A DNA stretch of 53,239 nucleotides from Candidatus Scatosoma sp. (GTDB taxonomy: Bacteria; Bacillota; Clostridia; Christensenellales; Borkfalkiaceae): NCBI GenBank assembly GCA_045656625.1, contig JAZORL010000185.1, positions 1 through 53,239 on the forward strand, given 5' to 3'. The translations under genes were made by a program, and so were the position numbers. Below, piece by piece: positions 1-53,239 of the stretch (positions are counted from its first letter, which is position 1; each line of letters begins with the position of its first letter). The notes beneath the pieces are model-generated. The model saw only the letters and a list, made by a program, of their open reading frames with translations, was not told where the DNA came from and ran no database searches.

Positions 1-1
1 A

Positions 2-1255
2 ACAGAAGCAAAAGTAACGAGCATGGAAGAAGTCGTTGCTAACATGGACAATCAACCCAAGTTCAAAAAAGGACAGTTGATTACGGCTACGATTTCGTCG
101 GCGGACGATTCGGGTGTGGCAGTTTTGTTGCCCTTGGCAAAGAAGGAAATCATCCTTGACAAGGACGAAGTAGACTGCGAAGTTTACAACAAAGACGATT
201 TCAACGCAAAGACTGGTGAAGAAATCGAGCTTATGGTTGTTGGTATCAACCCCGTTAAGCTTTCCCAAAAGCAAATCAAGCAGATCAAAGAAGAAGAAGC
301 TGCAATCGCTGAAATCCAAGCTGGTAAAGAATTCGAAGTCGTATGTACCGGCTTTAACAAGGGCGGTTTGACGTCGGAACTTGGTTCTTATACGGTATTT
401 GTTCCCGCACGCGAAATTCGTTCGGGCTACGTTAAAGAGCTTGATAAGTACGTTGGCAAGAAATTGCGTCTTAGACTTATCGAACTCAAGACCGAAAGAA
501 GAAAAGAAATCATTGCTTCTCAACGCGTAATTATCGAAGAAGAAAAAGCTGCAAAAGAAGCTGCTAAAGCTGCAAAAGAAGCTGAATTCTTTGCATCTAT
601 TCACGTTGATGACGTGGTAGAAGGTAAGGTAGAAAGAGTAACGTCTTTCGGTGCATTCGTATCCGTAAACGGTTTCGATTGCCTTGCGCACATTTCCGAC
701 CTTTCCTGGACGGGCGTTAAAGCAGTTACTGACGTTCTTGAAATTGGTAAGAAGTACGAATTTAAGGTACTTAAGATTGACGAAGAAGCTAAGAAGGTTT
801 CCATCGGTTATAAGCAACTCCAAGCGCAACCTTGGGATTTGGCTGCTGAAAAATATGCAGAAGGCGACGTAATTCATGGTAAAGTTGTAAGAATCGTACC
901 TTTCGGTGCATTTGTAGAAGTTGAAAAAGGTATCGACGGTCTTGTTCACGTATCGCAAATTTCTTACGAATTCCTTGAAAATCCTACGACGGCTCTTACG
1001 ATCGGTCAAGAAATCGATGCGAAGATTTTGAAACTTGACTGTGCTGAAAAGAAGATGACCCTTTCCATTAAAGCACTTGAACCGAAGCCTGAAAACCTTG
1101 AAAGAAAGCCCAAAGCTCCCAAGGCTGAAGAAGGCGAAGTAAAAGAAAAGGTTAGAAAGCCCAGAGTGCAAAAACCTGCTGACGAAGTTACCGAATGGAA
1201 CGAAGGCGGTTTTGGCGGCGTATCTATCGCGGATCTTTTGAATAAGAATTCCTGA
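2..1255 (+). CDS. rpsA: S1 RNA-binding domain protein (ribosomal protein S1-like), 5' end possibly outside window
   Basis: Frame stays open from nt 2 to the first ATG at 23. Repeated S1/OB motifs are present, e.g. VEGKVERVTSFGAFVSVNG and IHGKVVRIVPFGAFVEVEKG. The C-terminal tail is Lys/Pro-rich. Confidence 0.8.
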   Translation, partial: TEAKVTSMEEVVANMDNQPKFKKGQLITATISSADDSGVAVLLPLAKKEIILDKDEVDCEVYNKDDFNAKTGEEIELMVVGINPVKLSQKQIKQIKEEEAAIAEIQAGKEFEVVCTGFNKGGLTSELGSYTVFVPAREIRSGYVKELDKYVGKKLRLRLIELKTERRKEIIASQRVIIEEEKAAKEAAKAAKEAEFFASIHVDDVVEGKVERVTSFGAFVSVNGFDCLAHISDLSWTGVKAVTDVLEIGKKYEFKVLKIDEEAKKVSIGYKQLQAQPWDLAAEKYAEGDVIHGKVVRIVPFGAFVEVEKGIDGLVHVSQISYEFLENPTTALTIGQEIDAKILKLDCAEKKMTLSIKALEPKPENLERKPKAPKAEEGEVKEKVRKPRVQKPADEVTEWNEGGFGGVSIADLLNKNS

Positions 1256-1286
1256 TTTGAGTAAAATATCATAAAATATATAAAAG

Positions 1287-1321
1287 TCTGCTTTCAAGTT
1301 GATTGAAGGCAGATTTTTTTG
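1287..1321 (+). terminator. Rho-independent terminator after S1 gene
   Basis: tctgctttcaa / ttgaaggcaga forms an 11-bp stem (one G-U) with a 5-nt loop, followed by a T7 run. Confidence 0.7.
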
Positions 1322-1362
1322 TTTATAAATAAGTGTTAAAAATTGAACGAGGTGATAGAAAA

Positions 1363-3189
1363 ATGACTAAAACAGGGAATATTAAAATTTCCAGCGAAAA
1401 TATGATGCCAATTATTAAAAAATGGCTGTATTCGGACAAGGATATTTTCCTTCGTGAAATTGTTGCAAACGGTATTGACGCAATCACAAAATATAAGAAA
1501 TTGGTCGATATGGGTGAGGCTGAAAACACAGGAAAAGCGTATCGTATTAACGTTTACGTAGACGAAAAAGCCAAGACATTGACCGTCGAAGATAATGGAC
1601 TTGGCATGACGGCGGAAGAAGTGGAAAAGTACATTACGCAAATTGCATTCTCGGGTGCGGAAGATTTCTTGCAAAAGTATGAAAAGGCTTCGGGGGACGG
1701 GATTATTGGGCATTTTGGGCTCGGTTTCTATTCCGCATATATGGTATCCGAAAACGTCGAAATTTTCACCAAGAGTTATAAAGACGAGCCTGCGGTGCAT
1801 TGGGAATCGGATGGAAACTCCACCTACAACATTTCCGAAATTGAAAAGAAGGAAAACGGCACTAAAATCGTGATGCATATCGCAAAAGCTGAAGAGGAGT
1901 TTTTGAAAGAGTTTAGAATTCGCGAACTGTTGAAGAAATACTGTTCGTTTATGCCTTTTCCTATTTATTTGAATCCGAAGGGCGACGATTCGGATAAGGC
2001 GTTAAATAATGCCACGCCGTTATATTTGAAGGATCCTAAGGAATGCACGGAGGAAGAGTATAAATCCTTCTATCGTGAAACGTTTATGGATTTTAATGAA
2101 CCGCTGTTTTGGATTCATTTGAATATGGATTATCCCTTTAGATTAAAGGGGATCCTGTATTTCCCGCAAGTAAAAAAGGATTTGGTGCAGTTGGAAAAAG
2201 GGCAAGTAAAACTCTATTGCAATCAAGTGTTTATTGCGGACAATATCAAAGAGGTAATTCCTGAATTTTTGATGCTTTTGAACGGCGTAATCGACTGTCC
2301 GGATATTCCTTTGAACGTATCGAGAAGTTTCCTTCAAAATGATAAGCAGGTTCAAAAGATTTCTAAGCATATCACGAAGAAAGTCGCGGATAAATTGACG
2401 TCCTTGTATAATAATGATATTGAACGATTCAAAGAATGTTGGAAAGACGTTTCTACCTTTGTGAAATTCGGTTGTTTGAAAGACGAAGATTTCTACGATA
2501 AAGTTCAAAAGATACTCATTTATAAGACGATAAACGGCGAATATAAGCCTGTTTCGGACTTGTTTGGGGAAGAAATCAGCGATCAAGATGCGGAAAAGGG
2601 TGTGCAACCAACGGCAATCTATTACGTTTCCGATGAAGCACAACAAGCGCAGTATATAGCAATGTTTAAGGATGCCGGCTTGGATGCAATTCTTTGCGAT
2701 ACCTTAATCGATCCGCATTTTGTAAGTTTTATTGAGTATAAAAACCCGAAAAAATGTCGTTTTGTGCGCATTGATGCGGATATCGACGGTGCGTTGAAAG
2801 GTGCGGACGTTGCGAGTGAAGATACGCAAGCATTGATTGATTTATTCAAAAAACATCTTGTCAACAAAGATATTGCGGTAAAAGCGGAACGTTTTAAGAG
2901 CGGTAAAGTCCCTGCGGTAGTAAACGTTGATGAATTTATGCGTAGAATGTCGGAAATGGGCGGTATGTACGGTATGGGTGAAATGGATTCCATGAAGAAT
3001 GCAACGCTTGTCCTGAACCTTACCAATCCTGTAATTTCGGGAATTTTGAATCAATCTGAGGAAAAACAAAACCTTGTAATCCATCAAATCTACTATTTGG
3101 CGATGCTTTCCTATAAGAAACTGAATCCAGAAGAACTCTCGAATTTCGTTGAAAATAGCGTAGAATTGCTTTATAATTATTGTAAATAA
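1363..3189 (+). CDS. htpG: Molecular chaperone HtpG (Hsp90 family)
   Basis: N-terminal GHKL ATPase motifs are present (LREIVANGIDAI, VEDNGLGMT, GHFGLGFYSAYMV) and the length is right. The ATG at 1363 follows GAGGTGA; the ORF-track GTG at 1333 is less likely. Confidence 0.9.
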   Translation: MTKTGNIKISSENMMPIIKKWLYSDKDIFLREIVANGIDAITKYKKLVDMGEAENTGKAYRINVYVDEKAKTLTVEDNGLGMTAEEVEKYITQIAFSGAEDFLQKYEKASGDGIIGHFGLGFYSAYMVSENVEIFTKSYKDEPAVHWESDGNSTYNISEIEKKENGTKIVMHIAKAEEEFLKEFRIRELLKKYCSFMPFPIYLNPKGDDSDKALNNATPLYLKDPKECTEEEYKSFYRETFMDFNEPLFWIHLNMDYPFRLKGILYFPQVKKDLVQLEKGQVKLYCNQVFIADNIKEVIPEFLMLLNGVIDCPDIPLNVSRSFLQNDKQVQKISKHITKKVADKLTSLYNNDIERFKECWKDVSTFVKFGCLKDEDFYDKVQKILIYKTINGEYKPVSDLFGEEISDQDAEKGVQPTAIYYVSDEAQQAQYIAMFKDAGLDAILCDTLIDPHFVSFIEYKNPKKCRFVRIDADIDGALKGADVASEDTQALIDLFKKHLVNKDIAVKAERFKSGKVPAVVNVDEFMRRMSEMGGMYGMGEMDSMKNATLVLNLTNPVISGILNQSEEKQNLVIHQIYYLAMLSYKKLNPEELSNFVENSVELLYNYCK

Positions 3190-3203
3190 CAAAAGAACGT
3201 TGA

Positions 3204-3240
3204 AACGCCCCCTGAATTTATTCAGGGGGCGTTCTTTTTG
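3204..3240 (+). terminator. Rho-independent terminator after htpG
   Basis: aacgccccctgaa-ttta-ttcagggggcgtt forms a 13-bp GC-rich stem followed by cttttt. Confidence 0.85.
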
Positions 3241-3251
3241 TAAAAAGCTTG

Positions 3252-3280
3252 TTCTATTTGGACGAGCCGTCACATATAGT
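3252..3280 (+). promoter_or_regulatory. Possible sigma-E-type promoter of spoIIIA operon
   Basis: TTCTATT-14 nt-CATATAGT resembles the mother-cell sigma-E consensus (xxATAxx-14-CATACAxT). It ends only 7 nt before the spoIIIAA ATG. Confidence 0.3.
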
Positions 3281-3287
3281 ATAACAA

Positions 3288-4139
3288 ATGTTTTCTTTTT
3301 TACCGCAAAATATACAGGATGCAATTAAACATCTTAATGCACAAGATTTATATGAAATTCGTTTGCGCGCCAATAATCCCGTACGTATTAATTATAAGGG
3401 ATATTATCATTTCTTAAGCCTTTATGGTTTGACAGATAGAGCGGATAAGGCGTTGATATGTGATGCGGTGGATATTGAAGATTGTGTATATCGCGCTGGA
3501 AAATACTCCGTCTATTCCGTTGAAGAACAAATAAAACAAGGCTTTATAACGGCGGAAAATGGCGTAAGAATTGGTTTGGCAGGGGAATACGTGTGGAACA
3601 ACGGAAAACCGCTTACAATCCGCAATTTTACATCTTTATGCGTGCGAATACCACATGAAATTATAGGATGCGGAGAGGAAATTTATCAACGTTGTATGTC
3701 AGACAAAGTACATAACCTATTAATCGCATCGTCGCCTGGGCAGGGAAAAACAACAATTTTACGAGATTTGGCACGGATTTTGAGTGTGAAAACACAAAAA
3801 AATGTGTTAATATGCGACGAACGCGGGGAAATATGCCCTCGCGGAGCTGCTGCAACCTGCGACGTAATCAAATATGCGGATAAAGCAACGTCGTTTGAGG
3901 CAGGGATACGTGCTATGCGTCCTGATATTATGGTAACGGACGAGCTTTCGATGGAAGATTGTAAGGCGGTGCGACGAGCAAAAAACGCAGGAATTACGGT
4001 GATTGCAAGCGCGCATTTAACAAATATGGAAAAAATCCCCGATGCTTTCCTCGGTTTATTTGATTTTTTGGTTTTATTGGACGAAAAAGAGATAGGAAAA
4101 ATAAAAGGGATATTTGACGGGTATGGTAGAGCGATATGA
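3288..4139 (+). CDS. spoIIIAA: Stage III sporulation protein AA (AAA-type secretion ATPase)
   Basis: Walker A SSPGQGKTTILRD and Walker B-like IMVTDEL are present. It is the first gene of an eight-gene operon with the canonical spoIIIA order. Confidence 0.9.
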   Translation: MFSFLPQNIQDAIKHLNAQDLYEIRLRANNPVRINYKGYYHFLSLYGLTDRADKALICDAVDIEDCVYRAGKYSVYSVEEQIKQGFITAENGVRIGLAGEYVWNNGKPLTIRNFTSLCVRIPHEIIGCGEEIYQRCMSDKVHNLLIASSPGQGKTTILRDLARILSVKTQKNVLICDERGEICPRGAAATCDVIKYADKATSFEAGIRAMRPDIMVTDELSMEDCKAVRRAKNAGITVIASAHLTNMEKIPDAFLGLFDFLVLLDEKEIGKIKGIFDGYGRAI

Positions 4140-4627
4140 TGACGAAATTTCTATTTGGCATTGCCTTGGTGGCGTTTGGAAGCTTTTGCGGGTACTTTTT
4201 GGCTAAGAAATATCGCCAACGAAAGAGCTTTTTTTCGCAATTACGTCTATTTAACGAGCGTTTCATTAATGAAGTTTCTTATTATCGTCGTCCAATTCGT
4301 GAATTTGCAAATCTCTATGCTTTTCAGGGGGAATTTCATTCTTTATTGACGGATTTTTTACAAAATATGGGGGAAAATGGAGGTGGCTGGTCGATTGATG
4401 AGCGAGAGTACGCCTTTTTGAAAAAGGAGGAACGGGGAGCGATTCATGATTATTTTTTAATGATAGGACGAGGGGATAGTGCCTCGCAAAAAGCCTACTT
4501 TTCGTCGGTGAGTAGTGCCATTTCAAAATGGGATTCTGAGGCAAGTTTGGCGGCAAAGAAGTATGGCGATTTATACATAAAACTTGGATTTTTATGCGGA
4601 TTATTTATTTTAATTTTAATCATGTAA
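4136..4627 (+). CDS. spoIIIAB: Stage III sporulation protein AB
   Basis: ATGA overlap with spoIIIAA. It has N- and C-terminal TM helices and a size and position typical of SpoIIIAB. Confidence 0.8.
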   Translation: MMTKFLFGIALVAFGSFCGYFLAKKYRQRKSFFSQLRLFNERFINEVSYYRRPIREFANLYAFQGEFHSLLTDFLQNMGENGGGWSIDEREYAFLKKEERGAIHDYFLMIGRGDSASQKAYFSSVSSAISKWDSEASLAAKKYGDLYIKLGFLCGLFILILIM

Positions 4628-4636
4628 AGAGGTAGT

Positions 4637-4834
4637 ATGGAGATTGGAATTCTTTTCAAAATGGCTGCGATAGGGATTATTATCACGGTAATTTGTCAGA
4701 TATTAAAAAAGTCCGATCGTGATGATATTGCGACGTTGGTAGGGATCGTGGGACTTGTAATTGTGTTAACGCTCGTCGTGGGGAAAATTGGGGATTTATT
4801 TACTCAAATAAAGACGATTTTTGATTTAACGTAG
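4637..4834 (+). CDS. spoIIIAC: Stage III sporulation protein AC
   Basis: 65-aa two-TM protein at the correct operon position. Confidence 0.8.
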   Translation: MEIGILFKMAAIGIIITVICQILKKSDRDDIATLVGIVGLVIVLTLVVGKIGDLFTQIKTIFDLT

Positions 4835-4843
4835 GCGGTAATT

Positions 4844-5239
4844 ATGGCGGAAATTATAAAAGTAATCGGCGTGGCTTTCGTTACGGCGCTTACAGCGCTT
4901 TTATTGCGAGGTACAAAGCCTGAATTGTCTTTTGCTGTAACGGTTACAGGCGTTATTGTGATTTTACTATTTATTGTGAATTATATGAAAACAACCCTTG
5001 TTTTTCTTACGGAAATTTCTGGAATGACGGGGTTGGATAATGGGTTGATTAAAATTCTTTTGAAAATTGTCGGTATTGGGTATTTAACGGAATTTAGTGC
5101 TGGAATTTTGAATGATTTTGGGAGTAATGCAGTAGCCGATAAAGTGATTTTAGCTGGTAAATTAACAATGCTCTTTTTAGCCATTCCCGTGATAAAAACA
5201 TTGTTGCAGCTCATGAAAGGCTTTTTAGGACTTGTATGA
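4844..5239 (+). CDS. spoIIIAD: Stage III sporulation protein AD
   Basis: 131-aa polytopic membrane protein at the correct operon position. Confidence 0.8.
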   Translation: MAEIIKVIGVAFVTALTALLLRGTKPELSFAVTVTGVIVILLFIVNYMKTTLVFLTEISGMTGLDNGLIKILLKIVGIGYLTEFSAGILNDFGSNAVADKVILAGKLTMLFLAIPVIKTLLQLMKGFLGLV

Positions 5240-6447
5240 AAAAGGTCGCTTGTTTCTATAAAAAAAACACGAGAATAATATACATATTTTTTATAATTTT
5301 ATGCATATTGTTTCTTTTTACAAACTTTGAATGCAATCCTCTTACGGCAAAGGCGCAAATGGATAAAGCGACGGATGCGGAATTGGAAGAAAATATTCGA
5401 GAACAGCTTGGTCAACTCGAACTGGAAGAATTGGAAAAATACGTACAATCCATTTCTTCCTTTTCGGATAAAGGTGTAATGGAGCGCATTATCGACTTCG
5501 TGAAGGGCGAAAAATTTGATTACGATGGATTTGGTAGACAAATTTTAAGCGTTTTCTTTTCCAAAGTGCAGGAAATTTTGCCAGCCTTTGTATGCATTGC
5601 TGCCATCGCCGTGCTTTCAGGGCTTATTTCTTCCATCAAAAGTCAAGCCCTATTTAATACATCAACGGACTTAATTTCCTTGATTACATATACGGCAACG
5701 CTGATTCCGCTTATTGCGGTCTTAATAGAGTGCTTTTCCCAAACAAAAGGCAGTATTTTGGAGATGGAAAAACAAATAAAGCTCGTCTTTCCGTTGCTCT
5801 TAACGCTTATGGCGGCGAGCGGGAGTACTGCAACCGCAGCAATTTGCCGACCTGCGGTAGCATTTTTTGGATCAACTATTGTTTCTATTATCCTCACGAT
5901 TGTTCTTCCGATTACTGTGACAATTATTGTTTTTTCTATGGCGAGTCACTTGACCAACGAACTAAAAATCGGAAAGTTCACCGCTTTTTTTAAGAGCATT
6001 AATAAGTGGATTATCGGTATCAGTATTACTGTGTTTGGGCTATTCTTTACTTTGCAGGGATTGACGGCGGCGCATAGTGATGGGATTGTGCGTCGGGCGG
6101 TGAAATATGCGATAGGGAATGGTATCCCTATTGTGGGTGGTTTTCTATCGGGTGGATTTGATTTGACGGTAGCAGGTAGCGTTTTAATTAAAAATGCGCT
6201 GGGTAGTATGAGTATTTTTTTGATGATTTCGGTGATTTTTGAACCACTCGTATTATTAATAGCCGTTAACGTGCTTTTGCGCTTAACTGCGGCAATTTCG
6301 CAGCCTTTGGGGGATGGAAAAGTCGCAGATTTTCTCGGGGAAACGGCGGAAAACTTAAATTACTGTACAGCGTCTTTATTGTTTACGGCGTTTATGTATT
6401 TTTTAACGATTGTATTGATGATTACAGCATCGGAGGCGCTCTTTTGA
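5236..6447 (+). CDS. spoIIIAE: Stage III sporulation protein AE
   Basis: 403 aa with a signal/TM N-terminus and a multi-TM C-terminal domain. It overlaps its neighbours by 4 nt. Confidence 0.85.
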   Translation: MKKVACFYKKNTRIIYIFFIILCILFLFTNFECNPLTAKAQMDKATDAELEENIREQLGQLELEELEKYVQSISSFSDKGVMERIIDFVKGEKFDYDGFGRQILSVFFSKVQEILPAFVCIAAIAVLSGLISSIKSQALFNTSTDLISLITYTATLIPLIAVLIECFSQTKGSILEMEKQIKLVFPLLLTLMAASGSTATAAICRPAVAFFGSTIVSIILTIVLPITVTIIVFSMASHLTNELKIGKFTAFFKSINKWIIGISITVFGLFFTLQGLTAAHSDGIVRRAVKYAIGNGIPIVGGFLSGGFDLTVAGSVLIKNALGSMSIFLMISVIFEPLVLLIAVNVLLRLTAAISQPLGDGKVADFLGETAENLNYCTASLLFTAFMYFLTIVLMITASEALF

Positions 6448-6941
6448 ACGGGTATTTGTTATCGATTATCGGTACGGTATTGTTGAGTGCGATTGTCACG
6501 GTCGTGATTCCCAATGGGAAAACGGCGGGTACGGTCAAGGGGATAGCAAGGCTTGTTTGTGTGCTTGCAATTATTGCGCCGATATTACGTTTTTTTAAGA
6601 CGGGAGAGATGGATTGGACAACGTCGAAAATTGACGGGAACAATTTTTCAAAAAGTGTCATAGAAATCGATCAAGACTTCATAGAGTATTACAGCGAAAG
6701 CCGAGTACGTGAGACGGAAGGGCAAATAGAAACTCTTCTTCTAGAAGAGTTTCATGTGAAAGCGACGGTTTCATTGGAATGGGAGTTGGAAAGTGAAACG
6801 GTGGCGAACCGATATGAATGGGAACGAATACGCATCAAGGGAATTTACGTAAAAATGCCCGAGGATTTCTCGGCGGATGTTTGGAAAAGCGTGCAGAAAT
6901 ATTTGAAGCAAACGTATTGTAGCGAGGTGATCCTTGAATAA
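6444..6941 (+). CDS. spoIIIAF: Stage III sporulation protein AF
   Basis: TTG start overlaps the spoIIIAE stop. Two N-terminal TM helices precede a soluble domain, at the correct operon position. Confidence 0.75.
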   Translation: MNGYLLSIIGTVLLSAIVTVVIPNGKTAGTVKGIARLVCVLAIIAPILRFFKTGEMDWTTSKIDGNNFSKSVIEIDQDFIEYYSESRVRETEGQIETLLLEEFHVKATVSLEWELESETVANRYEWERIRIKGIYVKMPEDFSADVWKSVQKYLKQTYCSEVILE

Positions 6942-7317
6942 TTGGAAGAATCAAACGATGGAAAAGAAAAACCGCTTATTCACGAGTAAAGCAAAGGATT
7001 TGCTTATACTTGCAGGGCTTGGTTTGGTATTAATTTTTGCGTCGTGGAAGATATTTCAAGGGGATCCAAAGCCGTCGAGTAAGACGATGGTTTCCATGAC
7101 GGCAACCGAACAGAAAATTGCGAGGTTGTTAGAGGAAATTGACGGAGTGGGCGATGCGAGTGTGATTGTATGCGAAACGGAAGATGAGGTAAAAAGCGTG
7201 GTTGTTGTATGTGAAGGTGCGGACAATCTACGCGTAATGATAAACGTTCGCGAGGCGGTAAGCGCTGCACTCGGAACTGACCAAAACGTGATAAAAATTT
7301 ATTTGAAAAAAGAATAA
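6934..7317 (+). CDS. spoIIIAG: Stage III sporulation protein AG (short form)
   Basis: One TM helix is followed by a C-terminal ring-building-type domain with the signature VVVVCEGA. The start is either TTG 6934 or ATG 6958. Confidence 0.75.
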   Translation: MNNWKNQTMEKKNRLFTSKAKDLLILAGLGLVLIFASWKIFQGDPKPSSKTMVSMTATEQKIARLLEEIDGVGDASVIVCETEDEVKSVVVVCEGADNLRVMINVREAVSAALGTDQNVIKIYLKKE

Positions 7318-7330
7318 GGAGAAAAAAACT

Positions 7331-7819
7331 ATGTCAAACAAAAAGAAAATCATCTTAATGTCCTCGCTTGTATTATTGCTTGCCATCACGGCAATCTTTA
7401 ATTTCATTTTTGCGAATAAGACGACGGCAACCAGCGCGGATGGTGGGGTGACGACGGCGAATTACTTTACGACCTATCGTGCGGAACGTACGGCAACGCG
7501 GAATCAAGAGCTTGTGCAACTTGACAGTGTAATTGCGCTCTATGAAGAAGGGGAAGAAAAGTATGAAGAAGCGACGGGAATGAAAATGGAAATCGTTGCG
7601 GCAATGGAGCAAGAACTTGTATTGGAAAATATGGTGAAATCGCTTGGTTTTTCCGATGCAGTCGTGTCAGTTTCAACGGAATCTGATAACGTAAACGTCT
7701 TTATCAATTCCGCGGAATTGAATTATGATACTGCGCTTTCGATTTATAATATGCTCAAAAATGAGACGGGCGTCGTCGCTGGAAACGTAATTATCATGCC
7801 CGTCTATTCAGAAAGCTGA
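7331..7819 (+). CDS. spoIIIAH: Stage III sporulation protein AH
   Basis: AAGGAG RBS, N-terminal TM helix, and last position in the operon. Confidence 0.75.
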   Translation: MSNKKKIILMSSLVLLLAITAIFNFIFANKTTATSADGGVTTANYFTTYRAERTATRNQELVQLDSVIALYEEGEEKYEEATGMKMEIVAAMEQELVLENMVKSLGFSDAVVSVSTESDNVNVFINSAELNYDTALSIYNMLKNETGVVAGNVIIMPVYSES

Positions 7820-7911
7820 AAAAAAACGAGAAAATATTCGCAAAATAGTAGAAATATTCAAAAAGATATGTTATAATGTAAGCGATAACATAATTAAGGA
7901 GTGCTTTTTGA

Positions 7912-8292
7912 ATGACGAATCTTAGAACAACTTCTCATGATAAGCAAAGCGGAAAAACAGTATATAGTGCGGACATCGTGCAAAATATCGTAGCGCTTGC
8001 CGTTGCGGAAGTAGAAGGCGCATTGCCTACGCAGGGTAAAAAGAAGGGGATTACACTCCGTCTTGAAAGGGAAAGTATTTATGCCGACGTTTGCGTTGCT
8101 GTAAAATACGGTCAAAACGTTCCAGAGCTCGCATATCGAATTCAGCAATCCGTCAAGCAAAGCGTGGAAAATATGACTCGTTATAAGGTTGCGGAAGTAA
8201 ACGTTCATATTGAAGACGTTGTATTTTGTCCGATAGAACCTGTTGTGACGGCAGAAAAGGAAGAGACGCTCGAAGAGAACGAAGAAAAATAA
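7912..8292 (+). CDS. Asp23/Gls24-family alkaline shock protein (YqhY-like)
   Basis: IVQNIVALAVAEVEG motif. It lies between spoIIIA and nusB, as yqhY does in B. subtilis. Confidence 0.8.
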   Translation: MTNLRTTSHDKQSGKTVYSADIVQNIVALAVAEVEGALPTQGKKKGITLRLERESIYADVCVAVKYGQNVPELAYRIQQSVKQSVENMTRYKVAEVNVHIEDVVFCPIEPVVTAEKEETLEENEEK

Positions 8293-8358
8293 AAAAAAGA
8301 CGAAACGAAGCCCTTCCCCCAAGAAGGGTTTTCGCGCGTTATACGTACGGAGAGATTT

Positions 8359-8754
8359 ATGAGAACAGCAGCAAGAGAAGCGGCGCTTAACGTCGTTTTT
8401 GCACAACAATTTAACACTGATTGCATGGAAACGTTGGTGAAAAAAGTGTTCAAGCAATTTGAACTTAAAAGCCAAGAGGATATTCGTTTTGCGACGGCTT
8501 TGATTAATGCGGTTGATAAGAATCGCGCGGAGCTTATTGCAGGAATTGAAAAGTCTTGCCATCACTATCTTGAAAATCGTATTAATCCAATGGATAAAAG
8601 CATTTTATTGATTGCGATGGCGGAGATTTTGTATTTTGATGAAATCCCTCCCGTAGTGTCCGTTTCGGAAGCGACAGGGCTCGCAAGAAAGTATTCCACG
8701 GAAACGAGTGCGGATTTCGTGAACGGCGTACTTGCAGGGGTTATTAATAAATAA
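8359..8754 (+). CDS. nusB: Transcription antitermination factor NusB
   Basis: 131 aa with an AREAALNVVFAQQF start and a C-terminal FVNGVLAGV motif. Confidence 0.9.
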   Translation: MRTAAREAALNVVFAQQFNTDCMETLVKKVFKQFELKSQEDIRFATALINAVDKNRAELIAGIEKSCHHYLENRINPMDKSILLIAMAEILYFDEIPPVVSVSEATGLARKYSTETSADFVNGVLAGVINK

Positions 8755-8764
8755 CGGGGCGATT

Positions 8765-9595
8765 ATGAAAATTATCGACGGAAAAGCGATTGCGGCAGAG
8801 CTTCGCTTGGAGTTAAAAGAAAAAATTGAAAAAATGGAGAGAAAACCGGGGTTGGCTGTAGTGATTGTAGGCGAAGACCCCGCTTCTCGTATTTACGTGA
8901 GAAATAAAATCAAGGCCTGTGCGGAGCTTGGCGTGCGTTCCTATTCCTATGAACTTCCTAATGAGGCAACACAGGCGGAAGTGGAAGGCTTATTGGACGA
9001 GCTTGCACGTGACGTAAACGTAGATGGTATCTTGTTGCAGTTGCCTTTGCCCAAACATTTGGACTCAGAAGCAGCGGTTTCGCATATTCCTTTTGAAAAG
9101 GACGTGGATGGTTTTTCGGCGAAAAATCTTGGGCTTTTGATGCAACATAAAGAAAAAATCGTTGCTTGCACGCCGCTTGGCGTAATGAAGCTTTTGGAGC
9201 GTGAGGGCATTGATTTGCAGGGCAAAAACGCCGTTGTTTTAGGCCGTAGTGAAACGGTCGGGAAGCCTATGGCGATGCTTTTATTGAATGCGAACGCTAC
9301 GGTGACCGTTTGTCACAGTAAAACACAAAATTTGAAGGAAATTTGCCGTAATGCGGACGTGCTTATTTCAGCAATCGGAAAATCAAAATTCGTTACGGCG
9401 GATATGGTAAAAGATGGGGCTGTGGTGATTGACGTTGGTATTAATCGCGACGAATTTGGTAGGCTTTGCGGTGACGTGGATTTTGAGAACGTAAAGGACA
9501 AAACTTCGTTTATTACGCCCGTACCTGGCGGGGTTGGCCCTATGACAATTACGATGTTGATGTATAATACGTACATCACGGCTTGTAAGGAGTGA
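8765..9595 (+). CDS. folD: Bifunctional methylenetetrahydrofolate dehydrogenase/cyclohydrolase FolD
   Basis: MKIIDGKAIA start, plus YVRNKIKAC, GRSETVGKPMAMLL and PVPGGVGPMT motifs. ATG 8765 is preferred over the upstream track start 8732. Confidence 0.93.
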   Translation: MKIIDGKAIAAELRLELKEKIEKMERKPGLAVVIVGEDPASRIYVRNKIKACAELGVRSYSYELPNEATQAEVEGLLDELARDVNVDGILLQLPLPKHLDSEAAVSHIPFEKDVDGFSAKNLGLLMQHKEKIVACTPLGVMKLLEREGIDLQGKNAVVLGRSETVGKPMAMLLLNANATVTVCHSKTQNLKEICRNADVLISAIGKSKFVTADMVKDGAVVIDVGINRDEFGRLCGDVDFENVKDKTSFITPVPGGVGPMTITMLMYNTYITACKE

Positions 9596-10482
9596 ATAAG
9601 TTGAGCGAATTTCAGATTCGATACAATCAATATTTGGCGGAATTTGAAAAATATCTGCAAGAGTATGCAGAAAAAATGGTTACGAAGCCCACGATTTTAG
9701 GCGATAGTATGCGATATAGCCTTTTATGCGGTGGAAAACGTGTGCGTCCCGTATTGGCGCTTGCGTGTGCGGATGCGCTTGGCTTGGACAAGCAAGAGAT
9801 TTTGCCGTTTGCTTTGGCGTTGGAAATGATCCACACGTATTCGTTGATTCACGACGATCTTCCTGCAATGGATAACGACGATTTCCGTCGCGGAAAGCCC
9901 TCGAATCATAAGCAGTTTGGGGAAGCAAACGCAATTTTGGCTGGGGATGCGTTGCTGAACGAAGCGTACTCGATTTGTTTCCAAGAATGCGCAAAAGGGG
10001 AAAAGTACGCCGTTGTATCGGCGTTCTTAAACGAATGCGCAGGGATTTATGGTATGATTGCAGGACAATCTGCGGATATGCAATTTTCCGAAGAGAACAA
10101 GGAATTGACTGAAGAAGATCTTCAGTACGTATACGAGCATAAAACGGGTAAGCTTTTGCTTGCACCCGTTGCGATGGCGAGTATTTTAAGCGGCAGTAAA
10201 TCCTATCTTGCCTTGGAGCAATTCGGTAAGCTTTTAGGCAAGCTTTTCCAAATGACGGACGATATTTTGGACGTCACAGGGGATTTTCAAACACTCGGTA
10301 AATCGATTGGCAAGGATGAAACGGAAAATAAGTGGACTTGCGTGCGTTTGTACGGCTTGGAAGGTGCGAGAATTCGTGCAGCGGAATGTGGGATGGATGC
10401 GCTTGCGGTTTTGGAAGGCGTGGAAGGTGACGTTTCTTTTTTAAGAGACCTCGTGGACTACGTTTTGAAAAGAAGCAATTAA
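9592..10482 (+). CDS. ispA: Polyprenyl (farnesyl/geranyl) diphosphate synthase
   Basis: First DDxxD region IHDDLPAMDNDDFRRGKP and second FQMTDDILD. The GTG start overlaps the folD stop (GTGA); TTG 9601 is an alternative start. Confidence 0.88.
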   Translation: MNKLSEFQIRYNQYLAEFEKYLQEYAEKMVTKPTILGDSMRYSLLCGGKRVRPVLALACADALGLDKQEILPFALALEMIHTYSLIHDDLPAMDNDDFRRGKPSNHKQFGEANAILAGDALLNEAYSICFQECAKGEKYAVVSAFLNECAGIYGMIAGQSADMQFSEENKELTEEDLQYVYEHKTGKLLLAPVAMASILSGSKSYLALEQFGKLLGKLFQMTDDILDVTGDFQTLGKSIGKDETENKWTCVRLYGLEGARIRAAECGMDALAVLEGVEGDVSFLRDLVDYVLKRSN

Positions 10483-10484
10483 TT

Positions 10485-11288
10485 GTGGGGAAAACCATGA
10501 GAGCGGATAAATATTTCGCCGAAAAATTCGGTTCGAGGACAAAATCGGCGGAAGCAATAGAAAAAGGGCTTGTGTTGGTTAACGGAAAGCCAATTAAACC
10601 AAAGTCTGAAATCAAGGAATCGGACGTTATTACCTTTCTTGAAGCGGAAGAATCCTTTGTTTCGAACGGTGGTTATAAATTGGACCGTGCATTTAAAACC
10701 TTTGATTGCAACTGCAAAGGAATGATTGTTGCGGATATCGGTGCGAGCACGGGCGGTTTTACTGATTGTGCGCTGCAATACGGCGCAAAAAAGGTGTATG
10801 CAATCGACGTAGGTGAGAGTCTTTTAGACGAACGCTTGAGAGGTGATGAGAGAATCGTTTGTATGGATAATACGAACGCGAGATACCTTACAAAAGAGGA
10901 CTTTGACAATCCCCTTGATTGTGTGGTGACCGATGTGAGCTTTATTTCTCTACGCCTGATTTTGCCTGTTATTTCCGAAATATTACAAGAGAACGGCGTA
11001 GCTTTTGTTTTGATAAAACCGCAGTTCGAGTGCGACAAAAAACATATAGGCAAGAGTGGAATCGTTCCGCCGATTGCGCATATGGATATTGTGAAAAAAG
11101 TGCTTGGCTATGCAAAAGAAAGTCAATTATATCCGCTTGGGATTGTCAATGCGCCTGTGCGGAAAGGGAAAAATATCGAATACGTTTTACATTGTGCAAA
11201 AAGGGCGGACAACGTAAAAAGGGATGAGGAACTACTCAATATCGTTCGAGAAATTGTAAAGAAAAATTCTTTAGGTGAACTGGAATAA
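10485..11288 (+). CDS. tlyA: TlyA-family rRNA 2'-O-methyltransferase (S4 domain + FtsJ-like)
   Basis: MRADKYF...LVNGK S4-like N-terminus and DIGASTGGFTD SAM motif. The start is GTG 10485 or ATG 10497. Confidence 0.85.
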   Translation: MGKTMRADKYFAEKFGSRTKSAEAIEKGLVLVNGKPIKPKSEIKESDVITFLEAEESFVSNGGYKLDRAFKTFDCNCKGMIVADIGASTGGFTDCALQYGAKKVYAIDVGESLLDERLRGDERIVCMDNTNARYLTKEDFDNPLDCVVTDVSFISLRLILPVISEILQENGVAFVLIKPQFECDKKHIGKSGIVPPIAHMDIVKKVLGYAKESQLYPLGIVNAPVRKGKNIEYVLHCAKRADNVKRDEELLNIVREIVKKNSLGELE

Positions 11289-11306
11289 AAACGTTAGGAG
11301 AAAACG

Positions 11307-12113
11307 ATGAAAGTCGGGATTTTAGGCAACGTTAATAAGGTAAAAAACGTAGAAACGATTGAATCGATTTCCAATTATTTACGTGAAAGCGGTTATGAAA
11401 CGATCCGTTTTCACACACACACGGAGATCGATGACGTAGACGTTGTAGTTGTGCTTGGTGGTGATGGAGCGATTTTGCATGCGGCGTTGGTTGCTGCGCA
11501 AAAAAACATTAAAATTATCGGCATTAATTATGGTACGCTCGGTTTTTTAACGGAGTACGAAAAAGCGGAATGGGAAAACGTAAAGGGATTGCTTTCTGCA
11601 TTGGATCAAGGGATTTGTCCGATTGTGAAACGTAGTTTGCTTGAGCTTACGATTGGAGAAAAAACCTATCATGCGCTTAATGAAATTGCCATTCAAAGGG
11701 ATTACGGCCTTATTTCTACAAATTCCACGCAAATATTGAAGCTGGAAGTGGAAGCGAAAGAAGGAAAGGATGCGATAGCAGGTGACGGCTTGTTATTCTG
11801 TACGCCAACCGGTTCGACGGCGTATTCACTTTCGGCTGGCGGTGCAATTTTGACGCCCGAAGTGCCCGTGTTTATGATGACGCCTATTTGCGCGTTTTCG
11901 ATGCGGTCAAGACCGATTGTATTCTCGGATGAAAATGCGTTTCACGTGCGGATATTGAAAGGAAAAGCGATTATTCAAGCGGATGGAAGAACGGTTGCCG
12001 CATTGCCTGAAGGGACGGAATTGCGCATTAAAAAAGCGCCTTTTACAGCGGATTTCCCTGCGAAGGAAAATTCCGACTTTTTTGCAAGAATTAGAAATAA
12101 ATTAAACGGTTAA
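11307..12113 (+). CDS. nadK: NAD kinase
   Basis: GGDGAILHAA and TPTGSTAYSLSAGG motifs. Confidence 0.9.
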   Translation: MKVGILGNVNKVKNVETIESISNYLRESGYETIRFHTHTEIDDVDVVVVLGGDGAILHAALVAAQKNIKIIGINYGTLGFLTEYEKAEWENVKGLLSALDQGICPIVKRSLLELTIGEKTYHALNEIAIQRDYGLISTNSTQILKLEVEAKEGKDAIAGDGLLFCTPTGSTAYSLSAGGAILTPEVPVFMMTPICAFSMRSRPIVFSDENAFHVRILKGKAIIQADGRTVAALPEGTELRIKKAPFTADFPAKENSDFFARIRNKLNG

Positions 12114-12136
12114 TTCAAAGGATAAGGGAGAAATAT

Positions 12137-12589
12137 ATGTTGAGATCGGCACGACATGCGAAAATATTAGAGATTATTTCGCATAAGGAAATTGAAACGC
12201 AAGAAGAGCTTTGTGCGGAATTGAATGGGTTGAATTACGTGGTCACGCAAGCCACGATTTCGCGCGATATTCGTGATTTGCACCTTTTTAAGGTGGCAGG
12301 CATTGAAAAGAAATACCGCTATGCGTATATCAACGATAGTGAAAGTGAAATTTCGCCGAAAATGAAAAGCTTATTCCGTGATTGCGTTGTTTCCGTAAAA
12401 GCTGCGCAAAACCTGGTCGTTGTAAAAACGTTGAGCGGCAACGGTGCGAATGCAGGTGCGGTTGTTGATAAGCTCAATCACGATGAAATTGTTGGTTCGG
12501 TAGCTGGCGACGATACTTTGTTGGTTGTTTGTACAGATAACGCTGGCGCGGAAACGGTTGTCAATAAAATCATTAATTTTATGAAATAA
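12137..12589 (+). CDS. argR: Arginine repressor ArgR/AhrC
   Basis: 150 aa with a winged-helix N-terminus (TQATISRDIRDL) and a C-terminal GTIAGDDT-like VAGDDTLLVV motif. Confidence 0.9.
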   Translation: MLRSARHAKILEIISHKEIETQEELCAELNGLNYVVTQATISRDIRDLHLFKVAGIEKKYRYAYINDSESEISPKMKSLFRDCVVSVKAAQNLVVVKTLSGNGANAGAVVDKLNHDEIVGSVAGDDTLLVVCTDNAGAETVVNKIINFMK

Positions 12590-12606
12590 ATAGGTGAAAT
12601 AGCTGT

Positions 12607-14307
12607 ATGTTAAGCAGACTTTGCATTAAAAACGTGGCGCTGATTGAAAGCGCCGATATAACTTTCTCCGAAGGCTTGAACGTTCTTTCGGGGGAAACGG
12701 GGGCGGGAAAATCGGTTATCCTTGATTCCGTCAATTTCGTTTTGGGTGCAAAAGCCGATCGAACAATGATACGTTATGGGGAAACGGAATGCTTGGTAAA
12801 AGCCGAATTTGAAGTATCCGAAAATTCGCAAGCCATTCAAGCCTTACGTGAAATGGATATAGATTCGGATGGCGAAATTGTTATTTCCCGAAAATTTACC
12901 GATGCAGGTAAAAATACCATCAAAATCAATGGTAATGCAGTCACGGCATCGATGCTTCGACGGGTCACGGATTCCTTGGTGGACGTTCACGGTCAAAGTG
13001 AGCATTTCTTCTTGCTCAAAGAAAGCAATCAGTTGAAGACGTTGGATAGCGTTGTGGGGAAAGATTTGCTTCCGCTGAAAGCACGTTTGGCGGACTTATT
13101 GCGAGATAAGCGCACGATAGAAGAACAAATCGAGCTTTTGGGTGGCGATGAACAGGAGCGTAGTAGAAGGCTGGATATTTTGCGTTTTCAAATCGATGAG
13201 ATACAAGCGGTCGCTTTGCAAGATGGCGAGGAAGGGGAGTTACAAGCGAAACGCAATAAAATTGTAAATTTAGAGAAAATTATTTCCGCTTTGCAAACTG
13301 CGTTGTCTGCGCTTGATGAGGAAAATGGAGTTTCCGATGGGTTAAGATATGCAACGCGTGCTATGAGCGGTATTGCAAAAATTGACGATGCGTACGTGGC
13401 GGTGTGTGATAAGCTGGAAAATATTGCAGCGGACGTAGACGACGTGGTGGGAATTGTCAATGATATGGCGGAGGAACTGTATTTCGACGAAAATGAAGCA
13501 GTGGAAATAGAGTCTCGCTTGGATGCGATTCGTGCGTTAAAGCGCAAATATGGTGCTTCTAAAAAGGAAATTGACGAATATTTGGCAAGGATTTCGGAGG
13601 AATACGAGCTTTTGTCCGATTGTGAAGGTCAATATGCGATTTTAACGGATAAGTTGGCAAAAGCGCGAAAGGAAATCTATTCCGTATGTACGCAAATTTC
13701 CGCGCTTCGCAAAAAAGATGGAAAAGCCTTTTGTGAACGAGTGACAAACGAACTGAAAACCTTAAATATTGTGAGCGCACAGTTTGACATTCACTTCGAG
13801 GATTTTACGGAAGCGGAGGTAGAAAAAGCAAATACAAGCGGTATGGACTCAATTTGCTTCCTATTCTCGGCGAATGCAGGCGAGCCAATGAAACCGCTTG
13901 GAAAAATTATCAGCGGCGGTGAAATGAGCCGATTTATGCTTGCGATTAAGACGCAGCTTTCAAGTATTAATGAGATTTCAACCTATATTTTTGATGAAAT
14001 TGACGCAGGTATCAGCGGAAAAACAGCAAAAGTTGTTGGGGAAAAGCTTGCAAAAATTGCGAAAAATACGCAAATTATCGCAGTGTCGCATTTGGCGCAA
14101 ATTGCGGTAATGAGTGACGTGGAATATTTGATTGAAAAGCACGAGTCGGCAGGCAAGACTTTGACGAACGTATATGCGCTTGATTCCGAGCAAAAAACGC
14201 ATGAAATCGTTCGCTTGCTTGGCGGTGGAGAAGAAGACGAGTTTGCGTTAAAACACGCAGAAGAATTGCTAAAACAGGCAAAAATGTATAAAGAAACCCT
14301 TGTTTAA
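12607..14307 (+). CDS. recN: DNA repair protein RecN
   Basis: N-terminal Walker A GETGAGKS, a long coiled coil, and a C-terminal SGGE signature plus IFDEIDAG. Confidence 0.93.
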   Translation: MLSRLCIKNVALIESADITFSEGLNVLSGETGAGKSVILDSVNFVLGAKADRTMIRYGETECLVKAEFEVSENSQAIQALREMDIDSDGEIVISRKFTDAGKNTIKINGNAVTASMLRRVTDSLVDVHGQSEHFFLLKESNQLKTLDSVVGKDLLPLKARLADLLRDKRTIEEQIELLGGDEQERSRRLDILRFQIDEIQAVALQDGEEGELQAKRNKIVNLEKIISALQTALSALDEENGVSDGLRYATRAMSGIAKIDDAYVAVCDKLENIAADVDDVVGIVNDMAEELYFDENEAVEIESRLDAIRALKRKYGASKKEIDEYLARISEEYELLSDCEGQYAILTDKLAKARKEIYSVCTQISALRKKDGKAFCERVTNELKTLNIVSAQFDIHFEDFTEAEVEKANTSGMDSICFLFSANAGEPMKPLGKIISGGEMSRFMLAIKTQLSSINEISTYIFDEIDAGISGKTAKVVGEKLAKIAKNTQIIAVSHLAQIAVMSDVEYLIEKHESAGKTLTNVYALDSEQKTHEIVRLLGGGEEDEFALKHAEELLKQAKMYKETLV

Positions 14308-14325
14308 GCGAATATTTTATAAATT

Positions 14326-14356
14326 TGAATAAAAAATACTCAATTTACGCAAAGTA
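14326..14356 (+). promoter_or_regulatory. Possible forespore (sigma-G/F-type) promoter of spoIVB
   Basis: TGAATA-18 nt-CAAAGTA compared with the consensus GhATr-18-CATxhTA. The -10 is imperfect. Confidence 0.3.
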
Positions 14357-14377
14357 GATAGGAACGGAGGAAAGACT

Positions 14378-15397
14378 ATGCGTAAGTTGGGTATTTTTAT
14401 TTTTACACTTTCGACGTTGTTTGTAGGAATGGCGAGCAGGCAGCCTATAACCCTCGCAAGTGCGGATTCGACCAAGCAGGAAAAAGTCGTATACGTTGGC
14501 GGAATGTCGGCAGGATTTACCTTAAAAACGGAGGGAGCGCAAGTAATTGGTACTTGTGAAGTAGCAACGAATGACGGTGTGTGCAGACCTGCAAGAGATG
14601 CGGGTGTGCGTGCAAACGATACGATTATGAAGGTAAATGGTATTAAAATTGAATCCATTACACAGTTAAATGAAATTATCAATAAAAGTAAAGGAAGCTC
14701 GATGAATTTCGAGATTTTACGAAGAAATAACTTGATAAATCTTGAAATAACACCCCAAAAGGATGCCCAAACGAATCGATATAAAATTGGGGTGTTGATA
14801 CGTGATTTTGTTTCGGGAATTGGAACAGTCACCTATATAGATAGAGAAAATGGGCGTTTTGGTGCATTGGGACATGCCGTAATGGGCGAAAATCGCAAAG
14901 AAATGCAAATTTTGGATGGAAACGTATATGCATGCAGTATTATCGGCGTAAATAAAGGTATCCGTGGGCGTGCGGGTGAGCTACGAGGCGCATTTTTGAA
15001 TGATAAACCGCTTGGAAAGGCGGAAAAACTGTGTGATTGTGGTATTTTTGGGGAGATATCCGTCGATTTTAAGACGGATGAGTTGATGAGCGTCGTGGCG
15101 AGTTCGAACAGCGCAATTCCTGGAAATGCGTGCATTTATACGACGATAGACGGCGTTTCACCTAAAAAATATGATATAGAAATCGTAAAAGTCGATAAAT
15201 CTAATAAAGAAAATAAAAATTACGTGATAAAAATCAAAGATGAGGCTCTCATTGAGGAAACGGGCGGTATTGTACAAGGAATGAGTGGCAGTCCAATTCT
15301 ACAAAACGGCAAAATGATAGGGGCGGTGACGCACGTTTTTTTGAATGACCCTACGCGCGGCTATGGAATTGACGTGGAAACGATGCTAAGAGAATAA
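14378..15397 (+). CDS. spoIVB: SpoIVB signalling serine peptidase (S55, PDZ domain)
   Basis: Signal anchor, PDZ region (GVRANDTIMKVNG), catalytic region GALGHAV ... GMSGSPIL, and position after recN. Confidence 0.9.
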   Translation: MRKLGIFIFTLSTLFVGMASRQPITLASADSTKQEKVVYVGGMSAGFTLKTEGAQVIGTCEVATNDGVCRPARDAGVRANDTIMKVNGIKIESITQLNEIINKSKGSSMNFEILRRNNLINLEITPQKDAQTNRYKIGVLIRDFVSGIGTVTYIDRENGRFGALGHAVMGENRKEMQILDGNVYACSIIGVNKGIRGRAGELRGAFLNDKPLGKAEKLCDCGIFGEISVDFKTDELMSVVASSNSAIPGNACIYTTIDGVSPKKYDIEIVKVDKSNKENKNYVIKIKDEALIEETGGIVQGMSGSPILQNGKMIGAVTHVFLNDPTRGYGIDVETMLRE

Positions 15398-15407
15398 ATT
15401 AAGTAGA

Positions 15408-15440
15408 ATGTCACACATAATAATTATGCGTGACATAGTA
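15408..15440. repeat. Near-perfect 29-nt palindrome (copy 1 of a repeated intergenic element)
   Basis: atgtcacacataat-a-attatgcgtgacat has 14-nt arms with 1 mismatch. Its core acataataattatgc plus tgacatagta recurs at 38028-38085. Confidence 0.7.
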
Positions 15441-15470
15441 GTTTTGGCTTGTCAGATAAAGAGGTGAAAA

Positions 15471-16685
15471 ATGAAAAAAATTGCAAGTATGGTTTTAGCT
15501 GTTGTGTCGTTTGGTTTTGTTGCGGCTGGCGCACGATTTTATGCAAAAAATGGCTTAAAAACGGCGAAAGCGGTAGCGGAAGCTGTGACAATGGATGAAA
15601 AACCAGCAAAGGACGTATTGGATATTTCCGCAAAGGCGGCGTATTTGATGGATAATTATTCCAAAACGGCAATTTATTCCCATCAAGAAGAGGAAAGATT
15701 GCCGATTGCGAGTATGTGCAAGATTATGACGCTATTGTTGTCTTTTGATGCGATTCGTGCAGGGAATTTGTCCTTTGACGAAGAAATTATGGTTAGTGAA
15801 AGAGCAGCTTCCATGGGTGGTTCGCAGGTTTTTTTGGAGGCAAACGCCAAATATTTGGTGAAAGAGCTTATTAAAAGCGTGGTGATTTGTTCGGCAAATG
15901 ACAGTTGCGTAGCGCTTGCGGAGAGAATTGCAGGTAGCGAGCAGATATTCGTTGATAGAATGAATGAAAAAGCGAAGGAAATTGGTGCGAATAATACGCT
16001 TTTTGCGAATTGTACGGGTTTACCCAAAGAGCCGCAATATTCTTGCGCCAAGGACGTAGCTTTGATGTTGAGCAAGCTTTTGGAGAATGAGGAATATTAT
16101 GGCTTTGGGAAGGTTTGGATGGATAAATTTGAGCATCCCGAAGGGCGATATACGGAAATCACGAATACGAACAAATTAATTCGTTTCTATGATGGTTGTG
16201 ACGGCGGTAAAACGGGATTTACGAACGAAGCTGGTTTTTGCCTTGCTGCAACTGCAAAACGAGATAATACCCGAATTATTTCCGTTGTGATTGGGGAAAA
16301 GGATAGTAAACAACGTTTTGACGATGTAAGAACAATGTTTGATTATGCGTTTGCGAATTATACAACGAAAAAGATTGTGCAAGCGGACGTACCGTTGGGA
16401 GAACGGGCAAGGGTTGACGGTGGAAAGTCAACGAGTATAGCAGTTGCGCCACAGCGAGACGCCTACCTTTTTTTGCGGCGCGGAATGCAAGGCGATATCA
16501 CTTCGGAAATATCCCTAAAAAGCGTAAAAGCGCCTTGTAAAAAGGGGGACGTTGTGGGGCAATTACGAATATATCAAGCTGGTGTAGAGATTGATAGCAT
16601 ACCGATTGTCGCCTATGAAAGCGTTAAGAAAGCAAACTTTTTTGATTGTTTGAAAGAGGTTGCGGAAGAATGGAATAAACATTAA
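15471..16685 (+). CDS. D-alanyl-D-alanine carboxypeptidase (PBP5/DacF-like, S11)
   Basis: Signal peptide and the motifs SMCK (SxxK), SAND (SxN) and KTGFT (KTG). Confidence 0.88.
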   Translation: MKKIASMVLAVVSFGFVAAGARFYAKNGLKTAKAVAEAVTMDEKPAKDVLDISAKAAYLMDNYSKTAIYSHQEEERLPIASMCKIMTLLLSFDAIRAGNLSFDEEIMVSERAASMGGSQVFLEANAKYLVKELIKSVVICSANDSCVALAERIAGSEQIFVDRMNEKAKEIGANNTLFANCTGLPKEPQYSCAKDVALMLSKLLENEEYYGFGKVWMDKFEHPEGRYTEITNTNKLIRFYDGCDGGKTGFTNEAGFCLAATAKRDNTRIISVVIGEKDSKQRFDDVRTMFDYAFANYTTKKIVQADVPLGERARVDGGKSTSIAVAPQRDAYLFLRRGMQGDITSEISLKSVKAPCKKGDVVGQLRIYQAGVEIDSIPIVAYESVKKANFFDCLKEVAEEWNKH

Positions 16686-16826
16686 AAATAGAGAAAGCAG
16701 TCCGTTTTTGCGAAAAAAAGCAGCAAAGACGGATTTTTCTATGAAAAATTACCTTTCAGCCGTTGCATTTTTAACAAATATTTGATAAAATATTTGTAAT
16801 GCGAATTTCCAAAAGAGGAAAGTCTT

Positions 16827-18158
16827 ATGAATGAAAGAGATACTTTGAAAATCAACGAAAAGGGACATTTAGAGCTTGGCGGCGCGGATTGCGTAGAACT
16901 GGCCAAAAAATTCGGTACGCCGTTGTACCTTTTTGATGAAGCATATATCCGTAAAATGATGGGTGTATATCGTGACACCTTGAAAAAGCATTATGGGGAT
17001 AACGGACTCGTATTATATGCGTCCAAAGCATTTTCTTGTAAAGCAATCTATCGCATTGCAGACGAGGAAAATATTGGCATTGACGTTGTTTCGGGCGGTG
17101 AATTATACACGGCGCTTCAAGCGGGTTTTCCTGCCGAAAAAATTTATATGCATGGCAACAATAAGCTTGATTACGAAATTGGAGAAGCCTTAGACGCAGG
17201 AATTGGTTGTATTGTCGCAGACGCTTATTCTGAAATCGACAAAATTGACAACGAAGCAAAAAAGCGTGGGTTAGTACAAAGAATTTTGCTTCGTATCAAC
17301 CCTGGTGTGGAAGCGCACACGCACGCGTTTGTGCAAACGGCGACAACGGATAGCAAATTTGGTTTTTCGATTTCCGACGGTACGGCGGAAAAAGCGACTG
17401 CGTATGCGATGACGAAGAAAAACGTTAAATTGGACGGTTATCATTGCCATATCGGCTCGCAAATTTTTGAAAAACAGTCGTTTGTACTCGGCGTGGAAAA
17501 GGTTATGGACTTCGCCGTTTCCATGAAAAACAAGTTAAATTTCACTCTGGAAACATTAAATATGGGCGGTGGGTTCGGTATTTGGTATACGGACGAGGAC
17601 CGCAAAATTTCAGCGGAAGGGTATGCGGAATATTTGGAAGCCTTAATTCAAACGGTAAAGGAAAAGGTTGCGCAACACGGCTTAAAATCGCCGTATTTGC
17701 TTTTAGAACCCGGTCGTTCGATTGTTGGGGAAGCAGGGGTGACCTTGTACACGGTTGGCGCAATTAAGGATATACCCGGTGTAAAAAAGTACGTGGCGAT
17801 AGACGGTGGTATGTTCGATAATCCACGTTATGCGCTTTATCAATCCAAATATACGCCGATCCTTGCCAATCGTGCGAATGAGTCTTGTACGGAAATAGTA
17901 TCTATCGCAGGTAAGTGCTGCGAAAGTGGGGACTTGATTGCGGTAAACGTACCACTTCCCAAAGCGGAAACAGGGGACGTCTTGGCGATTTTATCGACGG
18001 GTGCGTACAATTATTCTATGGCGATGAATTATAATCGTAATATGATTCCGCCGTGCGTATTGGTACGTGATGGCGAAGCGGAATATATCGTAAAGCCTCA
18101 ATCGTATGCGGATATCGTTCGCAACGACGTTATTCCGTCGCGTCTTTTGAAAAAATAA
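16827..18158 (+). CDS. lysA: Diaminopimelate decarboxylase
   Basis: PLP-dependent Orn/DAP/Arg decarboxylase motifs (YASKAF, HCHIGSQ, EPGRSIVG, CESGD). 443 aa. Confidence 0.92.
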   Translation: MNERDTLKINEKGHLELGGADCVELAKKFGTPLYLFDEAYIRKMMGVYRDTLKKHYGDNGLVLYASKAFSCKAIYRIADEENIGIDVVSGGELYTALQAGFPAEKIYMHGNNKLDYEIGEALDAGIGCIVADAYSEIDKIDNEAKKRGLVQRILLRINPGVEAHTHAFVQTATTDSKFGFSISDGTAEKATAYAMTKKNVKLDGYHCHIGSQIFEKQSFVLGVEKVMDFAVSMKNKLNFTLETLNMGGGFGIWYTDEDRKISAEGYAEYLEALIQTVKEKVAQHGLKSPYLLLEPGRSIVGEAGVTLYTVGAIKDIPGVKKYVAIDGGMFDNPRYALYQSKYTPILANRANESCTEIVSIAGKCCESGDLIAVNVPLPKAETGDVLAILSTGAYNYSMAMNYNRNMIPPCVLVRDGEAEYIVKPQSYADIVRNDVIPSRLLKK

Positions 18159-18209
18159 AGTTTACGGCTACTTGCATATTGAATGCAAAAGTGCCAAGTT
18201 TGAGTAGAT

Positions 18210-18917
18210 ATGAGTGAGATTATTGAACTTTTAGCCCAATTTTTTGCAGTTATGATAATTATCACGCTCCACGAGTATGCGCATGCGCGCGTGGCGTGTT
18301 GGTGCGGTGATCCTACGGCAAAATACGCAGGGCGAATGACCTTAAATCCAGTCAAGCACTTTGATCCGATTGGTGCGCTTATGTTTGCGGTCGCAGGATT
18401 CGGTTGGGCAAAACCCGTACCCGTTAATCCAAATAATTTTCGCAACTATAAAAGCGGCTCGTTTTGGACCTCGGCTGCGGGGATTATCATGAACTATCTA
18501 ACGGCATTTCTATTCTTTGGGATTGCGGCGCTTGGATATATGTACGTAATTCCAGAATTTTACGGCACGTATATGGAAATTTTCTTGTCGGTTTTTCTTG
18601 GGAGTATGGTGATATATTCGTTGAGCTTTTGTGTATTCAACCTTTTGCCCGTGTTCCCATTGGACGGTTTTCGCATGGTGGATGCGTTGACCAAGAAACG
18701 TGGCAAAGTATATTGGTTTTTAAGGAAAAACGGTTATTACGTACTGCTCGGTTTGATTTTATTGCATGTTTTTGCAGGCTATTTGCCAGGATTGGCTTAT
18801 ATCGACGTGCTTGGCTACGTTTTGAATTTCGTGAGAAATATATTTGGTTATCCAATCGAGGCCTTTTGGAAATGGATTTTTAAGTTATGCGGCAAAGTGT
18901 TGCCCATCACTATGTAA
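18210..18917 (+). CDS. Site-2 protease family (M50) membrane metalloprotease
   Basis: HEYAH zinc motif in TM1 and NLLPVFPLDG (NxxPxxxLDG). Polytopic membrane protein. Confidence 0.85.
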   Translation: MSEIIELLAQFFAVMIIITLHEYAHARVACWCGDPTAKYAGRMTLNPVKHFDPIGALMFAVAGFGWAKPVPVNPNNFRNYKSGSFWTSAAGIIMNYLTAFLFFGIAALGYMYVIPEFYGTYMEIFLSVFLGSMVIYSLSFCVFNLLPVFPLDGFRMVDALTKKRGKVYWFLRKNGYYVLLGLILLHVFAGYLPGLAYIDVLGYVLNFVRNIFGYPIEAFWKWIFKLCGKVLPITM

Positions 18918-18926
18918 GGAGTAAGA

Positions 18927-19745
18927 ATGGAAAAGGAAAAATTAACAATTGACTCCGTCAAAAACTTTGAAACGGAAGTGGAATACGACACCGTTTTGGA
19001 GAATTTTGAAGGTCCACTTGATCTGTTATTGCATTTGATTGAGCAGGAACGAATTGAAATTAAAGATATCTTCGTATCGCAAGTTACGGAGCAATTCTTG
19101 GCGTACATGAAAGCGTTGCCGAATCTTGATTTGGAAAAGGCGAGCGAATATCTTGATATTGCGGCGACGATTATCAATATTAAAGCAAGACGGTTGATGC
19201 CTTCCTTTGATGAGGATGTCGTAGACGATTGGGATCCCGAAAGCGAGCTTATCGGCGCACTCGAAGAGTACCGTGAGTTGAAGATTATGATCAAAGAAAA
19301 GGAAGAGAAACTGAAAGAACGTGAAACGGTCGGTTATTTCTTCAAAAAGCCTGATGCGGACTTGAAAGGGGTGAAGGTACAATATAAAGATTTTACCTTA
19401 GACGGACTCATCGAAGCTTTTGAAAAAATGATGATTCGTGTGGAAAATCAGCGAAAAGCCGCTCCGCCTGCACGTGAAATTCCGAAAGATATTTATACGG
19501 TGCGTGATAAAGTCAAACATATCCGCGCGAAAGTAGAAACTGCGGAAAAGATTCAGTTTGAGCAGCTTTTTGACGAAGATTCGTCCACGCCCGAAATCGT
19601 AACGACTTTTCAAGCACTTTTGGAACTTTTGAAGCATCAGTTTATTTTAGTTGAACAGGAAGAACTCTTTTCTTCCATCATTATAAAGAAAAACCCTAAT
19701 AGAAGAGAGGATGAAGACATTGGAGAAATTGACGAATATAATTGA
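18927..19745 (+). CDS. scpA: Segregation and condensation protein A
   Basis: FEGPLDLLLHLI motif, followed by scpB. Confidence 0.9.
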   Translation: MEKEKLTIDSVKNFETEVEYDTVLENFEGPLDLLLHLIEQERIEIKDIFVSQVTEQFLAYMKALPNLDLEKASEYLDIAATIINIKARRLMPSFDEDVVDDWDPESELIGALEEYRELKIMIKEKEEKLKERETVGYFFKKPDADLKGVKVQYKDFTLDGLIEAFEKMMIRVENQRKAAPPAREIPKDIYTVRDKVKHIRAKVETAEKIQFEQLFDEDSSTPEIVTTFQALLELLKHQFILVEQEELFSSIIIKKNPNRREDEDIGEIDEYN

Positions 19746-20418
19746 GGCGGTTTTATTTGCGGCTGGGGACGCTGTTCCCATCGATTTATTGCGTGAAAAA
19801 TTGGATATTACCAAGCGTGAAGTGGACGATGCGATTCGTAAGTTAGAAAAGAAATATACGGGAGATTGCGGCATTCGTTTGTTGCATTTTAATCATAAAT
19901 TACAGCTTGCAACCAATCCCGAATATAAAGAGCTTGTAGCATCGGCAATTATGCCCATTCGTGAAAAGGAATTCACGAAAACCATTTTGGAATGCGCGGC
20001 GATTATTGCGTATAAACAGCCGATTACGAGAAGGGAGCTTGAAAATATTCGAGGTACAAGCAGTGATTACGCAATCACCACGCTTTTGAGCTTGGAAATG
20101 ATCGAACCTTGCGGCAGAAAGGATACTCCTGGTAATCCCATTCAGTTCGCAACGACGGATAATTTCTTGAAGCGTTTTAAGCTGAAATCGCTCACGGAAT
20201 TGCCTGATTACGACGATCTTATGAAGAAAATCGCGGAAATCACCTCGATGGAAGAAGCTACGAGTAATTATCTCTATGAAAAGGACGTATATGATCCTGA
20301 ATCAGATGCTGATTTACAAGAAACACCTGAAAATGCAGAACTGCAAAAAGCGGCAGAGGACGGCTTTGCAATCCCTGACTATTTGAAGGACGCGGAAGAC
20401 GTTTTCAAAATCGAATAA
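19711..20418 (+). CDS. scpB: Segregation and condensation protein B (with acidic C-terminal extension)
   Basis: IIEAVLFAAGD start and ITRRELENIRG winged-helix motif. It overlaps scpA by 35 nt and carries a roughly 45-aa acidic tail. Confidence 0.88.
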   Translation: MKTLEKLTNIIEAVLFAAGDAVPIDLLREKLDITKREVDDAIRKLEKKYTGDCGIRLLHFNHKLQLATNPEYKELVASAIMPIREKEFTKTILECAAIIAYKQPITRRELENIRGTSSDYAITTLLSLEMIEPCGRKDTPGNPIQFATTDNFLKRFKLKSLTELPDYDDLMKKIAEITSMEEATSNYLYEKDVYDPESDADLQETPENAELQKAAEDGFAIPDYLKDAEDVFKIE

Positions 20419-20443
20419 AGTAAGAAAAATACATATTTTTCCG

Positions 20444-20484
20444 CAGCTTGCCCATATTGAAGGTATGGGCAAGCTGTTTTTTTT
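20444..20484 (+). terminator. Strong intrinsic terminator after scpB, overlapping the next start codon
   Basis: cagcttgcccata-ttgaagg-tatgggcaagctg forms a perfect 13-bp stem followed by T8. The ATG of the next ORF (20465) lies in the 3' arm. Confidence 0.8.
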
Positions 20485-21016
20485 CGTCCTAATTTTATTG
20501 ATTGTATGTGCGATTTTATTTTTTCCGATTTATGCAGAAACAAACGCGCATTATGATATGAATAGACGGAAATTGGCGCTTGGCATATATCTATATAAAT
20601 TTTTACGGATTTTTGGCGGTTATCTGGCTACTTATAGCGGCGGAATGGCGTTTCACGTTAGCAAAAAAAAGGCGATAATTATCCCATATTCTCAAGTCAA
20701 TAAAGAGCGTAAACGTTTTTCCGTTTTTCGCACGTTTCACTTAAAATCCGTATATTTAACAATCGAAACAGGCGCAGAATATCTTTTGGCGATGGCAACA
20801 ATACAAAAAGTTTTGGAAACGTATTTTACTATCAAAAACACTCGCGCTGGACTCTATTATGGCGTTTTATGGCTAAATCATGGGGATTTTTTGCGAATAT
20901 CTCTACAATTTACGGTGTATTTTAATCTGTTTATTTTATTGCGCTTTGCTTACAAGCTTTTGAAGGAGAAAATCAAACGATTATGTCGGAAAAAAATGAA
21001 AAACTCAACAATTTAA
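20465..21016 (+). CDS. YtfI-like (DUF2953-type) sporulation membrane protein
   Basis: N-terminal TM helix. It sits directly upstream of and overlaps a ytfJ/gerW-like gene, as in the B. subtilis ytfI-ytfJ pair. No motif-level proof. Confidence 0.5.
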   Translation: MGKLFFFVLILLIVCAILFFPIYAETNAHYDMNRRKLALGIYLYKFLRIFGGYLATYSGGMAFHVSKKKAIIIPYSQVNKERKRFSVFRTFHLKSVYLTIETGAEYLLAMATIQKVLETYFTIKNTRAGLYYGVLWLNHGDFLRISLQFTVYFNLFILLRFAYKLLKEKIKRLCRKKMKNSTI

Positions 21017-21363
21017 TGGAACTTTCTACGGAAAAAATGGGGTTAATGGCGGATGCGGACATTGTTGTGGGGAAACCGATTACAACGGCAAGCGGTTTTC
21101 AAGTGATTCCATTTTCAAAAGTGACGCTTGGAAGCGTGACGGGAGGCGGTGAATACGGAAAAGCAAAGCAGGTAAAGCAAATGGGTGAAATACCCTTTGC
21201 GGGCGGTAGCAGTGCGGCTATTAGTATGAAACCAATGGGGTTTATCATTGACGATGGTACTTCGTGTCGCATACTACGTATTGCTGATGCGCCGTTGGAT
21301 AATTTGATTGAACGACTTGGAGAGATTTTACAAGATGCATTCCCCAAAAAAGATGAAGAATAA
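20983..21363 (+). CDS. ytfJ: GerW/YtfJ-family sporulation protein
   Basis: IVVGKPITTASGFQVIPFSKV ... GGGEYG ... core typical of the YtfJ/GerW family. Confidence 0.8.
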   Translation: MSEKNEKLNNLMELSTEKMGLMADADIVVGKPITTASGFQVIPFSKVTLGSVTGGGEYGKAKQVKQMGEIPFAGGSSAAISMKPMGFIIDDGTSCRILRIADAPLDNLIERLGEILQDAFPKKDEE

Positions 21364-22363
21364 GCGTATTTTTGCGGTACTTTTTCTTTTTACGGGATTG
21401 TTTTTTTCGTTTAGACCGCAAATTGCGGCAAAAGCGGAAAAGGTGTTGACATCGGCAGCGGAATGCGTTATGGAAAGAAGAAGTCGGCGTATTTTATACG
21501 AATGGCATGGAGATATGCGTTTGCCAATGGCGAGTACAACCAAAATTGCAACGGCAATCACCGCGTTAGAAGAAAGCCCTAACATAAAAGAAACCTTTGA
21601 AATTCCAAGCGAAGCGGTCGGTGTTGAAGGTTCGTCGGTATATTTGAAGATCGGGGAAACGTATTCGGTGGAAGATTTGCTTTATGGGCTTATGTTGCGA
21701 TCGGGAAACGATTGCGCGGAAGCTTTGGCTTATCGATTTGGAGGGAGTATAGACCGTTTTGCCGCAAAAATGAATCAAACGGGGCAAAAGGCAGGTGCAA
21801 TGCACACGAATTTTCGCAATCCACACGGTTTGCCCTGCGACGGACATTATACCACGGCGCGAGATTTATCCTTGATTACGGCGTACGCATTAGAAAATCC
21901 AATCTTTCGTGAGATTGTTGCAACGAAATATTACGAACCGAGGCATTGGAAAAATAAAAATAAAATGCTTTTTCAGTATGACGGTGCAATCGGCGTAAAG
22001 ACTGGTTATACAAAGGAAGCAGGGCGTTGTTTGGTTTCCGCCGCAACAAAGAATGGCATGGAGCTTGTTTGTACGGTGTTAAATAGTCCGCAAATGTATG
22101 AAAGGTCTACGGAGTTATTGAACGACGCATTCGAGGCTTACTCGTATGAAAAAATTATCGACGAAAAGCAAATATTTACCATTCAAGGGCAAGAATGCTG
22201 TGCCTGTCAAAACGTGTATTATCCGCTAATGCAAGGGGAGATGGATGCGATAGAAATATTGATTGTTCCCGTAAATTCGTCCAAAAAAAGAGAAATTATC
22301 GGTCAAATTCAAATAAGCCTTGCGAAACGGTTGATTTTTTCGGGGAATTTATATAAACTATAA
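21353..22363 (+). CDS. D-alanyl-D-alanine carboxypeptidase (DacB-like, S11)
   Basis: Signal peptide and the motifs STTK (SxxK), SGN and KTGYT. ATG 21353 (or 21335) is preferred over track start 21308, which overlaps ytfJ deeply. Confidence 0.85.
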   Translation: MKNKRIFAVLFLFTGLFFSFRPQIAAKAEKVLTSAAECVMERRSRRILYEWHGDMRLPMASTTKIATAITALEESPNIKETFEIPSEAVGVEGSSVYLKIGETYSVEDLLYGLMLRSGNDCAEALAYRFGGSIDRFAAKMNQTGQKAGAMHTNFRNPHGLPCDGHYTTARDLSLITAYALENPIFREIVATKYYEPRHWKNKNKMLFQYDGAIGVKTGYTKEAGRCLVSAATKNGMELVCTVLNSPQMYERSTELLNDAFEAYSYEKIIDEKQIFTIQGQECCACQNVYYPLMQGEMDAIEILIVPVNSSKKREIIGQIQISLAKRLIFSGNLYKL

Positions 22364-22390
22364 GGGAAAAAGCACAAAAGAAGGGAATTT

Positions 22391-23095
22391 ATGAGAATTA
22401 ATAAATTTTTAGCGGATAAAGGTGTGGCAAGTAGACGTCACGCAGACTCGATGATTGAAGCTGGCCGCGTGACCATTAACGGCGTTGTCGCAACCCTTGG
22501 CGTAAGCGTGGAAGAAGGCGACGTTGTAACGGTTGACGGCCAAATTTTATCGGTGGCAGAAAAAAAAGACGAGTATTATATTATGAACAAGCCGAAAGGG
22601 GTTGTTTGTACCGTTTCGGACGATCGTGGAAGAAAGACGGTTATGGATCTTTTGCCCGAGGGGGTTGGAAGAGTCTTTCCTGTTGGCAGACTTGACTACG
22701 CAACGGAAGGCTTATTAATTTTGACCAACGATGGGGATTTGGCATTCCGTTTAACCCATCCCACGACGGAAATTCCCAAAACGTATATGGCGAGAATCGA
22801 AGGTACGCTGACGGAAAAGGATTTGAATCCCATTCGTTCGGGCGTAGAGCTGGACGGCATTTTGACGAAAAAATGCAAAGCGCATATTGTCGAAACGAAC
22901 AAGGCCTACACGAAGGTGCATATCACCATTACTGAAGGACGAAACCGCCAAGTGCGCCGTATGTTTGAATCGATTGGGAAAAACGTGGAATTTTTGAAAC
23001 GTGTGAGCATCGGTCAATTAAAGCTTACGGGCTTGGATAGAGGTCAAATGCGACCGCTGACCGAGCAAGAAATTGCTTATTTGAAAGGACTTTAA
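22391..23095 (+). CDS. rluB: rRNA pseudouridine synthase (RsuA/RluB family, S4 domain)
   Basis: MRINKFLADKGVASRR S4 N-terminus, catalytic GRLDYATEGLL, and EGRNRQVRRM. Confidence 0.9.
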   Translation: MRINKFLADKGVASRRHADSMIEAGRVTINGVVATLGVSVEEGDVVTVDGQILSVAEKKDEYYIMNKPKGVVCTVSDDRGRKTVMDLLPEGVGRVFPVGRLDYATEGLLILTNDGDLAFRLTHPTTEIPKTYMARIEGTLTEKDLNPIRSGVELDGILTKKCKAHIVETNKAYTKVHITITEGRNRQVRRMFESIGKNVEFLKRVSIGQLKLTGLDRGQMRPLTEQEIAYLKGL

Positions 23096-23100
23096 TAATG

Positions 23101-23138
23101 AAAAACGCTCAAAAGTGAAAAACTTTTGAGCGTTTTTC
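23101..23138 (+). terminator. Rho-independent terminator after rluB
   Basis: acgctcaaaag-tgaaaaa-cttttgagcgt forms an 11-bp stem followed by ttttt. Confidence 0.85.
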
Positions 23139-23168
23139 ATATTCTACACATAAATTTTTCAAAAACCC

Positions 23169-23197
23169 TTGACCAAAACGAAGGTACATATTATAAT
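23169..23197 (+). promoter_or_regulatory. Sigma-A-type promoter
   Basis: TTGACC-17 nt-TATAAT, located 39 nt upstream of the ATG at 23236. Confidence 0.55.
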
Positions 23198-23211
23198 ATA
23201 GATAAGTAGAA

Positions 23212-23230
23212 AAAAGGTCGTAGGAGAAAT
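23212..23230 (+). repeat. 19-nt direct repeat, copy 1 (aaaaggtcgtaggagaaat)
   Basis: Identical 19-mer recurs at 23620-23638. Here its AGGAG serves as the RBS of the 23236 ORF. Confidence 0.8.
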
Positions 23231-23235
23231 ATTTA

Positions 23236-23613
23236 ATGATTGAGAATCGGAAAAAAGTTTTATATAGCGTAGTTATTGTTTTGTTGAATGTGACGCTTGC
23301 TTTATTTACGGCATTAAATATAATCTTAAATATAATCAATTGGGATTCGATGACGGATATATATTTCTTTCTTTTTTCTAAATGTTTCTGGCTTTTATCA
23401 TTTGTCACTTTGCTTTTTCATATTCCTAAGTTGTTTAATTGGCTTTATCCAAAGCTAGCTTCATTGGTTAACAATGCAAGACCTGAATTTTTTTCAACTT
23501 CTTCTCAATATCACGCATTACCAAAAAATAAAGTGTATAAAAATTTAAAATGCGCTACCATAATATTGTTGCTTATTTCGATAGTGATTGAACTAATATT
23601 ATTTTTAATTTAA
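23236..23613 (+). CDS. Hypothetical small membrane protein (about 3 TM), very AT-rich
   Basis: It has an RBS and a consensus promoter, and hydrophobic segments are visible. I recognise no family. Base composition is much more AT-rich than the neighbours. Confidence 0.5.
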   Translation: MIENRKKVLYSVVIVLLNVTLALFTALNIILNIINWDSMTDIYFFLFSKCFWLLSFVTLLFHIPKLFNWLYPKLASLVNNARPEFFSTSSQYHALPKNKVYKNLKCATIILLLISIVIELILFLI

Positions 23614-23619
23614 TACAAC

Positions 23620-23651
23620 AAAAGGTCGTAGGAGAAATCCTGCGACCTTTT
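23620..23651 (+). terminator. Hairpin containing 19-nt direct repeat copy 2
   Basis: aaaggtcgtagga-gaaa-tcctgcgaccttt forms a 13-bp stem (one G-U) with a GNRA-like loop and a short T run. Confidence 0.5.
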
Positions 23652-23668
23652 GCCATAATCCAAAACGC

Positions 23669-23697
23669 TTGACAAAACCCATGTTTTTGTGTATGAT
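23669..23697 (+). promoter_or_regulatory. Sigma-A-type promoter with no obvious gene
   Basis: TTGACA-17 nt-TATGAT preceded by tgtg. Only about 45 nt separate it from the hairpin at 23747-23770. Confidence 0.4.
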
Positions 23698-23741
23698 AAT
23701 AATGGCAATATCGTTAAGAGAAGAGAGTTTGCGTTCACGTT

Positions 23742-23770
23742 AAAAAAGAGTTCTACAAGCGTAGAACTCT
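23742..23770 (-). terminator. lexA terminator
   Basis: agagttctac-aagc-gtagaactct forms a 10-bp stem. On the minus strand it is followed by T6, 26 nt after the lexA stop. Confidence 0.75.
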
Positions 23771-23795
23771 TTCAATTTCTTAAATTAATATGAGA

Positions 23796-24392
23796 TTATG
23801 ATCTATAATTTCGCATCAAGCCAACGACTTTCCCAAGAATGGAAACTTGTCCGTCTTCATAAATCATATCGGATAAGGATTCGTTTTCAGGGTGCAAAAT
23901 CACTTGCCCGTTGCGGCGATAAAAGCGTTTAACGGTTGCGGAATCTTCCACTAAAGCGACGACAATTTCGCCGTTTTCCGCAGTTTCTTGGCGGCGTACG
24001 ATGATTTTGTCGCCGTTCATAATGCCAGCGTCGATCATGGACGTACCGTCAACGCGAAGCATAAATAAGTCTTCGCCCTTAAATTCGCCCATAGGGAAGG
24101 TGTAATAATCTTCGTAGTTTTCATAAGCAAAGACGGGCTGACCTGCGGTGACTGTACCAATCAAAGGAATAGATATGCCAGAGCTTTTGCCGATAGTCAC
24201 CGAGCGCTTTTTGTTCGTTGCTTTATTCAAGTATCCACGCGTTTGCAATTTTTCCAAATAGCTATGCACGGTTGCGGTGGATTTAATGCCACATTCCTTG
24301 CCGATTTCTCGCACGGAAGGGGTGTACCCATTTTCTTCCGAGAACTTACGAATATAATCCATTACTCGGATCAATTTTTCTTCGCTGACCAT
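23796..24392 (-). CDS. lexA: LexA repressor (S24 autopeptidase)
   Basis: Winged-helix N-terminus (GYTPSVREIGKE), VTAGQP cleavage-site region, GTSMIDAGI (Ser) and IVRRQ (Lys). ATG 24392 follows GGGGG; the TTG at 24404 is less likely. Confidence 0.93.
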   Translation of the reverse strand: MVSEEKLIRVMDYIRKFSEENGYTPSVREIGKECGIKSTATVHSYLEKLQTRGYLNKATNKKRSVTIGKSSGISIPLIGTVTAGQPVFAYENYEDYYTFPMGEFKGEDLFMLRVDGTSMIDAGIMNGDKIIVRRQETAENGEIVVALVEDSATVKRFYRRNGQVILHPENESLSDMIYEDGQVSILGKVVGLMRNYRS

Positions 24393-24423
24393 AATAGCCC
24401 CCAATACAGATTAATCTACGTAC

Positions 24424-24452
24424 ATTATAACACGTATTTCTACAAAATGCAA
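24424..24452 (-). promoter_or_regulatory. lexA promoter (sigma-A type)
   Basis: Minus strand reads TTGCAT-17 nt-TATAAT. Confidence 0.5.
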
Positions 24453-24462
24453 ACAAATGTTT
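24451..24462. promoter_or_regulatory. Candidate degenerate SOS (Cheo-type) box
   Basis: AAAC-AAAT-GTTT palindrome compared with the Firmicute LexA box GAAC-N4-GTTC (one mismatch per arm). It overlaps the lexA -35. Confidence 0.3.
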
Positions 24463-24503
24463 AATATTTTTCCAAAATTTTTCATAAAAACGGAAAATTT
24501 ATC

Positions 24504-24531
24504 TTGATTTTTATGGAAAAACTGCTATAAT
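24504..24531 (+). promoter_or_regulatory. Sigma-A-type promoter of the Cys-rich small gene
   Basis: TTGATT-16 nt-TATAAT. Confidence 0.45.
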
Positions 24532-24560
24532 AGTATTATAAAGAAAGGAGCAATGAGATT

Positions 24561-24749
24561 ATGGAAAGAAAAATTGGTATGCCGTGCGTTTTATACGATC
24601 GTGAATGCGTCGGCTGTTTGGAGTGCGAAACGTGCGACCTTGATCCCAACAAGGTTTGCGATAATTGCGGCAAATGTATCGAAATGGACGACGTTGCATC
24701 GATTAAAATCGACAAAATCTACACCAATCCCGACGAATATAAGGATTAA
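24561..24749 (+). CDS. Small Cys-rich protein (62 aa), unknown function
   Basis: AAAGGAG lies 10 nt upstream. Eight Cys include CxxCxxCxxC (C16-C25) and CxxCxxC (C33-C39). No TM helix. Followed by a strong terminator. Confidence 0.6.
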   Translation: MERKIGMPCVLYDRECVGCLECETCDLDPNKVCDNCGKCIEMDDVASIKIDKIYTNPDEYKD

Positions 24750-24766
24750 AAATAGTTGAATAATAC

Positions 24767-24794
24767 AAAAGACGGGCGATTGCCCGTCTTTTTT
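24767..24794. terminator. Bidirectional terminator (Cys-rich gene / hflX)
   Basis: gacgggc-gatt-gcccgtc is flanked by an A run and a T6 run. Confidence 0.8.
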
Positions 24795-24805
24795 CGTATC
24801 ATTGA

Positions 24806-26059
24806 TTAAAAGTCTAATTTTTTCACAAGAAATTCGGTGAATTTTTCCGCATAGCGAGTGGGAATAACCGCATTGACGGTTAAACCATCGTCCGTGTAAT
24901 GCATGGAACGCTCCGTGAGTAAATTCTTAATACGGTTGTACTGATTAACGCTTATATAGGGAACGAACAGCTCGCAAAAAATAAAATCTTCACGAAATTG
25001 CTGCAAAATGGCGTGTTTTAACTCGTCAATCCCCAAATTTTCTTTCGCTGAAATGGCAATGCTTTCATAAGGAAAAGCCGATTGCTCACGAATATTCTCG
25101 CTTTTATTCATTACAACGAGATAAGGGGAGTTGAAACTCATTTCTTCAAGCGTTTCCAGCGTTGTTTTGAGTTGCATATCATATTCGCCCGTAGAATCGC
25201 ATACAATTAACGCTAAATCGCAGTTTAATGCGCTTTCCAAAGTAGATTTGAAGGCTTCAATGAGATTGTGAGGCAAGTCCTGTAAAAAACCTACGGTGTC
25301 AACAAGTAAAAACTCTACGCCATCAATTTTGAAGCTTCTTGCCGTTGGGTCAAGCGTTGCAAAAAGCTCGTTTTTGACGTATACGTTCGATTCGGTCAAT
25401 AGATTCATCAAAGTGGACTTACCCGTATTCGTATAACCAACAAGAGCAATGGTTTTTACGTCCGTTTTCTTGCGTCGAACTGTCTGCAAGGCACGCCGTT
25501 TTTCCGTTTCTTTGAGCCGTTTTTCAAGATAATTCAAGCGACCGCGGATATATCTTCGGTCGGTTTCCAACTGCGTTTCCCCAGGCCCGCGCGTACCGAC
25601 GCCACCGCCCAAACGAGATAGTGCGCCGCCTTTGCCTTTCAAACGAGGGTAAAGATATTTTAATTGCGCCAATTCGACTTGAAGCTTACCTTCGCTTGAC
25701 TGTGCGTTTTTCGCAAAAATATCCAAAATAAGGGTCGTGCGGTCAATCACTTTGCGATCGTCCAATACAGCGGAAATATTGAGAGTTTGGGAAGGGGAAA
25801 GCTCACCGTTAAAAAGGATCGTCACGTCCTCTAAACCGCTTAAAAGCTCGCGAATTTCCAAAAGTTTCCCCGAACCGAAAAAGGTTGCGGCGTTGATTTC
25901 ACGGATATTTTGATAGGTCGTACCGCAATAGAGCGCGCCTGCACTTTCAATAAGGGAAACGGCTTCTTCCTGTAAAACCTTATATTTATCCGCGTTCTCA
26001 TGCGTTATGGGCTGTAAAATATAGATTTTTTCAATAGTTGTATCAATTGTTTCGTGCAT
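24806..26059 (-). CDS. hflX: GTPase HflX
   Basis: HflX N-terminal domain, G1 GYTNTGKSTLMN and G3 DTVGF. 417 aa. Confidence 0.92.
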   Translation of the reverse strand: MHETIDTTIEKIYILQPITHENADKYKVLQEEAVSLIESAGALYCGTTYQNIREINAATFFGSGKLLEIRELLSGLEDVTILFNGELSPSQTLNISAVLDDRKVIDRTTLILDIFAKNAQSSEGKLQVELAQLKYLYPRLKGKGGALSRLGGGVGTRGPGETQLETDRRYIRGRLNYLEKRLKETEKRRALQTVRRKKTDVKTIALVGYTNTGKSTLMNLLTESNVYVKNELFATLDPTARSFKIDGVEFLLVDTVGFLQDLPHNLIEAFKSTLESALNCDLALIVCDSTGEYDMQLKTTLETLEEMSFNSPYLVVMNKSENIREQSAFPYESIAISAKENLGIDELKHAILQQFREDFIFCELFVPYISVNQYNRIKNLLTERSMHYTDDGLTVNAVIPTRYAEKFTEFLVKKLDF

Positions 26060-27132
26060 TATTCGTTATTATCTTCGTTTTGGTTGTCGTTTTCTTGGCG
26101 CAACTTCACTGCGCTTGCAACTCTTCTACGGTTTTCTTGCGTAATAGCCGCATAGTGCTTTTTGGTCGTATTGACGTCACGATGTCCTAAAACGTCCGCA
26201 ACGATATAAATATCGCCAGTGGAGTTGTATAAACGTGTACCGTACGTACTACGAAGTTTATGCGGTGTGATTTTTTTTAAAGGGGAAACAAGTTTGCTGT
26301 ACTTTTTCACCAAAATCTCAACGGTACGTACGTTGATGCGCTTATATTGCATCGACAAGAAGAACGCTTCTTCTGTTTCAGGAACTTTCGGATCGTTTCG
26401 TTTTTCCGCAATATACTCTTGCAAAGCGTACTTGACTTCATCAGAAAAGAACAAAATCGCCTGATTTCCGCCTTTTCGTGTGACCAGGAAGGAGTTTTCT
26501 TCAAAATCAAAGCTATCATTATCCAACCCAACAAGCTCACTAATACGAATACCTGTGCCGAGGAATAGGGTAAGAATCGCAGTATCGCGAACTTTTGTCT
26601 TATTGTGATAACCTCCCGCATGAGGGGAAAGACCTTTTCCGCTTTCCGCAACGTTAATCAAATCGGATACTTCCTCCGCATCCAAACGAATAATTTCCTT
26701 CTCGTGGAGCTTGGGTGTGGGAACTTTTGCCGCATTATCCACTTGAATTAATCCTTTATTGAAGAAATACTTAAAAATCGCTCGAACCGCCGATAATTTG
26801 CGCGCTTTTGCACGCTCATCGCAGGATAAACGCTTGTCACGGAAGCGATAGTGGGATAAATAACTCAAAAAGAACTCGATATCATTATGCGAAACCGCCT
26901 CTAAATGCTGCAAGGTTAAGTCAAGTACGCCTAAATTCTTATACTTGCGCTGGCACAAGAAATCAAAGAAAATACGCAAATCGTACGCATATTTTAATCG
27001 AGTTTGCGAGCTCGTACGTGTTTCAATCCCTAAAAAATAATCTTCGCAAAAAGAGGGGAGTTCGTTCAAAAGCTCGGCAATCTTGTCTAAATCCGATATA
27101 TTACGTTTGACATAGTAGTTTTCGTTTTTCAT
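26059..27132 (-). CDS. Tyrosine recombinase, XerC/XerD-like
   Basis: SAM-like N-domain plus catalytic R (GTGIRISEL), HKLRSTYGT (HxxR) and LGHRDVNTTKKHY (H...Y). Its stop TAA shares one nt with the hflX ATG (TAATG). Confidence 0.85.
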   Translation of the reverse strand: MKNENYYVKRNISDLDKIAELLNELPSFCEDYFLGIETRTSSQTRLKYAYDLRIFFDFLCQRKYKNLGVLDLTLQHLEAVSHNDIEFFLSYLSHYRFRDKRLSCDERAKARKLSAVRAIFKYFFNKGLIQVDNAAKVPTPKLHEKEIIRLDAEEVSDLINVAESGKGLSPHAGGYHNKTKVRDTAILTLFLGTGIRISELVGLDNDSFDFEENSFLVTRKGGNQAILFFSDEVKYALQEYIAEKRNDPKVPETEEAFFLSMQYKRINVRTVEILVKKYSKLVSPLKKITPHKLRSTYGTRLYNSTGDIYIVADVLGHRDVNTTKKHYAAITQENRRRVASAVKLRQENDNQNEDNNE

Positions 27133-27138
27133 ACTTAT

Positions 27139-27167
27139 ATTCTACTGCATGAATAGGGAAAAGTCAA
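27139..27167 (-). promoter_or_regulatory. Sigma-A-type promoter abutting the recombinase start codon
   Basis: Minus strand reads TTGACT-17 nt-TAGAAT, then 6 nt, then the ATG. No Shine-Dalgarno sequence. Confidence 0.5.
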
Positions 27168-27227
27168 TAGTTTGATGAGATTTTCCGAAAAGTTAGAGCA
27201 AAATCTTTGTAAAAATAGGATAGAAAT

Positions 27228-27260
27228 AAGAAAGCGTTCGCAAAAATGCGAACGCTTTTG
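27228..27260 (-). terminator. Terminator of the glycogen operon
   Basis: gcgttcgca-aaaa-tgcgaacgc forms a 9-bp stem with U-rich flanks on both strands. Confidence 0.7.
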
Positions 27261-27497
27261 ATAGAATAAGGGGAATTATTCGGAAAATTTTTTCTAAAAG
27301 GTTGTTATTCAATCTTAATTTTACAAAGAGAGATTGCTGAAAGCCTTGAAATATAAGGGATTGCAGCGGGTAATATAGATAAATTGTTTCGGTAGGGAAT
27401 TAATCAAACTATTCGTAAAATGCAGGTTTTACGAAAACATCAGGCTGTTTTTCAAACAAAAAGGGCTTTTCAAACAATTTTCGAGCATTTTTTCTTT

Positions 27498-29390
27498 TTA
27501 TTGTTTTACGAAGATTTTATAAGAATACGGTTTTACTTCCAAAAAATCTTGATAATTTTCATTCGTCAAGCAATCGACGTATTTTTCCGATAATTTTAAT
27601 AAATGTGTTTTTGAAGAATTATTCGCAAACACGTAGATACTTTGATTGTTTTTTGTACGTTTGTAAAAAATCAAACCGTTTTGACATTCTAAGTCGATAA
27701 AATCGCCGTCGTTAAATATATCACGGTATTTTTCACGGATTTCGCCAAGTTTAGAATAAAATCCAATCAAATCTTCGTTCAAATGCTCCCAATCGAAGCA
27801 TTTTCGGCAAAATGGATCAATATGTCCTTCCATTCCATTTTCGTCACCGTAATATAAGCACGGCACGCCAGGCAAGGTATATTGCAAAACAGCCGCCATT
27901 TTCAGTTTTTCAATCGCACTTTTCTTTGTGTTTTCAGACATATATGCCTGCGGCGAAGCCATTTCGTCCTTATTATGACAATAAATTCCGCCTAAAACCG
28001 TTAAAATACGCGCCGTATCATGCGTTCCGAGAATATTCATTAAGCAATCGAGCGTTTGCTTGGGATAATGATTGATTAAAACACGAATATTATGCAACAA
28101 ATCTATTGCATTTCCCGTTTGCATATAATGAATAATACTATCCTTTAACGGATAATTCATCACGCTGTCAAGCTCGTAGCCTTGTAAATACTCACGGCGC
28201 TCAGAATATGCGATTTTATTGGACGCATCTTCCCAAACCTCACCGATAATAATGGCGTTTTCGTCTTCTTCCTTCACGGATTTTCGAAGTTTTTTCAAAA
28301 AGAAATCGGGAAGCTCGTCAGCAACGTCAAGTCGGTAGCCACCAATCCCGAAGCCGAGCCATTTTTTCAATACACCGCCCTTTTCAAAGATAAAATTTTG
28401 ATATGATTCGGAATGTTCGTTGACCTCGGGTAAAATATCAATTCCCCACCAACTGCTGTATTTATCGGGAAATTCTTGGAAAGAATACCAAGAATAATAA
28501 GGCGAATCCTTCGATTGATACGCACCTACGGACGGATATTCACCATATTTATTAAAATAAACGCTATTATCGCCCGTATGATTGAATACGCCGTCTAAAA
28601 TTACACGAATTCCAAGCTTTTTTCCTTCTTCGATTAATTCCTTAAAATCTTTTTCCTCGCCTAAAAACGGGTCGATTTTCATATAATCGGAAGTATCGTA
28701 GCGGTGATTTGATGCCGCTTCAAAAATAGGATTGCAATAAATCACCGTTACGCCAAGACTCTTCAAATACGGCAGCTTTTCGATAATACCTTGAATGTTT
28801 CCGCCAAAAAAGTCGTTATTTAATACTTTTCCATGCTCATTCGGCCGATAAGACGGCAAACCGCCCCAATCATTGCGCTTCACTCTTCCTTTTATGTCAG
28901 GCATACTACCTGTTTTATGGAAACGATCAGGGAAGATTTGATACATTACGCCGCCCTTAAACCATTCAGGCGTTTTATAATCGGAAGAATGTATGGTCAA
29001 TAAAAAGCCGTTTGCATGTTCAGTCAGAACGCCAAGCTCCATATAGCCGCAAGATATATTTCCTACACCTTCAATATAAAAGCTGTAAAAATACAAACCG
29101 ATTTCTTCAATAGAAATGGAAATCGTCCAACCGAATCCCGTTTTGCTCATAGGAAATAATTCGGCTTCTTCCCCATCTTTATTTAAGCGTAAAAAGGCAT
29201 TATTGCACGGTTCAAAGCAATCGCAAAGATTCGGTGTTTTTGTGCAAAAATCTTGATTTTGCATACAATAACAGTTCGTATTCGGCGTTTCCTTTACGTG
29301 ATAAATATTTAGTTGTATTTTTTCGTCCGTGGATATTGCGCCAATCCTGCTTTTACACGCAGTATCTAATGGATTGAAATAAATTCGCAT
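27498..29390 (-). CDS. GH13 alpha-amylase-family enzyme (neopullulanase/cyclomaltodextrinase-like)
   Basis: GH13 conserved regions DGVFNHTG, GYRLDVADE, GEVWED and LGTHDT, with an N-terminal beta-sandwich extension. Confidence 0.88.
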   Translation of the reverse strand: MRIYFNPLDTACKSRIGAISTDEKIQLNIYHVKETPNTNCYCMQNQDFCTKTPNLCDCFEPCNNAFLRLNKDGEEAELFPMSKTGFGWTISISIEEIGLYFYSFYIEGVGNISCGYMELGVLTEHANGFLLTIHSSDYKTPEWFKGGVMYQIFPDRFHKTGSMPDIKGRVKRNDWGGLPSYRPNEHGKVLNNDFFGGNIQGIIEKLPYLKSLGVTVIYCNPIFEAASNHRYDTSDYMKIDPFLGEEKDFKELIEEGKKLGIRVILDGVFNHTGDNSVYFNKYGEYPSVGAYQSKDSPYYSWYSFQEFPDKYSSWWGIDILPEVNEHSESYQNFIFEKGGVLKKWLGFGIGGYRLDVADELPDFFLKKLRKSVKEEDENAIIIGEVWEDASNKIAYSERREYLQGYELDSVMNYPLKDSIIHYMQTGNAIDLLHNIRVLINHYPKQTLDCLMNILGTHDTARILTVLGGIYCHNKDEMASPQAYMSENTKKSAIEKLKMAAVLQYTLPGVPCLYYGDENGMEGHIDPFCRKCFDWEHLNEDLIGFYSKLGEIREKYRDIFNDGDFIDLECQNGLIFYKRTKNNQSIYVFANNSSKTHLLKLSEKYVDCLTNENYQDFLEVKPYSYKIFVKQ

Positions 29391-29497
29391 AAGATAATTG
29401 TTCCTTTACTAACGAAAAGCCGTAAATAACTTTACAGCTTTTCGTCCGTTTATAATAAGTTGTGGAAATCGGAAAAAATAATGCGTTTTATGCAAAA

Positions 29498-31930
29498 TTA
29501 TTCATGCAAAGGTTTCAAGTCCCAAATGTTTTGCGCGTATTCCGCGATACTTCTATCCGCCGCAAAATACCCTGCCGCCGCGATATTACGCAAGGATTTT
29601 TGATTCCAAAGACGCTTATCGGTTGCGTAAAGGTTAGACATTTCGTTTTGCGTTGCCAAATAGGATTGGAAATCCGCCATACACATATATGGATCGGCAA
29701 TCGGACTGCCCGTCAAGAGATAGTTTGCAATATCCGCAAACGATTCACCGTTGAAGCCTACGATCAACGCTTCTACGATGCGGCGAAGCATGGGATCGTT
29801 ATTGTAATAAACGCTTGCGGAATAGCCGTTGCGCCAAATTTCCGAAACTTCGTCCGCTTTCAGACCAAAGATATAGATATTATCGAGGCCAACCTTTTCG
29901 CTCATTTCAACGTTTGCGCCGTCAAGCGTACCGATGGTCAAAGCGCCGTTAATCATGAACTTCATATTGCCCGTACCACTTGCTTCTTTACCAGCAAGAG
30001 AGATTTGCTCGGAAATTTCCGATGCAGGCATCAAGGATTCGGACATAGTCACGTTGTAGTCTTCCATATATACAACGTTTAATTTTTCCGCAATTTTCGG
30101 GTTTTTACGGATATCTTGGGCAAGGAAACAAATCAATTTGATGATTTTCTTCGCCATATAGTACCCTGCCGCCGCTTTTGCTGCGAAAATATACGTTTTC
30201 GGTTGGATTGGCGCGTCGGGATTATCTTTCAAAATCAAGTAATCGTGAATAACGTGCAATACATTCAAAAGCTGACGTTTATATTCGTGCAAACGTTTTG
30301 CTTGTACGTCAAAAATGGTGTTGGGATCGATTAAAGTCCCCTGTTTTTTGAATGCAAAATCCGCAAATTGCTTTTTCTTAATTGCCTTAATTTCCGCTAA
30401 ACGCTTTAATACGCTGTCATCATTTTCAAACTTCTTGAATTCAGCGAGCTTCGCTGCGTTTTTCGCATAGCCCTCGCCGATACAATCGTTCAAAAGTGCG
30501 CAAAGCTCGGGGTTCGATTGATTCAACCAACGTCTATGTGCGATACCGTTCGTCACGTTTGTGAATTTTTCAGGCGTGTAATCGTAGAAATCCTTGAAAA
30601 TGCTTTGCTTGATAATGTCGCTATGCAAACCAGATACGCCGTTTACTTTATGCGAACCGTGTACGGAAAGGTTAGCCATTTTTACAACGTTATAGGACAT
30701 AATCGCCATACGGGAAATCTTATCCCAATCCCCGGCATAGCGTTGCCAAAGATCTTCGCATTGACGGCGGTTGATTTCCTTCAAAATGCTGTAAATTCTC
30801 GGTAATCTGCGTGCAATTAAGTCCTCGGGCCACGTTTCAAGTGCTTCGGCAAGTACCGTATGGTTCGTGTAAGCACAAACGGAAGTCGTAATCGACCAGG
30901 CTTCATCCCAATTCATACCGTTCTCGTCGATCAAAAGTCGCATCAATTCGGGAATCGCAAGCGCAGGGTGCGTATCATTCAAATGAATTGCTGCCATTTT
31001 CGGCAAAAGTTTGAGTGAACCGTATCTTCTCTTGTGGTCAGCAAGAATATTTTGCAAGGACGCAGAAACCAGGAAATATTGTTGCTTCAAACGCAAGGAC
31101 TTCCCTTCCGCATGGTTATCAGCGGGATAAAGTACCTTGGAAATAAGCTCCGCTTCATTGTCTTCACGCATAACAGACGAGTAATCCCCTTGCGAGAAAA
31201 GTTTCATATCGAAGTTTTGAACGCTTCTTGCTTTCCAAAGACGAAGTACGGAAACTGCTTTGCTATCGTAGCCCGATACCATCATATCGTAAGCAACCGC
31301 TTGAATTTCCTTTGCGTCACGATAGATATTTTCCAAGCCGTGCTCCGTCCACTTTTCTTCGACGTAGCCGTCGAATTTTACCGTGAAAATCTTATCGCTT
31401 CTTTGGGTAAGCCATACTTCACCGCCAGGAAGCCAAACGTCAGGTAATTCCGTTTGCCAGCCTTCAACAATCTTTTGCTTGAACAAACCGTAATCGTAGC
31501 GAATGGAATACCCCATTGCAGGATAATCGCCAGTCGCAAGTGCGTCCATAAAACAAGCAGCTAAGCGGCCTAAACCGCCGTTGCCCAAGCCAGCATCCGG
31601 TTCAAGCTCGTAAAGTTCTTCAAGGGTTATGTCGTATTCCTTTAACGCTTCCGCAAACGTATCGTATACGCCGAGGTTAAAAATACTATTTTTCAAAGAA
31701 CGCCCCATCAAGAATTCCATGCAAAGATAGTAAACGCGTTTTGCCTTGTTTGCCTTCGTCGTGAGGTGGAAATTATGTCTTTTTTCGAGCATAATGTCAC
31801 GAATACTCATAACGACAGCCTTATAAAGCTGTTCCTTTCTCGCTTCCGAAGGCGCAACCCCGAAATAGCGCGAAAGTTTACCCTTTATAAGCTCTTTTGC
31901 TTCCGTTTCCGTAATTTTTTCTTTTTTCAT
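29498..31930 (-). CDS. glgP: Glycogen/maltodextrin phosphorylase
   Basis: 810 aa. GT35 motifs LGNGGLGRLAACF and PLP-site EASGTGNMKFMINGALTIGTLDGANVE. Confidence 0.95.
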   Translation of the reverse strand: MKKEKITETEAKELIKGKLSRYFGVAPSEARKEQLYKAVVMSIRDIMLEKRHNFHLTTKANKAKRVYYLCMEFLMGRSLKNSIFNLGVYDTFAEALKEYDITLEELYELEPDAGLGNGGLGRLAACFMDALATGDYPAMGYSIRYDYGLFKQKIVEGWQTELPDVWLPGGEVWLTQRSDKIFTVKFDGYVEEKWTEHGLENIYRDAKEIQAVAYDMMVSGYDSKAVSVLRLWKARSVQNFDMKLFSQGDYSSVMREDNEAELISKVLYPADNHAEGKSLRLKQQYFLVSASLQNILADHKRRYGSLKLLPKMAAIHLNDTHPALAIPELMRLLIDENGMNWDEAWSITTSVCAYTNHTVLAEALETWPEDLIARRLPRIYSILKEINRRQCEDLWQRYAGDWDKISRMAIMSYNVVKMANLSVHGSHKVNGVSGLHSDIIKQSIFKDFYDYTPEKFTNVTNGIAHRRWLNQSNPELCALLNDCIGEGYAKNAAKLAEFKKFENDDSVLKRLAEIKAIKKKQFADFAFKKQGTLIDPNTIFDVQAKRLHEYKRQLLNVLHVIHDYLILKDNPDAPIQPKTYIFAAKAAAGYYMAKKIIKLICFLAQDIRKNPKIAEKLNVVYMEDYNVTMSESLMPASEISEQISLAGKEASGTGNMKFMINGALTIGTLDGANVEMSEKVGLDNIYIFGLKADEVSEIWRNGYSASVYYNNDPMLRRIVEALIVGFNGESFADIANYLLTGSPIADPYMCMADFQSYLATQNEMSNLYATDKRLWNQKSLRNIAAAGYFAADRSIAEYAQNIWDLKPLHE

Positions 31931-31979
31931 ATTCTCAAATTTCTCCTAAAAAAAATTTTATCTTAACGTATCACGCTCA

Positions 31980-33500
31980 TTATCTTTGAAAGGTAAGATC
32001 GTAGAGCTTTTTATATTCGTCCGCGGATTTCAACCACGAGAAATCCGTCGTAATCGCCTTTTTCATTAATTCTTCCCACACCGCCGTATTCTTATACGTA
32101 TCAAGCGCTTCGTGAATAACGTACAGCATATCGTAAGGATTGCAAGAAGCAAACGTGAAACCGTTGCCGCCAGCTCCGAATGGTTTAATACTATCGTAAA
32201 GCCCACCCGTTTCACGCACCAAAGGTACGGTTGCGTAGCGGGAAGCAATCATTTGAGAAAGTCCGCAAGGCTCACTAATCGAAGGCATTAAGAAGATGTC
32301 TGCGCCTGAATAAATCTTTCTTGACAAATCGCCGTTAAATGCGATATTTGCAGAGCATTTCCCTTCGTATCTTTCCCCGAGGTTGAGGAAATAGTCTTCA
32401 TATTTCGTGTCACCCGTGCCAAGAAGGACAAACTGCAAATCTTCATGCAAAATATCTTCTGCAACCACTTTCACCAAGTCAACGCCCTTATGGGAAACCA
32501 AACGAGTAATCATCGCAATGATAGGCACGTCTTTTACAGGTAAACCAAGCATTTTTTGAAGCTCGGCTTTGCAAACCTTCTTTCCGCTAAAATCGTTTTC
32601 AACGTAGTTTGCAAACAATGCCTTGTCTTCTTTGCTATTATAGGAAAGAACGTCGATACCGTTCAAAATCCCCGTGAGCTTTTGTTCGTTGCGGCAAATA
32701 ATGTCTTGCAAGCCGTGTGCATATTGCGCAGTCTTGATTTCTTGCGCATACGTCGGACTTACGGTAGAGAAACGTTCGCAACATTCAATCGCACCTTTCA
32801 TAAGGTTGATGCAACCATCATATTCTACCAAGGAGCGGCATTCTTCGGGTAAACCGAACAAATCCCCAAGGATATCCAAGGAATATTTACCTTGATATTC
32901 GATGTTATGAATGGTAAACAACGCACGAATTGCTTGATATTCAGGGCGATGATCGTAAATCGTTTTTAAGTAGATTGCAGAAGCTGCAGATTGCCAATCG
33001 TGGCAATGTAAAATATTCGGCCAGAAATTGATAAACGGCAAAATCTCTAAAACGGCAAGCGAGAAAAAGGCAAATCGTTCCCCATCGTCATAATGTCCAT
33101 AGCAACCTTTGCGGTTAAAATATTGTTCATTATCAATGAAATAGAAGGTAACGCCGTCTTGTTCGCAAGTAAAAATACCACAATATTGATTACGCCAAGC
33201 AAGTTGCACGTAAATATTCCCTAAGAAGGACATTTTTCTACGCATTTCCGGTTTGATGTCCGAATATAAAGGCAAAACCACACGAATATCGTATTTTGGA
33301 TCAGCTGCAAGCGCTTGCGGCAATGAGCCGATAACGTCGGCAAGCCCACCCGTTGCAATAAACGGACGCGCTTCGGACGCAACAAACAAAATCTTTTGTT
33401 TTTCCGTCAAAACGGGATCGTTCGCTTCTTTTTTCGCACAAGCTTTTTGCATGTTCGTTTGAATTACTTTTACCTTTGTCGTTGTTTTACGTTCCGCCAT
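31980..33500 (-). CDS. glgA: Glycogen synthase (GT5)
   Basis: KILFVASEARPFIATGGLADV motif. ATG 33500 follows AGGAG; the longer track ORF to 33623 overlaps glgD. About 35 aa of basic N-terminal extension precede the usual start. Confidence 0.92.
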   Translation of the reverse strand: MAERKTTTKVKVIQTNMQKACAKKEANDPVLTEKQKILFVASEARPFIATGGLADVIGSLPQALAADPKYDIRVVLPLYSDIKPEMRRKMSFLGNIYVQLAWRNQYCGIFTCEQDGVTFYFIDNEQYFNRKGCYGHYDDGERFAFFSLAVLEILPFINFWPNILHCHDWQSAASAIYLKTIYDHRPEYQAIRALFTIHNIEYQGKYSLDILGDLFGLPEECRSLVEYDGCINLMKGAIECCERFSTVSPTYAQEIKTAQYAHGLQDIICRNEQKLTGILNGIDVLSYNSKEDKALFANYVENDFSGKKVCKAELQKMLGLPVKDVPIIAMITRLVSHKGVDLVKVVAEDILHEDLQFVLLGTGDTKYEDYFLNLGERYEGKCSANIAFNGDLSRKIYSGADIFLMPSISEPCGLSQMIASRYATVPLVRETGGLYDSIKPFGAGGNGFTFASCNPYDMLYVIHEALDTYKNTAVWEELMKKAITTDFSWLKSADEYKKLYDLTFQR

Positions 33501-33577
33501 AAAATCGCTCCTAAAAATATAAAAATAGCATGATACGCGTAAGACCTTCGAAAAGATCTTACGCGTTTCGTTTCCAA

Positions 33578-34693
33578 TTAAAGTCTCGTACCCTTTTGAA
33601 TGAAATACGGTAATTCTGCGCAACCAGCAAGCGTCTTTCTATCGCTAATTACAACGTTTTTATCGGTAATTACGCAATCGAGAGAGGTGTTTGCGCCTAT
33701 GTAGTTATCTTGCATAATAATTGAGTTTTTAACAACTGCACCTTTTCCAACTTTTACGCCACGGAAAAGAATGGAGTTTTCTACTACCCCTTCAATTACG
33801 CAACCGTCGGAAATCAACGAGTTCTTTACGAGAGCATCTTCCCCATATTTAGAAGGCGCACTATCGCGTACCTTCGTGTAAATATCACGCTCGCCGAACA
33901 ACTCGTCACGTACGTCTTTTTCAAGCAATTCCATATTGTGCTTATAATAAGCTTCCATGGAATCAATACCAGCGTAATAGCCTTTGAAATCATATTGATA
34001 AATTTTCAAGCTGTTGAGTTGTTTTACAAGAATTTCATTTTCAAAACTTGTGAAGCCGTGAGTGACTGTATCTTCTACCGCATTTAACAAGAATTGACGG
34101 TTGATGATCATAATATTGATGAAAATATCCGCTTTCGTGCCTTCGCTCATGTGTGGAGAAAGTTTAATTTCGTTTACACGACCATCGCTATCCGAATTGA
34201 TAAGCATAAAGTCGGAACGATGCCCTACTTTTCCGTGCTTGGTGACAAGCGTAATATCCGCATTTTTACTTTCATGATAATTGATGATATCGGAAATATC
34301 AAACTTTGCAACGCCGTCGCAGTCGGCAAGAACTACGTATTTTTCCTTTCTACGGCTCAAAAATCCCGTAATCGAACGGAGTGCTTCCAAACGCGTGCTG
34401 TACAATTTATCATGCTTTTCAGAGAAAGGCGGAAGAAGAATCAACCCGCCGTCTTTTCTTGCCAAATCCCAATCCTTACCGCTACCGATATGGTCGATCA
34501 AGGAACGATAGTTATTGTTTGTCATAAGCCCGACCGTCGTAATGCCGGAGTTGACCATATTTGAAAGAGCGAAGTCAATCAAACGATATCTACCGCCGAA
34601 CGGAATGGAAGCCATTGTTCTGATACGAACAAGCTCGGGAACGTTTTCTTCGTGCATATTAGAAAAAATAACGCCAATTGCAGATGCTGCCAT
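33578..34693 (-). CDS. glgD: Glucose-1-phosphate adenylyltransferase, GlgD regulatory subunit
   Basis: Nucleotidyltransferase plus left-handed beta-helix fold, lacking the GGxGxRL motif, positioned after glgC. Confidence 0.88.
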   Translation of the reverse strand: MAASAIGVIFSNMHEENVPELVRIRTMASIPFGGRYRLIDFALSNMVNSGITTVGLMTNNNYRSLIDHIGSGKDWDLARKDGGLILLPPFSEKHDKLYSTRLEALRSITGFLSRRKEKYVVLADCDGVAKFDISDIINYHESKNADITLVTKHGKVGHRSDFMLINSDSDGRVNEIKLSPHMSEGTKADIFINIMIINRQFLLNAVEDTVTHGFTSFENEILVKQLNSLKIYQYDFKGYYAGIDSMEAYYKHNMELLEKDVRDELFGERDIYTKVRDSAPSKYGEDALVKNSLISDGCVIEGVVENSILFRGVKVGKGAVVKNSIIMQDNYIGANTSLDCVITDKNVVISDRKTLAGCAELPYFIQKGTRL

Positions 34694-34706
34694 AATTCTA
34701 TCCTCC

Positions 34707-35900
34707 TTACGCCAAAATATCCGTTTCGTGTTTTTGACCTTCGGAAACGACTACGCCGTCGCCTACGGTAATATCACGACCCAACACCACGATTTCCGCC
34801 GCAGGATCTTTATCTACGCCGATTTTCGCGTTTTTACCAACCGTCACCCCTTCGTCAATAATCGAATAGGAAACGACTGCGTTTGCCTTAATTACGCTAT
34901 TTGCCAAAACAACCGCATCTTTGACGATTGCCCCTTCTTCAACCACAACGTTGCTGCCGAGAATACAGTTTTCTACGACGCCGTTAATTTCACAGCCAAG
35001 CGCAATCATCGAGTTCTTTACGACGCCATTTTTACCGATGTGTTCAGGCGGTGCAAGCGGGTTTCTCGAATGGATCTTCCAAGCCTTATCCCCTACGTCG
35101 AATTCAGGGCTATCGCCGAGCAAGTCCATATTCGCTTGCCAAAGCGAAGCAACTGTACCAACGTCCTTCCAATACCCATCGAATTGATAAGCAAACATCT
35201 TTTCGCCCGAGTTCAACATCGTGGGAAGAACGTCTTTACCGAAGTCTTTGGAAGAATTCGGGTTCGCGTCATCCGCTTCCAAATAGCTGAAAAGCTTTTT
35301 CGCGTTGAAAATATAAATACCCATCGAGGCAAGCGTACTCTTCGGCTGCTTGGGTTTTTCTTCAAACTGATAAATCGAACCATCGGGATTCGTATTAAGG
35401 ATACCAAATCTCGAAGCCTCGCTCAAAGGCACGTTAATTGCAGCAATCGTACAGTCGGCGCCCGTTTTCTTATGCGCATTAAGCATTGCTGCATAATCCA
35501 TTTTATAGATGTGATCGCCTGAAAGTACAAGCACGTATTCGGGGTTATACATCTTCATAAAATGAAGGTTTTGATAAATAGCATTCGCCGTGCCTTCGTA
35601 CCACGAAGAACGTGTTTTCGCCTGATACGGCGAAAGAATATGTACGCCGCCGTAAGTTCTGTCGAGATCCCACGGTTGACCGTTGCCAATGTATTCATTG
35701 AGAATTAACGGTTGATACTGCGTCAGTACGCCGACGGTATCGATGCCCGAATTGATACAGTTCGACAACGGGAAGTCGATAATACGGTACTTTGCGCCAA
35801 ACGCAACGGCAGGTTTTGCTATGTTCGTGGTCAAAGCGTAGAGTCTGCTACCCTGTCCGCCAGCCAAGAGCATTGCAACGCATTCTTTCTTTCTTTGCAT
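34707..35900 (-). CDS. glgC: Glucose-1-phosphate adenylyltransferase
   Basis: [22 protein letters not shown] and [12 protein letters not shown] motifs. Confidence 0.95.
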
Positions 35901-35918
35901 AATGTGCCCCCTTTCGGT

Positions 35919-37811
35919 TTAATTTATTTTTTCTAAATAAACGCAAGTCAGTTTCGGAATATCGAAAAGGATCGACTGTTCCCGTCCATGACTATACGTT
36001 TTTGTCGTGTAATAAATGCGCTTTTTCATTGTTCCGCCACCGCCAAAACGAACGGAGTCGGAGTTAAAAAGCACTTTATATTTTCCTGCAGGCAAACCAA
36101 GCCGATAGCCTTTATGCTCCATACCTGAAAGATTGAGCATAACAACAATCGTTTTTCCCGATCTGTCTTTTCGTTGATAGGCGTAGAAATTATGGCTGGA
36201 ATCGTCCGCTGCCAACCATTCAAACCCCTCCCACGAATCTTCGATTTCATAAAGCGCAGGAGTTGTTTTATAAAGGTTATTCAACTCTTTGATGGCAAGC
36301 TGAAGCTTTTGATGCAAGGGATATTGCAACAAGAAATACTCAATTCCTTCTTTATAATTCCATTCCTTAAATTGTCCAATTTCCGAGCCCATAAAATGCA
36401 GTTTTTTACCAGGATGGGACATCATATAGCCAAGGAAGGCGCGAAGTCCAGCAAATTTTTCCCAGTAATCCCCTGGCATTTTCCCAATTAAAGAGGCCTT
36501 TCCGTGCACCACCTCATCGTGAGAAATAGGCAAAACGTAATTCTCCGAAAACGCATACATCATTGAAAAGGTCAATTTATTATGCACGTAGCTTCTATGA
36601 ACGGGATCCTTTGCGATATAGGAGAGTACGTCGTTCATCCAACCCATATTCCACTTGAAATTAAAGCCAAGCCCTCCGATATTCGTCGGACGAGTGACCA
36701 TTGGCCAAGCGGTCGATTCTTCCGCTATCATCAAAGCGTTGGGGAAATACGCAAAAATTGCTTCATTCAAACGGCGTAAAAAAGCTACTGCTTCCAAATT
36801 CTTATTTTCGCCGTAAATATTGGGAACCCATTCCCCCGGCTCTTTATCATAATCCAAGTAGAGCATCGAGGCAACAGCGTCTACACGAAGTCCGTCCACG
36901 TGGAAGTATTCCAAAAGGAATAACGCGCTCGAAATCAGGAAAGAAAGCACTTCGTTTCTGCCGTAATCAAACTTTCTCGTGCCCCAACCTCTATTTTCCA
37001 TTCTATCCCACTGCGAAGCTTCGTATAAAGGTTCGCCGTCAAACTCATATAAACCAAATGCGTCTTTGGGGAAATGCGCAGGCACCCAGTCCAAAATTAC
37101 CCCAATTCCAGCTTTATGGAAGGAATCCACGAGGTACATAAAATCGTGCGGTGTTCCCAATCTCGAAGTGATTGCGAAATACCCCGTCACTTGATACCCC
37201 CACGAGCCATCGAAAGGATGCTCGGTAATAGGCATAATTTCCACGTGCGTAAAGCCCATTTCTTTTACGTAGGCAACCAATTCCTTTGCAAGTTCACGAT
37301 AGGTGTAATAAGAACCATCCTCGTGCAACTTCCAAGAAAGCAAATTTACTTCGTAAACGTTCATTGGCGAGGCATAAATATTTGTACGCGCTTGCTTGTC
37401 CAAATATGCCTTATCAGACCATTTATAACCGTTTATATTATACAATTTAGAGGCGTTTGAGGAGGTAGAATCGGGCGTTTCTGCGTGATACGCATAAGGA
37501 TCAGCCTTATAAAGCGCTCTACCATCTCTTGTCGAAATACAATACTTATACGTATCAAACTGCTTCAAGCCAGGAATAAAAAGCTCAAAGGTCTCGCCGT
37601 CAATCATGCGTTGCATAATATGAGATTCCGTATTCCAACCGTTAAAATCCCCAATAACGGACACCCTTTCCGCTCTCGGTGCCCAAACGCGGAAAACGTA
37701 CCCCTTTTTCTTATTGACAACAGCAGGATGCGCGCCTAAAAGCTGATGCGTCTTAAAATTCTCACCATGATGAAATAAATGTAAAGGTAAATCCGTTTCA
37801 AATACGCTCAT
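35919..37811 (-). CDS. glgB: 1,4-alpha-glucan branching enzyme
   Basis: GH13_9 motifs DWVPAHF, GLRVDAVASM and AEESTAWP. 630 aa. Confidence 0.95.
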   Translation of the reverse strand: MSVFETDLPLHLFHHGENFKTHQLLGAHPAVVNKKKGYVFRVWAPRAERVSVIGDFNGWNTESHIMQRMIDGETFELFIPGLKQFDTYKYCISTRDGRALYKADPYAYHAETPDSTSSNASKLYNINGYKWSDKAYLDKQARTNIYASPMNVYEVNLLSWKLHEDGSYYTYRELAKELVAYVKEMGFTHVEIMPITEHPFDGSWGYQVTGYFAITSRLGTPHDFMYLVDSFHKAGIGVILDWVPAHFPKDAFGLYEFDGEPLYEASQWDRMENRGWGTRKFDYGRNEVLSFLISSALFLLEYFHVDGLRVDAVASMLYLDYDKEPGEWVPNIYGENKNLEAVAFLRRLNEAIFAYFPNALMIAEESTAWPMVTRPTNIGGLGFNFKWNMGWMNDVLSYIAKDPVHRSYVHNKLTFSMMYAFSENYVLPISHDEVVHGKASLIGKMPGDYWEKFAGLRAFLGYMMSHPGKKLHFMGSEIGQFKEWNYKEGIEYFLLQYPLHQKLQLAIKELNNLYKTTPALYEIEDSWEGFEWLAADDSSHNFYAYQRKDRSGKTIVVMLNLSGMEHKGYRLGLPAGKYKVLFNSDSVRFGGGGTMKKRIYYTTKTYSHGREQSILFDIPKLTCVYLEKIN

Positions 37812-37868
37812 TTCAACGCCTCCTGTCGTTTTAGGTAAACAAAATATAGTTTGCTTTACTTACGAAAT

Positions 37869-37897
37869 ATTATACTACATTCTTTTGAATTTTTCAA
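37869..37897 (-). promoter_or_regulatory. Sigma-A-type promoter of the glg operon
   Basis: Minus strand reads TTGAAA-17 nt-TATAAT. It is embedded in a 36-nt block that is 29/36 identical to the nahK-like promoter (42930-42965). Confidence 0.55.
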
Positions 37898-38027
37898 TAG
37901 AATTTTTAATTTTTTTTCAAGTTTTTTCAACTTTTTTATTATAATAAAACCTTTTTAATTTTCTAAACGAATTTTCTTTTGAAAAATGCTAAAATATCGG
38001 TGCTATTTTCGTTCAAATTGCATGGTT

Positions 38028-38085
38028 CTATGTCTAACATAATAATTATGCCTCGCGTAACATAATACCTATGTTTGACATAGTA
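38028..38085. repeat. Copy 2 of the palindromic intergenic element (with 24-nt internal insertion)
   Basis: atgtc..acataataattatgc..[24 nt]..tgacatagta shares a 15-mer and a 10-mer, in order, with 15408-15440. The outer arms ctatgtc/gacatag are inverted. Confidence 0.65.
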
Positions 38086-38112
38086 CAAGCTTTCAGCCCC
38101 TACTTTTGTGTA

Positions 38113-38141
38113 ATAAAAATCCCCGAATTTGCACTCGGGGA
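38113..38141 (-). terminator. coaE terminator
   Basis: tccccga-atttgcac-tcgggga. The minus strand has a U-rich run after it. Confidence 0.7.
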
Positions 38142-38169
38142 AATGGTCGTTATTTAGATTGTTTTTTAG

Positions 38170-38191
38170 TGTTTCACGAATAATGTTTCAC
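38170..38191. repeat. Two direct TGTTTCAC motifs, 14-nt register
   Basis: TGTTTCAC at 38170-38177 and 38184-38191, immediately after the coaE stop. Confidence 0.7.
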
Positions 38192-38193
38192 AA

Positions 38194-38790
38194 TTACAAA
38201 ACAAACGTATTTAAGAATGTATCGATTTGCGATTTTAAGGCATCAATCGTACCATTATTAAAAATTTGATAAGCGTGGATTTCTTGGATATGCTTTTCCC
38301 CTTCTGGGGTATTATAGGGAAATTGGGTATCCATTCGGGCGAGAATTTCCTCTTTGGAAAGAGTGTCCCTTTCCATAATTGCTTTTACTCTATCACTCTG
38401 CGTTCTTTGTACGACAAGGATTCGGTCGAATAACTGCTCGTATCCGCATTCAAACAAAAGCGGAACTTCCGCAAATACAATAGAATCTTTGCAAGTATCC
38501 ATATATTCATTCAGCTTTTTCATAATGAGCGGATGAGCAATTTGATTTAACTGATTTAATTTTTGAGGGTCATTAAAAACGATAGTCGCGAGCAGTTTTC
38601 GATTAATTTCTCCGTTTTCAATACAAGAAGGAAATTTTATACGCACCTCATCAATGTAAGCCCGTGAAAGAATTACTTCTTTGTAAATTTCATCGCAGGA
38701 ATAAACAGTGCGCCCTTTTTCTTGTAGAATTTTTCCGACGATCGATTTTCCGCTACCAATTCCCCCTGTTATTGCAATTTTTTGTTTCAT
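38194..38790 (-). CDS. coaE: Dephospho-CoA kinase
   Basis: P-loop GGIGSGKS at the N-terminus, 198 aa, and conserved polA-coaE adjacency. Confidence 0.9.
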   Translation of the reverse strand: MKQKIAITGGIGSGKSIVGKILQEKGRTVYSCDEIYKEVILSRAYIDEVRIKFPSCIENGEINRKLLATIVFNDPQKLNQLNQIAHPLIMKKLNEYMDTCKDSIVFAEVPLLFECGYEQLFDRILVVQRTQSDRVKAIMERDTLSKEEILARMDTQFPYNTPEGEKHIQEIHAYQIFNNGTIDALKSQIDTFLNTFVL

Positions 38791-38821
38791 TTTGTTCGTT
38801 CCTTATTCAAAAAGCAAGTCT

Positions 38822-38876
38822 TGTTTCACATTTTAAGTTTCACAAACGTTATATATGAAACAACATTTGTGAAACC
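38822..38876. repeat. Four (T)GTTTCAC/GTGAAAC motifs, two direct and two inverted, each pair in 14-nt register
   Basis: Copies at 38822-38829 and 38836-38843 (direct), and 38855-38862 and 38869-38876 (inverted). Includes a perfect 10-bp inverted repeat gtttcacaaa/tttgtgaaac (38837-38846 / 38866-38875). Confidence 0.7.
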
Positions 38877-38881
38877 ATATA

Positions 38882-41455
38882 TTATTTTGTATCGTACCAG
38901 CTTCTACCTACGTTGACTTCAACCGTTAAAGGAATTCGTAATTTTACAGCGTTTTCCATTTCTTCTTTTAAGATATTTGAAACGGCGTCAGCTTCATCTA
39001 TCGGGCAATCAATTACGAGTTCGTCGTGCACTTGTAAAACGAGTTTTGCTTGGTAATTCCCCTGTTTCAAGGCTTTATCAACGCCAATCATGGCAAGTTT
39101 AATAATATCTGCGCTTGATCCCTGCAAAGGCATATTCATAGCGGCGCGTTCGCCGAAGGAACGCACGTTAAAATTGGAAGAGCGCAGCTCATTGATGACG
39201 CGACGTCTACCTAATAATGTTTCGATATATCCGTCCTTTTTCGCATTTTCGACGTTCATTTCCATATATTCTTTTACGTCGGAATAGGTTTCGAAATATT
39301 TATCGATATACTCTTTGGCTTTTTTGGCACTAATACCTAAGTCTTGCGACAAGCCGAATGCGCTGATACCATAAATAATGCCAAAATTAACCGCTTTTGC
39401 GCTACGGCGCATATCCGAAGTGACCTCTTCAAGCGCTACGTCAAACACTTGCGATGCGGTCAATGCGTGAATATCACGCCCTTCGCAATAAGCTGTGACA
39501 AGCTCTTTACAAGTGGAAAAATGCGCTAAAAGTCGGAGTTCAATTTGAGAATAGTCTGCATCGATTAAAACGTGGTTAGGGCTCGCAGTAAAGAGTTTGC
39601 GAAGCTCGCGCCCTTCTGGGGTTCTAATGGGAATATTTTGAAGGTTCGGATTTGCACTGGAAAGTCGTCCCGTTTGCGTGTTGGACTGATTATAGGTTGT
39701 GTGTACCTTCCCATTTACGATCAGTGGCTTAAACCCTTCAATATACGTGGAATTGATTTTTTGAATCTTTCTATATCGAAGAATATAACGAACGATTTCA
39801 TGCTCGCTTGCATACTTTTCGAGTTCCTCCGCCGTTGTTTTATAATTCTTGCTTTCCTTGCTTTTCTTTGCACCCGAACCGATTGCAAACTTTTCAAACA
39901 AGATTTTCCCCAACTGTTGCGTGGAATTTACGTTAAACTCTTCCCCAGCAAGCTCATAAATTTTTTGTATCGTTGACTTTAATTCAGCGTTATATTGTTC
40001 AGAAAAGATCTTCAAAGCTCGTTCGTCAACGCATACCCCCTGTCGCTCCATATCAAAGAGGATGCGCGCAAGCGGCAATTCTACGTCTTGATAAAGCGTT
40101 TTCTCTTGTTCACGCAATTTTGCGTAATAGCTATCATAAAGATAGGTCAAGCCCCACGCCGTATTCTTTTCGGGTAAACCGTGATATTGCAGGCAAAAAG
40201 CCAAACTATCAGAATTACTCAAACCATCCGCCAAGCATTTAAGGATTGAAACGTCGTCAAAGTCTGCTAAAAATTCAATATTCAGCTCACTTAAACGATG
40301 CATCAAATCTTTTGCATTGTAAGAAATAAGGCGGTTTTTTTCTTCAAAAATAGCTCTTAAAAGCGGTTCGAGCTGATAATCGTAATACCCAACGTCTAAA
40401 AGCCCCGTTTTAATCGGAAAAACGTATTCCTTTGCCTCTTTTGAAAAAGCAAACCGCAAGCTGTCGTTTTCCCACACAACGGCAATCTTCTCTTTATTGC
40501 TGTGAATATATTCGATGGCTACCGTAATGCTTTCGGGTACAATTTCTTCGATTTTATTCGGGATGGAAATTGTTTCGTTTAAGTCGTTTGTCCCTTCGCT
40601 TTCTTCTTCAAAAATGTTTTGCGAAAGCAAGCTCTTGAATTCTAATGCGGTAAAGCGTTCCTTTACTCGATAAGAGAATGGCATTTTGAATACGCATTCG
40701 GAAAGCGAGAGCTCTATCGGCGAATTAACGTTAATGGTCGCAAGCTCTTTCGAGAAATACGCATCCTGCTTGCCCTCGGAAAGCTTCTTATGCATTGCGC
40801 CTGTAATTTCATCAAGATGGGCATAAATACCGTCCAAATCGCCGTATTTTTCTAAAAGCGAGTAAGCAGATTTTTCCCCTACCCCCGCAACTCCGGGGAT
40901 GTTATCTGATTTATCCCCCATAAGCGCCTTCAGTTCAATAACCTGCATTGGCGTAATGCCGATTTCGTCATGAAAGTTTTTTGCGGAAAGTTCTAAAAGA
41001 TCGCTCACGCCCTTTCGGGTAAAGCATACGTTCGTGGTATCGTCGACGAGTTGATACGCATCGCGATCCCCTGTATAGATATACGTTTGCAAGCTAAAAC
41101 GTTTTGCAAGCGTACCGATAATATCATCCGCTTCATACCCAGCCTTTTCGCAAATACAAACGTTCATAGCGGACAACACTTCTTTCAAAATCGGAAACTG
41201 TTTCCCAAGATCGTCGGGCATAGGCTTTCGTCCCGCTTTATAGGAATCGTACATTTTATGGCGGAAAGTCGGTGCGTGTACATCGAATGCAACGACAATA
41301 TGCGTTGGTTTCTTATCCGAAACAATTTTCAATAGCAACTTAACAAACCCAAAAACAGCATTCGTTGGAAGCCCGTCTTTCGTTGTAAACACAGGCGTTG
41401 CGTAAAACGCACGGTTCAATAAGCTGTTCCCGTCAATTAACACCAATTTTTCCAT
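38882..41455 (-). CDS. polA: DNA polymerase I
   Basis: 5' nuclease domain (LIDGNSLLNRAFYA), a central exonuclease-like domain, and Pol A motifs DYSQIELRLLAH, RRSAKAVNFGIIYG and QVHDELV. ATG 41455 is preferred; ATG 41473 is possible. Confidence 0.95.
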   Translation of the reverse strand: MEKLVLIDGNSLLNRAFYATPVFTTKDGLPTNAVFGFVKLLLKIVSDKKPTHIVVAFDVHAPTFRHKMYDSYKAGRKPMPDDLGKQFPILKEVLSAMNVCICEKAGYEADDIIGTLAKRFSLQTYIYTGDRDAYQLVDDTTNVCFTRKGVSDLLELSAKNFHDEIGITPMQVIELKALMGDKSDNIPGVAGVGEKSAYSLLEKYGDLDGIYAHLDEITGAMHKKLSEGKQDAYFSKELATINVNSPIELSLSECVFKMPFSYRVKERFTALEFKSLLSQNIFEEESEGTNDLNETISIPNKIEEIVPESITVAIEYIHSNKEKIAVVWENDSLRFAFSKEAKEYVFPIKTGLLDVGYYDYQLEPLLRAIFEEKNRLISYNAKDLMHRLSELNIEFLADFDDVSILKCLADGLSNSDSLAFCLQYHGLPEKNTAWGLTYLYDSYYAKLREQEKTLYQDVELPLARILFDMERQGVCVDERALKIFSEQYNAELKSTIQKIYELAGEEFNVNSTQQLGKILFEKFAIGSGAKKSKESKNYKTTAEELEKYASEHEIVRYILRYRKIQKINSTYIEGFKPLIVNGKVHTTYNQSNTQTGRLSSANPNLQNIPIRTPEGRELRKLFTASPNHVLIDADYSQIELRLLAHFSTCKELVTAYCEGRDIHALTASQVFDVALEEVTSDMRRSAKAVNFGIIYGISAFGLSQDLGISAKKAKEYIDKYFETYSDVKEYMEMNVENAKKDGYIETLLGRRRVINELRSSNFNVRSFGERAAMNMPLQGSSADIIKLAMIGVDKALKQGNYQAKLVLQVHDELVIDCPIDEADAVSNILKEEMENAVKLRIPLTVEVNVGRSWYDTK

Positions 41456-41575
41456 AATTTCGATTCCTTTCATGCAGTATACTTATATTTTACCACGAAA
41501 TAAAAAAAATCGCAAGAGTTTATAAAAATCTTTGAAAAAAGATTTGAAATTTTCTAAAAAACCCCGTGTAAACGC

Positions 41576-41604
41576 TTGATTTTTTTCAAACAATCCATTA
41601 TAAT
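41576..41604 (+). promoter_or_regulatory. Sigma-A-type promoter of tRNA-Leu
   Basis: TTGATT-17 nt-TATAAT, 21 nt before the tRNA 5' end. Confidence 0.6.
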
Positions 41605-41625
41605 AAAAAAGCTTTCATAAGTAAC

Positions 41626-41712
41626 GCCGCTGTGGTGGAATTGGCAGACGCGTCGGACTCAAAATCCGATGGTAGCGATACCGTGGCGGTTCGACTCCGA
41701 CCAGCGGCACCA
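41626..41712 (+). tRNA. tRNA-Leu (anticodon CAA), CCA encoded
   Basis: Acceptor stem GCCGCTG/CAGCGGC, anticodon loop ctCAAaa at 41658-41664, long variable arm, T-arm GGTTCGACTCC, and 3' ACCA. Confidence 0.9.
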
Positions 41713-41751
41713 AAATAAAGTCAAATCGTTTGATTTGACTTTATTTTTTTT
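41713..41751 (+). terminator. Terminator after tRNA-Leu
   Basis: ataaagtcaaatc-gttt-gatttgactttat forms a 13-bp stem followed by T8. Confidence 0.8.
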
Positions 41752-41796
41752 ATCAACAATAATAGAGCAAAACGTACCTACTTTTTTTGATTTAAT

Positions 41797-41833
41797 GGAA
41801 AAGTGCCCGTCTTAACAACGGGCACTTTCATTT

Positions 41834-41836
<3 letters not shown>
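41797..41836 (-). terminator. Terminator of the NahK-like gene
   Basis: aagtgcccgt-cttaaca-acgggcactt forms a 10-bp stem with T-rich flanks. Confidence 0.75.
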
Positions 41837-42919
<1,083 letters not shown>

Positions 42920-42927
42920 TTATTTTT

Positions 42928-42956
42928 ATTATACTATATTATTTTGAAAAATTCAA
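42928..42956 (-). promoter_or_regulatory. Sigma-A-type promoter of the NahK-like gene
   Basis: Minus strand reads TTGAAT-17 nt-TATAAT. Confidence 0.55.
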
Positions 42957-43033
42957 TAGAAATTATTTCATGGTTATTTGGTATTCTTTCGCTGATATAA
43001 ACTTTGAAATTTTCAAACATTATCGTAAATTGT

Positions 43034-43062
43034 TTTACAAATAGAATTTAATTTGTTATAAT
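43034..43062 (+). promoter_or_regulatory. Sigma-A-type promoter abutting the AraC start codon
   Basis: TTTACA-17 nt-(TGt)TATAAT, then 6 nt, then ATG 43069. No Shine-Dalgarno sequence. Confidence 0.5.
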
Positions 43063-43068
43063 GTAAAT

Positions 43069-43950
43069 ATGAACAAATCAACCAAGAAATTTTATATGCA
43101 TAAAATATCCAATCTTTTGAACGTGCAAAAGATCGTCACGATCCACTATCAAACGCTTGGAAAAAACTATGTTTTTCCCGAAGAACAGCACGATTTTTGG
43201 GAAATTAACTATGCGGACAAGGGAAACGTTTTCGTTGGGATAGATGGCGAAAAAATCGAACTTAAACAAGGTGAAATGCTCTTTATTAAACCCAATCAAC
43301 CGCATTTTATGGAAAGCGGAGACAAGGAACCGCACGTATTTATTATTTCCTTTGCTTGTCGTTCGGAATCGATGAACTTTTTCTCGGAAAAGAAATATGC
43401 TGTGCCTGAAAATTACCGCTACTTACTGCAAAATATTATGTCAGAGGCGGAAGACACGTTTGATTTGCCTGAATTCGACCCGAACTTAAATGCATTAAAA
43501 CTGCGTGAAAGCCCCAATCTTGGCGGCGAACAAATTATTAAAAATTCGCTTGAAACGCTACTTATTTATTTGTTGCGCACTGCGCAAAATCGTGCGCACA
43601 CGCAAGAATTCTTTGTTTCCAAAATTGCGGACTCTTCCGAACTTGAAGATGAAATCGTGCGCATTCTTACCTCAAAAATTTACGGCAAGTTCACGCTTGC
43701 GGATTTGAGCAACGAACTCCACTATGGCACGACAAGACTTTGCACCTTTTTCAAAGAAAAAACAGGCAAGAGTATTTATCAAACTTATTTGAAATTGAAG
43801 ATTGACGAGGCGAAACGCCTTATTCGTAAACAAAAAAATTTCTCGGAAATTACGGATATGCTTTGTTTTGACTCTATTTCCACTTTTGCATTTGTATTCA
43901 AAAAACACGTAGGCATGACGCCGAGTGAATATCGAAACAGTATAAAATAA
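43069..43950 (+). CDS. AraC-family transcriptional regulator (cupin sensor + HTH)
   Basis: N-terminal cupin-like region and a C-terminal double HTH (FSEITDMLCFDSISTFAFVFKKHVGMTPSEYR). Confidence 0.88.
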   Translation: MNKSTKKFYMHKISNLLNVQKIVTIHYQTLGKNYVFPEEQHDFWEINYADKGNVFVGIDGEKIELKQGEMLFIKPNQPHFMESGDKEPHVFIISFACRSESMNFFSEKKYAVPENYRYLLQNIMSEAEDTFDLPEFDPNLNALKLRESPNLGGEQIIKNSLETLLIYLLRTAQNRAHTQEFFVSKIADSSELEDEIVRILTSKIYGKFTLADLSNELHYGTTRLCTFFKEKTGKSIYQTYLKLKIDEAKRLIRKQKNFSEITDMLCFDSISTFAFVFKKHVGMTPSEYRNSIK

Positions 43951-43984
43951 AAAGAAACGAAGCGTTTCGCTTCGTTTCTTTTTA
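43948..43984. terminator. Bidirectional terminator (araC-like / ABC exporter)
   Basis: aagaaacgaagcg-ttt-cgcttcgtttctt forms a perfect 13-bp stem (43952-43980) with A/T runs on both sides. Confidence 0.85.
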
Positions 43985-45652
43985 TTTCACTGTTATAATC
44001 GTACCATTTTCAATATTCAAAATAGAATCGGCAATTTCTAATGCTGCAGGTCTATGCGTCACAATAAGACACGTTCGATTGTTGAGTTCCTTCAAATTTT
44101 TTAATAATGCGCCTTCCGTTTCGGTATCCAATGCGCTCGTTGCTTCGTCTAAAAGTAAAATTGGACGATTGGATAATATTGCTCTGGCGACAGCTAAGCG
44201 CTGTCTTTGCCCTTCGGATAAACCGCTGCCCGTTTCCAACAAAACGGTATCTAATCCATCGGGTAAATCGTATACGAAATCCGCACAAGCAACGTTGAGG
44301 GCATTTTTTATTTTTTCTTCGTCAAGCGTTTCCTCGTTAAAGAAAACTAAATTCTCTCGAATTGTACCCGAGAACAAGAAATTTCCTTGCGGAACGTAGG
44401 CAAAAAGTTCTCTATATTTTTCCGTGAGATCTTTATCGCTGTCTTTATAAACAAGCGAAATTTCCCCTGAATTTTGACGAAAAACACGCAATAAAAGCTT
44501 AAATAACGTACTTTTACCTGAGCCCGATGCTCCCGTCAAACAAACAATTTTTCCTTTTTCAAGCAAGGCGGAGGCGTTTTCTAATACTGTTTCTCTACCA
44601 TAAGTAAAGCCGACGTTTTCAAAGCGAATTGCGGATAAATTTTCGTACTGCAAATCCACTACTTCTGCCGATGTATTTTCTTGATCAAGATTGCTGATTT
44701 CCAACAAGCGCTCGCTGCTTGCAAGTCGTGCATAATAGGCAGGTGCAAGCGAGGAAAAGCCTGAAAGCGGCTGTTGAAATTGCATCAAAAGAAGAATAAC
44801 GGAAAGTATTGCTCCGTAATCGTCCATCTTGCCGTTTAATACGCTTACACTACACCAAACAACGGCAAAAATTAAACCAAAATTGCTTAAGAGATTGAAA
44901 AATCCATTCATTAATGAGCGCAAAACGTTTCGTTTCATGCGTTTATCAAAATATACGTTCGTTAACGATTGTGATTTATCGGTGTATTTCCCTTCTGCAC
45001 TATACGCCTTAACGGTCATAATTGCGCCCAAACCTTCTTGCATAAAGGAACGTACTCTTCCATCGCTTTCCATTACTTCTTTATGCCTTTGCTTGAGCTG
45101 TTTTCTAAAAAGGGCAAATAAACCACAAAAAATACCGCCGCAAACGATATAAATAAGTGTAAACCAAGGATCGATCGTAAGCAACGCGACGATTGCCCCA
45201 AAGGTTTGGGCAACCATACCTGCGATTGCAGGCATCAATCCTGCCGTCGTCACGCTGATTTCTGAAATATCGGAAGTGAGACGATTCATAAGCTCGCCGC
45301 TATGATATTCGTTAATTTTTGCGTAATCAGCACTCAAAATTGCGGAAAAGGTTTTTACGCGCAATGCAGAGAATATTTTTGCTCTTAATTTTTCGGTTAA
45401 ATAGCCCGTCCAAGTCTTTAATGCGATTCTAAAAAGCAAAAGCCCGAGCAAACAACCCGAAAAAATCCAAAGCCGTGTGGCTTGCTGATTGGTTGCACTA
45501 TTAATAAGATAACGCACCATGTACGCAAATGCCAAAGAAAATACGGTAGAAAGCACCGTTAAAATAGTCAAAAAAACGATAAATGCAGCATACGGGCGTA
45601 TCTCGTTTTTTAACCATACTTTTCCTTGATTCATTTGCTTGATTTTTTTCAT
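43982..45652 (-). CDS. ABC exporter, fused TMD-NBD half transporter
   Basis: About six N-terminal TM helices, Walker A GASGSGKST, signature LSEGQRQR and Walker B LLLDEATSALD. No C39 peptidase domain. Confidence 0.9.
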   Translation of the reverse strand: MKKIKQMNQGKVWLKNEIRPYAAFIVFLTILTVLSTVFSLAFAYMVRYLINSATNQQATRLWIFSGCLLGLLLFRIALKTWTGYLTEKLRAKIFSALRVKTFSAILSADYAKINEYHSGELMNRLTSDISEISVTTAGLMPAIAGMVAQTFGAIVALLTIDPWFTLIYIVCGGIFCGLFALFRKQLKQRHKEVMESDGRVRSFMQEGLGAIMTVKAYSAEGKYTDKSQSLTNVYFDKRMKRNVLRSLMNGFFNLLSNFGLIFAVVWCSVSVLNGKMDDYGAILSVILLLMQFQQPLSGFSSLAPAYYARLASSERLLEISNLDQENTSAEVVDLQYENLSAIRFENVGFTYGRETVLENASALLEKGKIVCLTGASGSGKSTLFKLLLRVFRQNSGEISLVYKDSDKDLTEKYRELFAYVPQGNFLFSGTIRENLVFFNEETLDEEKIKNALNVACADFVYDLPDGLDTVLLETGSGLSEGQRQRLAVARAILSNRPILLLDEATSALDTETEGALLKNLKELNNRTCLIVTHRPAALEIADSILNIENGTIITVK

Positions 45653-45667
45653 AATACTATCCTATCG

Positions 45668-46135
45668 TTATTTTTGTTTGCGTGGAAAGAAAAATCTAAA
45701 TATTTTTGCGCAAAATCGTCTAATCTTACATTTCGTAAGAACGAAAACTCGGCGTATTTTATAGGTCTTTAAGCGTTTATTCGCATAAGCGATATATTTT
45801 TCATCCGTACACAAAACGTGCTTTCCCTTGCGAAAAAACTCTGTTAAAACGCCAATTACCGCTTCCTCGGGTACGTTTTCGTCGGAATAACAGTTATCAC
45901 CGCGAATGATATAGCCTGTATCCGTTGGTTCTAATACTCGGTGTAAAATATAGGCAGTCCCACGTTTATAAAGCGCAACGTCTAAACGTTTTAACTTTTC
46001 CGTTTTTGGGCGCACGACAATGGTATCTCGCCGATTTTTAAGCATAGGTAACATACTTACGCCTACTGTCGGACCGATATATACGCCCTTTTCTAAAAGC
46101 ACGTCTTCAATTTTGAGTTTTTCAACGTCGCTCAT
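45668..46135 (-). CDS. S26-type (SipW/Sec11-like Ser/His) peptidase lacking an N-terminal membrane anchor
   Basis: GVSMLPML (Ser box), YILHRVL (His where SPase I has Lys) and IRGDNCYSDE (GDN box). ATG 46135 overlaps the upstream stop (ATGA). The C-terminal tail is very basic. Confidence 0.65.
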   Translation of the reverse strand: MSDVEKLKIEDVLLEKGVYIGPTVGVSMLPMLKNRRDTIVVRPKTEKLKRLDVALYKRGTAYILHRVLEPTDTGYIIRGDNCYSDENVPEEAVIGVLTEFFRKGKHVLCTDEKYIAYANKRLKTYKIRRVFVLTKCKIRRFCAKIFRFFFPRKQK

Positions 46136-46395
46136 TCGGCAAACCCGTTTCTCGTCAATATTTCCACGAATCTTTCTACGTCGGTGCGTGCTTTTTCGTC
46201 CGCAACTTCGTATTCCGAGCAAAGTGCCTCTACACCATCGTCAACGGAATGTTCTTCCGTATAAAAACGCCATAAAAATGCGCCTGTCGAATTCAAATTA
46301 ATCATTCCATGGAATTCTTTGCTCATTTTTCCTACGGGTACGACTACCGTTTCACCGCCGACTTCTCTTAAAACAAACCCCTTTTTAATTTGCAT
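46132..46395 (-). CDS. PqqD-family protein (candidate RiPP recognition element)
   Basis: 87 aa. The MQIKKGFVLREVGGETVVVPVG ... INLNSTGAFLW ... EYEVADEKARTDVERFVEILTRNGF pattern is typical of small PqqD-like proteins. Its ATG lies 2 nt after the upstream stop. Confidence 0.65.
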   Translation of the reverse strand: MQIKKGFVLREVGGETVVVPVGKMSKEFHGMINLNSTGAFLWRFYTEEHSVDDGVEALCSEYEVADEKARTDVERFVEILTRNGFAE

Positions 46396-46397
46396 AA

Positions 46398-47114
46398 TTA
46401 TTTCTCCGCGTAATTTTTCCCTGTTAAAGCCTCGAAAGATTTTTGTACAGCTTCTTCTGATATATCGCATTTTAATAAATAGGCAGGTATCATTTCAATA
46501 AGCTTGTCCGCCAATTCTAACGTTGCGATTGCGCCCTCTTCCGTATCAGGGATTAAAAGCTGTGCAAATAAGCGACTTGTCACTTCCTTATTCGTCAATT
46601 TAGTAATGGAATTTTCTTTGGCTTGCTCTAAAAAGCAAAGTCCGCAAAGGGGCGCTTTTGTTTTCTCGCCCCACCCTTCTTTTCCTTGCCAGGGCGTGCC
46701 AAAGGCAATAAATTTCTCTTCCGTACTTGCCAAAATCGGCTTATCACCATTGACGATTTTCGTATTGGGAATATTTTTTAACCAAAGCTTGGTATGGGTA
46801 GATTTGCCCGTACCGCTACGCCCTAAAAATGCGTACGCTTTCCCTTCGTATTCCAAAATAGACGAATGCATTAAAATGCGTCCGAATAAAGGCATTTGCA
46901 TACAGATACTGCGATAAAGACAAATATTTTCAATGTACCCGTCCGAAAAATTCGGGGAAAGCATTTTCTCTTCCTCAAACTCTTCTTTCGTCACCTCCGC
47001 CGTAATATCTACGGGCGAGGACTGATCCTCGGAAAGGTACTTATAACAAAATTTATCCGTGTATGCGTATTGATTTTTGATTAGAACACGAAGTCCTGCA
47101 AGCTCGTATACCAT
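46398..47114 (-). CDS. HPr-kinase-related P-loop protein (HprK C-domain-like)
   Basis: GRSGTGKSTHT P-loop sits mid-protein after a beta-rich N-half and is followed by GDKP/GTPW segments. This resembles HprK-related kinases found in peptide-modification clusters. Assignment is by motif only. Confidence 0.5.
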   Translation of the reverse strand: MVYELAGLRVLIKNQYAYTDKFCYKYLSEDQSSPVDITAEVTKEEFEEEKMLSPNFSDGYIENICLYRSICMQMPLFGRILMHSSILEYEGKAYAFLGRSGTGKSTHTKLWLKNIPNTKIVNGDKPILASTEEKFIAFGTPWQGKEGWGEKTKAPLCGLCFLEQAKENSITKLTNKEVTSRLFAQLLIPDTEEGAIATLELADKLIEMIPAYLLKCDISEEAVQKSFEALTGKNYAEK

Positions 47115-47124
47115 AAACTAAAAA

Positions 47125-47295
47125 TTAATAACTACTTGTCCACTCCCCATCGGGATCGTCAGGATTGCTGGGGCGATTGCTGTTAGGGGGTTCTTTAATC
47201 GTTTCCGTCACGCAATCCGAACACCCAGCAAATGCAAATGCGACGACAAAAGTCAACGCCATGCAAAGGGATAAAAGTGCTCTTTTCAATTTCAT
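47125..47295 (-). CDS. 56-aa secreted/lipoprotein-like small peptide (candidate precursor)
   Basis: AAGGAG lies 6 nt upstream of ATG 47295. The sequence is MKLKR + hydrophobic core + lipobox-like FAGC, followed by a 32-aa Pro/Asn/Asp-rich tail ending TSSY. The longer track ORF (to 47346) would overlap purB. Confidence 0.6.
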   Translation of the reverse strand: MKLKRALLSLCMALTFVVAFAFAGCSDCVTETIKEPPNSNRPSNPDDPDGEWTSSY

Positions 47296-47305
47296 ATCTA
47301 ACTCC

Positions 47306-48751
47306 TTACACGCGTACGTCGCCCTTTTCACCAAGGAGCGTAGCATGCTTTTCTAAAATGGGATCGATTTCATTGGCGATAAATTCAACCGTTTGCGAGG
47401 GAGCTCTACCGATAAATTTACTTGCATCCAAAATTTCGTCAATCTTATCCCAAACGGGGCGGAACATTTCGTCCGCTTTGATTAAATCGATCAAATTATT
47501 GTCTTTTCCTTCCACTTTCACGTTTTTACCTGCTTCCATGGAAAGCTGACGGATTCTTTCGTGGAGTTCCTGTCTATCTCCACCTGCTTTTACACAACCC
47601 ATCATAATATTTTCCGTTGCCATAAACGGTAATTCCGCACGAATATGTTTCGCAATAACCTTTTCATAGACAACAAGGTTTTCCGCAACGTTCATATAAA
47701 TATTCAAAATTGCGTCTACCGACAAGAAGGCTTGTGCGTTTACGATACGGCGGTTTGCGGAATCGTCTAACGTTCTTTCAAACCATTGCGTTGATGCAGT
47801 CAACGCACTATTCATCGGCAAGGAAATTACGTATCTTGCCAATGCGCCGATACGCTCCGAACGCATAGGATTGCGCTTGTATGCCATCGCCGACGACCCG
47901 ATTTGGTTCTTTTCAAACGGTTCTTCGATTTCCTTCATATTTTGTAAAATACGGATATCATTCGAGAACTTATACGCACTTTGCGCGATTTGCGAAAGTA
48001 CGCAAAGGATATTATAATCGAGTTTGCGGGGATACGTTTGACCCGTCACGCCGTATACTTTATCATAACCAAGCTTGGAAACAACTTTTTGTTCAAGGGC
48101 TTTAATCTTTTCTTCGTCACCGTTGAAAAGCTCCATAAAGCTTGCTTGCGTACCCGTCGTACCCTTTACCCCGCGAAGCTTGATGTTTTCCTTCGCATTC
48201 ATAAGGTTTACGTAGTCCATTTCTAAATCTTGCAACCAAAGAGTTGCACGTTTGCCAACCGTCGTGAGTTGCGCAGGCTGTAAATGGGTAAAGCCAAGCG
48301 TAGGCACGTCTTTATATTTAAGGGCAAATTTTTTCAGCTTGTCCATAACGTTGACGAGCTTTTTCAAAATAATATCAAGCGCTTCGTCAAGCATAATTGC
48401 TTCGGCGTTGCAGTTTACAAAGCAACTGGTAGCCCCAAGATGAATAATGGGTTTCCCCTTTTGCGCGTACTCGCCGTATGCCTTTACGTGCGCCATAACG
48501 TCGTGACGGACTTCTCTTTCAAACTTTGCCGCCAATTCATAATCGATTTCGTCGGCGTATTTTTTCAAATCGTCTACTTGCTCTTGCGTGACGTTCAAGC
48601 CAAGCTCCATTTCCGATTCCGCAAGCGCAATCCAAAGCTTTCTCCAAAGCTTGAAACGCTTTTCATCGGAAAATGCGTGCTGCATATCTTTGCTTGCATA
48701 ACGGGTAATAAGCGGGTTAGTATAAATGCTGTTATCAATCATATTTTTCAC
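47306..48751 (-). CDS. purB: Adenylosuccinate lyase
   Basis: Fumarate-lyase signature GSSAMAYKRNP, 481 aa, and N-terminal YTNPLITRYASKDM. Confidence 0.95.
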   Translation of the reverse strand: MKNMIDNSIYTNPLITRYASKDMQHAFSDEKRFKLWRKLWIALAESEMELGLNVTQEQVDDLKKYADEIDYELAAKFEREVRHDVMAHVKAYGEYAQKGKPIIHLGATSCFVNCNAEAIMLDEALDIILKKLVNVMDKLKKFALKYKDVPTLGFTHLQPAQLTTVGKRATLWLQDLEMDYVNLMNAKENIKLRGVKGTTGTQASFMELFNGDEEKIKALEQKVVSKLGYDKVYGVTGQTYPRKLDYNILCVLSQIAQSAYKFSNDIRILQNMKEIEEPFEKNQIGSSAMAYKRNPMRSERIGALARYVISLPMNSALTASTQWFERTLDDSANRRIVNAQAFLSVDAILNIYMNVAENLVVYEKVIAKHIRAELPFMATENIMMGCVKAGGDRQELHERIRQLSMEAGKNVKVEGKDNNLIDLIKADEMFRPVWDKIDEILDASKFIGRAPSQTVEFIANEIDPILEKHATLLGEKGDVRV

Positions 48752-48757
48752 CTATCT

Positions 48758-49279
48758 TTATACTTTTTCAGGCTCGGGATATTCAACGCCGAACGTTTCT
48801 ACCGTGACGGACTTCATCTTTTGCTCTTCGTAGGGCTTATCATACCAATCGGTCTTGACCGAAGCAATTTCGTCGACCGTTTCCATGCCTTCAATCACCT
48901 TACCAAACGCCGCGTATTGACCGTCGAGATAATCTGCATCATCGTGCATTACAAAGAATTGTGAGCCTGCTGAATCGGGGTGTTGCGCTCTCGCCATTGA
49001 GAGTACGCCACGCACGTGCTCAATATCGTTTTTCGTAAAACCATTGCCTGCGAATTCCCCTTTAATACGATAGCCAGGGCCACCCGTACCACGTCCGTCG
49101 GGATCACCGCCTTGAATCATAAAGCCTGCGATTACACGGTGAAAAATAATGCCGTTATAATAACCTTTCTTTACGAGAGAGATAAAGTTATTTACAGTAT
49201 TCGGCGCTTTTTCGGGATAAAGCTCTGCCTTAAAGGTTTTTCCATTTGTCATTTCAAAAGTTATAATAGGATTGCTCAT
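48758..49279 (-). CDS. ppiB: Peptidyl-prolyl cis-trans isomerase, cyclophilin type
   Basis: FHRVIAGFMIQGGDP and SQFFV motifs. Confidence 0.92.
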   Translation of the reverse strand: MSNPIITFEMTNGKTFKAELYPEKAPNTVNNFISLVKKGYYNGIIFHRVIAGFMIQGGDPDGRGTGGPGYRIKGEFAGNGFTKNDIEHVRGVLSMARAQHPDSAGSQFFVMHDDADYLDGQYAAFGKVIEGMETVDEIASVKTDWYDKPYEEQKMKSVTVETFGVEYPEPEKV

Positions 49280-49291
49280 ATTTTTTGCTCC

Positions 49292-49747
49292 TTAATCTTC
49301 GTATTTTTCTACCGCGACATTTGCTTCCGTAAAAAGTTGCAAGGAAAAATCGTCGGGATAACCATTTTTATAAACTACGCGCGTAATACCTGCATTAATA
49401 ATCATTTTTGCGCATATTACGCAGGGTTGGTGCGTACAATATAAAGTTGCACCGTTGATGTTAATGCCGTATTTAGCGGCTTGGACAATCGCATTTTGTT
49501 CTGCGTGTACAGCAAAGCAAAGCTCGTGCTTTGTACCGCTCTCAATATTGAGTACGCGGCGTAAGCATTCCCCTTTTTCCTCGCAGCTTTTAATCCCTGC
49601 AGGAGCGCCGTTATAACCTGTTGTCATAACGCGCTTATCTTTTACGATGACTGCCCCAACGTGGCGGTTTTGCTGATAACAGCTCGACCAATTCGCCACC
49701 GTTTCCGTAAGCTCCATAAAACGTTTGTCCCATTTGCCCATCGCCAT
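49292..49747 (-). CDS. comEB: dCMP deaminase (ComEB-type cytidine/deoxycytidylate deaminase)
   Basis: Zinc motifs HAEQNAI and PCVICAKMI. 151 aa. Confidence 0.88.
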   Translation of the reverse strand: MAMGKWDKRFMELTETVANWSSCYQQNRHVGAVIVKDKRVMTTGYNGAPAGIKSCEEKGECLRRVLNIESGTKHELCFAVHAEQNAIVQAAKYGININGATLYCTHQPCVICAKMIINAGITRVVYKNGYPDDFSLQLFTEANVAVEKYED

Positions 49748-49898
49748 AAAAATTGCTCCTTATATTATAAATAATATAACAGCATAATTATAGCACGATT
49801 TTTTGTAAAAATCAATCCTTTATAAAATATTTTCGGGCGTGAACGCAACTTTTTGGAAAAAATTATAAGAAAATATTCCCTTTTTTGTTTTTTTCTGT

Positions 49899-49926
49899 TT
49901 GACAATGCGCACAAATCGTTTATAAT
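49899..49926 (+). promoter_or_regulatory. Sigma-A-type promoter of groESL
   Basis: TTGACA-16 nt-TATAAT. No CIRCE inverted repeat lies between it and the RBS. Confidence 0.6.
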
Positions 49927-49974
49927 ATATACGTATAAAATATTTATGGACAACGTCCAAATTTGGAGGATATT

Positions 49975-50262
49975 ATGAATATTAAACCCTTATTCGACAA
50001 AGTCGTTGTGGAAAGCGTGACTGTTGAAGAAAAAACCAAGAGCGGTTTTTTCCTTCCCTCTTCGGCACAAGAAAAGCCCCAAACCTGCCTTGTAGTGGCA
50101 GTTGGCCCTGGTGGCATCATTGATGGCAAAGAAATCGTTATGCAAGTAAAACCTGGCGACAAAGTGCTTTGCTCGAATTATGCAGGCTCGAATTTCAAAG
50201 TTGACGGCAAAGAATTTACAATTTTGAAACAAAGCGATATTCTTGCTATCGTAGAAGACTAA
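49975..50262 (+). CDS. groES: Co-chaperonin GroES
   Basis: MNIKPLFDKVVV start after GGAGGA. The upstream TTG 49963 is less likely. Confidence 0.95.
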   Translation: MNIKPLFDKVVVESVTVEEKTKSGFFLPSSAQEKPQTCLVVAVGPGGIIDGKEIVMQVKPGDKVLCSNYAGSNFKVDGKEFTILKQSDILAIVED

Positions 50263-50283
50263 TACTTAAATAAGGAGATATAG

Positions 50284-51912
<1,629 letters not shown>

Positions 51913-51930
51913 TTTGACAACAAAATGATA

Positions 51931-51960
51931 AAAGCGACTGCAAGATGCAGTCGCTTTTTT
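51931..51960. terminator. Bidirectional terminator (groEL / spo0A)
   Basis: gcgactgc-aagat-gcagtcgc is followed by T6 and preceded by an A-rich run. Confidence 0.8.
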
Positions 51961-51971
51961 AGTTATATTGA

Positions 51972-52733
51972 TTATCCCATATTTTCTAAAATCAATTTAT
52001 CGGCGATTAAAGCAATAAATTCGCTATTCGTAGGTTTTTCCACGCCCAAATATACACGCGTGCCAAAAATAGCGTTTATCGCGTCGATTCTACCGCGATT
52101 CCATGCTACTTCTATGGCGTGGCGGATCGCCCTCTCTACCTTGCTTGACGTAGTAGAAAATTTCTTTGCGATCGTTGGATACAATTCTTTCGTCACGCTA
52201 TTGATTATATAAGGTCGCTCCACCGTCATTTTAATTCCTTCACGTAAGTACCCATATCCTTTAATATGCGGCGGAATCCCAATCGAGATAAAGATTTCGC
52301 TGATCTTTTCTTCCGTTGTCGCAGGTTTTTTTCTCGCAATCGCTATTTCTCTATTTTCACTTACCTTATTTCGCATAAGTTCACGAATACGTTCAAGCGC
52401 AGTGGTAATCGAAAAAGGTTTTACTAAATAGTAGCAAGCTCCTTCCGAAAGCGCTCGTTCAATCAACTCGTCGTTCGCAACTCCCATTGCTACAATCTTT
52501 GCATCCGCCCACGTCTTTTTAATGGTGCGAATGACACCGCAGCCGTCCGTTCCCTTCAAAAACATACCTACCACAACTAAATCGGGTTTAAGCCTTAAAA
52601 TTTCCTTTACCCCATTGTCCCCATCATCTCCCGCATATAAAAGGTTGAAATCCTTATTTTCGGAAAACGCATCCTGCAATTGCGCTAAAACCGCGCTGTT
52701 TGATTCCAAAATAATGACCGAATTTGCACGCAT
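51972..52733 (-). CDS. spo0A: Spo0A sporulation master regulator homolog with non-canonical receiver
   Basis: Clear Spo0A C-domain (GIPPHIKGYGYLREGI, SKVERAIRHAIEVAW, KPTNSEFIALIADKL). GGAGG lies 9 nt before the ATG. The receiver has Glu10, Ser11 and Gly56 in place of Asp10, Asp11 and Asp56. Confidence 0.9.
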   Translation of the reverse strand: MRANSVIILESNSAVLAQLQDAFSENKDFNLLYAGDDGDNGVKEILRLKPDLVVVGMFLKGTDGCGVIRTIKKTWADAKIVAMGVANDELIERALSEGACYYLVKPFSITTALERIRELMRNKVSENREIAIARKKPATTEEKISEIFISIGIPPHIKGYGYLREGIKMTVERPYIINSVTKELYPTIAKKFSTTSSKVERAIRHAIEVAWNRGRIDAINAIFGTRVYLGVEKPTNSEFIALIADKLILENMG

Positions 52734-52789
52734 TATTTTTTACCTCCAATTTTGTTTTTTATTTTCGACTTTCTTTTAATCGTGCTCTC

Positions 52790-52818
52790 ATTATACTACA
52801 TATAATTTAAGATTGCAA
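52790..52818 (-). promoter_or_regulatory. Sigma-A-type promoter of spo0A
   Basis: Minus strand reads TTGCAA-17 nt-TATAAT. Confidence 0.5.
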
Positions 52819-52890
52819 GTAATATTTTACAAAAATCATAAATATTTTTCAATTAATTTAGAATATTTTACAAAATTATTAAATAATCGG

Positions 52891-52907
52891 TGTCGAAATA
52901 TGTCGAA
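52891..52907. promoter_or_regulatory. Two perfect tandem 0A boxes
   Basis: TGTCGAAataTGTCGAA has a 7-bp box, a 3-bp spacer and a 7-bp box, head to tail. It lies about 160 bp upstream of the spo0A start. Confidence 0.6.
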
Positions 52908-52912
52908 CGCAT

Positions 52913-52952
52913 AAAAAACGAGCCAAATCGCAAGATGCGTTGACTCGTTTTC
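52913..52952 (-). terminator. Terminator of the ABC-F gene
   Basis: On the minus strand aaaacgag...ctcgtttttt forms a hairpin with an inner cgca/tgcg pairing, followed by T6. Confidence 0.6.
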
Positions 52953-52969
52953 TTATATTATTAAAGGGA

Positions 52970-53239
52970 TTATGCGTGCGTTTCGTCAATATATTCGTCG
53001 TAGGTGACTTGACGGTCGTACGTCTTTTTATCGTTGATTTCGATGATGCGGTTTGCAACGGTGTTCAACAATTCTTGGTCGTGCGAGGTCAAAAGCATAC
53101 AGCCTTTATAATTGCTTAAACCATTATTTAACGCCGTAATGGATTCCAAATCAAGATGGTTCGTCGGTTCGTCAAAGATAAGGAAATTGCTTCCTTCCAA
53201 CATCATTTTTGCAAGCATACAGCGTACTTTTTCGCCACC
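52970..53239 (-). CDS. ABC-F-type ATPase, C-terminal part only (runs off right edge)
   Basis: The frame is open to nt 53239. It shows GGEKVRC (end of the LSGGE signature), LIFDEPTNHLD Walker B and a TSHD H-loop. Confidence 0.8.
   Translation of the reverse strand, partial: GGEKVRCMLAKMMLEGSNFLIFDEPTNHLDLESITALNNGLSNYKGCMLLTSHDQELLNTVANRIIEINDKKTYDRQVTYDEYIDETHA

Follow-up and report, generated by a model that had tools for sequence, protein, structure and literature searches.

Linear polyphosphorylated peptide (LPP) clusters were first described in 2026, in Bacilli (Popov et al., Nat Commun, PMC13381572). The cluster of Paenibacillus alginolyticus DSM5050 has the order lppA-K-B-S-D-N and encodes, from its first gene onward, a precursor, an HprK-like kinase, a RiPP recognition element (RRE), an SpI-like leader peptidase and an MsbA-like exporter (PMC13381572). 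It is the kinase that constitutes the primary modifying enzyme of LPP: LppK polyphosphorylates Ser3 of the core peptide, and cleavage of the leader by LppS (catalytic residues S29, H68 and D93), which acts on a cytoplasmic, RRE-presented substrate, needs LppB to be present (PMC13381572). The clusters are patchily distributed, in capsule loci of Bacilli, and for some Bacilli the precursors are listed 'elsewhere in the genome' (Popov et al., PMC13381572). In profile searches, LPP clusters match TIGR04249/TIGR04352 kinases, the TIGR02228 peptidase and TIGR02203/TIGR02204 transporters.

Several other systems share some of these components. Paeninodin-type lasso clusters (PadeK/ThcoK) combine an HprK-like kinase that acts on a ribosomal peptide, at its C-terminal Ser, with a discrete PqqD RRE, an ABC exporter, an Asn-synthetase-like cyclase and a B2 cysteine protease. 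The SynChlorMet cassette, according to its TIGRFAMs description, brings together ScmC (TIGR04249), ScmD (TIGR04248) and radical-SAM/SPASM genes. Bacillus subtilis SipW, the ER/archaeal-type signal peptidase for TasA and TapA, is membrane-anchored and works on exported proteins; LppS has been described as its homologue (Popov et al., PMC13381572). The same study tabulates pairs of an SpI-like peptidase and an 'RRE others' protein in SSN clusters 9 and 4, from an uncultured Ruminococcus sp., Firmicutes CAG:56, Dehalobacter, Desulfosporosinus and Anaerocolumna (PMC13381572, Supplementary Data 1). These pairs appear in the supplementary table only, with precursor fields marked 'ND', and with neither a kinase nor an exporter reported and no experiment (PMC13381572).

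The locus compared here lies in a 53,239-nucleotide stretch of Candidatus Scatosoma sp. DNA (the window) and holds five genes, A, K, B, S and D. This cassette is probably a divergent, reduced relative of the LPP biosynthetic clusters, with A as its likeliest substrate.

Layout and transcription of the cassette

The five tightly packed minus-strand genes come after purB, and a strong bidirectional hairpin closes the run. The ORF listing contains all five as placed in a preliminary description of this DNA, with the same spacings: the ATG of the peptide gene A comes 10 nt after the purB stop, and the gaps that follow are 10, 2, -4 (an ATGA overlap) and 15 nt. A Shine-Dalgarno sequence, AAGGAG, is found at 47307-47302, 6 nt ahead of that ATG and overlapping the stop codon of purB. 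Longer TTG/ATG starts are also listed, giving 184 aa for the S26-like ORF and 112 aa for the PqqD ORF; homologue alignments back the shorter ones originally chosen. The terminator at 43945..43987, which the cassette shares with a convergent AraC-family gene, is real, but its earlier description as a perfect 13-bp structure understates it, given that a hairpin scan puts the perfect pairs at about 16, with as many as 20 counted, and that the RNA folds at -28.9 kcal/mol (z-score -9.9) with an A-run and a T-run on its flanks.

Upstream and co-oriented are three housekeeping genes annotated by Pfam, encoding a dCMP deaminase, a cyclophilin PPIase (ppiB) and purB (47306..49747, minus strand). As first reported, a terminator scan found no terminator-like site between purB and the peptide gene, nor does one lie between the housekeeping genes and the cassette. 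The accompanying claim of no obvious promoter needs one amendment, a weak promoter-like match (9 of 12 positions) within purB at 47442..47415; a further promoter-like site at 49815..49787 lies on the housekeeping-gene side of the cassette. Since no terminator-like site and only this one weak match intervene, co-transcription of the cassette with purB is plausible. Pfam annotation of the neighbours also places spo0A and an AraC-type regulator near the cassette.

The four conserved proteins and their spread

The 238-aa product of gene K (46398..47114, minus strand) is identified as a P-loop kinase of the ScmC family with the HprK/PEPCK fold, and its kinase activity is predicted. Its relatives carry the precomputed Pfam assignment PF27840 'ScmC', its AF2 model (pLDDT 95) has ATP-PEPCK and HprK/P as top Foldseek matches (E about 1e-6), and the motifs GRSGTGKSTH (the P-loop), NGDKP and GKE are invariant in alignments A1 and A4. 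The profile and fold checks thus lead to the same family as the HPr-kinase-like P-loop protein recognised initially, and not to an unrelated one. Gene B (46132..46395, minus strand) encodes a discrete, 87-aa PqqD-type RRE, and a Pfam match to PF05402 (E 1.7e-16) bears out the first impression of a PqqD-like protein. K and B both resemble SynChlorMet proteins, in that K belongs to PF27840 with TIGR04249 as its best NCBIfam model (E 2.8e-5) and B matches ScmD; however, both score far under the equivalog cut-offs (23.6 bits against 125 for K, 28 against 100 for B on TIGR04248), and annotation of the neighbours finds no radical-SAM/SPASM gene near the cassette, in line with the absence of a radical-SAM enzyme noted before.

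The best genuine RRE match to B in the PDB is LppB (9x8z_B; pairwise E 4e-8), and the LppB pocket residues N33, Y60, D70 and F74 align to N35, Y62, D72 and F76 of B. Closer still are the 'RRE others' of SSN clusters 4 and 9 (PMC13381572), which have 37-44% identity along their whole length (E 1e-21 to 1e-25) and share the N-terminal pattern MKIKxGFxLRExxG.

Gene S (45668..46135, minus strand) encodes a 155-aa LppS-like protein identified as an anchor-less homologue of archaeal/ER-type signal peptidase I, with a Ser27/His65/Asp85 triad and predicted peptidase activity. It matches TIGR02228 under the curated cut-off (E 1.9e-6), and its AF2 model (pLDDT 81) finds SpsB, SipA, UmuD' and LexA, all of the clan SF fold, in Foldseek. 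Residues S27, H65 and D85 are invariant among homologues and align to the catalytic S29, H68 and D93 of LppS (hhalign probability 96.9% and 25-30% identity to LppS-type proteins). The protein has a long basic C-terminal helix and, by prediction, neither a membrane anchor nor a signal peptide, so the profile, fold and triad agree with the Ser/His-type S26 peptidase without an anchor that had been proposed. Its closest sequences are in SSN cluster 9 of PMC13381572 (33-38% identity, E 1e-18 to 1e-19), and clusters 9 and 4 thus hold the nearest sequences for S and B alike. S shares the S26B-type Ser/His peptidase lineage with SipW, but differs from it in having no predicted anchor, in being paired with an RRE and in falling outside the bona fide SipW SSN cluster 2. 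Gene D (43982..45652, minus strand) encodes the 556-aa half-ABC exporter, as first described; it matches PF00664 and PF00005, for the transmembrane and nucleotide-binding domains, and is MsbA-like (TIGR02203, E 3.9e-86).

The cassette genes recur well outside this genome. The order K-B-S-D is kept in essentially all of 80 related genome loci, of which six lack B entirely, and of the 44 distant metagenomic loci whose flanks are long enough, 43 combine K, B and S. In six deep-branching relatives an LppN-like gene (PF14907) lies downstream of D, and one locus (L041) has the full A-K-B-S-D-N order. Synteny with purB is found in most of the 80 loci, and inheritance beside purB in gut Clostridia looks vertical.

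This vertical-looking inheritance, as against the patchy LPP of Bacilli, and the operon-like arrangement with purB, ppiB and the dCMP deaminase gene would fit a housekeeping export or quality-control module in which the ScmC-like protein is a generic ATPase and the S26-like protein a conventional signal peptidase. Such a module is nevertheless hard to credit: lacking both an anchor and a signal peptide, S would not have its active site outside the membrane, where that of a conventional signal peptidase lies, discrete RREs are characteristic of RiPP pathways, and the deep-branching relatives hold every LPP gene, the nucleotidyltransferase among them. There is even less to recommend a remnant of a paeninodin-type phosphorylated lasso cluster that lost its cyclase and B2 protease. 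The HprK-like kinase, the PqqD RRE and the ABC exporter all have counterparts in such clusters, and the best NCBIfam matches of B are lasso PqqD models (under cut-off), but B stands nearer to proteins of the LPP type and the 'RRE others' group than it does to lasso RREs from the same Bacilli, and a dedicated SpI-like peptidase takes the place of B2, as in LPP. The window contains no Asn-synthetase-like cyclase or B2 cysteine protease and, consistent with the preliminary description, neighbour annotation, covering about 8 kb to each side, shows neither a cyclase gene nor a B2-like one. Moreover, none of the four genes is damaged, and their conservation extends over at least 80 species and a very large wider family, as that of a decaying remnant would not. 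The paeninodin-type kinase targets a C-terminal Ser; the peptides encoded with this cassette end in Tyr, Phe or His.

The small upstream gene and its family

Gene A (47125..47295, minus strand) encodes the 56-aa candidate precursor. The signal/lipobox-like N-terminus first seen in it is upheld by a PROSITE-like lipobox rule, which the lipoprotein-type signal (MKLKR…AFAG/C) fits; an acidic linker rich in Pro, Asn and Asp leads to the C-terminal tag GEWTSSY-COOH. Members of its family carry a lipobox or a membrane anchor at the N-terminus, continue in an acidic disordered linker and end in a W-x3-Y/F/H tag. This tag is the sole conserved element in the alignment, with Trp at -5 invariant and the last residue aromatic. 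As Thr at -4 is not universal (WGKVF, WKPWF and WNPWF occur) and the tag can end in Phe or His, no phospho-acceptor can be placed inside it.

In the Scatosoma-like clade, A is seen only directly upstream of K (26 tree-scored loci and two looked-up contexts, those of protein-database matches to A). In most loci 0-12 nt separate the A stop from the K start, which suggests translational coupling. In distant relatives, too, A-type ORFs stand directly upstream of K, ending 0-123 nt before it in 18 of 26 K-first loci. On this conservation and linkage, A is likely a substrate of the cassette, and one of a previously undescribed kind: a small, membrane-anchored acidic protein with a Trp-x3-Tyr tag.

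Two other roles for A have to be weighed. Phr/CSF pro-peptides consist of a signal peptide, a variable linker and five or six conserved C-terminal residues, an architecture that A resembles, and with spo0A and an AraC-type regulator nearby, A could be a secreted signalling pro-peptide whose C-terminal pentapeptide is a quorum or sporulation signal, the cassette serving its processing and export. This seems very unlikely, given that no RRNPP-type receptor is adjacent, that one tag is kept across dozens of species although signalling peptides usually diversify, that the A proteins of distant relatives (85-215 aa, low-complexity) are unlike pheromone precursors, and that LppS, the homologue of S, acts on a cytoplasmic substrate presented by an RRE.

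The other alternative, unlikely but with more in its favour, accepts K-B-S-D as LPP-like and takes A for a small lipoprotein or membrane protein of the ordinary kind, or for a factor with an accessory or immunity role, with the precursor elsewhere in the genome, as reported for some Bacilli (Popov et al., PMC13381572). The 22 of 32 A proteins that satisfy the lipobox rule imply Sec/Lgt/Lsp processing rather than cytoplasmic maturation. Further, of 79 close relatives that could be scored, 53 lack the small ORF, conserved as a family, beside the cassette, with no substitute small ORF within about 6 kb; this bears in part on the preliminary description, which made conservation of the small ORF a test of its reading. 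The conservation of B does not differ between loci that have A and loci that lack it, nor does either group have B residues of its own. It follows that the RRE may have a ligand other than A, or that A-type genes lie elsewhere in those genomes; with about two-thirds of close relatives lacking A by the cassette, A can be called no more than a likely substrate. Against a precursor encoded elsewhere, the A architecture and its W-x3-aromatic end persist directly upstream of K even where the kinase is only 34-42% identical, both database matches with known context share this position, which is that of lppA, and the short A-K spacing suggests coupling. Moreover, the tag pattern otherwise occurs in Scatosoma-clade loci only in one antisense ORF (L049), which does not have the A architecture.

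Relation to LPP clusters and a possible pathway

The reading of the cassette as a relative of LPP draws on its gene order, A-K-B-S-D, on the retention of the Ser/His/Asp triad and the aromatic-pocket residues of the RRE, on the lack of a lasso cyclase, and on best profile matches (TIGR04249, TIGR02228 and TIGR02203, the first two under curated cut-offs) that are those of LPP clusters. On the other side, the nucleotidyltransferase LppN is not in the window, S and B reach only 25-36% identity with proteins of the LPP type and are nearer to SSN clusters 9 and 4, which PMC13381572 did not analyse further, and the YxxP leader motif is found neither in the window nor in 0.97 Mb of related loci. For these reasons the cassette is, as far as its sequences tell, a divergent sister form of LPP and not a strict member. 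The precursors differ as well: those of LPP have a conserved N-terminal leader, YxxPxVLxHQxIxFET, and a variable C-terminus, whereas A has a signal, lipobox or anchor at its N-terminus, of a Sec/lipoprotein type unlike any LPP or lasso leader, and is conserved at its C-terminal W-x3-Y tag. The setting also contrasts, LPP being patchy in the capsule loci of Bacilli and the cassette apparently vertical beside purB in gut Clostridia.

The preliminary description found no recognisable core modifying enzyme, a puzzle resolved by the LPP kinase being itself the primary modifying enzyme (PMC13381572), and where it could name no class, the informal class name LPP now exists. Its guess of a linear phosphorylated peptide as the product was well founded, because the gene order is that of the LPP cluster (PMC13381572).

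By homology with lpp, B would bind a short motif with aromatic content in a ribosomal precursor, for which A is the best candidate and its W-x3-Y/F/H tag a possible handle for the RRE or the kinase. B would present the precursor to K, which may transfer ATP phosphate, possibly several, onto Ser or Thr, and would also hand it to the soluble peptidase S for cleavage, with the product exported by the half-transporter D. Phosphorylation, the acceptor residue, the cleavage site, the order of the steps and the biological role are here read across from LPP by analogy. If this reading is true, an uncultured gut Clostridium would possess LPP-like machinery with a new kind of substrate.

A five-gene cassette directly after purB

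The five minus-strand genes that the preliminary description had read as a RiPP-like module of peptide processing and export were recovered by an ORF listing with the same coordinates and spacings. They comprise a small ORF and candidate precursor of 56 aa (A, 47125-47295), a P-loop protein of 238 aa (K, 46398-47114), a PqqD-like protein of 87 aa (B, 46132-46395), an S26-like protein of 155 aa (S, 45668-46135) and an ABC half-transporter of 556 aa (D, 43982-45652). From the purB stop codon through to D, successive genes are 10, 10, 2, -4 and 15 nt apart, and an AAGGAG ribosome-binding site, overlapping the purB stop codon, stands 6 nt ahead of the ATG of A. Mechanical ORF calling runs the S and B genes into their upstream neighbours (S 45668-46222, TTG start, 184 aa; B 46132-46470, ATG start, 112 aa); judged from homologue alignments, the real starts are the shorter ones, ATG 46135 and ATG 46395.

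The terminator proposed for the end of the cassette was borne out by RNA folding, which gave a hairpin at 43945-43987 of -28.9 kcal/mol (z-score relative to shuffled sequences, -9.9). Since an A-run and a T-run lie on its two sides, this hairpin should be able to end transcription of the cassette on one strand and of the convergent AraC-family gene on the other. From the start of the dCMP deaminase gene to the cassette, the sole minus-strand terminator-like match of the scan was a weak 6-bp stem within the deaminase gene, and promoter-like sites were seen ahead of that gene (a good one, 49815..49787) and within purB (a weak one, 47442..47415). Given this outcome, co-transcription of the cassette with dCMP deaminase, PPIase and purB is plausible.

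Out to about 8 kb, the cassette is bordered downstream by AraC, APH, tRNA-Leu, PolA and CoaE and upstream by purB, PPIase, dCMP deaminase, GroEL and Spo0A. The AraC-family regulator (43069-43950, plus strand) shares the terminator of the cassette, and the APH-family phosphotransferase (41834-42901, minus strand) lies beyond it; the pair also follows the cassette in several related loci (L001, L088, L089), not in L004, and in L084, a PqqD-less relative, the kinase is immediately preceded by an APH-family gene. The tRNA-Leu (CAA) at 41626-41712 (plus strand) is the only Rfam/ARAGORN RNA match in the 53-kb window. Further away, at 3288-7819 (plus strand), ORFs of 283, 163, 131, 403, 165, 127 and 162 aa agree in size with those of a spoIIIAA-AH operon. 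In L004 this operon (10372-14726) stands immediately downstream of the ABC gene, and in the window some 36 kb separates the two, which points to rearrangement between close relatives.

Kinase, RRE, peptidase and exporter compared with LPP clusters

[quoted passage not shown] When lppA-K-B-S-D-N from Paenibacillus alginolyticus was expressed in B. subtilis, LppK placed one to four phosphates onto Ser3 of the core peptide, and LppS (catalytic S29, H68 and D93) cut the leader after Thr-1, only with the precursor presented by the RRE LppB (PMC13381572). The supplementary domain table of that study assigns LPP kinases to TIGR04249/TIGR04352, peptidases to TIGR02228 and transporters to TIGR02203/TIGR02204 (PMC13381572). 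The gene order in the window is that of lpp minus the last gene, and the best NCBIfam matches of the window proteins are the LPP models TIGR04249, TIGR02228 and TIGR02203.

K is an HprK-like kinase of the TIGR04249/TIGR04352 type, its best NCBIfam match being ScmC (TIGR04249, E 2.8e-5), followed more weakly by HprK-related kinase A (TIGR04352). A local copy of Pfam returned a P-loop match alone, and the newer Pfam family PF27840, 'ScmC', is found on every relative of K. A PDB profile search with the kinase alignment gave generic P-loop matches only, and it took a comparison of folds to assign K: the AlphaFold2 model, built with 23 homologues (pLDDT 95), has ATP-dependent PEP carboxykinase and HPr kinase/phosphorylase as its top structural neighbours (E ~1e-6, probability 1.0). 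The motifs GRSGTGKSTH (the P-loop), NGDKP and GKE are invariant in alignments, even in relatives at 30-45% identity. Some ScmC-like cluster representatives, P0291 (624 aa), P0316 (631 aa), P0381 (565 aa), P0366 (763 aa) and P0392 (687 aa), exceed the usual length two- to threefold, which suggests a kinase fused to another domain.

ScmC is also known from the SynChlorMet cassette, in which ScmC and ScmD equivalogs accompany two radical-SAM/SPASM enzymes. A strict cassette of this kind was rejected for the window, where the flanks hold no radical-SAM genes and the matches reach 23.6 and 28 bits, below the respective cut-offs of 125 and 100. Literature searches on SynChlorMet/ScmC, and on RREs with HPr kinase, yielded nothing useful. 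A remnant of a paeninodin-type lasso-peptide cluster was likewise rejected: the cassette shows no gene decay and is conserved widely, and neither an Asn-synthetase-like cyclase nor a transglutaminase-like B2 protease occurs within about 8 kb on either side. A paper on rumen lasso peptides leaves S24/S26 peptidases unmentioned.

B, whose gene sits between those of K and S, is a discrete and clear PqqD/RRE domain (PF05402, E 1.7e-16), and its best genuine RRE match in the PDB is LppB itself (9x8z_B). In an ungapped alignment, the leader-binding residues N33, Y60, D70 and F74 of LppB fall on N35, Y62, D72 and F76 of B, all invariant or nearly so in 69 relatives. B thus retains the pocket that binds an aromatic residue, along with the Asp whose counterpart in LppB forms a hydrogen bond to the leader Tyr. 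S matches archaeal-type signal peptidase I (TIGR02228, E 1.9e-6) and carries the invariant motifs GVS27MLP, LH65RV, RGD80N and SD85E. Its model (pLDDT 81) shows a β-barrel core and, after it, a basic helix of 38 residues, with no hydrophobic anchor in the protein, and the best folds, SpsB, SipA, UmuD' and LexA, place it in clan SF. Compared with LppS-type proteins, S is 25-30% identical (hhalign probability 96.9%, E 1.7e-10), and S29, H68 and D93 of LppS align to S27, H65 and D85, the invariant Ser/His/Asp triad of S. D is an MsbA-like half-ABC exporter (TIGR02203, E 3.9e-86; TIGR02204, E 3.6e-77).

Direct comparison of the window proteins with sequences from Supplementary Data 1 of PMC13381572 sets their subfamily apart from the LPP type. 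B gives partial matches to LPP RREs (24-36% identity, E 1e-8 to 1e-5), whereas it matches the 'RRE others' of peptidase clusters (SSN clusters) 4 and 9 over its full length (37-44% identity, E 1e-21 to 1e-25) and so, judged from pairwise matches, lies outside the LppB-like RRE clade. S is 33-38% identical to SSN cluster 9 proteins from uncultured Ruminococcus and Firmicutes CAG:56 (E 1e-18 to 1e-19, 70 bits) and nearer to SSN clusters 9, 4 and 3 than to cluster 1, of which no tested sequence exceeds 36 bits; by pairwise scores against the sequences of the paper it falls outside SSN cluster 1. The paper focused on cluster 1; clusters 4 and 9 appear in its supplementary table only, with the precursor fields given as 'ND' (PMC13381572). 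S and B are thus closer to clusters 9 and 4 than to LPP-type proteins. The window further differs in having no LppN-type nucleotidyltransferase: tblastn with three PF14907 proteins found no such gene in the 53 kb.

Taken together, the cassette is a finding that is real, and its first interpretation was largely correct. The tentative proposal of a linear phosphorylated peptide as the product is supported by the lpp gene order minus N (the nucleotidyltransferase gene), the shared NCBIfam matches and the aligned triad and RRE pocket residues. The preliminary description had also remarked on the lack of a recognisable core modifying enzyme, an apparent gap now explained because in LPP-type systems the kinase is that enzyme. 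The cassette belongs to a known kind of system, LPP, without being a strict member of it, and is distinct in four ways: its gene content is reduced, its peptidase and RRE are of another subfamily, its candidate precursor has a new architecture, and in gut Clostridia it is inherited vertically within an operon-like setting.

The small ORF and its C-terminal tag

Judged by its conservation, A is a real, conserved gene, a point on which the original proposal had been allowed to fail. It stands immediately upstream of K in 26 of the 79 scorable genome loci, with two tandem copies in L011, and ranges from 42 to 91 aa in these. A positively charged and then hydrophobic N-terminus leads into a variable acidic middle and a conserved end, [D/E]-x-W-T-x-N-Y-COOH. 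Across 32 representatives, Trp is found at position -5 in 31, Thr at -4 in 25 and Asn at -2 in 24; the last residue is Tyr in 26, Phe in four and His in two; and every tail is net acidic. The lipobox rule is satisfied in 22 of the 32, the others having a plain membrane anchor. The A protein of the window (MKLKR…AFAG-C25) is a putative lipoprotein by pattern: a positively charged n-region and a hydrophobic h-region precede a match to the PROSITE-like lipobox, [LVI..][AS..][GAS]C. LPP precursors combine a conserved N-terminal leader with a variable C-terminus, whereas A has the opposite layout. Six-frame translation of the window, and of 0.97 Mb from related loci, showed no instance of the strict leader motif YxxPxVLxHQxIxFETxxS; a relaxed version gave a single, unconvincing match, in L017, and none in the window.

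Distant metagenomic loci hold A-type ORFs of about 85-215 aa with a lipobox or membrane anchor, a long low-complexity body rich in Ser, Gly, Asp, Asn and Glu, and C-termini such as WTGYY, WTGFY, WGSLF, WKPWF, WNPWF and WGKVF. These stop 0-123 nt ahead of K in 18 of 26 K-first loci, or in 18 of 23 once Scatosoma-type loci are set aside. The longer A-type proteins (L001 6720-6992; L096 5547-5984; L102 5293-5943; the upstream ORFs of L093 and L100) show a second, weaker motif, (D/N)-(F/L)-G-(G/S), as in NDFGG, VVDFGS or GDFGSLFGS. It lies 15-40 residues ahead of the C-terminal tag (up to about 60 in L102), is absent from the 56-aa window peptide, and could be a cleavage or recognition site. A Phr-like pheromone was rejected as an identity for A, given that the tag is conserved across species and the A proteins of distant relatives are long and of low complexity.

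In 53 of 79 close relatives only 13-50 nt separate purB from K, which leaves no A gene there, and these A-less loci show no substitute small ORF within about 6 kb and no other C-terminal motif. K, B, S and D are intact in the A-less genomes, with B as conserved as in A-bearing ones, and an RRE comparison found no group-specific residues between A-bearing and A-less clades. On the kinase tree, the presence of A follows clades and recurs on several deep branches, which suggests that A is ancestral and has been lost or moved repeatedly. A profile search of a 5.8-billion-protein database returned 29 hits; of the 25 sequences read, 23 belong to the WTxNY-type family and two are unrelated, weak matches (E ≥ 2). 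Both of the protein-database hits whose context was looked up lie directly upstream of K. This search leaves two options for the A-less genomes, A-type genes elsewhere in them or an RRE ligand other than A.

By homology, K would be the phosphotransferase, served by B as an adaptor; S would process the precursor as an RRE-dependent peptidase, and D would export the product. As the tag is the only conserved element of A and the RRE keeps its aromatic-binding pocket, we infer that the C-terminal W-x3-aromatic tag may be the recognition handle, a 'follower' instead of a leader. A possible lead to the acceptor residue is that in P. alginolyticus the phosphorylated Ser3 is directly ahead of Trp (FET|AQSWNKG), and the SW(N) motif is common to several other LPP cores (PMC13381572). 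In the tag of A, Thr is common without being universal, and Phe or His can take the place of the terminal Tyr. A phospho-acceptor in the Ser/Thr-rich body of A is at least as likely as one in the tag.

A bolder reading would make the Clostridial K-B-S-D(-N) systems a separate RiPP-like class, near-housekeeping and vertically inherited in gut Clostridia. Its C-terminal W-x3-aromatic follower tag would mark a lipid- or membrane-anchored, disordered acidic substrate that is (poly)phosphorylated and exported to become a polyanion tethered at the surface, where it would function as a protein counterpart of lipoteichoic acid. We regard this as unlikely.

Distribution, ancestry and significance

Close relatives of K were found in the genomes of 252 GTDB species. 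The 80 best of them all come from uncultured gut Clostridia, many labelled Candidatus Scatosoma, and keep the K-B-S-D order nearly without exception, mostly directly after purB. The six loci in which B is missing form one clade of the kinase tree. In the Scatosoma-type clade, the cassette is inherited vertically beside purB. Three MAGs carry two different copies each (L007 and L064 in JAZSMB01, L014 and L020 in JAZSGC01, L012 and L080 in JAGAIW01), with kinases 59-68% identical to that of the window and purB beside each copy in two of these MAGs; a mixing of species in the bins is likelier here than true paralogy.

An exhaustive search of cluster representatives (50% clustering) found 8,126 ScmC-like proteins at E ≤ 1e-3 and 431 at E ≤ 1e-30. 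The distant set comprised 80 metagenomic loci, nearly all with kinases 34-44% identical to that of the window and four being closer Scatosoma-type relatives (61-70%). K, B and S occur together in 43 of the 44 distant loci that have at least 1.5 kb on both sides, in orders that include KBS(D)(N), BSK, SKB(D)(N), DNBSK and KBNSD. The PF14907 nucleotidyltransferase is found in 26 of the 80 distant loci and directly after D in six deep-branching genome loci, and the complete lpp arrangement, A-K-B-S-D-N, is seen in L041. The most parsimonious view is a six-gene ancestral module from which N was lost in the purB-linked Scatosoma clade.

In a lineage common in the human gut (L109-L128) the module consists of B-S-K only (for example L113 4987-6576), with a longer kinase of 269 aa, flanked by acyl-CoA synthetase-like and chloride-channel-like genes and with neither an ABC exporter nor an A-type ORF nearby. 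Some distant clusters include within the module a gene for about 320-335 aa (L095 4287-5291; L129 4295-5260), its product having an N-terminal membrane anchor, a coiled coil and, in L095, a weak polysaccharide-deacetylase match. Such a gene may indicate a connection with polysaccharide of the cell envelope, like that noted for LPP clusters of Bacilli (PMC13381572).

The machinery of kinase, RRE, SpI-like peptidase and exporter thus extends beyond Bacilli and is widespread in uncultured gut Clostridia. It is paired here with a different architecture of the probable substrate, in which a signal/lipobox/anchor N-terminus, pointing to a cell-surface destination, is joined to an acidic disordered body and a C-terminal W-x3-Y/F/H tag. 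As a short, conserved and testable candidate motif for recognition, this tag makes the family more tractable, and should it prove to be what the RRE binds, the customary view that RREs recognise a leader first would change. Lacking the nucleotidyltransferase, the window cassette is a naturally minimal form that could allow the functions of kinase and peptidase to be dissected. Overall, it represents a minimal, widespread and previously uncharacterised branch of the LPP-related family that merits experimental follow-up.

Follow-up and report, generated by a model that had tools for sequence, protein, structure and literature searches.

A probable mini-lipoprotein with a genus-specific C-terminal tag beside an LPP-type peptide cassette in gut Clostridia

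A small ORF located between purB and a peptide-modification cassette in Candidatus Scatosoma sp. is, as comparison with its relatives shows, a real gene under purifying selection. It is highly probable that its product is a genuine exported lipoprotein and not a substrate that depends on the RRE of the cassette, and the last residues of the product are a variant of a genus-specific C-terminal tag, WTxNY-stop. The ORF is in a 53,239-nucleotide stretch of DNA (contig JAZORL010000185.1; hereafter the window), and the cassette downstream of it is of the LPP (linear polyphosphorylated peptide) type.

Position and signals of the small ORF

The small ORF lies on the minus strand at 47295-47125 (ATG at 47295-47293, stop at 47127-47125) and has 56 amino acids plus the stop codon; the translation printed for it in a preliminary description of the window is exact. 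Its ATG is 10 nt from the stop codon of purB, and its own stop is 10 nt from the ATG of lppK (47114). A strong ribosome-binding site with a 6-nt spacer, also claimed in that description, is present as AAGGAG at 47307-47302, followed by the spacer TTAGAT. An alternative, longer reading frame from an in-frame ATG at 47346 overlaps purB, and because the orthologues begin MKLK we regard that ATG as a non-conserved start. We found no minus-strand terminator-like sites between purB, the small ORF and lppK, and the best candidate for an internal promoter in the 3' end of purB was a 9/12 consensus match, no better than shuffled sequence gives. The features of the ORF and of the operon behind it are:

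47302..47307, minus strand: Shine-Dalgarno sequence AAGGAG, with a 6-nt spacer to the ATG and overlapping the purB stop codon (gTAAGGAG); read from the sequence.
47125..47295, minus strand: predicted pre-lipoprotein ORF of 56 aa with a C-terminal W-T-S-S-Y tag; from orthologues and purifying selection.
47224..47295, minus strand: predicted lipoprotein signal peptide, residues 1-24 (MKLKRALLSLCMALTFVVAFAFAG), with lipobox A-F-A-G and then Cys25 (codon 47223-47221); from a PROSITE-type regex and 0 non-synonymous changes against orthologue L114.
47152..47223, minus strand: predicted mature N-terminus Cys25 and Pro/Asn/Asp-rich linker, residues 25-48, the linker hypervariable between species in length and sequence; from alignments and DNA comparison.
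47128..47151, minus strand: C-terminal tag D-G-E-W-T-S-S-Y-COOH, acidic and conserved (the consensus for the genus is D-D-[E/G]-W-T-x-N-Y); from position counts and genus-wide enrichment of the DNA pattern.
46398..47114, minus strand: lppK-like P-loop kinase with HPr-kinase/PEPCK fold; from an AF2 model, Foldseek and a weak ScmC match.
46132..46395, minus strand: lppB-like discrete RRE of the PqqD family; from Pfam PqqD, lasso PqqD models and PDB matches.
45668..46135, minus strand: lppS-like soluble protein, a probable homologue of SipW/archaeal-type signal peptidase I, with Ser27, His65 and Asp80, no TM helix and a basic C-terminal tail.
43982..45652, minus strand: lppD-like MsbA-type ABC exporter; from Pfam and NCBIfam matches.
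43945..43987, minus strand: terminator with a 20-bp stem that closes the operon; from a terminator scan.

Conservation of the small ORF within the genus

We surveyed the DNA upstream of the kinase gene at 88 loci from the same GTDB genus, several members of which carry the NCBI labels 'Candidatus Scatosoma' or 'Clostridia bacterium' and are MAGs from ruminant and other guts. The preliminary description had proposed a search for a small ORF at the equivalent position of related cassettes, and one is present at 27 of the 88 loci. These slot ORFs encode 42-101 aa, and 25 of the 27 have their stop codon within 15 nt of the lppK ATG; one additional locus has a slot ORF with a GTG start. At the remaining loci the kinase gene is directly abutted by purB or by a PPIase gene. 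Outside the tag, identity between slot ORFs falls to 15-30%, with the slot and the tight spacing kept, in species whose lppK is 50-70% identical. In some members of the genus (L109, L172, L175, L177, L189 and L203) it is a cyclophilin-type PPIase gene, not purB, that lies directly before the small ORF or lppK. The window has its PPIase gene at 48758-49279, upstream of purB, so purB seems to have been moved or lost at this junction in some lineages.

L114 is the closest orthologue of the small ORF (kinase identity 93%); over the first 34 codons the two differ by 7 synonymous and 0 non-synonymous codon changes. This synonymous-only region comprises the signal peptide plus CSDCVTETIKE, which points to purifying selection on the signal peptide. 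A second orthologue, L165, differs by 14 synonymous and 3 non-synonymous changes in the first 28 codons. DNA comparison of the orthologues shows that behind the conserved N-terminal part the linker is hypervariable and the tail is retained. The family is otherwise inconspicuous in databases: Pfam and NCBIfam models gave no match to the small ORF, and a profile made from 23 orthologues, searched against 5.8 billion proteins, found 30 matches of 48-77 aa, none of which has a Pfam domain and 5 of which bear a source name, 'hypothetical protein' in each case.

That the small ORF is a chance reading frame in an AT-rich intergenic stretch, and no gene, is exceedingly improbable. In favour of chance, ORFs of 56 codons are common by chance in the window, the domain models are silent, and RNA contigs from two bovine metatranscriptome runs, which are fragments only, leave 47125-47295 uncovered. 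The comparative data refute it: divergence is synonymous-only, the start codon and RBS are conserved, and the tag is both conserved in 27 species and enriched as a pattern (92 occurrences versus 6; see below). Fragmentary contigs from two bovine gut metatranscriptome studies have 98-100% identity to parts of lppK (window 46403-47001) and purB; this is weak evidence for cattle as a host of this species or a near relative and for possible transcription of lppK.

A lipoprotein-type N-terminus

The n-, h- and lipobox regions of a lipoprotein signal peptide, as noted in the preliminary description, can all be recognised in the small ORF. Charges at K2, K4 and R5 are followed by a hydrophobic h-region and A-F-A-G-C25, and the segment FVVAFAFAG before C25 matches a PROSITE PS51257-type lipobox regex (no charge in the 6 residues preceding [LIVMFWSTAG]2-[LIVMFYSTAGCQ]-[AGS]-C, within about the first 40 residues). 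A signal-like or TM N-terminal segment is found in 27/27 slot ORFs; by regex 18 of them have a strict lipobox, and the remainder mostly have a near-lipobox or a plain TM anchor. The genome encodes Lgt three times (PF01790) and LspA once (PF01252), all above the cut-off. The lipobox count, the LspA and three Lgt genes and the selection on the signal peptide support the first of two readings offered earlier, that of a genuine tiny lipoprotein; a counterpoint is the Phe at lipobox position -3, a residue rarer there than Leu, Val or Ile.

The product resembles known bacterial lipoproteins (Lgt/LspA; PS51257) in its positive n-region, hydrophobic h-region and lipobox A-F-A-G-C, and Firmicute lipoproteins in the Ser/Asp-rich start of its mature chain; Lgt and LspA, as stated, are encoded in the genome. 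It differs from them in that its mature part is only 32 residues long, with no folded domain and a conserved motif at the extreme C-terminus, and in that translation of its gene is coupled to that of a RiPP cassette. We infer that the product is lipidated and displayed at the cell surface.

An LPP-type cassette with dispersed precursors

LPP clusters, with gene order lppA-K-B-S-D-N, are known from Paenibacillus alginolyticus (Popov et al., Nat Commun, May 2026; PMC13381572). There, LppB binds a YxxP leader, LppK polyphosphorylates the core Ser+3, and LppS cuts after Thr-1, solely when the leader is presented by LppB; LppS alone does not cleave (PMC13381572). The biological role of LPPs was stated to be unknown, and their C-termini were described as highly variable; the paper makes no mention of Clostridia, lipoproteins or C-terminal tags (PMC13381572).

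The operon in the window has the same kinds of genes in the same order as these clusters: an HprK-fold kinase, a discrete PqqD/RRE protein, a candidate soluble SipW-like Ser/His peptidase and an MsbA-like exporter. Sequence searches of the PDB were uninformative for lppK and lppS, giving P-loop-only and chance matches; for lppK a fold search was needed. The AF2 model of its product (pLDDT 95.1) matched HprK/P (1kkl, 1jb1, 1ko7) and ATP-PEPCK with Foldseek prob 1.0, and there is a weak match to ScmC (E = 2.8e-5). The lppB product matches PF05402 (3e-16) and the 'PqqD family protein' 9x8z_B in the PDB (E = 0.0024), as well as TfuB1 and TbiB1, its nearest solved relatives. The match of the lppS product to TIGR02228 (sigpep_I_arch; E = 2.8e-6, 27 bits) is below the cut-off of 51.85, and the spacing of its Ser27/His65/Asp80, read from the sequence, resembles that of S29/H68/D93 in LppS (PMC13381572). 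This gene is conserved beside K and B in 80 loci. The K-B-S(-D) unit occurs at no fewer than 596 loci in Clostridia genomes, and the cassette (lppK) is present in 93 of 121 genomes of the genus, including 32 of the 34 high-quality ones.

Also in common with P. alginolyticus (PMC13381572), the genome has YxxP-type LppA precursors and an NTP_transf_5 gene (PF14907; candidate LppN), which here is unlinked and located at C114:7741-8430 on the plus strand. In the distant relatives L061 and L062 the NTP_transf_5 gene is inside the cluster, after the exporter. The differences from the P. alginolyticus clusters are that the gene in the lppA slot here encodes a lipoprotein signal peptide instead of a YxxP...FETxxS leader, that the LppA-type genes (Clostridial leader Y-x-x-P-x-h-E-h-h-x-F-E-x-E-D-V-I-T-x-S) are dispersed beside genes for giant surface proteins, that lppN is outside the operon, and that the cassette, adjoining purB, is near-core, as opposed to an element of patchy occurrence within capsule loci.

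Small ORFs beside distant cassettes begin M-x-K-Y-x-x-P-E-h-E-h-h-x-F-E-x-E-D-V-I-T-x-S and continue into a short acidic tail, a pattern that is the Clostridial version of the LppA leader; such peptides occupy the slot upstream of lppK in L085, L086 and L093. Searching the window's own genome with a profile of this leader (A3), we found 7 ORFs at E<=0.001; relaxing the threshold to E<=1.1 brings the number to 12, each on a contig of its own, and the small ORF is not among these 12. Across the genus, 85 of 121 genomes have matches. The genes in the window's genome are at C145:4389-4586(+), C68:28931-29095(-), C152:319-459(+), C29:1264-1428(+), C53:19652-19801(+), C84:11107-11253(+), C38:10399-10530(+) and C78:31342-31470(-), with the rest on C12, C188, C21 and C88. 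Their leaders read Y-x-x-[P/L]-x-h-E-h-h-x-F-x-x-E-D-[IV]-[IV]-x-x-S, and their acidic cores end in DFPExFG/WG, GWGQ or DWG[FI]. In most cases the immediately flanking genes encode secreted proteins or lipoproteins of 700-2000 aa. Pfam and NCBIfam searches with the LppA-type peptides and other tag-bearing proteins found no family for the peptides or for the tag, returning only signal-peptide look-alikes and Listeria-Bacteroides repeats. With 7-12 dispersed LppA-type precursors in the genome, the cassette needs no lipobox ORF as its substrate.

The small ORF as a candidate cassette substrate

The other reading in the preliminary description was that the hydrophobic N-terminus is a leader recognised by the PqqD-like protein and cut by the S26-like peptidase, with Ser/Thr near the C-terminus as kinase targets. 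Position alone would suit a precursor: the small ORF is 10 nt upstream of lppK on the same strand, the adjacency to lppK-B-S-D expected of LppA. However, the motif [YW]xxP is absent from the first 30 residues of 27/27 slot ORFs, whose N-termini share hydrophobicity only, and the two Ser are not conserved among the 27 orthologues. Because there is no leader motif, because LppS needs a leader presented by LppB, and because the two Ser are not conserved, this reading is not supported; it is also disfavoured because LppS is soluble whereas the lipobox site faces outward, and because canonical precursors are encoded elsewhere in the genome.

Put more fully, it would make the small ORF a leader-swapped LPP precursor that is still a substrate, with LppK phosphorylating Ser26 or the Thr or Tyr of the tail, LppS trimming it and/or LppD exporting it. 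The ORF occupies the exact position of lppA in the lppA-K-B-S-D-N order (PMC13381572) with 10-nt coupling, the slot that LppA-type peptides fill in the distant Clostridia named above, and its acidic, Trp-containing tail resembles LppA cores. Both the Thr and the Tyr in the tag could be phosphorylated, and the kinases of the paeninodin type use the C-terminal residue as target (PMC13381572); the P. alginolyticus LppK, though, did not accept Thr or Tyr instead of Ser (PMC13381572). Sequence CSDC[VI]T[ED][TS] of this subclade loosely resembles the leader-core junction EDVITTS, but the likeness is one residue out of register and occurs in three close relatives only; we considered it as a vestige of a leader and rejected that, since it is probably due to chance. 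The lack of YxxP in all orthologues and the dependence of LppS on LppB weigh against it, as do the solubility of LppS here, with a lipobox cleavage site that faces outward, and the presence of the same tag on Sec lipoproteins longer than 500 aa. Furthermore, lipoboxes and TM anchors are interchangeable at the N-termini of the slot ORFs, some of which (L002 and L003) add a long, Lys-rich cytoplasmic extension; this indicates membrane anchoring rather than RRE binding. We consider a leader-swapped precursor quite unlikely.

Kinase-containing lasso peptide clusters (paeninodin/pseudomycoidin), in which the modified site is a hydroxyl residue in a small ribosomal peptide, share with the operon a PqqD-type RRE, an ABC exporter and an HprK-like kinase. 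Unlike them, the operon in the window has no lasso cyclase or B2 protease among its ORFs, and the small ORF has neither the [Y/W]xxPxL leader nor the Thr at -2 of lasso precursors. Its C-terminal residue is Tyr, not the Ser of phosphorylated lasso peptides, and the Ser residues that it does have, at -2 and -3, are not conserved.

A C-terminal tag on lipoproteins and LppA-type peptides

The T-S-S-Y ending singled out in the preliminary description proved to be conserved in part: T(-4) and Y(-1) are conserved, as is W(-5), and both Ser are peculiar to the window's species. Among the 27 slot ORFs, W(-5) is found in 24 and T(-4), N(-2) and Y(-1) in 23 each, so the T-S-S-Y of the window is a variant of a motif in which position -2 is normally Asn. 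As a DNA pattern, W-T-x-N-Y-stop has 92 occurrences in 121 genomes of the genus, compared to 6 for a reversed control; outside the genus, in the same order, there are 14 occurrences in 199 genomes, which is no more than the control. The proteins that carry the tag differ widely in size: the smallest are 35-aa peptides, and at the other extreme are lipoproteins, over 500 aa long, that contain Listeria-Bacteroides repeats. Of 20 full-length tag-bearing ORFs elsewhere in the genus, 14 have a lipobox. Most of the tag-bearing proteins are large lipoproteins whose genes are distant from the cassette. The other carriers in the window's genome are two large proteins with Listeria-Bacteroides repeats (Flg_new), at C120:1057-2901(-) and C136:125-460(+), which end in ...DQWTNNY and ...SEWTNNY, respectively.

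The tag is also present on peptides of the LppA type that have no signal peptide, in L116 and L125 (leader-profile E = 3e-14 and 4e-13); it is further found in an array of genome G092. In L116 (positions 1342-2127; contig C2 of genome G011, same genus) three genes stand in tandem, for a lipoprotein of 153 aa, an LppA-type peptide of 48 aa and a lipoprotein of 52 aa, and each product ends in W-T-S-N-[YF]; in this genome, which is 80% complete, no lppK was found. The shared tails in the array are written with different codons, and this rules out a recent DNA duplication as the cause of the tail sharing.

Other tails are shared in a similar manner. L062 (positions 5208-5940), from a Lachnospiraceae MAG (JAGBCB010000014.1), has an LppA-type peptide ending in ...GELPFVPAE and, directly upstream of lppK, a PT-repeat lipoprotein ending in ...IELPFVPAF; these are the only two ORFs with the ending P-F-V-P-A-x-stop in its 3.2-Mb genome. 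Before them is a gene for a 1703-aa LRR protein of the BspA type. In the window's own genome, lipoproteins of about 690 aa beside LppA-type genes (C38:8320-10530 and C78:31342-33567) end in ...NDWGL and ...NSWGI, mirroring the adjacent LppA cores, which end in ...EDWGF and ...DDWGI.

Like the C-terminal sorting tags of the LPXTG/sortase and PEP-CTERM/exosortase systems, the WTxNY tag is a short, lineage-specific motif on many otherwise unrelated exported proteins. Unlike them, it is a free C-terminus with no TM helix or basic tail after it; we found no sortase- or exosortase-like partner for it, and no NCBIfam C-terminal sorting model matches.

Is the small ORF a bystander?

If the small ORF encodes a lipoprotein, it could still be an ordinary one, functionally unconnected with the cassette. 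WTxNY would then be an ending of surface proteins in this genus, for example a tail that binds the wall or S-layer, and one of the small members of the set would by chance have come to lie next to lppK, behind purB, in a single lineage. This is consistent with the absence of the ORF from 61 of the 88 cassette-bearing loci, with the many unlinked large lipoproteins that have the tag, and with several tag-positive genomes that have no lppK match; these are all 67-84% complete, and tag and cassette show no clean coupling across MAGs. LppA-type matches average 4.2 in genomes that have the small ORF and 1.2 in those without it (about 3.4-fold), a comparison that is descriptive only because the genomes are related and not independent, and the association may be phylogenetic inertia.

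A pure bystander is nevertheless hard to reconcile with a slot and spacing that recur in orthologues whose identity outside the tag falls as low as 15-30%, at lppK identities of only 50-70%, or with leader peptides of the LppA type that bear the same tag. The view is weakened further by the independent parallel in Lachnospiraceae, where a private tail is restricted to an LppA-type peptide and the lipoprotein adjacent to lppK. We judge it unlikely. Of the earlier reading, a genuine tiny lipoprotein that 'merely sits beside the cassette', the lipoprotein is supported, and it is the 'merely' that understates the link, in view of the recurrent slot, the tail on the LppA-type precursors of L116 and L125, and the roughly 3.4-fold higher number of LppA-type genes.

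Discussion

In the explanation that we prefer, the small ORF would be translated from the purB-distal end of an operon consisting of the small ORF, lppK, lppB, lppS and lppD. Its 24-residue signal peptide would direct the product to Sec, Lgt would lipidate Cys25, and LspA would cut between Gly24 and Cys25, so that a lipopeptide of 32 residues would remain on the outside of the membrane, where a disordered, acidic, Pro-rich linker would present the free C-terminal tag DGEWTSSY. The RRE-dependent LPP substrates would be the dispersed LppA-type genes (at least 7) with YxxP-type leaders, not the small ORF. The tag is common to large surface lipoproteins with Listeria-Bacteroides repeats and a few LppA-type precursors, and the LppA cores of this genome have comparable acidic endings with Trp or Phe. 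The mini-lipoprotein is therefore best understood as an LPP-like core tethered to the membrane, with the Sec/lipoprotein route as the means by which this C-terminal short linear motif would reach the surface. There it would presumably dock to, or compete for, the same extracellular partner as the LPPs; a common binding partner and a functional interplay with LPPs are what we infer. The small ORF must be dispensable for the cassette, since 61 of 88 species keep the cassette without it. As a whole, this explanation (a genuine tiny lipoprotein that is not a substrate and is linked to the cassette through its tag) is the one towards which we lean, by a modest degree.

For genome mining, the small ORF carries a caution: an ORF in the 'A' slot of such a cluster need not be a precursor. 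The LPP cassette comes close to being part of the core genome across a whole genus of gut Clostridia. Peptides of the LPP type and lipoproteins, including a mini-lipoprotein embedded in the operon, have private C-terminal tags in common, and this sharing of tails hints at the purpose of the LPP peptide system. More speculatively, in a proposal that we regard as doubtful, short lineage-specific tags such as DD-x-W-T-x-N-Y in this genus and [IL]-L-P-x-V-P in relatives among Lachnospiraceae/Ruminococcus would be address labels common to LPP cores and Sec-exported surface lipoproteins. LPPs would then be parts of a system for surface assembly or anchoring, not antibiotics, in which a phospho(-glycosyl)ated peptide and a mini-lipoprotein tether the same tag-binding partner to different layers of the envelope. 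This partner may be a giant surface protein encoded beside LppA genes. If the tag is a docking motif, the tag peptide (...PDDPDGEWTSSY-COOH) could serve as bait for the partner of the LPPs and so lead to the function of the system.

Follow-up and report, generated by a model that had tools for sequence, protein, structure and literature searches.

Candidatus Scatosoma sp. encodes a form of Spo0A, the master switch of spore formation, whose receiver domain has lost its phosphoacceptor aspartate. This aspartate-less form has become fixed in a large gut lineage, as yet uncultured, in which sporulation genes are maintained. The gene was found in the window, i.e. the whole stretch of 53,239 nucleotides that was analysed (contig JAZORL010000185.1), whose coordinates are used throughout. 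To our knowledge, every Spo0A that has been studied is switched on through phosphorylation of Asp56, and the phosphorylated protein (Spo0A~P) is treated as the universal entry point to endospore formation. The explanation that we consider probable is that the protein described here is an orthologous Spo0A with an aspartate-less receiver, which would take no part in phosphotransfer and whose activity would be set mainly by the amount of protein. The evidence comes from the state of the sequence, its conservation in relatives, the selection acting on it, its fold, its 0A boxes, its synteny and the upkeep of sporulation genes in the lineage.

As in canonical Spo0A (P06534 of B. subtilis and the proteins of Clostridium and C. 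difficile; structures 1QMP, 1FC3 and 1LQ1), the product has a two-domain architecture and passes the cutoff of the Spo0A equivalog model. The coding sequence spans 51972-52733 on the minus strand (253 aa) and starts with an ATG at 52733-52731, preceded by a GGAGG ribosome-binding site (52743-52747, minus strand). Since an in-frame TAA is found at 52742-52740, three codons 5' of the ATG, an N-terminal extension is excluded, in line with the initial annotation, which had judged the ribosome-binding site good and the N-terminus not truncated. TIGR02875 matches residues 5-251 with 224.8 bits (NCBIfam cutoff 200), i.e. about 90 bits more than Spo0A_C alone, the generic REC model giving 46 bits. The C-terminal half had been called clearly Spo0A, and it does contain a complete Spo0A_C DNA-binding and transcription-activation domain (residues 144-247; 51993-52304, minus strand), which matches PF08769 at 1.1e-39 over 104 of 104 positions and aligns with solved Spo0A structures at 6.7e-38 (1LQ1) and 2.9e-37 (1FC3). 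The receiver (REC) domain occupies residues 4-120 (52374-52724, minus strand), and its best matches among solved structures are generic receivers at about 1e-8. An alignment to PF00072, which had been suggested at the outset, gives 46.1 bits over residues 6-116 (Pfam cutoff 30.2). In an AlphaFold2 model (mean pLDDT 70.8, receiver blocks mostly 75-89) this domain adopts an ordinary (beta-alpha)5 fold, which Foldseek superposes on the receivers of CheY, Spo0F and Spo0A with target TM scores of 0.83-0.88 and rmsd values of 2.0-2.9 Å, the model being of moderate confidence, a quality at which Foldseek cannot separate active from inactive conformations.

The receiver departs from canonical Spo0A in its active site. 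Codon 56 (52566-52568, minus strand) is GGT, which puts Gly at the phosphoacceptor position Asp56, at the C-terminal end of strand beta3 (residues 52-56) in the model, and codons 10-11 (52701-52706, minus strand) are GAA TCA, so that Glu-Ser replaces the Mg-binding Asp-Asp pair. Both substitutions had been pointed out in the initial annotation, as had the retention of the conserved Lys, and all three hold in MAFFT alignments to B. subtilis Spo0A, in which E10/S11 fall on D10/D11, G56 on D56 and K105 on K108. K105 (52419-52421, minus strand), which lies just past beta5 in the model, is followed by Pro-Phe, and both the Lys and the Pro are found in 120 of 120 relatives. The same annotation had noted the loss of the conserved Thr/Ser of the switch and had aligned this position with a Gly. 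The residue is absent here, but the alignment to G84 was off by one, since both the MAFFT column of B. subtilis T86 and the 22-residue spacing to K105 identify M83 (52485-52487, minus strand); M83 and G84 together close beta4 in the model. Among the 120 nearest homologs this column holds Thr in 81 and Met in 33, i.e. the switch Thr is missing in this sequence but not across the clade. The orthodox response-regulator quintet (DD, D, T/S and K), which allows Mg-dependent phosphotransfer, is incomplete, and only the Lys and a conservative Glu at the first acidic position are left.

A survey of close relatives for the E10/S11/G56 pattern, proposed when the gene was first described, reveals how widely it is distributed. 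Two sets were used: the 120 nearest database homologs (75-96% identity), and 80 loci (53-96% identity) obtained by scanning one genome per species and labelled Candidatus Scatosoma, Candidatus Gallimonas, 'Catabacter sp.' or other Clostridia MAGs, from animal and human guts. Scatosoma belongs to the Christensenellales in GTDB. NCBI taxonomy lists it as Clostridia incertae sedis. D56 is missing from every one of the 120 homologs (Gly in 96, Ser in 23 and Asn in one), E10 is present in 119 and S11 in 110, while at the species level D56 is missing from 77 of 80 genomes and nearly all have Glu-Ser at positions 10-11. Codon 56 is variously GGA, GGT, GGG, GGC, AGT, AGC, AAT, GCA or GAY, and Ser11 is encoded by both the TCN and AGY families, a synonymous diversity that argues for long-term maintenance and against a miscall. 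Homolog searches and a cluster look-up found no cultured carrier, only uncultured organisms named 'Clostridia bacterium' or Scatosoma.

The receiver nevertheless evolves under constraint. Its dN/dS is about 0.17 over 38 unsaturated pairs (dN 0.011 and dS 0.63 for the nearest relative), and that of the effector domain is about 0.04. Pseudogenization, relaxed selection and degeneration are ruled out by this purifying selection on the receiver. Strong conservation marks a remodelled pocket comprising E10, N12, L59-K60-G61-T62-D63-G64, Y102 and K105-P106-F107, and the invariant residues are grouped around what was once the active site and along helix alpha1 (N12, L16 and Q18). Within the genus, an acidic cluster in the beta2-alpha2 loop (D36-D37-G38-D39) and C65 are near-invariant, but neither is kept in the deeper branches (L072-L080).

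On a neighbour-joining tree of the clade, built without the three key columns, residue 56 changes at least 18 times among Gly, Ser, Asn, Ala and Asp, although its neighbours are fixed and E10-S11 is almost so. The three species with Asp56 (L027, L032 and L039) form a single nested subclade that still has E10-S11, with no D11. Since the nearest outgroup clusters (P0130, P0125, P0128 and P0184) keep D56 but already lack D11, it is simplest to suppose that loss of the metal-binding pair came first, and that thereafter only a small residue was needed at position 56. Receiver identity to B. subtilis is 18%, whereas canonical Spo0As with an equal effector identity (56-57%) show 38-41% in this domain, which indicates that the receiver changed rapidly for a time and then came under constraint again. 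In a wider survey, consisting of an exhaustive search of 50%-identity cluster representatives, D56 was missing from 22 of the 114 alignable full-length Spo0A-like clusters nearest to the query, for which parsimony on a rough tree gives about 16 changes, and D11 was missing from many more. Aspartate-less Spo0A-like proteins are common in uncultured Clostridia. Metagenomes also hold many Spo0A-like clusters of odd architecture.

By comparison, the DNA-binding half has changed very little. The effector domain is 57% identical to that of B. subtilis Spo0A, and SKVERAIRHAIEVAW aligns to B. subtilis SRVERAIRHAIEVAW, a stretch that we take to be the recognition helix, with R to K as the sole difference. 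Upstream of the gene, as in canonical spo0A, there are TGTCGAA 0A boxes. They form a perfect tandem pair, TGTCGAA nnn TGTCGAA (TGTCGAAnnnTGTCGAA), at 52891-52907 on the plus strand (52891-52897 and 52901-52907), in a 10-bp register, the distance to the start codon downstream being about 160-175 nt. Only seven perfect 0A boxes occur in the 53-kb window, two of which are these. Of the 74 relatives with enough upstream sequence, 62 have a 0A box at the equivalent position (-112 to -175 relative to the start codon), against a background of about one relaxed 0A box per kb, and 15 of them have a perfect tandem pair. Two sigma-70-like promoters predicted by consensus scan, TTGCAA-17-TATAAT (52790-52818, minus strand) and TTGAAA-17-TAAAAT (52824-52852, minus strand), sit between the tandem boxes and spo0A. 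These predicted boxes and promoters would fit with a DNA-binding Spo0A that regulates its own gene. A further 0A-like box, AGTCGAA (52764-52770, minus strand; one mismatch to TGNCGAA), lies between the proximal -10 element and the ribosome-binding site. A perfect box in the -55 to -21 stretch is seen in 8 of 79 relatives versus 1.1% in shuffles, and this promoter-proximal element was set aside as evidence because it is only weakly conserved. Downstream, spo0A shares with the convergent groEL gene a bidirectional intrinsic terminator with a 13-bp stem (51930-51958).

The usual place of spo0A is immediately downstream of spoIVB. In the window, spoIVB (14378-15397, plus strand; TIGR02860, 327.6 bits) is separated by 73 nt from a downstream D-Ala-D-Ala carboxypeptidase gene (dac), after which comes lysA, leaving the canonical slot empty (14378-16685, plus strand), and the order recN-spoIVB-dac-lysA recurs in four relatives (L085-L088). 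This bears on the alternative raised in the initial annotation that a canonical spo0A might stand beside spoIVB: dac occupies that slot in all five cases. The gene order ahead of spoIVB is the classical one, spoIIIAA-AH, nusB, folD, ispA, tlyA, nadK, argR and recN, and spo0A lies about 36 kb from spoIVB on the opposite strand. Like canonical spo0A, it thus belongs to a genome region with spoIIIA and spoIVB, but it differs in being convergent with groEL and in following an ABC-F ATPase gene, whose 3' end is at 52970-53239 (minus strand). According to tblastn searches this ABC-F gene precedes spo0A in most of the 80 loci, down to 53% Spo0A identity. In L081-L083 it encodes 525 aa, and in the 53%-identical cluster spo0A lies between abcF and polA-coaE. 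No dif-like site was found near the strand-switch region. Each of the 80 loci, of up to 20 kb, contains a single Spo0A match, and in several relatives SpoIVB and Spo0A homologs are reported on contigs of coinciding size (e.g. 214,555 and 80,726 bp), which suggests that the two genes share contigs. We infer that spo0A is single-copy in the genome. The best reading of the gene is that it would be the Spo0A orthologue of the lineage, with an aspartate-less receiver that is probably independent of His-Asp phosphotransfer.

The initial annotation had also argued that the organism still sporulates, and this view is strengthened by selection on the sporulation genes. The window carries the full set of eight spoIIIA genes as well as spoIVB and ytfJ, each of them intact. 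In comparison with a collinear relative (L088; dS 0.5-1.0), dN/dS is 0 to 0.2 for spoIIIAC-AH, 0.05 for spoIVB and 0.05 for ytfJ, the same range as for the neighbouring housekeeping genes nusB, recN, lysA and scpA. SpoIVB is full-length throughout the clade, and a metagenome scan with SpoIVB returned one 2.4-kb contig. The lineage therefore maintains its sporulation genes, and for sporulation itself, in a clade whose members are all uncultured, the genes point to probable retention.

How might such a Spo0A work? Because the phosphoacceptor Asp has been replaced, together with the second Asp of the Mg-binding pair and (in this species) the Thr of the switch, activation by histidine-aspartate phosphotransfer from a phosphorelay or from orphan kinases would not be expected, and the receiver can probably not be phosphorylated by either. 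Purifying selection keeps it as a folded module that, by analogy with other aspartate-less receivers, most likely either holds Spo0A in an active-like state competent for dimerization or lifts an inhibition of the effector domain. The latter, which is nearly unchanged, would bind canonical 0A boxes, including the conserved tandem pair 5' of spo0A itself. The main determinant of Spo0A activity would then be the amount of protein, via autoregulated transcription, a constitutive or abundance-based control that may be modulated by a partner or a ligand at the remodelled receiver pocket. The strong conservation of this pocket suggests that a signal of some kind may still reach the site, which would then be more than a passive scaffold. 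The phosphorylation-independent pseudo-receiver put forward in the initial annotation gains support from the conserved E10/S11/G56 pattern, selection on the receiver, the 0A boxes and synteny.

The alternative closest to this scheme keeps the receiver as a signal input but changes the signal, which could be a partner, a small ligand, a redox-sensitive Cys or a non-canonical phosphorylation or other modification, so that Spo0A would be switched post-translationally and not by abundance alone. In its favour are the purifying selection on the receiver, the invariant residues at the former active site and on helix alpha1, the near-invariance of the DDGD cluster and of C65 within the genus, the Ser at position 56 in 23 of the 120 nearest homologs, and the other inputs reported for aspartate-less receivers such as RitR (PMC4395418). 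However, the commonest residue at position 56 is Gly, which cannot be modified, C65 and the acidic cluster are lost in the deeper branches, the sole conserved neighbour of spo0A is a housekeeping-type ABC-F gene rather than that of a partner, and the sequence points to no ligand. We regard this possibility as unlikely, although it deserves to be kept in mind. It is harder still to imagine, and in our opinion quite improbable, that the protein is a divergent paralog with a side role and that a canonical, phosphorylatable Spo0A encoded elsewhere in the genome runs sporulation. Such a view could invoke the position of the gene away from spoIVB, the very divergent receiver (18% identity to B. subtilis) and the many odd Spo0A-like clusters in metagenomes. 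It has to contend with the empty spoIVB slot in the window and four relatives, a score above the Spo0A equivalog cutoff, the one copy per locus, the proximity to spoIVB and the equal-size contigs, a predicted promoter of its own with conserved 0A boxes, as in spo0A genes, and an effector domain with a dN/dS of about 0.04.

A further proposal, to which we give little credence, is that the lineage no longer sporulates and that what is left of its Spo0A now serves as an ordinary transcription factor without regulation. A statement quoted in PMC11536998 calls cultured Christensenella species non-spore-forming, one tool predicts most Christensenellales MAGs to be non-sporulating and some to sporulate (PMC12536801), and the scores of the spoIIIA proteins do not reach the NCBIfam equivalog cutoffs. 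Nevertheless, endospores have been reported for Christensenellaceae strains that were cultured from human faeces (Sun et al. 2024, as cited in a 2025 paper, PMC12536801), and the intact spoIIIA, spoIVB and ytfJ genes, selected like housekeeping genes where they were compared with L088, together with a full-length SpoIVB conserved in the clade, are difficult to reconcile with a loss of sporulation. Finally, a single G-to-A change would be enough to turn GGT into GAT, but an error of sequencing or assembly in codons 10, 11 and 56 has practically no chance of being the explanation and was ruled out, because the same substitutions recur in more than 100 independent assemblies, i.e. in all 120 homologs and 77 of 80 species genomes, with variation in synonymous codons.

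The aspartate-less Spo0A that we favour can be set against several known systems. It differs from canonical Spo0A in the loss of D11, D56 and (here) T86, in the replacement of D10 by Glu and in a receiver that is so little conserved, and it presumably needs neither a phosphorelay nor a kinase. Another comparison is with laboratory alleles of the sad67 type. The sad67 allele, a deletion within the receiver that Ireton et al. (1993, cited in PMC10294663) reportedly described, makes Spo0A phosphorylation-independent. In both cases Spo0A output would run without phosphorylation of Asp56 and the level of expression would then drive sporulation genes, and an abundance-driven mechanism is plausible because engineered phosphorylation-independent Spo0A does drive these genes in B. 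subtilis. The sad67-type alleles were engineered in a phosphorelay-dependent organism, however, whereas the present form is natural, ancient, fixed in a clade and has a full-length receiver. Among response regulators at large, HP1043, GlnR and others are further aspartate-less or atypical members. The aspartate-less receivers of RitR from S. pneumoniae and of ChxR share with that of Spo0A described here the receiver fold, the absence of a phosphorylatable Asp and a remodelled pocket, in a domain that is under selection and in which the conserved Lys and an aromatic residue on beta5 are often retained (Maule et al. 2015, PMC4395418). Such receivers are commonly constitutive or take other inputs, with the dimer interface kept (PMC4395418). 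None of those characterized, however, is known to be coupled to a Spo0A_C output or to control a master switch of development, and the main replacement in the Spo0A clade is Gly, not Glu, Asn or the like. In the truncated Spo0A encoded by phages the effector domain is likewise freed from phosphorelay input, but there the receiver is lacking altogether, whereas here the gene is chromosomal and syntenic in a bacterial clade and the receiver is conserved (PMC10294663). A literature search found no description of an Asp56-less Spo0A, and none is mentioned in the Galperin 2022 preprint, in Davidson 2018 or in the phage spo0A paper (PMC10294663). The only trace is the S6 table of the census by Maule et al. 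2015, in which 7 of 391 Response_reg~Spo0A_C proteins are counted as aspartate-less without comment (PMC4395418), so that the form has apparently gone undiscussed beyond this one table.

The consequences for our view of sporulation would be considerable. Since the aspartate and the metal-binding residues are lost and the DNA-binding half is kept, we infer that this group starts sporulation by means other than the classical phosphorylation signal. In its broadest form, which we hold tentatively and at slightly less than even chances, the proposal is that in the gut an entire and abundant lineage of Clostridia (Candidatus Scatosoma, Gallimonas and their allies, besides Spo0A-like clusters with about 16 further losses that arose independently) starts endospores with a Spo0A that is never phosphorylated, without a phosphorelay or sporulation kinases, the trigger being either autoregulated abundance or a new input to the remodelled pocket. 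In comparative studies of how sporulation begins, the only question asked is that of the kinases or relays that feed Spo0A. If true, the proposal would mean that two-component signalling can be dispensed with in the decision to sporulate, and Spo0A~P could no longer be held, as a rule, to be the universal sporulation trigger. It also bears on the prediction of sporulation capacity from gut metagenomes, on how the absence of kinases or of a phosphorelay is to be read in Clostridia, and on where new inputs into Spo0A should be sought, i.e. in the control of its abundance, in partners and in ligands.

The receiver of the aspartate-less Spo0A (51972-52733, minus strand), which has E10-S11 and G56 where the Bacillus subtilis protein has D10-D11 and D56, carries an acidic cluster, D36-D37-G38-D39 (within DDGDN, residues 36-40, encoded at 52613-52627), in its β2-α2 loop. 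The former active site is on the same face as this cluster, which varies little or not at all within the genus. The cluster is present neither in canonical Spo0A nor in the deeper branches of the clade. Asp, encoded by GAY, is again found at residue 56 in three loci of the one-genome-per-species scan (L027, L032 and L039), from three Scatosoma species that together form a monophyletic group nested within the clade. These proteins still have E10-S11, and their residue 60 is Arg rather than Lys. Their Asp56 would appear to be a reversion at a site that varies freely.

The spoIIIA operon has all eight of its genes intact (3288-7819). Most of their products score far below the NCBIfam equivalog cutoffs (162 vs 281 for SpoIIIAA, 55 vs 146 for SpoIIIAB and 30 vs 148 for SpoIIIAG), and comparison with the collinear relative L088 revealed strong purifying selection on spoIIIAC to spoIIIAH. 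This is a feeding-tube operon that is divergent yet maintained. Downstream, lysA, M50, scpA, scpB and ytfJ form a block flanked by two D-Ala-D-Ala carboxypeptidase genes (15471-16685 and 21308-22363), the first of which occupies the usual spo0A position. Gene orientation flips together with GC skew at 23500-27500, genes being on the plus strand up to ~23.6 kb and on the minus strand beyond, and both lexA (23796-24404) and a tyrosine recombinase gene (26059-27132) are found at this switch. It may correspond to the replication terminus, or to an inversion breakpoint that parted spo0A from spoIVB; a search for a dif site of the B. subtilis type near the switch found none. On the far side of it, two more perfect 0A boxes are present, one between a deaminase gene and groEL (49993-49999), probably within the groES region, and one in the intergenic region separating two unannotated minus-strand ORFs (46285-46291), making these possible Spo0A targets.

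Among database Spo0A-like proteins, P0122, P0124, P0126 and P0127 (394-454 aa) are built from three or four Spo0A_C domains in tandem and lack a receiver, and P0208 (495 aa) contains two stretches each of receiver and Spo0A_C; such architectures are not known to have been reported before. When representatives of 50%-identity clusters (P0121-P0270) were considered, Asp56 was absent from 22 of the 114 that could be aligned, with G, S, N, E, Q or Y in its place, a rough tree giving ~16 independent changes, and the second acidic residue was missing in many more clusters than Asp56. Loss of the phosphorylation site looks recurrent among Spo0A-like proteins of uncultured Clostridia.
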